From positions 620,001 through 684,000 of the forward strand of contig BROI01000015.1 in NCBI GenBank assembly GCA_027923505.1: 64,000 nucleotides of DNA. Reading direction: 5' to 3'. Under the pieces are notes generated by a model. It was not told the DNA's origin. It worked only from the letters and a program-made list of their open reading frames with translations, and did not search any database. The stretch is from Mayamaea pseudoterrestris. Taxonomy: Eukaryota. The position numbers and the translations under genes are program-made. Of this stretch, positions 1 to 64,000 are shown in pieces (within the stretch, counting starts at the first letter, position 1; every line of letters starts with the position of its first letter).

Positions 1-81
1 ATGTCATTGAAATGTTGAATATAGATATGATGGTATTGCGCAAGCCCGCAGGCCACACAATGCCGCTTGTAGCAGTGCAGC

Positions 82-699
82 TCATACAGTCAGGCTTTTG
101 AGAGCATCCCGCAAACGTTCCGTCTCGTTGGAAGATTCACGCGGCAAAATCTTTGAGCCCAAGACGAAAATTGGCAGTATCGTCGAATCGGCTTGCGTGG
201 GTGGCGAAATGGACCGCAGGCGCTGTCGCTTAATCTGCGGCACCGGATAAGGATCTCCAGTCACAACTCGAGTCTGATGCGGTAGTGACTTGGTATGCCG
301 CGATTGCGTGCCACCATTGGTAACGGATGTATTACAGGATGATGTCTCATCTTGCATCAAAATGTCCACAAAGTGTCCCCATGGTGAAGTCGAGGCCAAA
401 GATTCACAGCAGTTATCAAGTGAGTCAAGTCGTACTCGAGGCGCCGGAGAAACTTCCAAATCTGCCAAGCACGGGGTCGGAGATGCGCGCTTCAGCAAAG
501 CCTTGGACTGCATGGAAGATGTATCCAAGCAGCTGCTGCTACTGCTACTCGACGCTGTCACGTTGTTTGTTTGCATGTCTTCGTCTGACACTTGACGCGG
601 TGTCGCCCGGGAAATGGATTCCATGGCTTCACCAGGCTTACTGAGGAGCATGAGATTTGACTGCCGGCGTTGGCGTCGGACGAGAGAATTCTTCGGCAT
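82..699 (-). CDS. Hypothetical Ser-rich protein (205 aa)
   Basis: ATG-initiated ORF with low complexity and a short SPWGHFVD motif; divergent from the Roco gene. No family recognised. Confidence 0.5.
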   Translation of the reverse strand: MPKNSLVRRQRRQSNLMLLSKPGEAMESISRATPRQVSDEDMQTNNVTASSSSSSSCLDTSSMQSKALLKRASPTPCLADLEVSPAPRVRLDSLDNCCESLASTSPWGHFVDILMQDETSSCNTSVTNGGTQSRHTKSLPHQTRVVTGDPYPVPQIKRQRLRSISPPTQADSTILPIFVLGSKILPRESSNETERLRDALKSLTV

Positions 700-1169
700 G
701 GTATAGTGTTAATGTAACGGAGAGAAGCTGTCGAGGTGAATATGAGAGAAAATTTCTTTTCGCGCAACAATTCTTTGATGGCAAGCTAATCAACACCAAG
801 ATACGTGAGTGTAATCGAGACAAATATTGGGTTTGCCCCTCCGAGGCATCAACACGAACGAAAGTGTCGGCTTTGACACTCATCTTTGAAGGCATCAACA
901 CTCGTGCGCGCCTTGGCATCGGCATCAATGACGATGCACCTCGTTGATGGCGAGGTTCGTCGCGACCGTCAGTCGTGCTTTCCTTGCCGGTCATTGATTG
1001 ATAAAGACTTAGTTATACCCTACGAACTTTATGACGTAGATCCGGAAATATGTCACATAAGGTTCAAGATATTATTCTATCGCACCGGTACTTACAGTTC
1101 CGAGAAACTGCTTGCAACACGCGGCATTATCGAGCCCCTTCTGCTTCCATTGGCCATGAGCATGCTCGC

Positions 1170-4100
1170 ATGAACGACGATACAATAGACAATAAGGCTA
1201 CTCACCAGAATATGAGCTACTCAACTCCTCGTCCCATTCACAATCTGCATCGAGAAATTAGGTCAACGCCGGATGAAGCAGAGCCGACTTACAGCTTTGA
1301 AAGGGAATCCTTTCTCCTTGCGTCACCCGAACTCGAAAAGGAGGATGAGTTTCACCGGAGATTGCAGCATGCTACCCATAAGACAACTGGAGGTGGCGGC
1401 GGCGGAAATGTTAATGCAGCAAACACAGCAATCAATAGCGGCGGTGGAAGTTTTTGGAGAAGCAGCAGCGCCGAGTCGTCGCAACCTTTGTTTACTAGTG
1501 CTGTGCAGCACACACCTACTCGCACTAGCAACAACACTGTTAACATCGAAACAAAAAAGAGTAAGAGTGCTGGACTCTTGTCTGCGGCTCTTTTAGATGG
1601 CAATTTTAAAAATAATAATGATCATGGAAGCATGTCAACGGTGCGTAGAAGAAAGGGGAACAGAAATTTTCTGTTCGCAAGCTTCATTCCTCATTCGATT
1701 ACTTTTTTGTCACCTTTGCAGCCAACTCCGTTCATAGCAAATCAAAGTCCTGAGCAGCATCATACCTATCGTCGGAACGATTCATCGGTTTCGATGAGTA
1801 GCGCTTCGTCCAGGGGCGACAAGAAGGGAGTCACAAAGCAACGACTTTCTGATCGACGAAACAAGCTGGATGCGCTTTCGAATGAATTTGATATGGGACA
1901 TATCATTGACGAAGACTTGGAACACGTCAACCATGAAGGGAATGAGCATGTAATGCAGCTACCGAATTTTGCAGAGATTAGTCCAGTCAGTGTTCCGCTG
2001 GATCGAAGTTCGAGCGATCAATCAACTGGATCGCTCTTTTACGGCAAGACGCCAAACAGTGGCGCAGTTTTGGGCAAGTCATCTTCGTTGATCTTTCCAA
2101 CGGGCGTGGAAAGTTTGCCGAACAATATGTCTAATGTTCCGCAATCGGAAGATAATGCCACAAAGCGGCGTAAAATAAATTTACTTCTTGACCAGTGCGA
2201 GTCGGTTCGATTTCCATTTAAAAAGAAGCTCCTGCTGAATAATCTTGGTCTTGGCCCTGCTGACTTACCTATTACGGATCTGTGCGGCACGTCCTTGGGT
2301 AACTCGCTGTATAAGCTCAGTTTGGCTGGCAATCGATTAGGTGCCATACCAGAAGTTTTGGTGAAATCGTTGCCCTCGCTTCGTCATTTGGACATTTCAC
2401 AATGCGAAATTCACCAGCTACCGGAACGATGGAATCTGCCAAAACTAACGAGGCTCAATCTCAGTCACAATCGATTAACGGACTTTCCCGAGGAGGCCAT
2501 GCTGGAAGGCTTACCGGAGTTAAACGATTTGAATTTGTATGGCAACAAGATTGCCGAAATCATCATACCCGCCAATCCAAAGCTCTTGTCTAAACTCGAA
2601 ATACTTAATCTTGGATACAATGATTTGGCATTCTTACCCGACGACCTGGATCAGATTACTTCTCTGCGCACGCTCAAAGTGATGAACAATTTTCTCGAAA
2701 AGATTTCTTCGCGGGTGTGCGACATGGACATTCGAACAATTGACGTTTCCAGCAACCCCGTCATTCAGCCACCCATTGAAACGTGCGAGCGTGGCATTTG
2801 CAGTATGAAGCGATACTATCACTGCTTGCGTATGGAGGAGCAAACCAAGCTTAAAGCGGTGGAGGAGGTCCAAAAGAAGGTGCAACGGTCACGCAAGAAG
2901 GAATTGCGCCGGCCTAAAAGCTATAGCTTTGGTGGCAACCTAAAAAAGGCGCTCTCGCAGCCTCTAAGTGGACTGACTCCTCGTAGAAACACAGAAGAGT
3001 CACCGAGTAGCTTATTAAAGGATGACTCTGCGCGAGACTCGATACTTGAGCGCGATGAGTCGACGTCAGTGTCAATTGGGCGGTCTGTGTCGAGTGCAAC
3101 TGCATCGAGTGATGCGTCAGAGCTACTTGTAATTAGATCTGAAGATCGACAAGTAAAAGCAGCCGAAACAATACTGGTAGACGATGAAGAGGCAGCTGTT
3201 GTCGCAGGTCATGATATCGTTCATCAGGACAGTTTGGACCTTGTAGCGGAGCCGCCACATGACGAAGTGACGGTTAATGATACGCTTAAGGTCATCTTTG
3301 TTGGAATGGCCATGATGGGAAAAACCAGTATGATTAAGCGTTTGATTGAAGGACGAGACGCTGTGATACCGACTCGCGACGAACGCACTGTGGGGGTTGA
3401 CATTTACGAATGGGACCCCAAAAAGGACCAACGATATACAGACATTGACTCTAGAATTGTTATTCAGGATAAGGATCTTGCCGAGACTTGCGGTGATGTC
3501 GACGTAAAGCTTAGTTGTGAGTATGGCGATTGCGCAGAAATTTTTGTCGTAGTTCTTCCAACCCTTAATCCTGCTCATTCGGCCACCTTTTCCCTTTTCA
3601 GGTTGGGATTTTGCTGGACAGCACGTCTATCACGCGACCCATGAGCTGTTCTTTTCGCCACGAGCATTGTATGTTATCGTGTGGGACCTCGGGGCTACAA
3701 ACAGAGATACGCACAAGCGAGTTAAGGATGCCTCGCATGAAGAAACGGGTGCTTTCAAGCTGACGTACGATTCTTCCGACGACGAATCAAAAGAGAAAGT
3801 TGAGGATCAACTGTACGACGAAGAAGAAAGTCGTCGCGCAGATAGAGCTTTGGAACGAGATATCGACGAGAAGTGTCAGTTTTGGATTGACTGCATTCAA
3901 AGCAGTGCACCTGGCGCTGCCATCCTCCCCGTTGCTTCATTCGCAGACTATTTTAATTCCGACGAAGATTCCGATGTAGAGGCGAAACGTCGCTGTTTAA
4001 TTTTGAAGAGTCGTCTGCTGAAACATGAAAGACGGAGGATACAAGGAATCAAAGAACGGCTAAAAGAGCTCCACGATCGAAATCGCGCCAATGACGTTGC

Positions 4101-6819
4101 GGCGGTACGGCTCCGTAAACTTTTATGCGACTTTACGCGACCAAAGATCATCTTTGGAGATGACGACAATCCAGTCGTTCGGGTCAGCGGCACTAAATAC
4201 ACTGGCTTTCGCGAATTAACAGAGAAAATCATCCATATCAGCACTGGCCAAAACAAGGCTGGGTGGCGATATCCCATTTTTCATGGTCACGTAGGTGCTC
4301 GGATTCCTCGCATGCGACTAGAAGTCCGAGAAGCAGTTAGGACCATGCGAGATCGCTTCAAAGTCGTTGAATGGAACTACTTCGTGAGTCATTTGCGTGA
4401 CCAAGGCCTAGAAAGTGCAGAAGATATAAGCGACGCGCTACATTTCCTGACGAACATTGGTGAGCTTTCATATTTTGGGGGTGTGATGACTGATTCTCAA
4501 TATATTGCCAATCCTTTCGAAGATCGAGCCAAACGCAAGAGTTCGGTCTTTTGTATTAACGAAGAGATGAAGAAGGAGCTTCAGAAAGCCGTTGATGGCA
4601 TCGAGGAAGAAGACGACGACATGGACGACGAACACGCAGTCCTCTCGATGGACGATACACGCATAACGACGCCAACTGAAGAATCCTCGGTGTCAACGTT
4701 TGAAGATGGCCAAGTGAACGGGCTATCACAATTTGTATTCTTGAATCCTCGATGGCTCGTGGCCGCGGTGGCTTGCATTTTACGGCATGATCTTGATCGC
4801 GAGATCAAAGAGACGAGGCGATTAGCGAAACTGCCCCAGAGCGACGTAGTCGTTACACGTCAGGGCAGCAGTTTTTATGATGCGCACTTGAACTGTCCTG
4901 TTATAACCGCCGATGACGCATGTATGCTCTGGCAGGCTAAAGCGATCACAAAGAAGGCTGCTAAGCGAGCGCAGGAATTTTCTAGCAACTTAGCGCTTAC
5001 GCCGTTTGAGTTTCTACAGCTACTACTCATACACTTTGGAGTTTTCGTACCAATCGATCTGAGCATTGAAAAGGCATTTCTAGGCGGCAAAGAGTACACT
5101 CACACCATGGCCGACAGCGATCACTGTGGCGACGCGGCAACGGATGTCATCGGCTGGACGCAGAACGAGAATGCCAAGTTTTTCTTCCTACCAAGTCTTC
5201 TTGGCGCATGTGAGCCTGCCGACGCATGGACTTACAAGAGCACTGATTCTTGGAAAACAACTCTTTGTCATTCCATTCTTTTCCCTGATGGTGTGCCTCC
5301 TGGCTTAATGGAGCGTTTGACAGCGAACGTGTTGAGCTCCATTTACGCAGTAAGCCATCATGACATGACGCAAAACTTATACAACCATACTGCGGAGGCA
5401 GCAACGATATGCAACGCTGGCTCTCATTCGTGTGCCTACGAAGGGGTTTTGAGCGTCAAAGAAGTATTGTGCTGGCGGACGGCATTTTTCTTGAAGCTTG
5501 GGATACGAACCCAAGAACAAGATGGTGGTACAAAGGAGAGCATTGTCGAGATTTTTGTCCACATTGCAGACCGTGATTCTCATCTCTGCGTTGGCTCCGA
5601 CTATATGGGCGTCGGAATGCGGCGGCTAATAGTGAGTGGGCGGGGTCAAGTTGGAGATGGAGGCCGGAAGATTTGGAAGGGCGGATACCTACTGGTCTTG
5701 AAGTGCGTCAACCGTGTGATGGCAACCTATGGCGGCCTGGAATATGAGCGCCAAGGGTTTTGCCCAGATTGCTTGTCGAAGAAGGCTGTTAGTGCAGCGA
5801 GTTCATGGGATTTTACTTCGATACGATCGGCCGTCTTAAGTTCTGAGGCGACTCTGCGGTGCCACCATGGACATCGCGTTGATACGAAGCTCATTGCCGG
5901 ACCTAATCATGAGTCGCTCCAGAAGATAAAGTCGGAACAATTGACTGGGGAACCAGTCACGAGCTTGGACGGTGGGGCACCGGTTCGAAACTTACTTCGC
6001 GCCGTTGTAGTGGTCGGGTTGTGGGACGGAAAGACCCAGAAGGTGGTTCGCGTCGGCTCTGGGTTTGTCGTTGATCGTAAGCGCGGCCTGATCGTCACCG
6101 CGGCACACACGCTTATTAATATTTGGGGTGACAAAAAGTATCCATATGGCGAAGATTACTACGGCCTGCCACAGGGAAAGGTTGTTATCGGTGTCATACC
6201 AGAGGATGCCGAGTTGGACGGTAGAGAGAAAGCTGTTTTTCGTTACTTTGCCAAGATTGTCGCTAAGGATCCTAGTCTAAATAAGGGAGAATGTTACGTC
6301 GACGCATGCGTACTAAGGATTACCACCAAGCTGGAGAATGATATTGGGGGCGACGGCGAAGGTTGCGGCGACCAACCGGAGAAGATTCTGGTTAACAACC
6401 CCCGAGCGTTGAAAGCTGAGAACCTGCAAAGCTTGAAGCTTACCGAGAAGTGTGAGCTCGAGGAGCAAGTGCGAATAATGGGCTACAATCAAGGAGGCGA
6501 AGGACTTCTTGCACCTGGCGAGAGTTTGAATCGATGCTTTGACTTTGGCCGGGGTTATGTTTGCATGAGATTCGCTCAAGGTGCAGCTGCGACTTCATTG
6601 TCAGACGGCGGCAAGCAACGCGAGCGCTTCAAGCCTCGCGAAGAGATTGTCGTAATGTGCCCGACTATCGGCGGTCACAGCGGTGGCGCTTGTGTTAACC
6701 AGCAGGGTGAAGTGATTGGCATCTTGAGTCGAGCTGATCCAGCGGAACGGCAGCGCTGCTACATTTCACCGACGTCTGAATGGAGGGGTTTGGTAAAAGT
6801 GGCAAAGAATACACTCTAG
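1170..6819 (+). CDS. Roco-family protein: LRR + Roc GTPase + COR + Cys/His cluster + C-terminal trypsin-like serine protease
   Basis: LRRs (LxxLxLxxNxL) at ~2230-2770 and P-loop GMAMMGKT followed by RTVGVDI. GT-AG intron 3517-3601 joins ORF 1050..3644 to ORF 3667..6819 and restores G3 (KLSCWDFAGQHVYHATHELFF). COR-like FLNPRWL and VPPGLMERL follow, then protease motifs GSGF..IVTAAH, DACVL, GHSGGA..GEVIGI. Probable in-frame intron 1641-1721; likely ATG 1170. Confidence 0.88.
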
Positions 6820-7585
6820 AGCGGCGACTTCGTCGGCTCGATTAAAGTGCGTTTTTCTGCTCCCAAGAACGGAACTCCTTCGCTAGCATCAATTTTGGGA
6901 AACTACTACCTAATCAGTTCCATGGAACGAGAAGAAATTGTAGAGTTGCAACTTGAATTTAGCTATGTGTAGCTGTGTCGAATCAAAGACCACGTCGACA
7001 CGCCACATGTTACAAGAGTACTGATTGTGTGATAGTGAAACGGCCCTGTCAAGACGGCCAGCAGATGCATGGCAGCTGCCTCCCACCGACTCATCGAACC
7101 GCGCCGGAGCTATATTTTTTAAACACTCGAGAGGAACATTTCCGTTTTCGAAAGTACGTAAACATACCCATCAATCAGATCCCGCAGCTCATGTATTGTA
7201 TGTATAGTGAGCATCAAAAGCGTTTTGTTATTCCAGTCATTTCTTATTGCTGATGGCGTGCTTGGTTCGAGCGATCATGAGGCGCTCCTCATCGTATCAA
7301 CGCCAACTGCTGCTGTCAAGAGTGTGACATCAACATCAACGTTGTAGAGCCGGTCACTGTCAATTATAGGAAGCAGATCTTTCTTACGCGTCCTCTTGCT
7401 ATTCAGATTCTCTCAGCGCTGATTGATGGACCGGAGAGGTACGTTTATCCGAATCTCGCATTGCAGTGGTGCTTGCAGTCGTCTTGTTGCAATTACGAAG
7501 CAACATTACGTTAACACGAACAGAATAAGTTGTCTTTGTTAAACTTGTACTCATTAGATTTCTTATCTTATTGCAGGCATTAATA

Positions 7586-9547
7586 ATGTACGCGGAAAAC
7601 CCATTGTCGCCTTCTCAAGAGTGCGATAGATTCCCTCCGCCATCACCAATGGACCGTATAGCCCATTGCAGCGACAGCAATGAGTCGAAGCCTCCGATTA
7701 GTGTAATTGTTCTTCAAGATACGACACCCTGCTCATTTGGTAGTAGACGCAGCGGAGCATCAAGCGCAGAAGACATAATGGATTTAAATATGCATGGGTT
7801 CGCAAGTGCGCAGAGAAAAATCGATTCTCCTGCAACTTCTACCTCATTCGCTTCCGGTTCGTTTCGATTGCAGCCGAGAAACCCAAAGTGTATTCCTTCG
7901 CCATTGCACGCGACAGAAGAAGCAAGAGGAAAGAAACGGAGGGCGCATTCGCTTTGCGAGGAGTCGGCCTTATCATCGACCTTGAAGAGCAGCGCTAGTG
8001 ATGCCTTTACGGCATTGACTCACACGACTACCAAGGGATCTCCAATGGCTTCACCTGCAGCACCTACTGATCAAGCCATGGCATATTTACAAGGCTTATC
8101 TCTTCAGTCTCCCGTCTCAGGACCAACGTACTTGAGAACGATTCCGGCGTCTGCCGAAAGTCCAGTCTCACGCGTCGGAAGCCAAAGCAATCGGTCGTCT
8201 TTTCTTAGGTACAATGCTGCGTCACCCATGTCTTTCGCCGCGGGAATGAGCCCCGGGAACGCTTCGCTCATGACAAAGTCACCTTCCCTGTCGCCGAGAC
8301 GTGCGCCCTGCACAGTGTTGTTCGGACAGACTGCTCATGGGGCAACGGACGCTGCTCGAGCGAGCACCAGCCCTGAGGCGAGCAAGCGCCCGCCCCTTCA
8401 TCAAAGCGGCATGTCGCACTTGATGCAGTCACTGGATGATACTACTGCGAAAGGAACTTTAACAATGGACATGTTAGCAAAGGAGCCGCCGCTAAGTACG
8501 ATTCATTTCCATGGCGCAGGTCAGCTCCTTACCTCGCCGGGGTCACACGATAGCAGGTTAACTGATTGTGCAATGACCTACATGGGGCATTCATCGAACC
8601 TACATTCGACAACACCTTGCAGCAAACACAGCAGGTCGTTCGAACTGGACTCTCCGTCGCGCCGAAGCGTCATTTTGTCGCCATCCCACCAGACGCCGCT
8701 GCCTAAACTGACGTTGACGCCTCGTAGTGTTGAATCACAACGTCATCGAAGCGCGGAGCTTCCTATATTTCCCATGGATCTGGATACTGACACAACAGTT
8801 CATTCGCAATCTTCGTCCATGCGCGGGCTTGAGACTCCGCCTTCAATATTGCGACAAGAGAGTCCCAGGCGAGGATCATTCTTTCCTTTGCCTGATTGGA
8901 ATGAGCCGACGCACTCCGAGTTACTTTTACAAGATACCTTGTACGAACGCTCCACGAGCACTGACGCCCTTGAAATGTACAATGTTTCGACCGCTGCACC
9001 ACCTCATGGCTCGCGCGACAATGATTCGCTCTCGGCCAGCGACGATGAGGACGACTTCTTTCTCGCTGCGCCGTCGGTTATTCACGAGGAGAAGAGAGCG
9101 TTTTCTCACAAGCAGCGCAAGATTGAGCTTTTTCCTTCCGAAATGCCTCCACGACGATTGTCGTCAGGCCATTCCCTGCGATCTGGACTTGCTTCCAACA
9201 CGAGTCTGCTTGGAATGGACTTTGTCACATCGAGTTCAAACCTCCAGAACATGGATCGCTTGAACTCCAAGGTCTTTTCGCAAGCAAGCTTTGACGAGCT
9301 TTCGAATCATTATCAAAGCCGCGCTGATTGCAACGATCCGGAGCGCGACGACGAGAGTCCAGCAGCGTCCATAGGACTCGCCTTTGACAGCAACCCTACC
9401 GTCGACATGGATCATTACCAAGATGGGCGCCGTGACTTGAGAACTCCACCTGTCAACAGAGCTCAACCGGCGTCTCCCCCACCCCTGCTACACGGCTCAA
9501 ACCATCACGCGTTTGAGTGCGACGATCACCGTCTCTACGTAAATTGA
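7586..9547 (+). CDS. Hypothetical Ser/Pro-rich, probably disordered protein (~650 aa)
   Basis: Long ORF with first ATG at 7586 and many SP/TP sites; no recognisable domain. Confidence 0.7.
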   Translation: MYAENPLSPSQECDRFPPPSPMDRIAHCSDSNESKPPISVIVLQDTTPCSFGSRRSGASSAEDIMDLNMHGFASAQRKIDSPATSTSFASGSFRLQPRNPKCIPSPLHATEEARGKKRRAHSLCEESALSSTLKSSASDAFTALTHTTTKGSPMASPAAPTDQAMAYLQGLSLQSPVSGPTYLRTIPASAESPVSRVGSQSNRSSFLRYNAASPMSFAAGMSPGNASLMTKSPSLSPRRAPCTVLFGQTAHGATDAARASTSPEASKRPPLHQSGMSHLMQSLDDTTAKGTLTMDMLAKEPPLSTIHFHGAGQLLTSPGSHDSRLTDCAMTYMGHSSNLHSTTPCSKHSRSFELDSPSRRSVILSPSHQTPLPKLTLTPRSVESQRHRSAELPIFPMDLDTDTTVHSQSSSMRGLETPPSILRQESPRRGSFFPLPDWNEPTHSELLLQDTLYERSTSTDALEMYNVSTAAPPHGSRDNDSLSASDDEDDFFLAAPSVIHEEKRAFSHKQRKIELFPSEMPPRRLSSGHSLRSGLASNTSLLGMDFVTSSSNLQNMDRLNSKVFSQASFDELSNHYQSRADCNDPERDDESPAASIGLAFDSNPTVDMDHYQDGRRDLRTPPVNRAQPASPPPLLHGSNHHAFECDDHRLYVN

Positions 9548-9766
9548 AAAAAGGCACTACCTTGTGGCCCTTTTACCAAGTGCCGTCGCGAACAAAAACG
9601 CGACCATGATGCATATCAACGCTACCCTGTTTCCCACCCTCCACCCGCTACGCAACTCGCATTTCCTGTAAACTATGTTTTGTATTGTACTGAAGCTGTA
9701 AAGTACCTGTTTGTTTAACTTATTTATCTTGTTTATAAGCTATAGCTATGCCTGACGTCCTTTAGT

Positions 9767-10505
9767 CTATTTAACAAAGGCCAGCAAGTCATCAAACGCT
9801 TGGTCAAGCTTGTTCAGCTTTCCATTCATGGCCGTCAGTCGCTTCTCACTGCGCGTGAGTCCTGCCTTTTGCGTGGCGGCAAGGTCGAGTTCGGTAATAT
9901 CCTGCATAATGACGCGAATCAATCGATCCGTTCCTCGCTGGGTATCCTCCTCGAATGCTTTGTTGTAAGTGTTGAGTGTTGCGCGAAGCTTGGCAAAATC
10001 AAACTCCTTAATGAGAGTCGACTTGAGATTGGCCTCTGGATCTGATTGCAGGGAAGCCTTCATGGATTGGACTTTGGATTGGAAGGATCTGATATCCTTG
10101 ATGGCTTGCTGAACGTCTCCACTCTTGAGAACATCTTGGTCAATGTCGGCACTGGTCGGATCCAAAACGTTTGGCGAGCCTGCACCGAAACCCCCATACT
10201 TGGCTGCAAAGGCAGGTTGCGCCGACATGGCAAAGGTTGCCATGGCGGCAGCAGCCGATTGTGCCAGGAATTGCTGTCGCGACTGCTCAGCGTACAGTGC
10301 TGATGATGAGGCTAAAGTAAGGCAGAAAGAAAAGGCATCGATGAGAATGCAACATTGTTTAAACACGGTCACGTGTCGTCGCTAGAAACCATGATTGCGA
10401 CGAGGCGCGATCCTACTACTTACTCGACGACGTAAAGGTAGGCTGCCGAGGTGCGAAAGCTGACGCCGAGGCGACGAGAAGGGCGAGGTTCATCGAAATC
10501 TTCAT
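9767..10505 (-). CDS. Nuclear-encoded plastid protein, probably thylakoid-lumenal
   Basis: Exon 1 (10505-10424) encodes MKISMNLALLVASASAFAPRQ, an exact ASAFAP motif. Intron 10423-10312. Then SRQQFLAQ, a hydrophobic stretch and AFA, resembling a lumen-targeting signal, followed by a helical mature part. Confidence 0.8.
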
Positions 10506-10985
10506 GGCTGCAGCAGTTTTGTAAAAGTTTCAAGGCGTTCGGGAAGCTCCGTTTATGTTTAATGACTCACAATGTATTTGAGTGAGACGATGAAAGAAGC
10601 AATGGATGTTTCTGACACGCTATAACGATTGCAACTCGCAACGATGATGAGATGGCAATCGAACAAAACACGCGATCCAACCAGCACCTGTCTGTGACGT
10701 CATCGAACACGCATGTGTTGGAAATGGCGCGAATTTTTTTTCATGTCTGACCGGCGTCCGTGCTGCATGACGAGCGCCACATAATCGTTTTGCGCCTCCG
10801 CGTCGCTTTTGTTCTTCCAACATCTCACATTCACAGTCAATTTGCTCTGCACACTTTGCCCAAACGTGTAAAGCAACTGGACAGCTACAGAAGTTAAGAG
10901 TGCAAGAGAAAAGAAGACTAGATCGTCTACCCCCAAGCTGCTTAGTAACGCAAAGAAAACGACTCTCTAAATCTATTTTGTCAAA

Positions 10986-12893
10986 ATGTTTGGAGGCAAC
11001 CGACGAAACAACAAGGATGAGTCGCTGTCCAAGGCCATGCAGCCCGAAAATACACCAAAATCGACGGGAGGGTCGGTCACTGGATTTGACCCGGAAGGTT
11101 TGGAACGAGCAGCCAAGGCTGCTAGAGACTTGGACAACAGCAAAAACGCCAAATCTGCCATAGAGCTCATCAAGACGCAGGAAACGACCAAGCAGCACGA
11201 GTATGCCGCCAAGAGGGCGGAAATGGACGCTTACTCGCAACAAATGAGAGCGCAAAACATTGAACAGGAAGCAAATGAAGCAAGAAAGACTCTGGATGCA
11301 CAGACGCAACATGAAAGAGCTAGAGCCGAATATCAGGATCAGCTTGAGCGAAAGCGACAAGTCGACATGCTCAATGCCCAAAAGTACATGCAAGAGTAAG
11401 TAGTAGTTGATGAAAGAGGCGTATGTTGACTTGTTGGCGATTGGTCGTCTCACAGCAGCTTACAATTTGCATGATTGCCACAGAGAGTCATTGAAAAAGC
11501 AGGAGGAAATGGCGGCTCGACAGGAGGAAATGCGTCGTAAAACGTTAGAGTACGAAGCAAAACTGCGGACACAGACGGAAATTGCAAAGGCCAAGGCAGA
11601 AGCCGAGGGACGAATTGCTCAGGAGCGTCAAAATCACGATCTTATTCTGCAAAAGGTCAAGCTGGAAGCGCAGGAGCGTAGAGATACAGTTTTGAAAGCG
11701 ATTCAGGATGGTGGCAAACTGGTTGGAGAAGGTTTGCAGTCTTATCTGAGCGACACTGAAAAGTTAAGAAACACTGCGCTTACAATTACCGGAATTGCTG
11801 TTGGTGTTTATGCGGCGAGAACTTCCATTGGTATCACTGGTCGCTTCGTCGAGGCTCGACTTGGCAAACCCAGTCTTGTCCGAGAGACGTCGCGATTGTC
11901 CGTAGGCGGATTTCTGACAACTCCATTAGCATCTGCGAAACGATTATTTAATGTCGGAGTACATGAGCAGGACGCCTTAAAGGGTATAGTTTTGGAGGAG
12001 GGACTTGATTCGCAGCTTCGAAAAATAGCAGTCTCGACCGCGCATACGAAGAAAAACCGCGCTCCCTTTCGATCCTTGTTGCTTCATGGTCCCCCTGGTA
12101 CAGGTATGTGTGCAATCATGGCTGAGAACGCGGCAACACTTGATTTTATCGTTCGAGTTGGTTTGTCCTTCCATCGGTGACTAACATCTTTTTTGAAACA
12201 TCAGGCAAAACTATGTTTGCGCGCAACCTTGCCTATCACTCGGGGCTGGACTATGCCATTTTGACGGGTGGGGACATTGCGCCATTGGGCAGAGACGCTG
12301 TAACTGAGCTTCACAAACTGTTTGACTGGGCCAAGACTAGTCGAAGAGGTCTTTTGCTGTTTGTGGACGAGGCAGATGCTTTTCTACAATCTCGCGAAAG
12401 GACTCGCATATCTGAAGACCAACGAAATGCATTGAACGCATTCTTGTTTCGTACGGGTACTGAGAGTGACCAGTTTATGATGGTGTACGCGAGTAACCAG
12501 CCGGCGCAATTCGACGACGCTGTGCTGGATCGAATCGACGAGATGGTGCCATTTAATCAACCTGGTACGGAAGAGCGGAAAAAGATGATTGCCATGTACA
12601 TTGACAAGTATTTACTTAATCCTCCGAGTCGATGGGCCCGCAAGGTTGAGACTGTGGACATTGGCGATGCTGAGATTGACCGGGTGGTTGCCGAAACTGA
12701 AGGATTTTCGGGTCGTGCCATTTCCAAGCTAGCAATTGCGTGGCAAGCGGCAGCATACGGTACTGACGGTGCGATATTAGATCGTGACACGTTCTTTAAG
12801 ACGGTTGAACATCACAAGCGAAGCATGTCGATCAAGGACGAATGGATGAAGCATGCGGAGGAGAGAGCTCACATGCTGACACTAGACCGTTAG
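10986..12893 (+). CDS. ATAD3: ATPase family AAA domain-containing protein 3
   Basis: N-terminal GFDPEGLERAAKAA, coiled coil and EARLGKPSLVRETSR. Walker A GPPGT/GKT is split by intron 12104-12204; Walker B LLFVDEADAF; a further intron at 11396-11483. Confidence 0.95.
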
Positions 12894-12948
12894 TATAGAA
12901 GACGGACGTAGCATTAGAGTTATAAAACAACGTTATCGTATAGCTTTG

Positions 12949-14487
12949 TCATATTTGTAGCGAGTCCGCGCTCTCTCTTCTTACACCGCCACTGTAGCTG
13001 ATGGCCCTGACATCAAGGGGACCGACGGCGGAGTTCGACCATTGACTCCAGAAGCGTTCTATCCGTCGTCTGACAGAGTTTTCGGTGTCTTGTATGTAAA
13101 CACATGCCACTGCATCAAAACCTCCAGCTCCAGGGCATAGTGCAGCAACAACTCCAGGCAGCTGCATAGTAGCATCGGCCAATAGCGTTTGCTCGTCAGG
13201 TTCAATGGGAACGCCTGCCTGATCACCCATGGCTTTTAAATGCTTGCGTGAATCCGATAGCGCCTGATGTAAGGCAATGAGTTTAGAGCCACATGATATA
13301 TCATTGTCTTGTTGAAGGCCTTTCCATTCATCTGCAGTCACATTCGCAAATTGTTCACGCTCCTCGGCAGTCGGTCGACATGCAAGCAATGATTGACACA
13401 GCTTGGCTATTCTATCATTTACTTGCGCCAGCTCCGTCCACAATAGCGGATCTGTTTGTGAATTCTTCCATTGCAGCACCTTGCGAGCCATACCTGGACT
13501 TTCGGAACCGCCTGCAACGTCGGCCAAGATAACCTGCAGTAAACTGTCGCTACTGAAATTTAGAGGTTCCACAATGCAGTCCGACTGCCATTGCCCATGC
13601 ACACAGTCACGCAAGCAATGCTGGACGGTTTGATTGCTCCCCGCATCTCTATTGCCAGCGTCTCCTTCTGCATTTTCGCCAGTCGTTGACGTGAGCAAGT
13701 CCAACACATTCCGAATGGCAGCTTCAGGAAATCGGCGATAAACGTGCGATCCACTGCAGGCAGCCGAAACATCGAAACCGCTGCCAATCTTTCCTTGTGC
13801 GTAGCAGTGCGAAATTTGGCTCAATCCTGTTATAATTGCTTGCTGCTGCTGCATAACATTTCCGTCATCCTTCATCAGCGCATAGCAAAGAGCAGCCACA
13901 AGACTTGTCACGAGACAAGCCGAGCTCCCCAGACCCGTCTTAGTGACGCGGCCATTAACGCGCTTCGCTGGCTGCCATTGAAAATCATTCATGTTTGAAG
14001 ATTCATGGCCTCGTGGGGACTGCGAAACATCGTGTACTGAACATATGTTCGATTCGCTTATAGATCCACCCCCGTAAAACTCATTGTCGGCCCAGATTGT
14101 GATCTGAACCTCGTGAATGGCTAGAGAGACGTCCAGATAAAGCAAGGCTATCTTTAACGTTTTCTCGACAAATATATTGCTTTCTGGTTCACCGTCGGTA
14201 GGACAATTGATGGCAGACGTCAAGGATAGTGTATGTCGATCAAATACGTAGGTCCACGTCTGCCGAAACTGGGGACTTGTAACGCTGATTTTAACAGTTG
14301 ATGTCGTATCTGTAGCATCATTTTGTAGGAACAGCTTTACTTTTGTGTAGAATCGCTTGTCGACGGCAATGACGAGGCCAATGTTTTTTGGCTCCAAGAC
14401 GAGGTAGCCTCCAGCCAGCAGAATCTTTCCCGGAGCAGAAGCGACGACAGTCTTTGTTTCTAGCGCAGATGGAACGTTGTCGGACAT
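12949..14487 (-). CDS. ERG8: Phosphomevalonate kinase (ERG8 type, GHMP family)
   Basis: Motifs SAPGKILLAGGYLVL, KTGLGSSA, AQGKIGSGFDVSAA, PIEPDEQT and PGAGGFDA. Confidence 0.93.
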   Translation of the reverse strand: MSDNVPSALETKTVVASAPGKILLAGGYLVLEPKNIGLVIAVDKRFYTKVKLFLQNDATDTTSTVKISVTSPQFRQTWTYVFDRHTLSLTSAINCPTDGEPESNIFVEKTLKIALLYLDVSLAIHEVQITIWADNEFYGGGSISESNICSVHDVSQSPRGHESSNMNDFQWQPAKRVNGRVTKTGLGSSACLVTSLVAALCYALMKDDGNVMQQQQAIITGLSQISHCYAQGKIGSGFDVSAACSGSHVYRRFPEAAIRNVLDLLTSTTGENAEGDAGNRDAGSNQTVQHCLRDCVHGQWQSDCIVEPLNFSSDSLLQVILADVAGGSESPGMARKVLQWKNSQTDPLLWTELAQVNDRIAKLCQSLLACRPTAEEREQFANVTADEWKGLQQDNDISCGSKLIALHQALSDSRKHLKAMGDQAGVPIEPDEQTLLADATMQLPGVVAALCPGAGGFDAVACVYIQDTENSVRRRIERFWSQWSNSAVGPLDVRAISYSGGVRRESADSLQI

Positions 14488-14689
14488 TCTTTAAGGCTTT
14501 CAATGAGCATCAACACCGTAGTTCAGATGTAGTAATCAACTTCTGGTCGAAGTTGAATGGCAGTGTCGCATGTAGTACCTGTACGACATGCACTAACTGC
14601 ATCAATAGTCAAGCTCATTCACAGTCAGTCGGTAAATTACCTACGCATACGAAAAGGTCCATATATACAAAATCGAGTCACATTTAACG

Positions 14690-16949
14690 TCAACCGTCTT
14701 TTGTCGTCGGAACATCGAAATCAATATCTCGCCAGGCGACGGGAAATTCTTGGGTCCAAAAGCCTTGCCGTATTGCATGGTAAGACCGCATCACATTGCG
14801 CTTCATTTTTAACCAGCGGTCACTATCCGGAGTATAGTAAAAGCTATCAAGCAAACCATGCTCGTAGCCGATTGCCTTCTTCCTTTGCACATGATAACCC
14901 CGCATTCGATTGATGTATCCCTGTGTGCATGCAACGATGCAAGATTAGCGTGAGACACCCCATGCAATGTAGTATCTGTAATGTTCCTCACCATCGACAC
15001 GACATACCGTAAATGTGCTAAAGTACGCCCCAATAAATGTTTGCCCCCGCGATGCCACCAGCTGATCGACCATTCCGTACTATAAAGTCAGTTGACGAAA
15101 GACATTTAGTGGATGATCATCGATCGACACTACCCAAACAGGCGATTTTAAGACTTACGTAGTTGGGATTCAAGTCTCCAAGCTCCTGCTTAAAGTCATT
15201 TAAAAAGAGCAGATGGTAGTGCTGTGCCAACGGTTTAAAATAGTCTGTTGACTTTTCATCAGTTGCAACAAAGACAGTTCGACCTTCCTTCAGTAACTTG
15301 GCCGAATTGTTCACATATATTTCATCAGCTGACATGTGCATTTCCTTGTACTGGAAGTCGCCTCGACGAATATGAAAACTGTCGTAGCTGCCGTCATTGC
15401 TTTTGCTGACCGTCCGCGCAATCTGCCGGACCGCCTCGATAACCCTGGCTGAAGCGCATTGGATCTCGTCAAGATAACGCAAGTGGTCTCTTACAAAACG
15501 TTTTGTCCACAGATCCATTTTCCAGTCTGTGTAAGAGCAGCAACGCTGTGAGCACACCAAGCACAATCAGAAGGCACATGTCGAATATGAGTTACCTTCA
15601 AACAAATAGAATGCATAGAAATGGACAAGCATTCGGTTGCTGCCACCCTGTTTTTCTTCGCCCTGGAGGTGAATGATTTTCTGGTTCTGCCAGAACGAAT
15701 CATAAAGACAAAGCTCGCGTCGATCCGCCATGATTTCCCTCATTCGCAATTCCATTGATGCGTTGACAGGTGTTGGTCGCCCATTATACGACTGCAATCG
15801 TTTCTGCCAACGGGCATTTTCAGGCACGTTTGGCTGCTCTGTCGCCTCTTGACGGAATAGCTCATCAAGCGACTTGCTCATGCGGTCCGTCCCAGCATTC
15901 CCTCGCTGCGCTGGAAAAGCCGCCACGCACCGCGAAAACTGCCAGTCTAGCTTCGGCACGACGTTTCGAAACCACGTCCAAAGGTTCTTGGTCTTGCCAG
16001 CTCGAGCCGACTCCCAGTTATTCCCTCCCGTCCAATCTGTAATATTATCGGGCGGAAACGATACTTGGCCATTCGTTTGGTTTCGTAATTGCCCCGTCAT
16101 GGCGACTCGCTCAAGAAACTCATCAAAGTGTATGACCTTTAGATTAGCATGTTCCTCCGCGATGGAATCAAAGTGAAAAAAGTCTCCAAAGGTAAACTGC
16201 TTCTTGTGCTGCTTTTGCTTGCCGTTCCAAAGCAAGTACATGGTTTGCTGAGGCGGTAGCACGAGCGTCCGTCCGGTCGCGACGGCAAAAACGACTGCCG
16301 TCTCCATGGCCTGTACATGTTCGTTCATATGCATGAGTGAGACTGGAAGGTCTTCAGCCGTCACTAATAGTCGGCATTCGATGCTTTGGACAAGAGTAGC
16401 AATGATTAGGTTTCCGATCAAGAGCACTTACCATTCGAATATTGTTCCAACCGCCTTCATCTGCATGTAGAAGAGGTGCAACAGGTAGGTTTCGTCAGCC
16501 ACAACGTCGAGTCAAAATTTCATACTATCCTGCCCAAACTACTCTGTTATTTCTCGCTTACCTGGTTCAAACGTGAGATACTGTTCTTCCTGCGTCTTGA
16601 ATGGAGAAACAAAGGCTGCATCCTGAGGATTGTCTTGCCAGTAAACCATTTCCTCGACGGCAGCTTTTGATGCTGGACCTCCATGAGCGCTGCAAGTCAA
16701 ACCTGCAACAACATGCGCCGACGCATCTTTATCAACTGCTCTAGATTGCTCACTATCAGATCCTTGTTTATTCATGTTAAGAAACTCGAGTTTTGACGGT
16801 AAAGCCATTGGAAGCTGCATGGAATTCAAATCAATGACGATTACTTGCGTCAAATTGGCCACGACGAAGAGCAAAAGCAAGCCGATGATTATTGTTTTCG
16901 AGGCTGTGAGAGCTCGATTATTGCTGTTGGCAGCGTTGGAAGGCGCCAT
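14690..16949 (-). CDS. GDP-fucose protein O-fucosyltransferase-like (O-FucT), type II membrane protein, multi-exon
   Basis: N-terminal TM helix; spliced FEPDEGGWNNIRMAMET, GRTLVLPP, HIRRGDFQ, VFVATDE and DQLVASRG..F.G..FSTF. Several GT-AG introns link the ORF pieces. Confidence 0.88.
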
Positions 16950-17166
16950 GATGAAGGTTGAAGAAAGGTGATAAACTGGTGAGTGAAGGTGATGAATAGA
17001 GCGGCCATGGTCGATCGAGGCGTTTTCGTCGGCTGAAGAAAGTCGTACCGGTACACGGCTTTATGTCGGAACGGTACTCCTTGACGTTTGAATCCAGAGC
17101 CATCGATTCTGCGCGGCAGATTCGACGAGTCGATTGACCCATCACTTTGCTGTCATACACCTTAAC

Positions 17167-18460
17167 ATGCTAAAAATTCTTGCAACACTTCCCTTGCTAC
17201 TGCTGATAGCGGCTCCGAATGTTTTTGCAGATGCATCAACCTCCCGAGCCGCCGCTAATCTTGCTTTGTCACTCGGTCAACAATTTGATCGATGGAGCAG
17301 TCGACGACGAACAACCGACAATGACGCTGTCATACTTGCATCATCAGTAAAGTCGCGAAGCGAATCGAGAGGAGGATCTTCCTTGGCTATCAAGAGCATG
17401 ACTGCCAAGCAAAAGGCAGCCTTCAAGTATGTTCATAACACACGAGACTGGCACGATCTTTTACTTCACCATCATTTGACACGCGTCTAACACCTAACAC
17501 CACTTCACCTCATCATTCATCACCTGTAGTCTCTTTTCCGGCGGAGCTGCAGGTACTGTCGCTTCCACTTTAACAAATCCTCTTGATGTCATAAAAACGC
17601 AATTACAAAGCTCTGAACATTCCAGAACAATTGTGACAGAAACAGGCGAAATCATTCGACGGAACAAGCATGCACTCGGCGTGGCCCAGCAGATTATGCG
17701 TGATGATGGCTTGGCAGGCTTTTGGCGGGGACTACCACCGACCTTGGTGGGTATCATTCCATCACGATCCGTTTATTTTTATGCCTACCAAAAGATGAAG
17801 CACTTGCTGGGGAAAACGTCGCCGAAACACTTTAGCGAAGGCAGTCCTCCAAACGCGCTCGTTGCTGGCTTCATGGCGGGCATTGCCGGAAACACAATCA
17901 CCAATCCCATCTGGATGGTGCGCACGCGAATGCAACTACATGCCGACAAGACGGCGGGACAGCACGCCTACAATGGTTACGTTGACGCAATATCGACCAT
18001 TTTTCGGGAGGAAGGCTTGGCTGGCTTTTACAAGGGAATCACTGCTAGTTACTGGGGATGCGCGGAAGGCGCCTGCCAATTTTTGTTGTATGAAGATCTT
18101 CAACGACGACTACTGAAGCGAATTAACCGTCGACGGCTCTCGCAAGGCCTGAAGCCAACCAAGAATCTGTCGAACGCGCACTACTTTTGGTGCGCCGCCG
18201 CGTCCAAAATGTGCGCCACCATTGCCACATATCCGCACGAAGTGGCCCGGACGCGCATGCGGGAGCAAGCTCGGGAAGGCATCTTTCGATATACGGGCAT
18301 GTGGCAAACATTGGCATTGATTGCTAAGGAGGAAGGAGCAAGCAGCATGTACGCTGGTATGGGAGTGCACTTGATGAAGGTTGTTCCAAACTCGGCGTTC
18401 ATGTTTTTGACGTATGAGATTGTGAAAAGTTGGCTGGGAGAGTTTCAAGTGGTGAACTGA
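17167..18460 (+). CDS. Mitochondrial carrier family protein (SLC25A33/36, RIM2-like) with N-terminal signal-peptide-like extension
   Basis: Three PxD/W/ExxK/R repeats (NPLDVIKTQLQ, NPIWMVRTRMQ, YPHEVARTRMRE); intron 17427-17529; ATG 17167. Confidence 0.9.
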
Positions 18461-18600
18461 GCTTTGCTCTGATGCTACTCATGTATTGCGGCAATCAAGG
18501 CTGTATTTGTTCTGCAGTTCACGATGTTTATTCGTCGTCATGCATACAAAGATATCATATACACTGTTATACTGTAATGATGCAGTTATCGTAAAATTAT

Positions 18601-19730
18601 TTAGCTCTTGACAGCAATTGCCTTGGCCACACTGGCGGATAAAAGCCACTGAACTATCAAGTCCACTACAATGTCGGCACCACGTTCGTTCAAGTGTAGC
18701 TCATCCGTCAGTAGCTTGTTTCCCACCATGGCCGATAATGCATTCCAATTGAATAGCCGAGCAACGTGATACATCGGCGCCATGGCAAGCATCAATAGTG
18801 GCTGCATCTCGACAGGAACGATACGCTTGCCTCGACGATTCTTATGCAAGTATTCCTCCAACCGATCAAAGACTGGAATGACAACGCATTTCTCATCCGT
18901 CTTGGCCACCCGCTCAATCACCTCATTAGCTTCACGAATGAGTGCGTTCGCGCCCGACCTCAAGTCTTCACCCATGGGTGGCAATGTGCACAGTGCAACC
19001 TTGACGACGGGGGACGACTTCCGAATAAAGTCTAGAATGCCAGTCAAGTTTCGCTCAAAGGTTGCCATGTTGGGTCGCTCAGGCAAGTTATTCATGCTCA
19101 CCACTTGCTTGCCCCATGATGCGCAATACATGGCTCGTACGTCATTAGTTCCAATCCAGATCATGATAAAGTCTGGGTAGCAACCAAGTGCCTTGTTGAG
19201 GCGTTCGTTGAGTATTGTGTGCGAGGTAATTCCATTCTGCTCGAGTGAAAGGCAAAACGTCAATTTTGGGTTGAATTGGCGCGCATGAATAGGTCGAACA
19301 TCGAGCCTCATAGGCTACCACTCACCTGTCCAGCATTCACGACCCAGAGGGGGTCCACAAAGGCTCCTCCTGATGATGGGACATCCATTCCAAGCGCCGC
19401 ACTCAATTTGATTGGGATTTCCGGCGTAATGCTGGCACTAAGATTGCCATGTGTCAAGCTATCGCCAAGGCAGAGTAACACTGGCCTTCGTCGCGGACGA
19501 TTTCTAGCCCACATCATGAACTTTTCAGTTCTATTGTCAGGAGGAGCACTCACTGTTTCTACTGTAATATAGTAAACACCGGCGAACAGAAACATGCCGA
19601 GCCCCAACTTCCAGCTGTAAAGAATCAAGACGAGAATGGAAAGGACCAGAAAACCCATGAGAAATTGAAGAATTCCATCAAAGCCTCGGCGATCATGCAA
19701 GCCAGTGTGGTAGGAATTGGAAGCAGCCAT
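18601..19730 (-). CDS. SGNH/GDSL hydrolase with N-terminal membrane segment
   Basis: Block I CLGDSLT, block II NAGQ/NG across an intron (~19240-19325), block III IGTND, block V DELHLN. Confidence 0.88.
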
Positions 19731-20057
19731 GGCGATGCTCGACTTTGCGCAGAAAAATCATCAAATTGTCAGGATTGTGGGGAAGATCCATGCCGTCGAA
19801 AACGAAGCTGCTGCGTCTCCGACCGATCCCGAGGCATGTGACCCTGTGAAAGCGTCACTCCGGTACTGTCACGCTTTTTAGTACCGGAGCGGTTTCAACT
19901 TGACAGGCGTTCAACGCTCATTCAAGGCCCGGCTCGCTCGCAGCCAATTTTTGGTGAAGCTGATGGCAGACTTCTTCATCGATTCATCATCGACTACGTA
20001 GCTGTGGTCGACTGATTCTTTCTTTCGATCAAGCCATCAGCAGAGCTACTGGTTGTC

Positions 20058-20456
20058 ATGTCGGTCGACTTTACACCCAATTATGAAACGCAATCCTTTT
20101 GCACGCGGTTGTTTTGCTGGCCTTGTCAAACTGGAGTGGCGGCGACGAATGCCATTCTCGCCTGCGACTTGGTCGGGTTCTGCACCACCATTTGGTGCTG
20201 CCCGGTACGTTATATTGACAGCAACGGAGGCGAAATGTTTGCCGAGCGTCGTTGTTAATGTTCTATATCTGTCTATGTTGCAACTCAACTTCAAATTCCA
20301 ATTTGTTTTACATATCAGTGCCGAACATTTTGTGGCTGGTTTCCGACACAAACAGAGCTGAATCAAGTCATGGATGAGCCCGATGAAATTCCATATGAAA
20401 GGGTATTTGAATTGGAGAAGCGGAAGAGAATGATGATGTCCGCACAGGCACACTAG
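20058..20456 (+). CDS. Small Cys-rich protein (94 aa, two exons), PLAC8-like motifs
   Basis: Exon 20058-20204, GTACGT..CAG intron 20205-20318 and exon 20319-20456 give MSVDF..LFCWPCQ..IWCCPCRTFCGWFP..SAQAH*. Confidence 0.6.
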
Positions 20457-20972
20457 ATACTCGACGGCTGTTGGTGTGCTGAATGCCTGTCAGTGGAAGA
20501 GCGATCGTCGATTGAACGAATGACCGATGGAACGATTGCTTAGTCACAAGAAGCGCGCAAACAAACCTTAATTTTAATTGTTCCACTAGCTGAGTCTGTC
20601 TGATTGTACCGCAAAACGGCTGCTGCTGTTGCTTACAGCTTTTTACTGTACGTGTCGGCATGCGGTGATGTCGGGTGTCCGAAATTCGCCGCCCAATACG
20701 TACTCAAATCAGCGCCATATCTTAAGACGCCATGTTTGGGCATCACCAATTGATGTCAAGCTGGACGGGGTTTCAACTATACCATAATAGGTTGTTCAGG
20801 CTGCGACGTGCTGTCGTTGCCACACTATGCCGTGTTAGCTGCATCGCGCATAGATTCAAGATTGTCGCAGCGGGAACAATGAGTCGGATCGGGACTCCTC
20901 ATTTGGAACGTGAGCCACTCAAAACGACGGAACGAATCGTCGGCACCCATGTCTATGCCTTCATTGCTTTAG

Positions 20973-22059
<1,087 letters not shown>

Positions 22060-22249
22060 GGTACAATAAAGTTTTACTTGGCATGTACTATTTTTTGTAT
22101 CAATCATGATCGAATCCTATAGCTCTAAGATATGTAACGAGAGGTTTTAAAAGAAGTTGCAACTAGTTGTTTTATAAGTTCGCGAGTGCGGCATGACTGG
22201 ATTTAAGCTGAGTCTCAACTCTTGCGCAATGCCTGCTAGTAGCAACATG

Positions 22250-23140
22250 CTATTGATCCACATCGCTGCCTGCTGCATATCGAGATCTATCATAAGTCAA
22301 GCCGTAATCAATAAAGAGCTCCTCGCCAGCTAAAACGTCACGCTCAAGCCGAAACATGACGGACCGGTCCTCTATGTCTTCCTCCGTCACCACATTGACA
22401 TCCATTCCCTTTGGCGGCTCGTTGATGCGACACAGCGTCGTTGGAACCGTTCGCAACGATCCCAATATTGTTGACGTAAAGAGCCAGACTGAAAGGAATT
22501 GGCCATCACTTCCGCCGAAGCAAAATGCATCCAAAATTCCGTTCGCATTGGTTGGATCAATTATGTATTTCGAATCGGAGAATCTCCAGATATAAGATTC
22601 GCATTTTGGACATCGTCTCAGTTTGGCTAGATTTGTTTGAAAAGGAGCGACAACGCCTGGATATGTCCCAAGCGCCAAACCTTTCGGCAAATCAGTATTG
22701 GCGAAAACGCCAAGTCCAGCTCCTGGTACGGATGATTGTCGCACTTGTATCTCTTCATTTTCTCTGACAAGTAGCTTGCCACGAGGCTGATCGCAGACGG
22801 CAACGAATCCAACGTAAGTGGTTATGCCTGCAGCAAGTCGAACAAGCCAAGATGTTGCCAATGAGAGATCAGCGTTGATGGCGGTTTGAAAAGCCAACGA
22901 ATGATGACGGTAAGCATGGTTGGTTTTCCGTCTTGTTGAAAGCAGTCGCCGAGAGAATCCACTGTATTCGCGTTCCGTCTTGTGCCTGTTTAAAGGAGTT
23001 GATCGGCCTGGTTTTGGTTTTTGGAAGGACATGATGCCATGATGGATAGTCGGTGGATGAGAACGAGGAGCACTTCGCATATCTGCTGACGCTGCAGTGA
23101 ATGCCAAGCAGGCGAAGAAAAGATTCATTCGATACCTCAT
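22250..23140 (-). CDS. SET-domain protein with N-terminal signal-like peptide
   Basis: SSVPGAGLGVFA, CRINEP and AGEELFIDYG motifs; hydrophobic N-terminus. Confidence 0.85.
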   Translation of the reverse strand: MRYRMNLFFACLAFTAASADMRSAPRSHPPTIHHGIMSFQKPKPGRSTPLNRHKTEREYSGFSRRLLSTRRKTNHAYRHHSLAFQTAINADLSLATSWLVRLAAGITTYVGFVAVCDQPRGKLLVRENEEIQVRQSSVPGAGLGVFANTDLPKGLALGTYPGVVAPFQTNLAKLRRCPKCESYIWRFSDSKYIIDPTNANGILDAFCFGGSDGQFLSVWLFTSTILGSLRTVPTTLCRINEPPKGMDVNVVTEEDIEDRSVMFRLERDVLAGEELFIDYGLTYDRSRYAAGSDVDQ

Positions 23141-23780
23141 TGTCTTGCTGCTCCTAGCTGTCGCAATTTAAGAGAGTCCCTAAAGGCGACTGGACGCATC
23201 GCCATGGTCGACCGATCGAATGATGTTCAAATCTCAAGAGCGCGCGGGACGCGCTGACAAAGATACGGGAAATCTATCTTTTCAGTGCCGCTTTCTCTCA
23301 GAAGTCATCGGAGTCGAAAGCGATGCGTGAGCGACGCGCATGGGATCAACCAACGCCACAATCGAGACCCATCGAGCATCATCGAGACGCGGCAGCAGAA
23401 CATTCAAAACTCCTCTCTAATCGTGAGCAGCGTTTGATCCCTTTTTACAATCTTATTGCTGTAATTGAATTTAATGTAAGTTAATAATTGAATGAGGACG
23501 AGAAGAAGAATATTGGAGCAAATACTTTGGAGCGGCGAAAGACTCGGCGGCAGCACGATTCTGCGGCGTCTCGATGGCCTTCCATTCCCATCTTAAGCCT
23601 TTATCCAACGAATTGCGCCTGATATGCGCATCCGTGACATGGAGGATCTCAGATGCTAATAGATTGCCGTTGGAAATAGTTTACATGTGATTGTCTTCGC
23701 CGCTGTTCGGAGGCATCTGCGTTTGCTGCCACCGGCACTAAAACCATTTGGCTATTCTTCAACTAGACTCACCTAAAACC

Positions 23781-25157
23781 ATGTTGTATCACTCGCCTCG
23801 CACAGACAAGATGAGCAGCGACTCTCCATGCGCAACGATGGAGTCTCCTGCTGGAAACTTTGATAGCTTGGCCGCTTCGCTTCGTCGTTCTACAGTCGCT
23901 GCTAGGTCGGGTTCTGCAGCATTTGCAAGTAGTATTGGACGCTATTTTCCGAGATCCATGGAGCCGGCACAGGAGGATTCAAGCGGAAATGAATCTGACC
24001 CGGTACCTTATACCCGTACGCGAACGCGCGCCGTGGCTTCTCGCAATACACCCATGGCAAGTCCTGTCCGACGATCATCGCGGACCCGCTTGACGGTGGC
24101 TAGTTCACCTCGCGTGTCATCAGCTTTCGCTGCCGCCGCTAGACCTGCATCCCGATCCGTTGCGACTGCGCGGCGCCTTACTTCGGCTCCTGCCGCTCGC
24201 AAGCGCGCCGTCGGCAGTGCACCTTCCAGCTCTCGCAAGAAGGCACGCACTGGAGATTCGAGACAGTCGCCAATTGGAACCCTGAAGAATGATGCAGATT
24301 ATGACTACGACTCCAAGCCTGCTGCGGCAATTCTGCCAGACAATGGTTCGGATTGTTGCATTTGCATGACTTGTCCGGAAAGTCAGCAACGCTCCGCGGT
24401 CGATGGATGCGATCATCAATTTTGCTTTGATTGCATTGCGAAGTGGTCCAATCAGGAGAACTCTTGTCCTTTGTGCAAGGCTCGCTTTACCAAGATTACC
24501 CGCTGCAACCCATTGTCAAAGGCCGAACGCGACCAGACGAAAGCGTCCAACTCCAAGACGGTCAAGAAGAGAAGCCAGAGAATGGATTTGGCTTTTGAAA
24601 ATAGTGCGTTGGAAGGTTTGCTTGCCACCATTCAGGCTCGGAATGATCCTGGTATGCGGGCGTTTCACGCCAACGGAGGCTTTAATGGTGGCATTTTCGT
24701 TGAGACCCGAAGTATGTTTGCCCTTGGCGGTGGCCGGCGACGTGTCACCTTTCAAGAAACGTTGGATATGGACGAGGATGACGATGATGATGACTTTCTC
24801 GACAATTATGGGGGATTTTACCCACCGGGAGACGTGACTGCAGGTATATCTGGCTTCCAGCGATTGCAGCAGATGCGAACGGCGTCTCGTACTCGTGCCG
24901 CTCCTGCTGCATTTGCAGCTTCTCGAAGCGGTTCAAGTCGCTCATCACACGGTCGCAGCACGATTGGTCGGGCTCCTCACATGTTTTCTATTTCTCGCAT
25001 GTCCGCGCCATCCATGGTTGATGTGCAGCGCTCTGAACGTGCCGCGACGAGTTTGCGTCGTGGCAGTCTTGGCTCCAGCGCTGCACGACCATTGGAGATT
25101 GCGGATTCGGATGATGAAGACGAAGTTGAAGTCCTGGAAGTGATGCGGTCGACGTGA
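23781..25157 (+). CDS. C3HC4 RING-finger E3 ligase-like protein
   Basis: CCIC..CDHQFCFDCIAKW..SCPLCK; start codon uncertain (ATG 23781 or 23811). Confidence 0.85.
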   Translation: MLYHSPRTDKMSSDSPCATMESPAGNFDSLAASLRRSTVAARSGSAAFASSIGRYFPRSMEPAQEDSSGNESDPVPYTRTRTRAVASRNTPMASPVRRSSRTRLTVASSPRVSSAFAAAARPASRSVATARRLTSAPAARKRAVGSAPSSSRKKARTGDSRQSPIGTLKNDADYDYDSKPAAAILPDNGSDCCICMTCPESQQRSAVDGCDHQFCFDCIAKWSNQENSCPLCKARFTKITRCNPLSKAERDQTKASNSKTVKKRSQRMDLAFENSALEGLLATIQARNDPGMRAFHANGGFNGGIFVETRSMFALGGGRRRVTFQETLDMDEDDDDDDFLDNYGGFYPPGDVTAGISGFQRLQQMRTASRTRAAPAAFAASRSGSSRSSHGRSTIGRAPHMFSISRMSAPSMVDVQRSERAATSLRRGSLGSSAARPLEIADSDDEDEVEVLEVMRST

Positions 25158-25284
25158 GCTAATGAAGGCGTAGCGCGGTAGCAATACAAGCTAGTTGTGG
25201 ACTCTTAATTGTAAAACCGGTTAGTTTTAAATGCTTACTCTGCCACTCTTTTAATCATATTGCACTGTCTGCCTTCCCGTGTAC

Positions 25285-26562
25285 CTACTCGTACGAAAAA
25301 GACTGAGGAAACAAAGTCTTACGTTCCATCCACTCTTGTTCCGTAATGCCCAAGCCAACTCCGCCATTATTACCGGTGGATCCATTGTGATTGGCCATTT
25401 CTACACCATGCAAGCGCTCAATGGTGCGGCAATTGGGACAGAGAATGTACTCGGCGTCTTGAATGCAGTAGATGCGACCTCCGCATGATCCACAGTAGTG
25501 CATTGTCATGGCGTCTTGCGCAATGTAGTTCATCGTTTCCGCTGTAAAGCCACGCAGTGGTACCGACACGCCGCGGGCAATCTCAATCGTTGGTTGCGAC
25601 AGCGCCATGGACGAATGGGTTTGTTGCTGATCGAGATAGGTCGGAGTTGCTTGCGGCGGTGGCACGTACTGTCCATGCCCACTATTGAACTGCAAGGCGG
25701 GAGGAGGCGTATACATCTGCTGCGACTGAGGCGCTGTTGTATAGACCGTCGTTGTATGCTCTTGAGTCCGCAAGGGCGCCGAAGGAGTCGAGGGCTGGTG
25801 CGTGCATCCCGTCGGCGTATAATGACGATGCATCCGCGGCGGAGAGCTTGGTGTTGTCAATGAGCAACAATGACCAAGATTCGACTCTTGCGATTTCTGC
25901 TGCTGCTGCAAGCGATGCTTCTGCTGCTGCTGCAAGCGATGCTGCTGCTTGAATGGCGATTCAGTCTTGACGGCAGCTTCCATTTTCGGCGCAACGTGAA
26001 TGGTCGATCCGACAATGGGCGGCGGCGCAGGTTGTCCCATGGACGCGCGTCGCTGCTGGTTGGCTTGCTCCATGCGTGCATCCCGTTGGTGCGACTGCTG
26101 CGCCAGACTGCCAAGTACATCCCGCGCACCCCGCAAGAGACAGTCACTAGTCATTTCCTTGCGTTGCGTATCCATCGTCGCGGTAGAAAAGGACGTGTAG
26201 ATGGATCCAGACGCGATGGACCGACTTCCACTGACATTTCGGTTGCTCGGCTCGACAAGCGCTGTTGGAAAGCCAGAAGAGGCAGACGAGACGGAAGTAT
26301 GCGACGGGAGTGGTTTGAAGTCGAGCTGCACGGGAGTTTTTGGTTTCGGTGACTTGCTTTTGCTCTGTCGCTGAAAGAATATGGCAAAGAGGCGTTTCTT
26401 GGGGGTCTTTTTCGGAGTGCTGTTTACGTTCGCATCTTCCACGTCTCGCCAGAGGCTTTCAAATGGATTGGGCGGCGTCATGGTCGGCGAGCTGAGTACC
26501 GACGCAGAGCCCGAACCGATGTAAGTATCCATGCTGTTGGTTTCAAGGGAGCGAATGTTCAT
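25285..26562 (-). CDS. Q/P-rich protein with C-terminal CxxC..CxxC..GGVGLG domain
   Basis: 425-aa ORF whose C-terminus aligns with that of 34857..36761; internal 24-bp HRLQQQQK repeat. Confidence 0.78.
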   Translation of the reverse strand: MNIRSLETNSMDTYIGSGSASVLSSPTMTPPNPFESLWRDVEDANVNSTPKKTPKKRLFAIFFQRQSKSKSPKPKTPVQLDFKPLPSHTSVSSASSGFPTALVEPSNRNVSGSRSIASGSIYTSFSTATMDTQRKEMTSDCLLRGARDVLGSLAQQSHQRDARMEQANQQRRASMGQPAPPPIVGSTIHVAPKMEAAVKTESPFKQQHRLQQQQKHRLQQQQKSQESNLGHCCSLTTPSSPPRMHRHYTPTGCTHQPSTPSAPLRTQEHTTTVYTTAPQSQQMYTPPPALQFNSGHGQYVPPPQATPTYLDQQQTHSSMALSQPTIEIARGVSVPLRGFTAETMNYIAQDAMTMHYCGSCGGRIYCIQDAEYILCPNCRTIERLHGVEMANHNGSTGNNGGVGLGITEQEWMERKTLFPQSFSYE

Positions 26563-27262
26563 TTGGATAGATTGCTTGCTTGGGTGGTGCTACTGTAGAT
26601 TATGTTCGTCGACAAGCCGTAAATGATATGTGAACAATGTCCGAAAGAGACGGGAAAACCGAGCGAGTCTATGCAAGTAGACGGGCTTGCAAAACTGTGA
26701 ACGACTCGTCGAAGCAAACTCTTTGTTCTTTTCGAGCAAGTGTGAATGAAAGACAGTCATAATGAAGAATGCCTGTCGAAAGAACGCCATGCCGACGCGC
26801 TGTCGAGAATTCCAATGATTTCACGATCAAAGATTCTGTACTTTCGTTGTCTCGCCATATAATGCATTCTTGTGCATTAATGTAGTATCCTCTGTCTCGC
26901 TGTACATAACTCATTTGGTCAGGAGAGACAGACTGGCAAGGCTGTGCGATGTGCGATCGGTGGTCCATCATGGTGTTCGTGGCGCGAGAATTGCGTTGCA
27001 ATGTCGTACCGGTTCTCTGGAGACTCGTACCACGACTTGTCGACCAATCAAAACGCACATTCCACTCGCGCCGCGACACACGCGCGGCAAAGAATTCAAC
27101 GCACCCCTTGACCGAAATTTGATCGACAGGGCCGACTGCGATACGAAAGGCAGAGACCAGCCGCACCATTTTCGCTCTTTGAAAAGTTCTGGCGCATTCA
27201 TTGACTTATCCGGAGTGGCATTGGTAGCATCGAGACGAATACTTCATCATCAGAGAACAACA

Positions 27263-29434
27263 ATGCGCGTCACTGTTCCTTGCTTGACGGCTCTGGCTCT
27301 ACTTGCCTTGTCGTCGCAGACCTTGGCGGATGATGCCGCAGCTTCTGCATTCCAGCCATCAGCTCTCCAAACAGGCCCAGACTCTCTGGGCAGCTCCTTT
27401 GCCGCGTCCGCCTACTATAACGCTGCGGATCAATCTGTTTGGGTTGTCGGATCAACGTATGGAACGGCTTTTTCGCCCAGCTCACCAATCTCCAGCGACG
27501 ATGATTTCAGAGGCGGCTGCTTCTTTGCTAGTATTAACGTTACAGGAGCGGATGGAATACAGTGGAAGCAAAAGCAAACATTCGCCATGCCAGGTGTCGA
27601 ACAATCATGTACAAACATGCTGATCCAGTCCTCCCAACGCGTCTTGGCGACTGGCTACGCGCAACAAGGAAACGCTTTGAACGATCAGTACGAACCAGGA
27701 GGCTACAATGATGTGGCGCAGTTTGGAATGGTAGTCGATTTGGCCTTCAATCCAAGCGGTAGTCCGTTTTTGACGCTGCAGGGCGGACATTTGATGCAGG
27801 AGAGCACCATTACATATCCAGTAGACATTGACACGCAAGCAGGCGATAACTACGCGTATATCTTGTCCATGGAGACGAGTGAAGATGTATCCGCACAGGA
27901 TGGAGGAGGAGCAACGCAGCAAGATCCGGCGCGATTCTTTCGTTACGGGTCGAGTCAGTACGGCATGGTGGTGACGCAAGTTTCGCTCACGCCCGAGTCA
28001 ACCTCTAGCAGCACCTCTATGAGTACCGAATATACGAATAATGGAAACATGCAAGTTCTTGGAGAAACGTGGAGAAAGTTCTACGCCACAAATACAGGAG
28101 CAACAGTCCACGCGGCGGGGCTCTTGAAGGTCTCAGATGATATTCTGCTCGCAGTCGGTACTACTTCGGGACATGGCGATGCCTTTGGTAAGGATGCAAT
28201 GTCGGGTGATGATCTGGATGGCTTTATTACAAAAATCAATCCTGCTACCGGAAAAATGGCTGGGAGCTGGGACGATCCGAGCAACCTTGCATCGGTTCGC
28301 TTGCAATCCATGAATCGACGTGACGATTGGGTCTCGGGCCTTTGCCATAACCCGAGGGATTCGAGTAGCATTTACGTCGTTGGAGCGACCAAGGGTCGGA
28401 TAGATCCTGATGCACCTGAATCGATGCATTCTGACAGTGTCCAGGCGTTTGTCATGAAGGTGAACGTGTATACACTGACGCCTACGTGGATTCGGCAGCT
28501 CCCCGCTCCAGACAGCGACCAACAACCATCCTCTGTGCGCGCGTCGGCATGCACAGTCACCCCTGATGGTGGCTCCATATACTTTGGAGGCATTGTTGAA
28601 AATGGCAGTGTACTGTCCCTCTCTGGCACGCAAACATCCTTTGGCGGGGATGATGTGTTTGTTGCCAAGCTGGACGCCAGCAATGGTGCCCTCAAGTTTG
28701 TCCGTCAATTTGGAAGCGAGACGAACGACGAAATTGCCATGCGAGGCGGACTATCCACCGACAGTGTGGGGAATGCGATTGTTGTCGGTAACACGTTTGG
28801 AAGTTTGTATCGAACCCGAGGTCAAGACGAAGATTCTAGCACACAACAATCCGACGTCTTTGTGGCTACTATCGGAGCATTTAACGGCAAGCTTGTCCTC
28901 CCTGTGCGACTTGGCGAGTCGGATTTAAATTCGGACTCGGACGAGAGCGATCAGAGCGGTGAGGCTGGCGAGATTGCTGAACCAAAGTGGGCAGGCATTT
29001 TCTTTATATTCTTTGGTATAATTGCCGCCGCCACATGCATGTGTTGTATCATCCGAAGGCGACGAGAGCGAGAGGTCGCAACGGACCGCAAGAAAGTCTT
29101 GGACTATATCGGTGACTTTGATGTGGAGGACGTTGATCTCAAGCACTCTGCGACAGGTGGATGGCATTGCTCATACGCGGGCCCGCTCGCGCATGGCATC
29201 AACAACAAGTCTCGCTTCCGGCGGTCATTCTCAGATTACGTAGACCAAGAAGTGGATATCACATCCCCATTGACAGATGCCGCAGATTACGCCGATTCCT
29301 TGTTTATGACGGCGTCGGAAACGCCAAGGCTACGTAGTGCTGTCAACATTGACGACGGGGGCCTGAGCTTTACGGAGAGCTTGAGCCAAAAGCAAAATGG
29401 TGCAAGAGGCGGCTGGGGTCGCGACATTATATAA
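27263..29434 (+). CDS. Type I membrane protein with beta-propeller-like (SBBP-like) ectodomain
   Basis: Signal peptide MRVTVPCLTALALLALSSQTLA; repeats such as IYVVGATKG, DGFITKI, DVFVAKLD and AIVVGNTFG; TM AGIFFIFFGIIAAATCMCCII followed by RRRRER. Confidence 0.82.
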   Translation: MRVTVPCLTALALLALSSQTLADDAAASAFQPSALQTGPDSLGSSFAASAYYNAADQSVWVVGSTYGTAFSPSSPISSDDDFRGGCFFASINVTGADGIQWKQKQTFAMPGVEQSCTNMLIQSSQRVLATGYAQQGNALNDQYEPGGYNDVAQFGMVVDLAFNPSGSPFLTLQGGHLMQESTITYPVDIDTQAGDNYAYILSMETSEDVSAQDGGGATQQDPARFFRYGSSQYGMVVTQVSLTPESTSSSTSMSTEYTNNGNMQVLGETWRKFYATNTGATVHAAGLLKVSDDILLAVGTTSGHGDAFGKDAMSGDDLDGFITKINPATGKMAGSWDDPSNLASVRLQSMNRRDDWVSGLCHNPRDSSSIYVVGATKGRIDPDAPESMHSDSVQAFVMKVNVYTLTPTWIRQLPAPDSDQQPSSVRASACTVTPDGGSIYFGGIVENGSVLSLSGTQTSFGGDDVFVAKLDASNGALKFVRQFGSETNDEIAMRGGLSTDSVGNAIVVGNTFGSLYRTRGQDEDSSTQQSDVFVATIGAFNGKLVLPVRLGESDLNSDSDESDQSGEAGEIAEPKWAGIFFIFFGIIAAATCMCCIIRRRREREVATDRKKVLDYIGDFDVEDVDLKHSATGGWHCSYAGPLAHGINNKSRFRRSFSDYVDQEVDITSPLTDAADYADSLFMTASETPRLRSAVNIDDGGLSFTESLSQKQNGARGGWGRDII

Positions 29435-29964
29435 CATTTTTGAGGCGCTGATAGCATTCTTTATATCATACTTTATTCGATCTGTATCTGCAATCTCGCG
29501 TCCCCACCTGCCACCAAACCTCATCCTCTCAACGCTCGACTTGCACCCGCGAGCTCTCTCCCAATCTTTCATTGGACGATATCATAATCTGTCCTTTAAG
29601 GCTGCCTCGGTTATCGGAAGAACAAGCTGCCCCTACTTTCGTCGACGCCGCTCGCATGGCTAGCAAGTCGGAAACAGCATTACCTCGCCTGTCTCGTATA
29701 ATTGCTCTGGTCGTGTTGCGCTCATGATCGTCCGAAAGTGGGCAGGAATTGGCGTCAAAGAATAAACTAACGAAGATCGCTTCCGGGAAACGGATTCCGT
29801 GAGTACCGTAGCGACCTTTATTATTCATTCATTCACGCTTACTCTATGATTGCGTCATGATGACGAAGCGAGGCATGCCAGTCTTGTAATTCGCCGCACT
29901 TCTGAAGCGAATATACATGACCATCACTACTACTTAAACCTTTATCACATTAACTACAACAGTC

Positions 29965-32529
29965 ATGCCGACTGCTTCTCCACAACTAGGTGTGAGTCGA
30001 AATCGATCGCTGGCGCTAGGTGATGTCTTCAAAGCCCATCAGCAGGCTGACGAGGACGATGACCCTGACGGCGACGAGGATGCCTCTCGCTTTGGTACCA
30101 CGAGCACTATTCACCATTTATATCGGTCTCATCAGCGAGGAGACGGCAGGGAAGATATGAGTGAGGTGGGCAATCAGAGTGTCTCAACAATTGGTAGCTC
30201 CCGTAGTAAAAAATCGAGTGCATCTGGGCGCATCAAAGAAACGCGAGGTAGCAGCGGACGAGCCGTCATCAAACGAACAACCTCGCGACGAGTCGACCCT
30301 TCCACAAGTGCTGCAGCTGCTAGTGGACTTATTGAGTTATTGAGTCCAAAACCTGCCACGAAGAAGCCCGTTGGAGATGACAATACGCATGACGAGGAAG
30401 AATCAATCGCAATCACAATCGAGACGTCAGAAACACCCACCGGAGGAGAGGTAACGAAACGACGACTTCCTTCGCGAGCTAAGTCGATTGATTCTGTCAT
30501 GGATCACAAGCCGCGAGGCGAGAAGCGAGGTGAATCGGGTCGGCGGACTACTGCATCGCGTCGCAATTTTTCGCACACGGGCGGAGGAGGCCCAAAGGCA
30601 TCAACTAAAGAAGACTCTGCTCCGGCATCGCCTGCCGAGCCCAAGGATGAAGCTACATCCAAGGGAACACACCGACGCTACCATTCGCATCCGGTGGAAG
30701 GCTCTAAGAAGAGTGAACATGAAAAAGGTACCGAAAAGGAGGTAGGGCGCAAGACGAGCAGTAGACAAGGCAGCAGCAACAAGGGTAGTCGGCAGCATTC
30801 TAGCAGCAGGACTGAAAAGGACAGTGCTGAGAAGGACCTCACTAGCAGTGGCAACGCTAGTAACAAAGAATCGCACCGCTCTGCACCCAGAAAGACCTCT
30901 TCGTCTCGAGTAACATCGCGCGCAACGAAAACTGATATAACTACTTCTTCACCCAGACGATCATCCAAGCCGGAACACGAAAGTAAACCCAAGCGATCAC
31001 CTAGCAAACGACAAATATCCGAGTCAAAACAATCTGCTATGCACGAAAGTGCCGTCAGCCTGAAGTATCCTTCAAACGAAGATGTTAACACGGAGCAAGT
31101 TCATTCTTCTAAGCACCATGCGCCTTCGAAGGGACGAGCAGCTAGAAAACCTTCCAACCACGAAAAGGCTAAGTCTAACAGTGATCGGCAAAAAGTTCGA
31201 GAAGTCAGCCCACCGCGAGAAAAGCTTGTAGATGATTATGGATATGGCCCAGGCAGTCCCGGAAGGAGTCCCAAAAAGTCGGTTAGTAGGCCCGATGTTG
31301 AGCTCGATGAACCTAGTGACGCGAGCAGTAGCATAGACTGCTATAAAGCTGAGCAAGGTTCCTCTGATGAGAGCAGCGATGGGTCTGATCACGTCGACAC
31401 ATCCGATGATGATGATGACGACGAGGACGGCTACGCCAACCCCTATAGTTCAAAGAGCAGACGTAAAGGGAACTATTACGATGACGACGAGGACACTGTT
31501 TTGCAGTTTGATCCCACCCAACATGATGGCGTGCAGGAAGTCAAACGAGCCGGGTCGATGCAGTACGAATTTGAAGGTGCCGATGGTACTTCAGTAGTGG
31601 GGCAAATTACCGAGCTGGCAGATCCTGTTGGCGAAATACAAATGCTTGCGGCTCAACAGGAGAATGACCGACAAAAAGACATTTTGTTTGACTTTCTAGA
31701 TGGTGATGACGAGGTGATCGGACAACATTGCGACGTGAATGAAGATTTGACATCTGACAACGACCAAGAAACGCAGGTCGACGCTGACGGAACTGAGCTG
31801 CAAATCGAAGGCAGTGCACATGAGTTCCAGCCGCCCATGCATTTCGAAATGCCTGCTCACGATGTGAACGACGACGACGAAAAACGATTAGAGCTTGATG
31901 ATCGCGATCAGCGACAGGACAGCTGGTCAAAAACAGACGATGACGATCCCCTTTCACCGACGCAAGAGGCATCCTCGAAAAAGAAAAAGGTAGTGTTAAG
32001 GCGGGCGTCGCGTAAAATTTCAGGGAATTCCACACAGCATGCTCGGTCCAAGAGCGAAGGTGTGGCGTATCATGAGAAGCACCAGCAAAGTAAGGAGAAG
32101 AAACGGCGAGACGGGCAGAAAAAGACCAGCTCTGATGACCAAGCACTGCTTATCGCCCCCTTATCGCCATCAAAAACAGTTCCTAAGGTTAAAATGTTTA
32201 GCTTTGCAGACAGCTTCCGTCTTGACAAGGATGACGATGACGACAATGAGGGAGTAGATGGGGAGGCGGATGCACCGCCGCAAGTACCTGACGTGAATCA
32301 ACCAGCGACGGCTTCGCCGACGAAGGAGTCGGGGTCGCCCAAGAAGGCCACGAAGAAGAAGGGCAAGGGACTTAGCGGCATCGGGCGCTACTTTGGCCGA
32401 AACAAACGGCAAGACGATGACGATGACATGATGTCTGTGGGAAGTACAAGCATCGGCTTCTTTAATTCAGTGAAGGCGAAACATCAGCTTCTTGGCGACG
32501 ACTCGAGTGTCGAGTCGGGTCTGTACTAA
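29965..32529 (+). CDS. Hypothetical charged low-complexity protein (854 aa), copy A
   Basis: Long ORF conserved in both copies with only in-frame indels. Confidence 0.8.
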   Translation: MPTASPQLGVSRNRSLALGDVFKAHQQADEDDDPDGDEDASRFGTTSTIHHLYRSHQRGDGREDMSEVGNQSVSTIGSSRSKKSSASGRIKETRGSSGRAVIKRTTSRRVDPSTSAAAASGLIELLSPKPATKKPVGDDNTHDEEESIAITIETSETPTGGEVTKRRLPSRAKSIDSVMDHKPRGEKRGESGRRTTASRRNFSHTGGGGPKASTKEDSAPASPAEPKDEATSKGTHRRYHSHPVEGSKKSEHEKGTEKEVGRKTSSRQGSSNKGSRQHSSSRTEKDSAEKDLTSSGNASNKESHRSAPRKTSSSRVTSRATKTDITTSSPRRSSKPEHESKPKRSPSKRQISESKQSAMHESAVSLKYPSNEDVNTEQVHSSKHHAPSKGRAARKPSNHEKAKSNSDRQKVREVSPPREKLVDDYGYGPGSPGRSPKKSVSRPDVELDEPSDASSSIDCYKAEQGSSDESSDGSDHVDTSDDDDDDEDGYANPYSSKSRRKGNYYDDDEDTVLQFDPTQHDGVQEVKRAGSMQYEFEGADGTSVVGQITELADPVGEIQMLAAQQENDRQKDILFDFLDGDDEVIGQHCDVNEDLTSDNDQETQVDADGTELQIEGSAHEFQPPMHFEMPAHDVNDDDEKRLELDDRDQRQDSWSKTDDDDPLSPTQEASSKKKKVVLRRASRKISGNSTQHARSKSEGVAYHEKHQQSKEKKRRDGQKKTSSDDQALLIAPLSPSKTVPKVKMFSFADSFRLDKDDDDDNEGVDGEADAPPQVPDVNQPATASPTKESGSPKKATKKKGKGLSGIGRYFGRNKRQDDDDDMMSVGSTSIGFFNSVKAKHQLLGDDSSVESGLY

Positions 32530-32848
32530 CTTTAAGTGGAGACACGAATACGTAAGCGGCATCGCATGCTATTGGTAGTCATCAAAACGACTTAGTGGAG
32601 TATTTTGCCAACGTATGGGGGTCGCTGCTGCTTCTGCTGCATGCTCATTGCGAGGACGATGTGTTATCAACTTGGACTGCGCGGACGAGACATGACTCTC
32701 AGTAGTTTGTGGATGCTAGCATTGTTAAAATAATTTGCATTGTATTATCTTAACACTCTATCTATGGGCACTTTGAGTTTTGGCGTTAATGTGGCAACGA
32801 GTTAGCAAGTCGGCAGCTGCGTATAAACATAGCACGAAACGTGGGTCT

Positions 32849-33450
32849 TTAAGGCACTTCAGTGAACACTATTTCCAAATCAACGTCATACTTTCTTTGT
32901 AGAAAACCAATAACCTTGTTAAGCCGGCTGTCACACTTGCCCAAGCTTGATTTAAGGTAGCGTCGGCGACCTCCACACGCCTTGCATATGCAACCAAGTA
33001 AGTAGCACCATTCGTAGTTGCGCTTGAGCCTGCATTTGTTCCTCGGGCAAAGCTAATGGAATAAAACGGAATAAGCCTGAATGTGAGATTTGCGTGTTTT
33101 ATCGCAAAATATTTCGATGACCACTATCTTCAACGAACCTTGATGGTTGTAAGCGCTCGCTCGTCATGCTGCGCTAGCAAAGCGGTCTCATCATTTTCAA
33201 TCAGCTTTCGCGCAGACGAATCCACGTCAACTTGTTCGCCAGGAGCAACATAGTCGTAGTTAGCGCCAAAACACTTTTCGATAATGTTGATCGTCTTCTG
33301 ATAAGCCTGTTGTCCGATGCGATTGATTTCCTTCTGCGATATATCTCCCTTTCCATTCAAAGATATCTGATACAGCAAGCCCGAGGCGACGACATTCCTT
33401 GTCGTGTGGCACAGCACTAGAAAGATTAAAAGTTTTCTTCTAATTGGCAT
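32849..33450 (-). CDS. Small secreted Cys-rich protein with RXL motifs, copy A
   Basis: Signal-like MPIRRKLLIFLVLCHTTRNVVA. Intron 33138-33053 joins to LCPRNKCRLKRNYEWCYLLGCICKACGGRRRYL..EVP*; the structure is conserved in copy B. Confidence 0.7.
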
Positions 33451-34601
33451 GGCAGCGATAGGATGCAAATGAGGCACTTCCTGCTTTCCTTTTGTGGAAG
33501 TTGGAAGTTGGTTGCGTGCGTATTCGCGTCGTTCGAGGGGCTGTGGAAAGCGTCAAGCGCGCCACATTGTCAATCGTGCTTTATCAAGACACTTGAGTCG
33601 AAAAGACTATGGCCCTCGAATTCGTCTTGGTTCGAATGACTGGCAACCTGCATGGAGTATTTAATCGTGGATCCAATGACCGCTACTATGCGACCATGTT
33701 CCCAGTTCCCACCCATGCGCAAAATGTTCAAGAAAAAGGCAAGCCATTGCAGCTTTGGAGCGGAGCAGGCAGCAGGCGGTGTCTGTTGAAGAAAAAGGAT
33801 CAGATATCGTTAGTTGAAAGTCAAAAAAGATAGTTACAGCCATCGAAGCATGGCGTTGCGTATTGACGAACTGACGAGTGACTGTCAAGTCGATGCATGA
33901 TGCCGCACACCGCACAATGCAAGTTCACTCAGCGAATCACTTGAGGCAACAATTCCATTTCACAGCGTCCATCAGTTGCAGTATACATGCAATCCAAAGG
34001 GATGGAGAAGCGTTCCAACAGATCGGTTGACGAAACCGCGACGCGGCATGAATGCAAGCCAATTGACAATCGACAATCAACCCATGGCTTCTGACAATTC
34101 CAATCTCTGCTAATCTCTGCTAATTGTGAAGCCGCATTTTCGTAGAGTCAGTTGTGCCTGATTCTTGGTCGACACTGTTGCCTCGAAGGATTGACAAGAG
34201 GGCGAATGACATTAACTTTTGCATTGTTCCAATCGCTGAACTGACGCTCATAACACCGGGAAATTATTAAGAAACATTTGTGGCTAGTAGAATGGTTTCG
34301 CTATAAATAGATTGTATTAGGTGGCTGGAGCGGGTCGAGCGTAGGTGCCTTTCCATGCATTGTCATGGCACGATTTCGTGTGCTGTAAAGGCCCAAGGCG
34401 CACCGGGATCAAGCCAAATTTTGTTATGCAAGTTCTCTATGTCCTATAGATGATGTATGCTCAATTTGATTGTGGGACCAAGCTCCAAAGTGAAGTTACA
34501 GGCTCAAATATTTTCTCGTTCGGTTGCATAATATATGCATCGTGCATCCCATCAGTTCTCCATTGAGAACCGGTACGATTGATGCGTACACTTTGACTCA
34601 C

Positions 34602-34697
34602 AGTGCCAAAAACTTTGATTTTCAAAGTCATTGGACTACACTCTGATCTATAGTGCCAAAAACTTTGATTTTTTTCAAAGTTATTGGACTACACTTT
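34602..34697. repeat. Two-copy ~50-bp tandem repeat with an internal palindrome (ctttga..tcaaag)
   Basis: agtgccaaaaactttgattt(ttt)tcaaagt.attggactacact occurs twice; also present in copy B (~55383-55478). Confidence 0.8.
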
Positions 34698-34856
34698 ACA
34701 ACACAGTAGGTATTTTCACGGGACTCAAGTGACGTCACGTCGACTCTTTGATGCTTGTGACCCGACAACGCAACCACGACCTCCATCGACCCTCTCTTCT
34801 CAATCCCCACTGGTTATCTCGCAGCGTCGCAATAACAGCTTTGAATTTATGTTATT

Positions 34857-36761
34857 ATGAACAGTGGAGGCCGCGACAATACTCACAGCGCTGTTAGCGC
34901 CGCCATGGCGAACCGGCGAATCGAGTCGCTCCGTCGTTTGAACGAGTCATCCGGATCCGGACCAGCGCGACGACCCCTTTCGCCCAACAGCCAGAAGCAG
35001 CGGCTCGAGGAACGAATTCGAGAATTGCGACTTTATGAAGGAAGGAATGTGTTTGGAGTGGTTCGACAGCCGATCATGATTGCAGGAGCTGGTAATTCAC
35101 CACCGGAATCGGATGGAAGCAGCAGCAATAACGATGCGGCAGTGACACGCGCAGTGATTGCACCACCACAATTGATTCAGAAAGTGTCATCGCCGCCTCA
35201 AGCTTCCGAAGACGACAAATTTCACTCTGTGACAATGGAACGAATGACCAGTGAACAATCTGTTCGCTCTTTTGCATCGGAGGACGACGACCAGTTTGTG
35301 GAAGAAACTTTACAAGTCGCTGGAATGGCGAAACCCAACGGCAACAGCAGTGAGCATGTTACTAACACTACCAGCAGCAGCCACAGTATGAGCAATAGCA
35401 GTCATCATAGCTATCAATCGGCTCAGAGGATGGTTCAACGAGTACCAAGGTTGTATGGAGATGTCGAAGCTGATCTCGTAGAGCAGGAATTGGAAGGACC
35501 AACTGCAATACAAGATCGACGCGTCCCTAAGCAACAAGCACATGCGCAGCGTACTAGAAATCTACAGCATCTTCCAAATGTCGAAGCATTGAACCGTAAG
35601 CTGGCTCTTCAGCAACTTGTTCAGCAAAAGCTTCTTCAGCAGCAGCAACAGTTGGCTCAACAGAGTCAACATGAGCAGGAGCAGATATATCTAGACAGAC
35701 CACCACAGGAAGGCAATTTGTCGGCCAGAGATGTGCTCATTCACCGCAAGATTCAGCAGCAGCGAGAGCTTAATTTGCAGCGCAAGGCACAAGCGGCGCA
35801 GCAGCTGCAGCGAGAGCTATCGGAACGACAAATGATGATGGCGTCGCAGCAACCGCAACAACAGCCATCTTTGTCGCAAGCTCAGGGCGGAAATCGTCTT
35901 ACGTTGCAGCAGCAACAATTGTTACTTTTGCAGAGGGATTTGAAGCTAAAAAGGGAGCTTGGAAGGAATTTCCCGCAGCGACCAGCAACGCTCAATGCAC
36001 CCTCTGAACGTGGCTTAGCTCATCAACCCGCTGCTGCAGGATATAGTGGACCAAGAGACGGCGGCTATTTGCTGCAGCAGCCTCACCGACAATTGTCTGC
36101 ACAGAATTTGCAAAACAGTCAGCACTTGACTGTGAGCATGCATGGCCATGAGGCACCTCTATATTCAGACTATCCGCATCACCATCCGTCGCAGGACTAC
36201 AGCGACAGGGTTCATGCTCGCGGCATTCCTCCTGCATCGCATGCAGTCTACCGCCAGCCGCAACATCGTTACGAACCATATAACAACGACGAACCTGTAT
36301 ACCAAACCGGAATTTCTCAAAGAGACTTGATGCAGCGAGGTAACTCAGGGTTTGCACCAGCTCGCATGAACTCGACGCGTTCCATTTCCACCATTGGGTC
36401 AGTAGTTGCTCCTCCACCGCCACCCGCTGAAAAAATGGTGGAAGTTTCGCCCGACTTTTGGGTGCGGCTGCGCGGAGCGGATGAAACATGGGCGGCAGTG
36501 GAGCATGACTTTTACGCGCCGGTCACTTGCTTTGGGTGTAGCCTGGAGCTTTTTTGCATACAAGACGCTGACTTTGTTTTATGTCCTACATGCCGCGTCG
36601 TGAGTCCAATGAACGGAATAGGCGGTGGCCAGAGACCAAACGGACGAGACGGTGGTGTGGGTCTTGGGTTTACCTACGACAGTTTAATGCGATGGCAGTC
36701 GGAGATTCTTGAGGCTCGGCAGCGAAGACGAACATATGATGGCGGCGTGTATGCATCATAA
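34857..36761 (+). CDS. Q-rich protein with C-terminal CxxC..CxxC..GGVGLG domain, copy A
   Basis: 634-aa ORF; CFGC..CIQDADFVLCPTC..GGVGLGF. Confidence 0.82.
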   Translation: MNSGGRDNTHSAVSAAMANRRIESLRRLNESSGSGPARRPLSPNSQKQRLEERIRELRLYEGRNVFGVVRQPIMIAGAGNSPPESDGSSSNNDAAVTRAVIAPPQLIQKVSSPPQASEDDKFHSVTMERMTSEQSVRSFASEDDDQFVEETLQVAGMAKPNGNSSEHVTNTTSSSHSMSNSSHHSYQSAQRMVQRVPRLYGDVEADLVEQELEGPTAIQDRRVPKQQAHAQRTRNLQHLPNVEALNRKLALQQLVQQKLLQQQQQLAQQSQHEQEQIYLDRPPQEGNLSARDVLIHRKIQQQRELNLQRKAQAAQQLQRELSERQMMMASQQPQQQPSLSQAQGGNRLTLQQQQLLLLQRDLKLKRELGRNFPQRPATLNAPSERGLAHQPAAAGYSGPRDGGYLLQQPHRQLSAQNLQNSQHLTVSMHGHEAPLYSDYPHHHPSQDYSDRVHARGIPPASHAVYRQPQHRYEPYNNDEPVYQTGISQRDLMQRGNSGFAPARMNSTRSISTIGSVVAPPPPPAEKMVEVSPDFWVRLRGADETWAAVEHDFYAPVTCFGCSLELFCIQDADFVLCPTCRVVSPMNGIGGGQRPNGRDGGVGLGFTYDSLMRWQSEILEARQRRRTYDGGVYAS

Positions 36762-36880
36762 TTATGTGTAGTTATGAGGATTAAAACCGCTTGAGCTATC
36801 ATGTGCGCGAAATAAGTTTTCACAAAAATTGTCGTTAAAATTTTAGATTTATATATAAAAGTGTTGAGCAACACAGCTTT

Positions 36881-38641
36881 CTACTGCGACTCCATCGTCT
36901 CCATGTGCGACGAAGGTACAAACGCTTCCTCGTCGTCTTCGGCAATTGGTTGTGGAATATGCATTTCTTTCGCCTTAGGTTCCACTTGCTCGCTAAATAA
37001 GCCATCATGTACTCGCATCGAAACTTGTTGCTTCCTCTCTGAGCGCTTGCGAACAATATCGTGGAAACGATCAAGATCAACTCGGAACATGTCATTTTCG
37101 ACTCGTAGGCATGGTCGGAAAGCTGCACCATTGTCCCATATAACATCTGCAGCTCGGTAACTATACAGCGCTGTGAACGAGCCCGATGTCAATGGATCGA
37201 TTCCTTCAACAAGGCAAATTACCTCGCTGATATTGTCCATGAAATGATTCTGTAGCACCTTTAAGTCTTGTTCAGGAATAAAGCTGTCCATGCTTAGCTC
37301 ATGCGGCTGGATAGACAGGTGCGTTCCTTCAATTGGATACCCATTCTTGCGTTCCAAACGCTGCTGGAAGTTGACATGTTTGATCCATCGCTCATGCGTT
37401 CCATAATCGTCGCCGCAAATGAAACAAACGACTTCTTCGCGGTTGCAACTTCCCGAATCGGCTTGGCGTAACACGAGGCCCTGATTGTTGTGCGTGTTGA
37501 CAGGGTTTGCGGCGTGGCCGTTGTCATCGCGCGATGGGTGCAGCAAACTGTAAATATCAATGTGGTGACTGACGACTTGTGGCAGCGATAGAAAGAGCAT
37601 TCCGCCAAGGTCGTCATTGGGTTGGATGGTACGCAACGGCCTTGGGACGGGTCGATCCTTTGTGACGCCGTAGAGCCGCACGTGCGCTTCGACAACCGGG
37701 TGGCGCGAGTCCACGTCAAACACTCGAAACATGAAGCGGACCTGGTTTCCGTCAATCGAAACTATTGCCTTATTGCTAAAGACAACTTGCGCACTTCGAT
37801 TCGCTGCGTTGGCTATCCTGGCTATGATAATGGCAATCAGAAAGGCTGTAGTTAAAGAAGAACAGAATCGATGTAAGTCCACAACCTCTTTAATAAGTTC
37901 GTTCAATCCGATCGAGAGAAACCTACCATTAAAGAACATTGACATTGTCATCTGAAGGTAAACAGTGAACTGGAAGGCCGGACAATATTCAAAGAATGCA
38001 TTGACGCTGTTTTGATCAGGATAGATCAGAGTAATTTGGGTGAGTCGCGACAAAACGATAATCCGTTGTTTGCAAACAACGAGAAGTCAACCACTTTCTA
38101 GAGAGGCTTGTTCAACTTGAGTCTCGTCGTGTAAACGTCATGCATCAAATAATTGGCAGCAATCCCTCCGTTTTCCCGCATCAGGAACTCACCTGTTGGG
38201 TAATCCATATCCTAAAGTCGTGCATGTCTCCAGCGAAAAGGCAAACGCCGTATAGTAGCTGGCCTGTGTACCACGCAATCCAATGCCACAAGCTGCAGAT
38301 TGTTCACTTCGATCGACAGCCATGTATGCCGCAGCCCATACGAGAATGATGCTGGTCCAGATACAAAGCAGCATGAGCGTCGTCTTCCAGGCAGGGAGCC
38401 GCAACAATACATGGAAGAAATCATGGCGCAGCAAGCGGCCAATCTTGGTCGTTCCTTGATTATGCTTGACTTGAATAATGTTTCTTGATTGGTTGAATGG
38501 AAGATTGCGACGCACTAGACGAGGAGTATCCTCTTCATAGTCAAAGGCGTCCTCGTAAGGTTCGTCCATTTCCGCATCGGTTTCACCGTTAATTCGGAAC
38601 GAGCCTGCATCGTCCACAATGTTTCTTTCGCTTTCATTCAT
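36881..38641 (-). CDS. Inward-rectifier-type potassium channel, copy A
   Basis: DFFHVLLRLPAW slide helix and TM1; AFAFSLETCTTLGYG filter; VVFSNKA..FMFRV and EVICLVEG..SY. Introns 38192-38007 and 37926-37846. Confidence 0.9.
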
Positions 38642-38919
38642 ATCAGGAGTGATTTAGTGCAGTATTGCAAAGCGACAGGATGACAGGATCTACCGTAGAG
38701 CAAGAAAGTTATGGTGAGCACATCATGGTCACGACGGAGTGATGAGAGCCATGATCGAATGTCGTCACAGTAGTTTTGGCGGCATCACCCAGTTTTAGCT
38801 ACTGTATCTGTAAGTGCTCGTAATCGTATGTACAAGTTACAATATGTACTTTCGCTTTACAGTACCATTAATAGGTTTACATTCTGCAAATAAATCTATA
38901 CGGCTAGATAAGGAGATCA

Positions 38920-39960
38920 CTATAGATCAGGGAGCTTTGCTGCTTCTCCAAGCTTCGCGGCCGCCGAGCTCATTGTTTCCGTCAGCGATGCCACATCCTG
39001 TTCGTTAATGTTTTGAAGCCACTGCTTGGGCAAATCAAGATTCTCAAAGCGACTGGCGTAATCGGCAACTGCTTCCTTGGTCGGAATGAATCCAATGTTT
39101 GTGTAAAACTGTCGAAGCAAATCGTCCCACGCAGTGACCGCCAAGGTAGAAAGTACGACTGCAAGCACCATGAAAAAGACCTGCAATAATGCGGAGCCCA
39201 AACTTGGCCACACTCCTTGACTCAGCTCATACGTTGCTTGCTCCACTGGATTCTCCTTCATGAGCGGGTCAGCCTCCTCCTTTTCCTCCTGCGTCATTTC
39301 GTCTTCTGGATCGTAAAACATGGTCGGCATGCTTTCGTCCCAGTTTGACGATGACTTTGACTCCGTTGCCGTCGCACTAATCTTGCTTAAATCTAGACCT
39401 CCAAAACTCTCTTCATTGGCAGCTCGAGGCCCGGCCTTGATGGCTTCCTCTCGCTTTTGTGCAATGTAGTCTGCCGTCGCCTGACTTTTTTCAATGCCAA
39501 GTTTCGCTGCTCTAGCCTGAATAGACGCTCTCATTTTGGCTATACTGTCATCCTTGTACTATCAATGATGAAAGAATTGGAATTGTAAATGTCAGTAAGA
39601 AGAGGACTTGTGAATGAGCCCGTTCGTTTCGTGCTGGTTACCACAACGCTAGGGCTGTTTACGTACCTCTGGATTCATGTCGAAATCTCCCATCTGATCC
39701 ATCTTTTGTCGATCTTCCTCGTCAATCAATGAAGCTCCGGCTTCGTCAAAGGATGTCCTCTTGGCATATTCCTCGTCTTGGTTGTTGGAACTTTGCAGCA
39801 AAGCAGTCGGCGTGGATATTCGTGACTGAGCTATAACACGTGAACTCCGTCTGTTTGTTTGCGGTACCAGTGTGAAGGCATCGGATAGGCACAGCGACGA
39901 AACTATTGCAGCGAGGAGCAGCCAGCAGGAGCAATTTCTTCGCTCATGAATATAAGGCAT
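38920..39960 (-). CDS. Plastid-targeted SecE-like translocase subunit, copy A
   Basis: Presequence LLLAAIVSSLCLSDAF; intron 39666-39559; ELSQGVWPS followed by a TM helix ending WD, resembling the SecE motif. Confidence 0.65.
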
Positions 39961-40419
39961 TCTGTGGATTGTTGTAAATCGTCGGATTAACGAAATTTGC
40001 AGGTGGCTTTGATGCAATAAATTTGAAGATTATTGAGCAACGATTAGAGGGCTGACTCGCGCACAATTCGTCGATTGCTTCTACTAGAGCAAACGGAGGT
40101 TTGATGGATCGACGGAAAAATCTTCATGGTGGTGCATGGCTTCAAACTCGCCAAGCCCATCAAGGACAAGGTTACTGATGCGAAAGTACGTCAGTCCCGT
40201 CTGGCTTCGTCCGTTCGTGGCGCGCTCGTGGTTTCGCCTTGATCTCGGCACCACAGCTTCGCTCACCATCGCGTCAGGTCTCCCTTTCGTTGATGGCTGC
40301 TGGTCTGCAACCAGAGACTGCTTCCAGCCTGGGCGACGAAATTGGTTGTGCTTGCTATCATACATTCAAGTAGGAATACACGTAGGATATCGCATAAGCT
40401 ACTGCATAAACGAGCAACC

Positions 40420-41761
40420 ATGAAGATCACATTGAGCTTGGCATGCTTATCATCGGCTTTGGCCTTTTCTCCTGCCTTGATCGCACATCAAAAGCGGTGA
40501 GTGATGATCATGGCATGCTGCTGCTGCTACTGCAGTTTTAACGTGCTAGAATAATTACTGACATTTCTGATTCTGTTTCAGATCTCATTTAAAGTCTGCC
40601 GTCATGGAAGACACAGCGACAGTCACCATGACTAGCAGCAGCAGCACCTCGGATGACGCTCCCGCCAAGACGAAGCTTCCAACGCGATTTGATACATTTC
40701 TAAAAAAGTACAAGGGCCGACGCCCTATTGTCGTTGAATCAGACGAGGTTTCCTTCACATACCAAGATTTTGCTACTGCCGTACAAAACACTGAATATTC
40801 GTTCCAACGAGACGCGATTGTGCCAGGCATGGCCATGGAATACTCTGGCAACGGTGCGCTCATTGACATTGGCGCCAAGGCGAGTGCCTTTCTTCCGTTG
40901 CAGGAGGCTGCACTGACGCTGCTACCCGGCCAGACGATTGGTGACATTATTCCTTTAGAACAAACCATGGACTTTCAAATCATTAGCGAAGAAAATGAGG
41001 AAGGACAGCTTAACGTTAGCATCCGACGCTTGCAGTACAAGAAGGCTTGGGAGGCTGTTGTCAAGCTTGCCGAGCAGGATGCCATTATCCAGGCTCCAGT
41101 CATTCAAGTAAATCGCGGTGGTGCCATTTGTTTGGTGGAGGGACTGCGAGCATTTCTGCCTGGATCGCACTTGTCCGGCCGACTGCCCGACGAAAATCTT
41201 GTTGGCGAAACACTTCCATTAAAGTTTCTTGAAGTTAATATTGAAACAAACAAGCTTGTTGTCTCCAACCGTAAGGCTGTGGTCGAGTCGCAAATGGCTG
41301 ACCTTAGTCGAGGAGACCTTGTCGAAGGTATCGTCAAGGCGCTCAAACCATACGGAGCCTTTATTGAAGTCGGCGGCATGTCGGGACTTTTGCACATTAG
41401 TCAGATTAGTTATGATCGTATCGACGATCTTGAAAAGGTCTTGCAGCCAAACATGCGCGTCAAGTGCATGATCATTGACCATGACAAGGTAAATGGACGC
41501 ATTGCGCTCAGCACCAAGACGCTCGAGCCGCAACCAGGTGACATGCTCAAGGATGCCAACATGGTGTTTGAAAAGGCCGAGGAAACCGCCAAGGCTTACC
41601 TGGAAAAGATGGAAAGGGAGAGACAGCAACGAGAGGAAGCTGCTCGGGATGTTGTTTTGAGTCTGGGCGATTCCCTAGACGAATTGACTGGTGGTGCGGA
41701 TGGAGATTCGAGTGACCCACTCCAAGATGTTTCGGATAGCCTCGACTCCCTCTTGTCGTAA
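40420..41761 (+). CDS. rps1: Plastid 30S ribosomal protein S1, copy A
   Basis: Presequence MKITLSLACLSSALAFSP; intron 40497-40581; three S1 domains (GALIDIGAKASAFLP, GLRAFLPGSH, YGAFIEVGGMSGLLHISQIS, LSTKTLEPQPGDM). Confidence 0.93.
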
Positions 41762-41876
41762 GCATACTAATGAATTACAGTTAAACTAGCTCATTCTTCT
41801 TTTATGTAAAGGCTGTTGTTACAAATGAATGGAATGCACAAATTGATTATTCGTTGTCGCTCGCCTGCGGAACGCA

Positions 41877-43389
41877 TCACACATTTGTGGCTTGAGTTGG
41901 AACTTCACTTGGGCTGAGCGGATCCTGAGCTTGCGCTGGCTGCGGCTGCACTTCGGCTTGAATGGGCTGCTCAACTTGAGCATGTCCTTGATCCATTGAA
42001 TGTGGTGCGTGTCCCTGCTCACGACTTTGGAAGAACATTCCCTCGTCCATTTCCACGACACCCAGAGCACGACATCCATCTGCCCAATAGTGTTTACCGC
42101 CACATGCATTATCCTTCCGCTCTCGCAATCGCTTGAGATCGTCGCGAATCGCGGCCGGAATAGTTTGGCAAGCCTGGATCAAGTGGCTTTCGACGGACGA
42201 TGATGTTAGTATGACACGCTGCCCTGGACGTCCCTTCATACGCGGTCGACTACCTACCTGCTTGCCATGTTTTGTGCCGCTTGATAGACTCCAAGTAGCT
42301 TACTGGGATAATAGACAGCTCCACGCCCCCGACTGCGAAGAGGATATCCCGAGCAATGACGGCATCGCAATCCAACCTGATTCGCATAGATGGCACAGTA
42401 CATGAGAGGGACATTTTTATTACATATCCAATGGCACATTTGCAGGTATACGTACCTGACCCAAAACAACCGGCTTCTTCCGTCCCTGCGTATTGCATTC
42501 AATATCTTCCGGCCCCGCCTGAAAGAGCTCCAACTGCTTGCGCAGCAGCGACTGATAGTCGGATAGCTGCTCCACGTCGCACTGCATAAATAGCGGCGTC
42601 CCCTGCGCAGCTGGCGTGCGCCCATGGCTGTGCATCATCATCATGGCCACGAACATATTGTGCGGATTGTTTGCGCCGCCGGGAGGGTAGGGCGGTGGAG
42701 GAATTGGCACGTGGGGAGGAGGGGATCGGCCGTATGGCATCATGAATGGAGGCATGTTGCTAGGCGAGAAGCCAGGCGGGAACGGAAACGGGAATGGCTG
42801 AGGTCGGTTGTCAGTGTTTGGAGTTGACATTGCATTGGATTCCGCCGCAGCCGAAGCATCCTTCAGCTCATCCAATTCCTCGTTTGAGGCTTTTGGTTCT
42901 CCGTGATGGTCTGACTTGCTTGCAAAAGGAGGACTACGAGAAGTCCCCTCAGACTTATTTGGCGTCGTCTGCAAGAAAGGAGGATGCCCAAATGGAGGAG
43001 GTGGATAATAATATCCGTACATTGGATATCCTGGGAAAGGAGGATGAATAGATCCAACTGATGGGTGTTGCGGCGAAGGGGAGGAAACAACACCAGCGTC
43101 ATCTTTTGGTGGACGGTGAGCTTGGATTGGTTCCGGGCTGAGTGCAATATGTTCCTCCGCGTCAATTTTCAAGCGCTTTTTCTCGTCGGTGTCTGTGTAA
43201 TAAAGAAAACGCGCAAAAGATTAGGCTGGCCATTCATGGCGAAGCCCTGTCCGTCTCAAGTTGCAAGTTGCAACCACATCGCTGCCCTCTTCGGGCGGGT
43301 GATTGTCTTGAACAAAAACACCTACCATCATCAAAATCCTCCTTTCGTTTCGGCGGTGAGGACGTTTCCTCTCCCTCTCCTCCTGTCAT
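41877..43389 (-). CDS. Pro-rich protein with LSxYQ..GLRCRHC..YYP..H..C..GGKxYW domain, copy A (4 exons)
   Basis: Introns (~43325-43193, 42455-42377, ~42257-42187) join the ORF pieces into one frame; likely ATG 43389. Confidence 0.75.
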
Positions 43390-43669
43390 TTTTATTGCAA
43401 AGGATGAATGAGCGATGCGTCGTGAGGACGTTTTAAACGACGGCCCTTCTTGTTTTGTGCCATGGTGGATCACGTTTCCAACGCCAGCCAGTCTTTCAAA
43501 GTCCCACCGGTACTGATAAAGCTATTTCAACCATGCATGCTTCCCAAGTGATTGTTAGTACTTCGCGCTGGTCTACCATTTGCAGGATATTGTCATGGCA
43601 AGTAAAGACGTTTCATATAGGAATCTAAAGGAACGAGTCAGGCTTGTAGGCCCAAGCCTAGCAGTCGCG

Positions 43670-45667
43670 TTACTTCTGCTTCTGCCTCAAAAATTGCCAA
43701 AGCTCCGCCGCCTTCGAGTCTTTCGGTGTGTAGCCGTTCAAGCCCAGAATCGTTCCGCTGCTGATGCAGTCGAACAACCAATTGTACTCAACAACAAGAA
43801 CCTGTTCAGAATGTGCTCGAACTGCTTCTTCCAGAGGACGACTTATCTTTGTCGTGGCGTTACATAGGCAAACTAGGTTTTGTTTTGAGGAAAGCAGCTT
43901 CTTGGCGGCGCCGGCATTTGGTAGAATACTTGCTCCAGCAGCTTTGATAAGAATGCTCATGTCATGAGCTTGCTTATCAAAAGAGCCGCATAAAAGAAAA
44001 GCGACACTACTCAACAGATGAGCTCCAATACCTCGCATCTTCGCAGCAGCTTGCTTGGCTACACCAAAGACGCATGATTTGTTGGTGATGTCTCCGCTCG
44101 GCAATGATCGAATGATGGTTGCCGCTGATGGTACGACAATGCGTGTGCGGGTCAAGCATTCGGACATCCAGGATTGTGTGACAATCTCAATGCCAGCGAG
44201 CGCCGCCTGCATCGCCTTCCGTCGGCGGGTCTTTGCAGTGAGATCGCCAGTACTGTTGGACACTTTTTGTTCGGCAGGAAGAATGAGAAGTGTTGTTTTG
44301 TTACTGTCAAAAGTGTCCGAAGCTTTGACGCGCGCTGTGGCATGTGAATGAAACTGTCAGGCACGGAGTCGACTTGGTGTCTTTAAAAGGACGAGTACGT
44401 ACCATTCCACTTGATGCTTTTTGAGCAAAGAGATTTGAGCTGTGCAGCGTCGTGCGCCGATAAGCTGGAAGTGATAACATGGATTGTCTTCTTTGCCAAA
44501 GCTGTTTCAAAACGCTGCATGTACCATTCATCCGCCTGACGACAAACATCGCTCGTCGACAACCTTGACAAAATGCCTCGATTGATTCCAGACTCATTAT
44601 CTACCGAGGCGCTTCGTTTACTGTCTGCATTGGTATTCGTGATAGCCTTGCGTTTCAATCCGCGGGCAGGTGGAAGAGCTATTGCTGTTTCATTTTCTTT
44701 CCCGACATCAAACCCGTCGTTTGCTAGTTTCTTTAGCAAGGCAGGTGGGAGATGACTTTCAATTGTTTTAGCGATACGACGCGAGGCACGAAGTAAACTC
44801 TTTCCACGAGGATTGTGACCTCCAGTTTCAGAGACAACTCGCGATGCTGCGTCGTTATTTGCATCGACAAGCGAGACAAAAACAGCGTCAACCCTTGTCT
44901 CTCGTCCACCCAAGACGTATGCAACATCATATGACAAAACATGGTTTTCAATGTGAGCTTTAGTAACTCGTCCGACGCCGCCGTGTTTGTTTATGCCTGG
45001 CCAGGTACGTGCCTTCACCATGACGACTTGTCCGTCGCTAAAGACTGCCGGCGATTGCTCTGTAACTTCCGTTTGGACGATAGGAGCATAACTATCATCA
45101 TTAGCGCTGCTCATGGCAAGGGGTTCGCCAGTCGCCGCAAAAGTTGGTCGTTGCGCTTGATTAGCAACCACCCCTTGTCATTCGCTGTTCCTTCATCGCT
45201 GGCTAACGCCGGAAGAGCGCTGACGCATTCGTTGCTAACTAAAGCGTCAACATTTACATCTGTTGTTGTTTGTACTTGCTCTTCGCAAGCGGAATCGACG
45301 AACAATTCGCAGGTCTCGTCGTTCGTGGCGGAAACATTGCTAGACGTAGCGACATTAGTTGAAACAGTCGTTGCATCTTTGCCAGCCAGCTCTATGCCCG
45401 CTGCTTGGTTTCTCAACGTTGATTGGATCCGCTATCAAAAGCGTCCCTAGTGCTAGCCGCAACTGCATGAGAAATTAGGTCAAGCCCATTGCCGCCGCCG
45501 CCATCGTCATCATCGGTATCCTCGTCCGTCAGCTGGCCCATGGGAGGAGGAAAGTTCGCCGCGGCGACGGCGGCAACTCTTTGCATCGAGGACTCGTCGC
45601 CCGATGTCGTGCTATCGTCGTCAAGCGATGAATCCATGTCGACCGCATCTGCGATGTCATCAAACAT
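43670..45667 (-). CDS. Tandem-BRCT protein with RTWPGINK..GGVG (Tudor-like) segment; 5' part frameshifted or possibly truncated
   Basis: BRCT-like IVTQSWMSECL and LIKAAGA..VVEYNWLFDCI; intron ~44402-44335; apparent frameshifts near 45170 and 45415. The 5' end is uncertain. Confidence 0.7.
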
Positions 45668-45694
45668 TTTCTCCCAAGAAGCGAGTGAAAAGAC

Positions 45695-48600
45695 ATGTCT
45701 TCGACTGAGCAATACTCACGACAGAGCGGCGTCGAGCGGTGGAGGTCACCTCCGCTCCGCCAGCAAGCGAGCGGAAACCGACGCAACCGTCATTATCGTC
45801 GTGGGAATCGTGCTGGGGAATCGTTCCGGGAATCAAGGCAATGGTAACAGACTCAACGGACCGAGTCGTGCGAGTAGTATTTTCAAGGAGAGCGACAGCC
45901 GACGTCGCTGGATTCATCTACGACTGTAACGGTTCGCGCGATCCCGATGGATTCATCCGTACGACGAACGAGATCATCACTTTCGTCGGGCGCTCCTACA
46001 AGAAATATACCAAGGAGCTGCTCAAGGGCATGCGCAACGTGGGAACTGGAGATTCCTGACGAGCCTGCACGTCCAACGAAGAAGATGCCGACACGACGGA
46101 CTCCGGCGGACTGGTCCATAATGCTCGAGGAATACAAGGCCGACAAGAAAGAGAAATGTCGAGCAGCGTGCGTGTATACTCCGACTTCCTTGGTCTCTAC
46201 GCCGTGTTGCATGGACAATGCACGGAGCGTATGAAGGATCGTGTCAAGTCGCACGCCAAGTTCCGAGACGCCGGAGGAGGACACGGACGGAATTAGTTGC
46301 TGGCGATTATCAAGAGATCTCGCATACGTACGAAGGGGCTGCAAACTTGTGGATCGTCGTGGACATTCAAGCTGAGTTGTTCGGACGTACTCAAGGAGCG
46401 CGCGAAAGCCTGCAGAAATATTACGAAAGCATGGTCACGCTGGCAGACGTGGCGAAGGCGGTTGGCGTCACGATGCACAACGAATTGTGGCGTTGAACAT
46501 TGCCAAGGATGACAATCGTAACAAAGGCGAACAAGGAGGATATCAAGGCCGCCGAAGAGCTCGAGCTTGCGATGCTTTTCGTGCGTGGCGCAACGGGCGA
46601 ATACGCTGGGTATTGCAAGCACTTGCTGGCAACTGCTACCTCGACGGGCACGACAACTTCCCGTTGACGATCCACGATCACAACTTCATGCACGTCGTAC
46701 ATGCGGATGGAGAAGCCACGTTGCCAACGAACGAGGGGCGTGGGCGTTTCACACGACTGGTACAGCGCGTGACCCCTCCCAGATGCTGGACCTGTCAACA
46801 GGTTGGTCGTGTGCAGCGAGACTGTCCTACGAGAACGGAGTCTCACGGAGAGTGCCGGCTGCAGAGGCTAGTGGGGCGCAGCACTTCACGCTGGGTAGCG
46901 AGGAAGAAAGCGATGACGACGATGAGGTCGGATACATGTTCGCAGCCGCCGAAGGTGCGAACATCTCGAAGAAGGCTGTGCTCTTGGACAATCAGTCGAC
47001 AGTGGATCTGTTCTGCAACGCCAAGATGCTGACGAACATTCGCCCGGTGCCAACGTGGATGGTGATCAAGTGCAACGCTGGTACAGTAAGGACGAACATG
47101 ATGGGCGACCTGGAGGGCTATGGTCGGTGTGGTGGTATCCGCAGGGACTGGCGAACATTTTGAGTTTGGCGCAAGTCCGCAAGAAGTTTACCGTGGAGTA
47201 TCTCATGCTACGGCGTGGATCGTCCAATGTTCGTTGTGGAGAAGCCGGATGGTAAGCAGCGAGAGTTTGTCGAGACTGACTCTGGGCTGTATGTTTGCGA
47301 GAGCTTTTCGAAGGGCAAGCGCAGCGATGTCAAGGATGGAGTGGCGATGTTGACTACGGTAGACGATAACCGTACTAACTACACCAATGATGACTATTTA
47401 CGCTGTTAGAGCTAGGGAACTGCAAATCAAAATTGGACGGCCAAGCCTCAAGGATTACCTGCGCATCGTTACTAGCAATCAGTTGCCGAACTGTCCTGTG
47501 ACGAAGGCCGACATCCTGGCTGCTGAGCACATCTTTGGACCAGATGTTGGCTCGTTAAAAGGAAAGACGACGCGTCGCGCGTCGCATCTGGTGAAGCCTG
47601 CGATTGTTGAGCAGCTTCCACCGGCTATCATGAGTCGCTATCGAGACGTTACTCTTTGTGCTGACATCATGTATATCAACAAAGTCCCTATGTTGGTGAC
47701 GTTCTCCCGCAGCATTCGTTTTGCTACGGTTGAGGTGATTCAAAACCGTACGCTTCCGGTTATGTTGAAGGCAATCGAGTCTGTGTTGAAGATTTACGCA
47801 CGCGGTGGGTTCCGTGTCGTCGCGGCTCTGATGGATGGGGAGTTCGCTCCAATGCTTGGCGCGTTGGCTGATCTCGGAGTGGCGCTCAATGCGACATCTG
47901 AGGATGAACACGTTGGCGAAATTGAACGTTTTATCCGTGTCGTGAAAGAACGGGTGCGCGCGACATACAACACGTTGCCATTTAAGCACGTGCCGGCACG
48001 CTTGGTTATCGAAATGACGAAGTCTGCCGTGTTTTGTTGAATGCGTTTCCGAACGAGCGTGGCATTTCGAAGGATCTCAGTCCACGCACTATTGTGACTG
48101 GTCAGACAGTTGACTTTAATCGGCATTGCAAGTATGAATTTGGTCAGTATGTGCAAACGCATGAGTCGCACAGCAATGACATGCAGGCGCGCACGATCGG
48201 TGCGCTGGCTCTGCGCCCGACTGGTAATGTGCAGGGTGTGGTTTTTTTCCTCAGTTTGTCTTCGGGCAAAGTTCTGAATCGTGGGCACGCTACGCCTTTG
48301 CCCATGCCTGATGATGTCATTGAGCGCGTGCATCGTCTCGCTCGTCAACAGAAGGCCAATCCGGGCATCGTGTTCATGGACCGCCACCGTGTTGCGGAGG
48401 CTGCTGAGCCAGTCATGTGGCACGAAGATGACGCCGAGGATGATGATGACTCTGATTATGATGACGACGCTTCTCGCGGTGACGACGACTCTGCCGGCGG
48501 AAGCGAAGGAGTGAATGCGACCGATGACGACGACGACGACGACGATGGTGCTGACGGCGCAATCGAAGGAGTGCCGAACGACGAGGATGGTGGAGGCCAT

Positions 48601-50674
48601 TGACGGCGAACTTGACGACGCGCCAGCCGTGGATGATGGCGAAATTGAAGGAGTGCCCGATGAAGGCGAAATTGAAGGAGTGCCAGCTGCTGCAGACGAA
48701 GAGGATTTCGATGCGCGCTATGGCCCACGCACTGGTCGGTATGGCCTGCGTGCGCGCAAACCTCGCTCGTTCGCTCATTTGTTCACGCTCGACGCTGCAG
48801 AGGAAGTGTCGGAGCCACTCGTCACGGCACAGATGAATATGCGACAAGGTTTAAAGGCTTTTGGCGATGCTGGCGTGGAGGCAGTGCGCAAGGACATGCA
48901 GCAGCTACAGACAGGCACGTCATGAAGGCAGTCCCCCAATGCACTCTGACTCCGCAGCAGCGCAAGGACGCTCTGGCGTATTTGATGTTTCTCAAGCGCA
49001 AGAGATGCGGGACTGTGAAGGGACGCGGATGCGCGGATGGACGCAAGCAACGAGCATACACTGCAAAGGAAGACGCAGCATCTCCAACGATAGCGACAGA
49101 GGCCATCTTTCTGACAGCTATCATTGACGCTATGGAAGGGCGCGAGGTTGCTGTGGTTGATGTACCGGGTGCTTTCAATGCAAGCGGAAATGGATGAGTT
49201 GGTGCACGTTCGTTTCACTGGGAAGATGGTGGAGCTACTGTTGGAAATTGATCGCGAGATGTACGAGCCTTGCGTCACAATGGAGAATGGCGAGAAAGTC
49301 ATGTATGTTGAATTACTCATGGCGCTTTATGGTACGCTTCGAGCAGCGCGACTATTCTGGGAGAAGTTGTCCGCAAAATTGCTTGAGTGGGGCTTCGAGA
49401 AGAACCCGTACGATCCGTGTGTGTGCAACAAGATTGTCAATGGGAAGCAAATCACCGTGGGATGGCACGTGGACGATTTGAAGATTTCGCACGTCGACGT
49501 GAGCGTAGTGGATGAGTTCATCGCGCAGATGGATGAGGAGTTTGGCAAGGAGACTCCAATGAATAAGTCACGCGGAAAAGTGCACGACTACCTCGGCATG
49601 GTATTGGACTATACTAAGCCTGAAGAAGTAGCAATCAACATGGTTGACTATGTGAAGAACATCCTGCATCATGCGCCAGACGACATGGATGGAACGGCAG
49701 CTACTCCGGCAGCCAGTCACTTGTTTCAGATATCGGAAAATCCTGTCATGTTGAGCGAAGCGAAGAAGCAGATTTTGTGACGATTGTGATGCAGTGTCTG
49801 TATCTGAGTCAGCGAGCGCGACCGGATATTCGCACAGCGATTTCTTTCTTGAGCACGAGGCTGCAGCAGCCTGACGAAGACGACTATAAGAAGGCTGCAA
49901 GAGTGATTAAATATTTACGCGGAAGCGTGGACATGGTGTTGACGCTGAAGGCGGACCAGTCCGGGATAGTCCAGTGGTGGGTGGATGCGTCGTACGCGGT
50001 GCACCCAGACATGAAGGGTCACACTGGTGGAACAATGACACTTGGCCAAGGATCAGTGTACAGTACGTCGGCTAAACAGAAGTTGGTAACAAGAAGCTCG
50101 ACGGAGAGCGAAGTTGTGGGAGTTCATGATGTGCTACCGCAGTTGCTGTGGACAGGATATTTTCTGAAGGCGCAAGGTTTCGGGGTCAAAGACACGAAAT
50201 TGTATCAAGACAATATGAGTTCAATGCTGTTGGAAAAGAATGGCAGAAGCTCATACCAAAGCGCACGCGACACATGAATGTTCGGTACTTCTTTGTGAAA
50301 GATCGCGTGGCAGCTGGTGAAGTCAACATTGAGCATTGTCCGACCGGAGACATGGTCGCGGATTTCTTCACGAAACCATTGCAGGGAGCCCAGTTTGGCA
50401 AGCTCCGCAACCTGGTTATGAATCTGGCCTCGAGCAGTAAGTACTACTCGGCCCAAAGGAGTGTGTTGAGCATGGATGAGAACCCAAACCGAAGCGGCAG
50501 CGGTGACGTCACGAAGACGGTCACATTTAAGTAAGCGCGGTAAGCGGCAACCGAAGGAGTGGATCGAGGACGATCACTTCTTGGAGAAAATAAGTAAAGT
50601 GGTTTTATTGACTCTGTTCTGCTTAATCATTAGTGTCGCTTCAAGGGCGCGCAAGATATATTCTAGATCCAACA
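45695..50674 (+). mobile_element. Ty1/Copia (CoDi-like) LTR retrotransposon lacking the 5' LTR, with fragmented gag-pol
   Basis: Domain order: gag (GFIYDC..FIRTTNEI), knuckle CWTC....R....C, protease LLDNQST, integrase (ADIMY, MDGEF, EHVGEIER), RT (DVPGAF, ALYG, HVDDL), RNase H (WVDASY, SSTESE, QDN, ADFFTKPL). Confidence 0.95.
50464..50674 (+). repeat. 3' LTR (211 bp)
   Basis: Begins TGTTG after the purine-rich AAAGGAGTG and ends CAACA, exactly where homology to 29886 begins. No second copy was found to confirm it. Confidence 0.75.
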
Positions 50675-50750
50675 GTAATTCGCCGCACCTCTGAAGCAAA
50701 TACACAAAACCATCACTACTTAAACCTTTATCACACCAACTACAAAAGTC

Positions 50751-53309
50751 ATGCCGACTGCCTCTCTTCAACAAGGTGTGAGCCGAAATCGATCGCTGGC
50801 GCTAGGTGATGTCTTTAAAGCCCATCAGCAGGCCGACGACGACGATGACCCTGACGGCGACGAGGATGCCTCGCGCTTTGGGACCACGAGCACTATACAC
50901 CATTTATACCGGTCTCATCAGCGAGGAGACGGCAGGGAAGATATGAGTGAGGTGGGCAATCAGAGTGTTTCGACAATTGGTAGCTCCCGTAGCAAGAAAT
51001 CGAGTGCAACAGGGCGCATCAAAGAAACGCGAGGTAGCAGCGGAAGAGCCGTCATCAAACGAACAACCTCGCGGCGAGTCGACCCTTCCACGAGTGTTGC
51101 AGCTGCTAGTGGACTTATTGAGTTATTGAGTCCAAAACCTGCCACGAAAAAGCCCGTTGGAGATGACAATACGCATGACGAGGAAGAATCAATCGCAATC
51201 ACAATCGAGACGTCAGAAACACCCACTGGAGGAGAGATAACGAAACGACGACTTCCTTCGCGAGCTAAATCGATTGATTCTGTCATGGATCACAAGCCGC
51301 GAGGCGAGAAGCGAGGTGAATCGGGTCGGCGGACTACTGCATCGCGTCGCAATTTTTCGCACACGGGCGGAGGAGGCCCAAAGGCATCAACTAAAGAAGA
51401 CTCTGCTCCGGCATCGCCTGCCGAGCCCAAGGATGAAGCTACATCCAAGGGAACACACCGACGCTACCATTCGCATCCGGTGGAAGGCTCTAAGAAAAGT
51501 GAACATGAAAAAGGTACCGAAAAGGAGGTAGGGCGCAAGACGAGCAGTAGACAAGGCAGCAGCAACAAGGGTAGTCGGCAGCATTCTAGTAGCAGGACTG
51601 AAAAGGACAGTGCTGAGAAGGACCTCACTAGCAGTGGCAACGCTAGCAACAAAGAATCGAACCGCTCTGCACCTAGAAAGACCTCGTCGTCTCGAGTAAC
51701 ATCGCGCGCAACGAAAACAGATATAACTTCTTCACCGAGACGATCATCCAAACCGGAGCACGAAATTAAACCCAAACGATCGCCTAGCAAACGTCAAGTC
51801 TCCGAGTCAAAACAATCTGCTATGCACGAAAGTGTTGCCAGCCTGAAATATCCCTCAAACGACGATGTTAACACGGAGCAACTTCATTCTTTTAGGAACC
51901 ATGCGCCTTCGAAGGGACGAGCAGCTAGAAAACCTTCCAACCACGAAAAGGCGAAGTCTAACAGTGATCGGCAAAAAGTTCGAGAAGCCAGCCCGCCGCG
52001 CGAAAAGCTTGTAGATGATTATGGATATGGCCCAGGCAGTCCCGGAAGAAGTCCCAAAAAGTCAGTTGGTAAGCCCGATGTTGAGCTCGATGAACCAAGC
52101 GACGCGAGCAGTAGCATAGACTGCTATAAAGCTGAGCATGGTTCCTCTGATGGGAGCAGCGACGGGTCTGATCACGTCGACACATCCGATGATGATGATG
52201 ACGAGGACGGCTACGCCAATCCCTATAGTTCAAAGAGCAGACGCAAAGGAAAATATTACGATGACGACGAAGACACTGTTTTGCAGTTTGATCCCACCCA
52301 ACATGATGGCGTGCAGGAAGTCAAACGAGCCGGGTCGATGCAGTACGAATTTGAAGGTGCCGATGGTACGTCAGTAGTGGGGCAAATTACCGAGCTGGCA
52401 GATCCTGTTGGCGAAATACAAATGCTTGCAGCTCAACAGGAGAATGACCGACGAAAAGACATTTTGTTTGACTTTCTGGATGGTGATGACGAGGTGAACG
52501 GACAACATTGCGACGTGAATGAAGATTTGACATCTGACAACGACCAAGAAACGCAGGTCGACGCTGACGGAACTGAGCTGCAAATCGAAGGCAGTGAACA
52601 TGAGTTCCAGCCGCCCATGCATTTCGAAATGCCTGCTCACGATGTGAACGACGACGACGGAAAGCCATTAGAGCTTGATGATCGCGATCAGCGACAGGAC
52701 AGCTGGTCAAAAACAGACGATGACGATCCCCTTTCACCGACGCAAGAGGCATCCTCGGAAAAGAAAAAGGTAGTGTTAAGGCGGGCGTCGCGTAAAATTT
52801 CAGGGAATTCCACACAGCATGCTCGGTCCAAGAGCGAAGGTGTGGCGTATCATGAGAAGCACCAGCAAAGTAAGGAGAAGAAACGGCGAGACGGGCAGAA
52901 AAAGACCAGCTCTGATGACCAAGCACTGCTTATCGCCCCCTTATCGCCATCAAAAACAGTTTCTAAGGTTAAAATGTTTAGCTTTGCAGACAGCTTCCGT
53001 CTTGACAAGGATGACGATGACGACAATGAGGGAGTAGATGGGGAGGCGGATGCACCGCCGCAAGTACCTGACGTGAATCAACCAGCGACGGCTTCGCCGA
53101 CGAAGGAGTCGGAGTCGCCCAAGAAGGCCACGAAGAAGAAGGGCAAGGGACTTAGCGGCATCGGGCGCTACTTTGGCCGAACTAAACGGCAAGACGATGA
53201 CGATGACATGATGTCTGTGGGAAGTACAAGCATCGGCTTCTTTAATTCAGTAAAGGCGAAACATCAGCTTCTTGGCGACGACTCGAGTGTCGAGTCGGGT
53301 CTGTACTAA
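50751..53309 (+). CDS. Hypothetical charged low-complexity protein (852 aa), copy B
   Basis: Near-identical to 29965..32529. Confidence 0.8.
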   Translation: MPTASLQQGVSRNRSLALGDVFKAHQQADDDDDPDGDEDASRFGTTSTIHHLYRSHQRGDGREDMSEVGNQSVSTIGSSRSKKSSATGRIKETRGSSGRAVIKRTTSRRVDPSTSVAAASGLIELLSPKPATKKPVGDDNTHDEEESIAITIETSETPTGGEITKRRLPSRAKSIDSVMDHKPRGEKRGESGRRTTASRRNFSHTGGGGPKASTKEDSAPASPAEPKDEATSKGTHRRYHSHPVEGSKKSEHEKGTEKEVGRKTSSRQGSSNKGSRQHSSSRTEKDSAEKDLTSSGNASNKESNRSAPRKTSSSRVTSRATKTDITSSPRRSSKPEHEIKPKRSPSKRQVSESKQSAMHESVASLKYPSNDDVNTEQLHSFRNHAPSKGRAARKPSNHEKAKSNSDRQKVREASPPREKLVDDYGYGPGSPGRSPKKSVGKPDVELDEPSDASSSIDCYKAEHGSSDGSSDGSDHVDTSDDDDDEDGYANPYSSKSRRKGKYYDDDEDTVLQFDPTQHDGVQEVKRAGSMQYEFEGADGTSVVGQITELADPVGEIQMLAAQQENDRRKDILFDFLDGDDEVNGQHCDVNEDLTSDNDQETQVDADGTELQIEGSEHEFQPPMHFEMPAHDVNDDDGKPLELDDRDQRQDSWSKTDDDDPLSPTQEASSEKKKVVLRRASRKISGNSTQHARSKSEGVAYHEKHQQSKEKKRRDGQKKTSSDDQALLIAPLSPSKTVSKVKMFSFADSFRLDKDDDDDNEGVDGEADAPPQVPDVNQPATASPTKESESPKKATKKKGKGLSGIGRYFGRTKRQDDDDDMMSVGSTSIGFFNSVKAKHQLLGDDSSVESGLY

Positions 53310-53623
53310 CTTTAAGTGGAGACACGAATACGTTAGCGGCATCGCATGCTACCGGTAGTCATCAAACCGACTTAGTGGAGTATTTTTGCCAACGTATGGG
53401 GGTCGCTGCTGCTTCATGCTCATTGCGAGGACGATTTGTTATCAACTTGGACTGCGCGGACGAGACATGACTCTCAGTAGTTTGTGGATGCTAGCATTGT
53501 TAAAATAATTTGCATTGTATAATCTTATCACTCTATCTATGGGCACTTTGAGCTTTGGCGTTAATGTGGCAACGAGTTAGCAAGTCGGCAGCTGCGTATA
53601 AACATAGCACGAAACGTGGGTCT

Positions 53624-54228
53624 TTAAGGCACTTCAGTGAACACTATTTCCAAATCAACGTCATACTTTCTTTGTAGAAAACCAATAACCTTGTTAAGTC
53701 GGCTGTCACACTTGCCCAAGCTTGATTTAAGGTAGCGTCGGCGGCCTCCACACGCCTTGCATATGCAACCAAGTAAGTAGCACCATTCGTAGTTGCGCTT
53801 GAGCCTGCATTTGTTCCTCGGGCAAAGCTAGTAGGAGTAAACAACGGAATAAGCCTGAATGTGAGATTTGCGTGTTTTATCGCAAAATATTTCGATGACC
53901 ACTATCTTCAACAAACCTTGATGGTTGTAAGCGCTCGCTCGTCATGCTGCGCTAGCAAAGCGGTCTCATCATTTTCAATCAGCTTTCGCGCAGACGAATC
54001 CACGTGGACTTGTTCGCCAGGAGCAACATAGTCGTAGTTAGCGCCAAAACACTTTTCGATAATGTTGATCGTCTTCTGATAAGCCTGTTGTCCGATGCGA
54101 TTGATTTCCTTCTGCGATATATCTCCCTTTCCATTCAAAGATATCTGATACAGCAAGCCCGAGGCGACGACATTCCTTGTCGTGTGGCAAAGCACTAGAA
54201 GGATTAAGAGCTTTCTTGTAATTGGCAT
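53624..54228 (-). CDS. Small secreted Cys-rich protein with RXL motifs, copy B
   Basis: Same two-exon structure as 32849..33450. Confidence 0.7.
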
Positions 54229-55638
54229 GGCAGCGATAGGATGCAAATGAGGCACTTCCTGCTTTCCTTTTGTGGAAGTTGGAAGTTGGTTGCGTGCGTA
54301 TTCGCGTCGTTCGAGGGGCTGTGGAAAGCGTCAAGCGCGCCACATTGTCAATCGTGCTTTATCAAGACACTTGAGTCAAAAGACTATGGCCCTCGAATTC
54401 GTCTTGGTTCGAATGACTGGCAACCTGCATGGAGTATTTAATCGTGGATCCAATGACCGCTACTATGCGACCATGTTACCAGTTCCCACCCATGCGCGAA
54501 ATGTTCAAGAAAAAGGCAAGCCATTGCAGCTTTGGAGCGGAGCAGGCAGCAGGCGGTGACTGTTGAAGACAAAGAATAAGATATCGTTAGTTGAAAGTCA
54601 AAAAAGATAGTTACAGCCGTCGAAGCATGGCGCTGCGTATTGACGAACTGACGAATGACTGTCAAGTCGATGCATGATGCCGCACACCGCAAGTTCACTC
54701 AGCGAATCACTTGAGGCAGCCATTCCATTCCACAGCGTCCATCGGTTGCAGTATACATGCAATCCAAAGGGATGGAGAAGCGTTCCAACAGATCGGTTGA
54801 CGAAACCGCGACGCGGCATGAATGCAAGCATGCAAGCCAATTGACAATCGACAATCAACCCATGACTACTGACGAATCAAATCTCTGTTAATTCTGAAGC
54901 CGCATTTTCGTGGAGTCAATTGTGCCTGATTCTTGGTAGACACTGTCGCCTCGAAGGATTGACAAGAGGGTGAATGGAATGGAAAATTTGAATGACATTG
55001 ACTTTTGCATTGTTCCAATCGCTGAACTCACGCTCACAACACCGGGAAATTATTAAGAAACATTTGTGGCTAGTATAATGGTTTCGCTATAAATAGATTG
55101 AATTAGGTGGCTGGAGCGGGTCGAGCGTAGGTGCCTGTCCATGCATTGTCATGGCAAGATTTCGTGGACTGTAAAGGCCCAAGGCGCAACGGGATCAAGC
55201 CAAATTTTGTAATGCAAGTCCTCTATGTTCTATAGATGATGTATGCTTAATTTGGTTGTGGGATCAAGCTCCAAAGTGAAGTTACAGGCTCAAATATTTT
55301 CTCGTTCGGTTGCATATGCATCGTGCATCCCATGAGTTCTCCATTGATAACCGGTACGATTGATGAGTACACTTTGACTTACAGTGCCAAAAACTTTGAT
55401 TTTCAATGTTATTGGACTACACTCTGATCTATAGTGCCAAAAACTTTGATTTTTTTCAAAGTTATTGGACTACACTTTACAACACAGTCGGTATTTTCAC
55501 GGGACGCAAGTGACGTCACGTCGACTCTTTGATGCTTGTGACCCGACATCGCAACCACGACCTCCATCGACCCTCTCTTCTCAATCCCCACTGGTTATCT
55601 CGCAGCGTCGCATTGAACATCTTTGAATTTATGCTCAT

Positions 55639-57543
55639 ATGAACAGTGGAGGCCGCGACAATACTCACAGCGCTGTTAGCGCCGCCATGGCGAACCGGCG
55701 AATCGAGTCGCTCCGTCGTCTGAACGAGTCATCCGGATCCGGACCAGCGCGACGACCCCTTTCGCCCAACAGCCAGAAGCAGCGGCTCGAGGAACGAATT
55801 CGAGAATTGCGACTTTATGAAGGAAGGAATGTATTTGGAGTGGTTCGACAGCCGATCATGATTGCAGGAGCTGGTAATTCACCACCGGAATCGGATGGAA
55901 GCAGCAGCAATAACGATGCGGCAGTGACACGCGCAGTGATTGCACCACCACAATTGATTCAGAAAGTGTCATCGCCGCCTCAAGCTTCCGAAGACGACAA
56001 ATTTCACTCTGTGACAATGGAACGAATGACCAGTGAACAATCTGTTCGCTCTTTTGCATCGGAGGACGACGACCAGTTTGTGGAAGAAACTTTACAAGTC
56101 GCTGGAATGGCGAAACCCAACGGCAACAGCAGTGAGCATGTTACTAACACTACCAGCAGCAGCCACAGTATGAGCAATAGCAGTCATCATAGCTATCAAT
56201 CGGCTCAGAGGATGGTTCAACGAGTACCAAGGTTGTATGGAGATGTCGAAGCTGATCTCGTAGAGCAGGAATTGGAAGGACCAACTGCAATACAAGATCG
56301 ACGCGTCCCTAAGCAACAAGCACATGCGCAGCGTACTAGAAATCTACAGCATCTTCCAAATGTCGAAGCATTGAATCGTAAGCTGGCTCTTCAGCAACTT
56401 GTTCAGCAAAAGCTACTTCAGCAGCAGCAACAGTTGGCTCAACAGAGTCAACATGAGCAGGAGCAGATATATCTAGACAGACCACCACAGGAAGGCAATT
56501 TGTCGGCCAGAGATGTGCTCATTCACCGCAAGATTCAGCAGCAGCGAGAGCTTAATTTGCAGCGCAAGGCACAAGCGGCGCAGCAGCTGCAGCGAGAGCT
56601 ATCGGAACGACAAATGATGATGGCGTCGCAGCAACCGCAACAACAGCCATCTTTGTCGCAAGCTCAGGGCGGAAATCGTCTTACGTTGCAGCAGCAACAA
56701 TTGTTACTTTTGCAGAGGGATTTGAAGCTAAAAAGGGAGCTTGGAAGGAATTTCCCGCAGCGACCAGCAACGCTCAATGCACCCTCTGAACGTGGCTTAG
56801 CTCATCAACCCGCTGCTGCAGGATATAGTGGACCAAGAGACGGCGGCTATTTGCTGCAGCAGCCTCACCGACAATTGTCTGCACAGAATTTGCAAAACAG
56901 TCAGCACTTGACTGTGAGCATGCATGGCCATGAGGCACCTCTATATTCAGACTATCCGCATCACCATCCGTCGCAGGACTACATCGACAGGGTTCATGCT
57001 CGCGGCATTCCTCCTGCATCGCATGCAGTCTACCGCCAGCCGCAACATCGTTACGAACCATATAACAACGACGAACCTGTATACCAAACCGGAATTTCTC
57101 AAAGAGACTTGATGCAGCGAGGTAACTCAGGGTTTGCACCAGCTCGCATGAACTCGACGCGTTCCATTTCCACCATTGGGTCAGTAGTTGCTCCTCCACC
57201 GCCACCCGCTGAAAAAATGGTGGAAGTTTCGCCCGACTTTTGGGTGCGGCTGCGCGGAGCGGATGAAACATGGGCGGCAGTGGAGCATGACTTTTACGCG
57301 CCGGTCACTTGCTTTGGGTGTAGCCTGGAGCTTTTTTGCATACAAGACGCTGACTTTGTTTTATGTCCTACATGCCGCGTCGTGAGTCCAATGAACGGAA
57401 TAGGCGGTGGCCAGAGACCAAACGGACGAGACGGTGGTGTGGGTCTTGGGTTTACCTACGACAGTTTAATGCGATGGCAGTCGGAGATTCTTGAGGCTCG
57501 GCAGCGAAGACGAACATATGATGGCGGCGTGTATGCATCATAA
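55639..57543 (+). CDS. Q-rich Zn-ribbon-domain protein, copy B
   Basis: Matches copy A except for one S/I change seen (YSDR vs YIDR). Confidence 0.82.
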   Translation: MNSGGRDNTHSAVSAAMANRRIESLRRLNESSGSGPARRPLSPNSQKQRLEERIRELRLYEGRNVFGVVRQPIMIAGAGNSPPESDGSSSNNDAAVTRAVIAPPQLIQKVSSPPQASEDDKFHSVTMERMTSEQSVRSFASEDDDQFVEETLQVAGMAKPNGNSSEHVTNTTSSSHSMSNSSHHSYQSAQRMVQRVPRLYGDVEADLVEQELEGPTAIQDRRVPKQQAHAQRTRNLQHLPNVEALNRKLALQQLVQQKLLQQQQQLAQQSQHEQEQIYLDRPPQEGNLSARDVLIHRKIQQQRELNLQRKAQAAQQLQRELSERQMMMASQQPQQQPSLSQAQGGNRLTLQQQQLLLLQRDLKLKRELGRNFPQRPATLNAPSERGLAHQPAAAGYSGPRDGGYLLQQPHRQLSAQNLQNSQHLTVSMHGHEAPLYSDYPHHHPSQDYIDRVHARGIPPASHAVYRQPQHRYEPYNNDEPVYQTGISQRDLMQRGNSGFAPARMNSTRSISTIGSVVAPPPPPAEKMVEVSPDFWVRLRGADETWAAVEHDFYAPVTCFGCSLELFCIQDADFVLCPTCRVVSPMNGIGGGQRPNGRDGGVGLGFTYDSLMRWQSEILEARQRRRTYDGGVYAS

Positions 57544-57662
57544 TTATGTGTAGTTATGAGGATTAAAACCGCTTGAGCTATCATGTGCGCGAAATAAGTT
57601 TTCACAAAAATTGTCGTTAAAATTTTAGATTTATATATAAAAGTGTTGAGCAACACAGCTTT

Positions 57663-59428
57663 CTACTGCGACTCCATCGTCTCCATGTGCGACGAAGGTA
57701 CAAACGCTTCCTCGTCGTCTTCGGCAATTGGTTGTGGAATATGCATTTCTTTCGCCTTAGGTTCCACTTGCTCGCTAAATAAGCCATCATGTACTCGCAT
57801 CGAAACTTGTTGCTTCCTCTCTGAGCGCTTGCGAACAATATCGTGGAAACGATCAAGATCAACTCGGAACATGTCATTTTCGACTCGTAGGCATGGTCGG
57901 AAAGCTGCACCATTGTCCCATATAACATCTGCAGCTCGGTAACTATACAGCGCTGTGAACGAGCCCGATGTCAATGGATCGATTCCTTCAACAAGGCAAA
58001 TTACCTCGCTGATATTGTCCATGAAATGATTCTGTAGCACCTTTAAGTCTTGTTCAGGAATAAAGCTGTCCATGCTTAGCTCATGCGGCTGGATAGACAG
58101 GTGCGTTCCTTCAATTGGATACCCATTCTTGCGTTCCAAACGCTGCTGGAAGTTGACATGTTTGATCCATCGCTCATGCGTTCCATAATCGTCGCCGCAA
58201 ATGAAACAAACGACTTCTTCGCGGTTGCAACTTCCCGAATCGGCTTGGCGTAACACGAGGCCCTGATTGTTGTGCGTGTTGACAGGGTTTGCGGCGTGGC
58301 CGTTGTCGTCGCGCGAAGGGTGCAGCAAACTGTAAATATCAATGTGGTGACTGACGACTTGTGGCAGCGATAGAAAGAGCATTCCGCCAAGGTCGTCATT
58401 GGGTTGGATGGTACGCAACGGCCTTGGGACGGGTCGATCCTTTGTGACGCCGTAGAGCCGCACGTGCGCTTCGACAACCGGGTGGCGCGAGTCAACGTCA
58501 AACACTCGAAACATGAAGCGGACCTGGTTTCCGTCAATCGAAACTATTGCCTTGTTGCTAAAGACAACTTGCGCACTTCGATTCGCTGCGTTGGCTATCC
58601 TGGCTATGATAATGGCAATCAGAAAGGCTGTAGGTAAAGAAGAACAGAATCGATGTGAGTCCGCAAACTGTTTGATAAGTTTGGACAACCCGATCGAGAG
58701 GAACCCACCATTAAAGAACATTGACATCGTCATCTGAAGATAAACAGTAAACTGGAAGGCAGGACAATATTCAAAAAATGCATTGACGCTGTATGAGTCA
58801 AAATGAAATAGAGAAAAATGAGGTGAGTCGCGACAGCACGATGATCCGTTGTTTGCAAGCAGCGAGAAGCCGACCGCCCTCTAGAGAGGCTTGTTTAACT
58901 TGACTTTCTCGTCAAGTAAGCGTCAGTCGTCTAACAATCGGCAGCAAAAAAACTTTAGTTTTCCGCATCAGGAACTAACCTGTTGGGTAATCCATATCCT
59001 AAAGTCGTACACGTCTCCAGCGAAAAGGCGAACGCCGTATAGTAGCTGGCCTGGGTTCCACGCAATCCAATGCCGCAAGCTGCAGATTGTTCACTTCGAT
59101 CGACAGCCATGTACGCCGCAGCCCAAACGAGAATGATGCTGGTCCAGATACAAAGTAACATTAGCGTCGTCTTCCATGCAGGCAGCCGCAACAGTACATG
59201 AAAGAAATCATGGCGCAGCAAGCGGCCAATCTTGGTCGTCCCTTGATTATGCTTGACTTGAATAATGTTTCTCGATTGGTTAAAAGGCAGATTGCGACGC
59301 ACTAGACGAGGAGTATCCTCTTCATAGTCAAAGGCGTCCTCGTATGGTTCGTCCATTTCCGCATCGTTTTCCCCGTTTATTCGGAACGAGCCTGCATCGT
59401 CCACTATGTTTCTTTCGTTTTCGTTCAT
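57663..59428 (-). CDS. Inward-rectifier-type potassium channel, copy B
   Basis: Same motifs and exons as copy A; introns more diverged than exons. Confidence 0.9.
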
Positions 59429-59596
59429 ATTAAAAATGATTTAGTACAGTACCGGTATTGTCGAAGCGACAGGATGACAGTATCTTCCGTAGAGCAAGAA
59501 AGTTATTGTGAGCACAACATCATCTCGACGGAGACGAGCCATGGTCGAGCTCTGTCACAGCGGTTTTGACAAGGTTGATGCCGACCAGGTTTGCTA

Positions 59597-60437
59597 CAAA
59601 TCCGATTAGCCACCAAACACATAACGGTGTGACACGTGAGTACCGTTTCATTATGTCATCCGTTGTCCGCGAAACCCATTTAGCAAGCCAGCCTGGCCTC
59701 ACAGTCAATCATTGCACAAGATGCTTGTGACCTGCCTTTGACCTCGAGCGTGTGCTTGTTTGGTTTGTTTGATTGCATTTGAACGACAAACGGATTGACG
59801 AATCCTCCTCGTCTGTTGCCTTTGCCATTTCCTTGCTTGTTCAATTGGATGCTGTAATTGATTTACTGTTAACAATGCTACTCACCCAGTCCATCTCATT
59901 TTATTTATTGGCTTGAGTTCATTGAAGACCATCCTGCTGTCGCCTGCCGCCGTTCGGATACCATGGGTCAAGCCGTTAACAGTTGTTATCTAAGGGGACT
60001 CCCTGCCAACCGACCGCTGCCGCCAAAGCGGGTGTGTCTCATACGCTCATTGTGATTGCTGCTGCGCCGAAGATTACAGAGAATTCAGCAGCCCCACTCA
60101 TTGGTAGTTAGTTTTAGCGTGCTAACATATAAATTACATAATGAGGGTTTAAAAAATAGTGTTTAGATAATGGATGCCGCTTGACTTACTAAATGGAATA
60201 GTGTTTTGAATCAATGCTAAAAGACCATATCACACTATAAACGGCAAGAATGGATGCTGCTGCAAATGGGTGGTCGATGATTTGACTTTTGTTCACAAGC
60301 GTCGTTGGCATTTTTGGGTGTAACGATTGAGGTCAGGCTGGCTTGCTAAATCGGTTTCGCGGACAACGGATGACATAATGAAACGGTACTCATGTGTCAC
60401 ACCGTTATGTGTTTGGTGGATAATCGGATATAGTTTG
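59597..60437. mobile_element. Non-autonomous TIR DNA transposon (MITE-like, 841 bp)
   Basis: ~100-bp inverted repeats (59597-59701 and 60328-60437), ends CAAA..TTTG flanked by TA on both sides, absent from copy A (~38800), no long ORF. Confidence 0.88.
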
Positions 60438-60534
60438 TACAGGTACAGTACTGTACTCAAACTCGCACAAGCTGTTCCATTAACAAAATAACATTCTGTG
60501 CAATTAAATCTAAACGGTTAGATAAACGAGCTCA

Positions 60535-61578
60535 CTATAGATCAGGAAGCTTTGCTGCTTCTCCAAGTTTCGCGGCCGCCGAGCTCATTGTTTCCGTCAG
60601 CGATGCCACATCCTGTTCGTTAATGTTTTGAAGCCACTGCTTGGGCAAGTCAAGATTCTCAAAGCGACTGGCATAATCTGCAACAGCTTCCTTGGTCGGA
60701 ATGAATCCAATGTTTGTGTAAAACTGTCGTAGCAAATCGTCCCACGCAGTGACCGCCAAAGTTGAAAGTACGACTGCAAGCACCATGAAAAAGACCTGCA
60801 ATAATGCAGAGCCCAAGCTTGGCCACACTCCCTGGCTTAGCTCATAGGTGGCTTGCTCCACTGGATTCTCCTTCATGAGCGGGTCAGCCTCCTCCTTTTC
60901 CTCCTGCGTCATTTCGTCTTCTGGATCATAAAACATGGTCGGCATGCTTTCGTCCCAGTTTGACGAAGACTTTGACTCCGTTGCAGTTGCACTAATCTTG
61001 CTTAAATCAAGACCTCCGAAACTCTCTTCATTGGCAGCGCGAGGCCCGGCCTTGATGGCTTCCTCTCGCTTTTGTGCAATGTAGTCTGCCGTCGCCTGAC
61101 TTTTTTCAATGCCAAGTTTCGCTGCTCTAGCCTGGATTGAAGCTCTCATTTTGGCTATACTGTCATCCTTGTACTATCAATGATGAAAGAATTGGAAATG
61201 TAATTGTGAGTAAAAAGAGACCTTTGTGAATGCACCCGTTTCGTTTCGTGCTGGTTTACCGTAAAACCAGGGATGCTCGCGTACCTCTGGATTCATGTCG
61301 AAATCTCCCATTTGATCCATCTTTTGTCGATCTTCCTCGTCAATTAATGAAGCTCCAGCTTCGTCAAAGGTTGTCCGCTTTGCAAAATCCTCGTCTTGGT
61401 TGTTGGAACTTTGCAGCAAAGCAGTCGGTGTGGAAATTTGTGACTGAGCTGTAATACTTCTACTCCGTCTGTTTGTTCGTGGATTCAATGTAAAGGCATC
61501 TAATAGGCATAGCGACGAAACTATTGCAGCGAGGAGCAGCCAGCAGGAGCAATTTCTCCGCTCGTGATCCAAAGGCAT
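60535..61578 (-). CDS. Plastid-targeted SecE-like subunit, copy B
   Basis: Exon 2 protein identical to copy A despite many synonymous changes. Confidence 0.65.
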
Positions 61579-62036
61579 TCTGTGGATTGTTGTAATCGCC
61601 GATTAACAAAAATTGCAGTTGGTTTAATGCGCCAAATTTGAAGACGATGAGCAACTATCAAAGGGTTGATTCGCGCACAGTTCGTCGATTGCTTTACTAG
61701 TAGAGCAAAGGGAGGTATGATGGATCGACGGAAAAATCTTCATGGTGGTGCATGGCTTCAAACTCGCCAAGCCCATCAAGGACAAGGTTACTTGATGCGA
61801 AAGTACGTCAGTCCCGTCTGGCTTCGTCCGTTCGTGGCGCGCTCGTGGTTTCGCCTTGATCTCGGCACCACAGCTTCGCTCACCATCGCGTCAGGTCTCC
61901 CTTTCGTTGATGGCTGCTGGTCTGCAACCAGAGACTGCTTCCAGCCTGGGCGACGAAATTGGTTGTGCTTGCTATCATACATTCAAGTAGGAATACACGT
62001 AGGATATCGCATAAGCTACTGCATAAACGAGCAACC

Positions 62037-63378
62037 ATGAAGATCACATTGAGCTTGGCATGCTTATCATCGGCTTTGGCCTTTTCTCCTGCCTTGATCG
62101 CACATCAAAAGCGGTGAGTGATGATCATGGCATGCTGCTGCTGCTACTGCAGTTTTAACGTGCTAGAATAATTACTGACATTTCTGATTCTGTTTCAGAT
62201 CTCATTTAAAGTCTGCCGTCATGGAAGACACAGCGACAGTCACCATGACTAGCAGCAGCAGCACCTCGGATGACGCTCCCGCCAAGACGAAGCTTCCAAC
62301 GCGATTTGATACATTTCTAAAAAAGTACAAGGGCCGACGCCCTATTGTCGTTGAATCAGACGAGGTTTCCTTCACATACCAAGATTTTGCTACTGCCGTA
62401 CAAAACACTGAATATTCGTTCCAACGAGACGCGATTGTGCCAGGCATGGCCATGGAATACTCTGGCAACGGTGCGCTCATTGACATTGGCGCCAAGGCGA
62501 GTGCCTTTCTTCCGTTGCAGGAAGCTGCACTGACGCTGCTACCTGGCCAGACGATTGGTGACATTATTCCTTTAGAGCAAACCATGGACTTTCAAATCAT
62601 TAGCGAAGAAAACGAGGAAGGACAGCTTAACGTTAGCATCCGACGCTTGCAGTACAAGAAGGCTTGGGAGGCTGTTGTCAAGCTTGCCGAGCAGGATGCC
62701 ATTATCCAGGCTCCAGTCATTCAAGTAAATCGCGGTGGTGCCATTTGTTTGGTGGAAGGACTGCGAGCATTTCTGCCCGGATCGCACTTGTCCGGCCGAC
62801 TGCCCGACGAAAATCTTGTTGGCGAAACACTTCCATTAAAGTTCCTTGAAGTCAATATTGAAACAAACAAGCTTGTAGTTTCCAACCGCAAGGCCGTGGT
62901 CGAGTCGCAAATGGCTGACCTTAGTCGAGGAGACCTTGTTGAAGGTATCGTCAAGGCGCTCAAACCATACGGAGCTTTTATTGAGGTCGGCGGCATGTCG
63001 GGACTTTTGCACATTAGTCAGATTAGTTACGATCGTATCGACGATCTTGAAAAGGTCTTGCAGCCAAACATGCGCGTCAAGTGCATGATCATTGACCATG
63101 ATAAGGTAAATGGACGCATTGCGCTCAGCACCAAGACGCTCGAGCCGCAACCAGGTGACATGCTCAAGGATGCCAACATGGTCTTTGAGAAGGCTGAGGA
63201 AACCGCCAAGGCTTACCTTGAAAAGATGGAAAGGGAGAGACAACAACGAGAGGAAGCTGCTCGGGATGTTGTCTTGAGTCTGGGCGACTCTTTAGACGAT
63301 TTGACTGGTGGTGCGGATGGAGATTCGAGTGACCCGCTCCAAGATGTTTCGGATAGCCTCGACTCCCTCTTGTCGTAA
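62037..63378 (+). CDS. rps1: Plastid 30S ribosomal protein S1, copy B
   Basis: Same as copy A apart from one E/D change near the C-terminus. Confidence 0.93.
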
Positions 63379-63475
63379 GCATATTAATGAATTACAGTTA
63401 AACTAGCTCATTATTGTTACAAATGGATGGATTGCACAAACTGGTGATTCCTCATAGCGTCGCCTACGAAACGCA

Positions 63476-64000
63476 TCACACATTTGTGGCTTGAGTTGGA
63501 ACTTCACTGGGGCTGAGCGGATCCTGAGCTTGCGCTGACTGCGGCTGCAGTTCGGCTTGACTGGGCTGCCCAACTTGCGCATGTCCTTGATCCATTGAAT
63601 ATGGTGCGTGTCCCTGCTCACGACTTTGGAAGAACATTCCCTCGTCCATTTCCACGACACCCAGAGCACGACATCCATCCGCCCAATAGTGTTTACCGCC
63701 ACATGCATTATCCTTCCGCTCTCGCAATCGCTTGAGATCGTCGCGAATCGCAGCCGGAATGGTTTGGCAAGCCTGGATCAGGTGGCTTTCGACGGACGAT
63801 GATGTTAGTATGACACGCTGCCCTGGACGTCCCTTCATACACGGTCGACTACCTACCTGCTTGCCATGTTTTGCGCCGCTTGATAGACTCCCAGTAACTT
63901 ACTGGGATAATAGACAGCTCCACGTCCCCGACTGCGAAGAGGATATCCCGAGCAGTGACGGCATCGCAATCCGACCTGATTCGCACAGACGACACATTAC
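63476..64000 (-). CDS. 3' part of the GLRCRHC-domain protein, copy B (truncated by the window end)
   Basis: Matches 41877..42400. Confidence 0.72.

Follow-up and report, generated by a model that had tools for sequence, protein, structure and literature searches.

Within the 64,000-nucleotide window analysed here, the diatom Mayamaea pseudoterrestris carries a gene for what we hold, with a probability of roughly 60%, to be a cytosolic signalling protein of the Roco family that is switched by GTP and in which an HtrA-type serine protease replaces the kinase as output domain. The gene is real and expressed, with one spliced mRNA giving one protein of 1827 aa, in which a disordered N-terminus is followed by about seven LRRs, a Roc GTPase domain, a COR region, a CCCH zinc-like knot and the protease. 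Its features (positions in the window; residues in spliced numbering) are:

1170..6819, forward strand: whole gene, annotated in NCBI as hypothetical protein
1170..1640, forward strand: exon 1, aa 1-157, with the start ATG at 1170 and part of the Ser/Asn-rich N-terminal region
1641..1721, forward strand: intron 1, 81 nt, in frame, GTGCGT..TTGCAG
1722..3516, forward strand: exon 2, aa 158-755 and the first base of codon 756 (CDS translation)
2268..2810, forward strand: LRR domain, about aa 340-520 (Pfam LRR_4, 64.4 bits; LRR_8, 58.7 bits)
3276..4230, forward strand: Roc GTPase domain, about aa 676-965, split by intron 2 (Pfam Roc, 51.6 bits; cut-off 27 bits)
3517..3601, forward strand: intron 2, 85 nt, GTGAGT..TTTCAG
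3602..6819, forward strand: exon 3, the last two bases of codon 756, aa 757-1827 and the stop codon at 6817-6819 (CDS translation)
4231..5745, forward strand: COR region, about aa 966-1470 (Pfam COR-A, LRRK1 profile, Foldseek)
5761..5874, forward strand: Cys-x2-Cys ... Cys-x3-His cluster, C1476, C1479, C1509 and H1513 (conservation and model)
6001..6816, forward strand: HtrA-type (S1C) serine protease domain, about aa 1556-1827 (Pfam, model, Foldseek, VIA)

Both introns have GT..AG ends and are skipped by contigs from X1, X3 and X4, three of the four public runs of one study, and intron 2 is bridged within single contigs, for example by the joining of 2837-3516 to 3602-4040; the skip of exactly 3517-3601 leaves 255 letters on the shorter side. 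Intron 2 interrupts codon 756 just 5' of the Roc G3 motif, and its excision fuses KLS-C-WDFAGQ, recreating that motif. Before splicing, the Pfam Roc profile is divided between two ORFs, with positions 1-43 on the upstream and 61-100 on the downstream one, which shows that the join made by splicing is real. Intron 1 is also missing from the annotated protein MPSEU_000740300 (P0003), which is identical to the translation of 1170-1640, 1722-3516 and 3602-6819, and reading through it would give 1854 aa. An earlier note on this DNA had rightly taken 3517-3601 as an intron, and contigs, Pfam matches and CDS translation confirm its fusion of LRR, Roc, COR, Cys/His cluster and protease on one transcript, single contigs bridging the junction in the three runs; its single-intron model, however, had missed 1641-1721. 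Exon 2 holds the remainder of the N-terminal region, the LRRs, a linker and the first half of Roc. No in-frame stop occurs in the three-exon CDS, third codon positions hold 34 of the 40 strain or allele differences listed (out of 178), and the whole protein is under purifying selection.

All sequence features named in the earlier note were found where it had placed them, and the Pfam scan returned its LRR, Roc and protease domains, with COR-A just under the cut-off. The N-terminal region is poorly conserved, with M1 nearly invariant in the alignment of diatom homologues (A1). An N-terminal hydrophobic stretch is absent (maximum Kyte-Doolittle 19-residue mean of -0.29 in the first 70 aa), in agreement with the note's reading that there is no signal peptide, and a cytosolic location is predicted on this basis. 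Seven LxxLxLxxN-type repeats start at aa 353, 377, 399, 424, 449, 472 and 494, all encoded within one exon. The 20 diatom homologues share on average a pairwise identity of 0.60 in the LRR, 0.64 in Roc and 0.65 in the protease, and poorly conserved, low-confidence linkers lie at aa 521-675 (identity 0.21), 1050-1128 (0.21) and 1526-1555 (0.24).

The Roc domain comprises the P-loop GMAMMGKTS (from aa 685; K691 at 3321-3323), the switch-I Thr T713 (3387-3389), the G3 motif WDFAGQ (from aa 757; 3604-3621), a G4-like VASFAD (D871 at 3946-3948) and VSGTK (S951), with two inserts, one acidic and following strand 4, the other long, helical and ahead of G5. The P-loop G..GKTS, T713, D758..G761-Q762, D871 and S951 are kept in 20 of 20 diatom homologues, and by sequence the GTPase motifs of the LRR class are canonical and conserved. 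G4 reads VASFxD across them and not NKxD, so that the nucleotide specificity or affinity of Roc could be unusual. With the family profile, LRRK1 is matched over Roc and COR-A at E 1.1e-20, LRRK2 at 1e-18, the archaeal Roco 4wnr at 9e-14 and the C. tepidum Roco 3dpu at 4.9e-12, and Rabs at about 1e-6 only.

The COR-A match at aa 995-1049 (4318-4482) scores 32.5-34.1 bits, just below the Pfam cut-off of 35.3 bits, and is followed by the low-confidence linker at about aa 1050-1128, an acidic insert, and a COR-B-like alpha/beta part; a single stretch of the family profile spans LRRK1 residues 632-943. For the 1071-aa C-terminal part, model confidence is no more than moderate (pLDDT 76.5, pTM 0.60); the first-ranked Foldseek match of this model is dimeric LRRK1 (8e05_A, E 1.4e-12, 966 columns). 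Beyond COR, the four cluster residues, in motifs CPDC (1476) and CHHGH (1509), are kept in 20 of 20 diatom sequences; across a wider set of 45 the three Cys are invariant and the His is kept in at least 90%. The cluster, which the model builds from short strands and helices (pLDDT about 84-94), is probably a small putative zinc-binding knot linking COR to the protease.

LRRK1 and LRRK2 likewise have an N-terminal LRR, a Roc-COR tandem with canonical G1, G2 and G3 motifs and then an enzymatic output domain, and LRRK1 is the best match by both profile and Foldseek. Their output is a kinase followed by WD40, whereas the diatom protein ends in an HtrA-type serine protease, lacks ankyrin or armadillo repeats, differs in the Roc inserts and G4, and has the extra CCCH knot between COR and output domain; no kinase domain was found in a Pfam scan of the spliced protein. 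Prokaryotic LRR-Roc-COR proteins (Chlorobium tepidum Roco, 3dpu/6hlu; Methanosarcina, 4wnr), for which a nucleotide-dependent dimer-monomer cycle has been shown, share the core but have no protease or other enzymatic output.

The catalytic residues H1591 (6106-6108), D1656 (6301-6303) and S1782 (6679-6681) fall in the motifs TAAH (1588), DACVL (1656) and GHSGG (1780), with inserts between them, and do not vary among the 20 diatom homologues, in keeping with the intact triad described earlier. Trypsin_2 matches aa 1574-1796 at 47.3 bits, and the AF2 model of the domain reaches pLDDT 89.4 and pTM 0.84. The top of the Foldseek ranking is filled by HtrA-family chains (MarP, DegP and DegS at E about 1e-12); VIA matches DegQ 3stj (Z 23.2, rmsd 2.5 Å, 192 aligned), with DegQ, DegP, DegS and HTRA1 together at Z 21-23, rmsd 2.3-3.5 Å, 181-202 aligned and 17-26% identity. 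GSGF..GLIVTAaHV and GGhSGGPcVN in the family profile align to the catalytic His and Ser motifs of HTRA1 (E 6.2e-12), corresponding to the GSGF...TNAHV and GNSGGP types of the S1C family (DegP, DegQ, DegS, MarP, plant Deg1/2/5/9, human HTRA1/2). The earlier label 'trypsin-like' therefore holds for the chymotrypsin-type fold but is too broad, model and sequence pointing specifically to an HtrA/DegP-like domain, with predicted activity. Unlike HtrAs, the domain forms the C-terminus of an 1827-aa GTPase and has no signal or transit peptide, and the Pfam scan of the spliced protein found no PDZ or other known substrate-tail-binding domain. Ordinary HtrAs lie beyond the reach of a single-sequence search (DegP at E about 0.9), and a query with the Zn-plus-protease part reaches only 309 clusters at E <= 0.001 (of 1.84 billion proteins), which suggests a narrow, specialised branch.

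HtrA-like homotrimers are also predicted for the diatom domain. The in-silico homotrimer scored 0.66, against 0.00 for the best of three controls, in runs that used no alignment (at least 44% of contacts agreeing, pLDDT at least 67), and so passed a mark calibrated on two copies rather than three. Of proteins solved as same-chain pairs, 21 of 30 attain this mark, of those solved as single chains none of 23, and of eukaryotic proteins 17 of 29, with only 1 of 7 among those without an older solved relative. HtrA trimers having already been solved, the pass may reflect memory of those structures.

Orthologues occur across pennate and centric diatoms at 47-75% identity over 1071 aa, with one LRR-type copy in each named genome, and from its sequences the set looks orthologous, not like an expanded, diversifying family. 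A Pfam scan of 30 relatives of the Zn-plus-protease part found Trypsin_2 in 29 of them, Roc and/or COR-A in 21, LRRs as well in six, and WWE plus U-box in two; this last type is present in the diatom Seminavis. By these domain matches, the wider family shares a single Roc-COR-Zn-protease chassis with interchangeable N-termini, which are an LRR, a WWE plus U-box or of unknown type. Two paralogue classes have a degenerate P-loop and an intact protease domain, canonical GTPase motifs being kept only in the LRR class; the chassis can thus evidently work without a canonical GTPase cycle, and these sequences weaken GTP gating as a general rule for the family. In prokaryotes (one genome per species, close relatives only), 23 pattern matches to the Zn-plus-protease part yielded no confirmed relative.

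The architecture is already catalogued in print: a C-terminal peptidase domain is listed for the brown-algal ROCOs of 'group 3' and for further ROCOs of SAR species, which share a clade (PMC11378527, 2024). The brown-algal members, LRR-ROC-COR proteins with IPR009003, are likewise low in copy number (three members in four brown algae), and non-brown-algal SAR species have at most four ROCOs each (PMC11378527). Compared by description, they are presumed orthologous to the diatom gene. As far as the relevant sections of that paper go, they are catalogued without characterisation, with no account of an HtrA fold, catalytic residues, zinc cluster, paralogue classes or function. The earlier view that no characterised example was known thus stands insofar as no functional study of the Roco-protease type was found in the literature, but the type itself had been listed.

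The earlier note had further proposed a sensor-switch-effector protein serving diatom immunity or cell death. The replacement of the LRR by WWE plus U-box on the same chassis supports the layout logic; the immune reading is not supported. On that reading, which we consider unlikely, the LRR would sense pathogen or damage, Roc-COR would oligomerise in the manner of NLRs, and the protease would execute death or cleave an executioner. Brown-algal LRR-ROCOs have been proposed as immune receptors (PMC3341825, PMC11378527), and NTP-gated trypsin-like effectors are described in accounts of bacterial defence. Sensor repeat, nucleotide switch and effector are laid out as in NLR/STAND and bacterial NTPase-protease defence proteins, although in the diatom protein a Ras-like Roc GTPase takes the place of the NACHT or NB-ARC STAND ATPase as switch. 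WWE domains, which replace the LRR in some paralogues, recognise poly-ADP-ribose, a mark of stress or damage, and two relatives within the HtrA family, HTRA2/Omi and yeast Nma111, promote apoptosis. Immune LRRs, however, normally diversify, whereas the diatom LRR equals the catalytic domains in conservation. The family is ortholog-like, with a single LRR-type copy per named genome, and shows neither expansion nor clustering nor shuffling of exons; a search for expression data under infection or stress found none; and SAR ROCO numbers are low (PMC11378527).

It is also rather improbable that the protein is a housekeeping chaperone-protease of the cytosol, with LRR and Roc-COR providing scaffolding or localisation and the nucleotide a structural role. 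HtrA-family proteins are classically quality-control proteases, conservation is high and copy number low, and the degenerate-P-loop paralogues suggest that the GTP switch is dispensable for some members. Yet the invariance of all GTPase motifs in the LRR class, including the switch-I Thr and G3 Gln, argues for a working cycle; the PDZ is missing, the branch is narrow, and we know of no quality-control HtrA fused to a signalling GTPase.

Self-processing, by which the main substrate would be the protein's own linkers and cleavage would free an LRR-Roc fragment or the protease after activation, is very unlikely, though compatible with a GTP-switched signalling protease rather than exclusive of it. 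The three long linkers separate conserved modules, and many of the shorter database entries are limited to COR-protease or to the protease; but these entries (41 of the 120 matches listed lack Roc, at 613-1061 aa, on contigs of mostly a few kb) are most simply truncated gene calls. A wrong merger of neighbouring LRR-Roc and COR-protease genes, or a pseudogene, as the frame broken at 3517-3601 into separate ORFs might suggest, is effectively refuted by the bridging contigs, the restored Roc domain, the lack of stops, the third-position bias and the 79 of 120 homologues, among the matches listed, that join Roc and Trypsin_2, including MMETSP transcript ORFs marked complete.

Most likely, then, the protein is a GTP-switched, oligomerisation-dependent cytosolic protease for signalling, for which we infer the following mechanism. 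The conserved LRR would bind a conserved endogenous partner or ligand, and Roc-COR would cycle between GDP and GTP and thereby change how it associates with itself, as bacterial Roco proteins and LRRK2 do. This change would control assembly or loop ordering of the HtrA domain, which is probably active only as an oligomer like other HtrAs. Gating by GTP-dependent dimerisation, as the earlier note had it, may be involved, the in-silico run having concerned the protease homotrimer only; Roco proteins dimerise and HtrAs trimerise, so the symmetries differ. Limited proteolysis of cytosolic targets would be the signalling output, for instance in stress or cell-fate decisions. Binding and hydrolysis of GTP, proteolysis, zinc binding and oligomeric state are at most predictions for any member of the family, and the LRR-type protein would be the GTPase-competent member of a group of diatom 'Roco-proteases' that share a chassis and differ in their N-terminal sensor.

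The gene at 1170–6819 (+ strand) encodes, under strong purifying selection, a single polypeptide in which a Roco GTPase is joined to a protease of HtrA fold, the catalytic residues of both enzymes being conserved. Two long open reading frames that overlap in different frames (1035–3644 and 3553–6819, both +) are joined by an 85-nt GT..AG intron at 3517–3601. This junction falls inside the Roc domain: the unspliced upstream frame matches positions 1–43 of the Pfam Roc profile and the downstream frame positions 61–100, while splicing places the G3 motif WDFAGQ after strand 3 and gives the domain 51.6 bits (cut-off 27). Searching with the protein retrieved an entry of 1827 aa and 100% identity from the pennate diatom Mayamaea pseudoterrestris, MPSEU_000740300, for which the database annotation is hypothetical protein only. 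The corresponding gene model also drops a second, in-frame intron of 81 nt (1641–1721, GTGCGT..TTGCAG), and the coding sequence 1170–1640, 1722–3516 and 3602–6819 (5484 nt) translates exactly to this entry.

Transcript data come from the assembled contigs of four public sequencing runs (X1–X4) of a single study, at 95–99% likeness to the window; the kind of run is not on record, and none is recorded as RNA. Contigs of X1, X3 and X4 jump exactly 3517–3601 as well as the 81-nt intron, with GT..AG ends at both, and bridge the Roc junction within single contigs (e.g. 2837–3516 joined to 3602–4040), which identifies one fused gene and not two transcription units. X2 carries the unspliced form across 3492–4040 and is the only one of the four to cover the flanks 900–1113 and 6892–7300. 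The argument for splicing is drawn solely from the GT..AG joints, the absent flank cover in X1, X3 and X4 not being counted as evidence. These three runs are best read as containing spliced RNA, on the basis of contigs from one study and not of read counts. The earlier note had spliced out 3517–3601, an intron that proves real and whose removal restores Roc, but had read through 1641–1721. Among the 40 differences listed between contigs and window (138 more lie beyond these), 34 are at third codon positions, indicating purifying selection across all three exons. Six nucleotides are missing at window position 3172 in all four runs, an in-frame indel in the variable LRR-Roc linker, and one run has a 6-nt insertion after position 1391; both length changes are strain or allele variation confined to poorly conserved segments.

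Domains of the spliced 1827-aa protein (residue numbers; gene on the + strand)
1–339, N-terminal region: rich in Ser and Asn, of low conservation (mean pairwise identity 0.31) apart from a few short motifs
about 340–520, LRR domain: seven repeats (mean pairwise identity 0.60)
521–675, linker: variable (identity 0.21)
676–965, Roc: P-loop GMAMMGKTS, switch-I Thr713, D758-x-x-G-Q762, G4-like VASFAD and VSGTK (identity 0.64)
966–1470, COR: COR-A at 32.5–34.1 bits (mean pairwise identity 0.56)
1476–1513, C-x2-C ... C-x3-H cluster: four residues invariant in 20 of 20 diatom homologues
about 1556–1827, protease: Pfam Trypsin_2 at 47.3 bits (mean pairwise identity 0.65)

A hydrophobic N-terminal segment is absent from the 1827-aa protein, in agreement with the earlier reading that no signal peptide is evident. 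Within residues 1–339 (window about 1170–2267) the alignment consensus retains GGSFWR, RSxSDQSTxSLxY and GKxxSLIFPTGV across diatoms. LRRK2 has a regulatory Ser cluster upstream of its LRR, of which these motifs are reminiscent; they could be candidate phosphorylation or docking sites. Similarities of the repeats to bacterial LRR effector families were sub-threshold in NCBIfam and reflect generic LRR likeness, not membership.

The Roc score of the spliced protein places it among the Roco proteins and upholds the initial Roc call, whereas COR-A taken alone falls slightly under its Pfam cut-off of 35.3 bits. A single-sequence search of the PDB with the C-terminal 1071 aa gave weak matches only, and profiles were required. 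With a profile of the family, Roco chains came ahead of Rabs by more than five orders of magnitude in E-value: LRRK1 (1.1e-20), LRRK2 (1e-18), an archaeal Roco (9e-14) and the C. tepidum Roco (4.9e-12), compared with only about 1e-6 for Rab GTPases. One continuous stretch of this profile covers LRRK1 residues 632–943, comprising Roc plus COR-A, and a model of the 1071-aa C-terminal part (pLDDT 76.5) retrieved dimeric LRRK1 at Foldseek rank 1 over 966 columns. The nucleotide-binding motifs G1–G5 are present, and GxxxxGKTS, switch-I T713, DxxGQ and S951 do not vary in any of 20 sequences; G4 is atypical, reading VASFxD, its Asp invariant in the same 20. Roc also carries two inserts, an acidic one after strand 4 and a long helical one before G5. 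A kinase domain distinguishes the Roco kinases of LRRK and DAPK type from the diatom protein, in which no protein kinase family was found among Pfam matches at E up to 1.

The segment between COR and protease, which carries the Cys/His pattern and is modelled as a compact mini-domain, is read as a putative zinc knot. Across a wider set of 45 sequences none of the three Cys varies, and conservation of the His is at least 90%; a search of the ESM Atlas with this region gave no usable match.

The C-terminal domain had initially been described as a trypsin-like protease with three catalytic motifs. Both fold and triad stand, and the assignment can be narrowed to the HtrA type (MEROPS S1C) without PDZ domains. 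The last 372 residues, modelled with AlphaFold2 from 45 aligned sequences (mean pLDDT 89.4, pTM 0.84), adopt the chymotrypsin fold. With E values of about 1e-12 to 1e-11, MarP (Rv3671c), DegP, DegS, DegQ, Deg2 and HTRA1 were the top Foldseek matches of this model. A second-look structure aligner, VIA, gave Z scores of 21–23 against DegQ, DegP, DegS, AlgW, HTRA1, Deg1, Deg5 and Deg9 (rmsd 2.3–3.5 Å, 181–202 residues aligned, 17–26% identity), the best being DegQ at 23.2. The protease family profile matched HTRA1 (E 6.2e-12) and also HTRA2, and in this alignment GSGF..GLIVTAaHV and GGhSGGPcVN coincide with the motifs around the catalytic His and Ser of HtrAs; NCBIfam HtrA matches were weak. All 20 diatom homologues have His1591, Asp1656 and Ser1782 and the glycines that flank them, and from these residues and the model the HtrA-like protease looks active. 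No PDZ domain was found by Pfam at E up to 1 in the spliced protein, which ends only 31 residues past the Trypsin_2 match; it thus resembles the protease domain of an HtrA and not a canonical HtrA.

The trimeric core of HtrAs was reproduced in silico only. Three copies of the protease scored 0.66 against 0.00 for the best of three controls (contact agreement at least 44%, pLDDT at least 67), in a run made without an alignment and with three copies, which differs from the calibration of the mark applied. Of 30 proteins solved as one-chain pairs, 21 reached that mark, compared with 0 of 23 single-chain structures; for eukaryotes the figure was 17 of 29, but just 1 of 7 for those without an older solved relative. 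The pass shows likeness, and memory of solved HtrA trimers may explain it.

Searching with the C-terminal 1071 aa returned 323 proteins at E ≤0.001 among 7,999 candidates scored. All 120 matches listed (of 323) contain Trypsin_2, and 79 contain Roc as well; the remaining 41 are shorter (613–1061 aa), lengths that fit truncated gene calls on short contigs. Identity over the 1071 aa was 47–75% among these 120. All organisms named among the matches listed are pennate or centric diatoms: Mayamaea, Nitzschia, Epithemia, Thalassionema, three Thalassiosira, Skeletonema and Bacillariaceae. Several entries are transcript ORFs from MMETSP that are flagged as complete, and one JGI-coded entry we take to be Pseudo-nitzschia. 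An exhaustive HMMER search with the zinc-knot-plus-protease region found 309 clusters at E ≤0.001, and 160 at ≤1e-30, of 1.84 billion representatives, most long relatives reaching up to 2123 aa. So small a number marks the zinc-knot-protease as a narrow branch well apart from ordinary HtrAs. A prokaryote genome scan with the same region gave 23 pattern matches and 0 relatives; a bacterial origin is compatible with this result, since the scan detects close relatives only.

The architecture itself has been catalogued before. In PMC11378527, three brown-algal 'group 3' ROCOs are described with an additional C-terminal peptidase domain (IPR009003), nested in a clade of other SAR ROCOs of which some also have a C-terminal peptidase. 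Compared by description, this LRR-ROC-COR plus peptidase arrangement matches the Pfam architecture of the diatom protein. That cataloguing statement is all that was found on Roco-proteases: the literature searched yielded no functional or structural study, 'Roc-COR' and 'Roco' are confined to the reference list of PMC7159879, and PMC11788884 and PMC9334734 are irrelevant to them. The earlier note's statement that no characterised example is known thus agrees with the literature found as regards function, but not as regards the architecture, which PMC11378527 already lists. New here are the HtrA assignment, the invariant triad, the putative zinc knot, and in Roc the inserts and an atypical G4, as well as three N-terminal classes that have lost GTPase motifs to different degrees and an evolutionary signature that speaks against a receptor role.

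These classes share the Roc-COR-zinc knot-protease core and differ in what precedes it. Of 30 relatives analysed with Pfam, out of 150 listed, 29 have Trypsin_2 and 21 have Roc and/or COR-A; LRRs were present in 6, and WWE plus U-box domains ahead of Roc-COR-protease in 2. A Seminavis robusta protein belongs to the WWE class. Entries P0182, P0184, P0200, P0208 and P0234 are diatom paralogues of this WWE plus U-box class built on the same core. Two Seminavis entries (P0234, P0300) are labelled 'NADH dehydrogenase complex I assembly factor 6' in the database, evidently in error. A third large class, in which every named organism is a diatom, has an N-terminus without recognisable domain. Among its members is a second Mayamaea protein of 1495 aa, MPSEU_000739300, whose gene shares the 788,239-bp contig and precedes the Roco-protease gene by about 10 locus tags, outside the window. 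A tblastn search of the window with a paralogue matched the Roco-protease gene only. MPSEU_000739300 scores 56.4 bits for Trypsin_2 and a weak 21.2 bits for Roc; with a degenerate P-loop and the G4 Asp lost, it looks like a candidate pseudo-GTPase partner.

Alignment of the Roc regions of 18 members resolved the classes further. GxxxxGK[ST], the switch-I Thr and DxxGQ are kept in 5 of 5 members of the LRR class. The canonical motifs are kept in 0 of 4 of the WWE class, where the P-loop Lys is replaced by Thr, and in 0 of 6 of the third class, which lacks the second Gly of the P-loop and the Asp of G4. Common to all classes are the acidic insert and the ADRALExDIxEKV helix that follows it, which indicates that they form one lineage. 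As only the LRR class keeps the motifs, the gene studied here is predicted to be the GTPase-competent member.

The neighbourhood of the gene offers no functional clue, as the flanking ORFs (82–699, −; 7586–9547, +) have no Pfam match. ORFs at 17498–18460 (+), 22250–23167 (−) and 23742–25157 (+) encode domains common in eukaryotes (mitochondrial carrier, SET and RING finger), with no apparent functional link to the Roco gene. Elsewhere in the window a segmental duplication of at least 12.5 kb relates 29886–42401 to 50675–64000 (94.5–95.9% identity, offset about 20.8 kb), the second copy extending past the window end. At least four long ORFs are duplicated: 863/861 aa, 638/638 aa, an ORF with an IRK_C domain (−) and one with an S1 RNA-binding domain.

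We posit, with a probability of about 0.6 for the model overall, that an LRR partner acts through the Roc-COR nucleotide switch on HtrA assembly to produce limited proteolysis in the cytosol. The LRR would bind a conserved partner, and the nucleotide state of Roc-COR would alter self-association, as it does in bacterial Roco proteins and LRRK2. This change would in turn govern the assembly or loop ordering of the HtrA domain, the output being limited cytosolic proteolysis. HtrAs that have been studied are active as oligomers and are otherwise regulated by PDZ domains, which the diatom protein lacks.

The biological role of such a switch could lie in cell death or stress. The hints of this come only from analogy with HTRA2, Nma111 and DAPK1 and from the WWE plus U-box paralogues. 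Neither Mayamaea locus tag is present in two supplementary files of the Mayamaea genome paper. A broader scheme would give diatoms a three-branch Roco-protease signalling system in which a shared core carries swappable sensors, namely a conserved LRR, a WWE plus U-box module that would read poly-ADP-ribose and ligate ubiquitin, and a third N-terminus of uncharacterised type, with a live GTPase in the LRR branch alone and inputs converging on fate-deciding proteolysis. Taken jointly these propositions seem to us rather unlikely. In this scheme the pseudo-GTPase branches may co-assemble with the LRR branch via COR dimers and HtrA-type trimers. If the scheme were true, several inputs would meet in one limited-proteolysis burst deciding stress or cell-death fate. 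The system would then be the protease-based equivalent of LRRK2 or DAPK1 and offer a simple model, provided by nature, of Roc-COR control over an output enzyme.

A role as immune receptor, which the earlier note had put forward as a candidate and which has been proposed for brown-algal ROCOs in PMC3341825 and PMC11378527, has several points against it: those ROCOs are expanded and exon-shuffled, whereas the diatom LRR is contained in a single exon, is conserved like the enzymes (mean pairwise identity: LRR 0.60, Roc 0.64, COR 0.56, protease 0.65), and belongs to a gene of low copy number with an orthologue pattern across diatoms. Receptors of the NLR/STAND type combine a STAND ATPase with diversifying, expanded sensor repeats, and the diatom protein has neither; no NACHT or NB-ARC match was found by Pfam in the spliced protein, in which the switch is Roc.

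In its evolutionary signature the Mayamaea Roco-protease is like a conserved core component, and it corrects the expectation that all stramenopile LRR-Roco proteins are candidate pathogen receptors. For LRRK2, the kinase of Parkinson's disease, the central question is by what means Roc-COR governs the output enzyme. HtrA activation is well understood and proceeds by loop ordering on oligomerisation, so that a Roco with a protease output would offer an independent and easily assayed read-out of Roc-COR coupling. For diatoms, the finding points to a conserved, predicted cytosolic and switchable protease in both pennate and centric lineages, a candidate for the poorly defined proteolytic steps of stress and cell-fate signalling, with WWE plus U-box paralogues that suggest a link to ADP-ribosylation and ubiquitin signalling.
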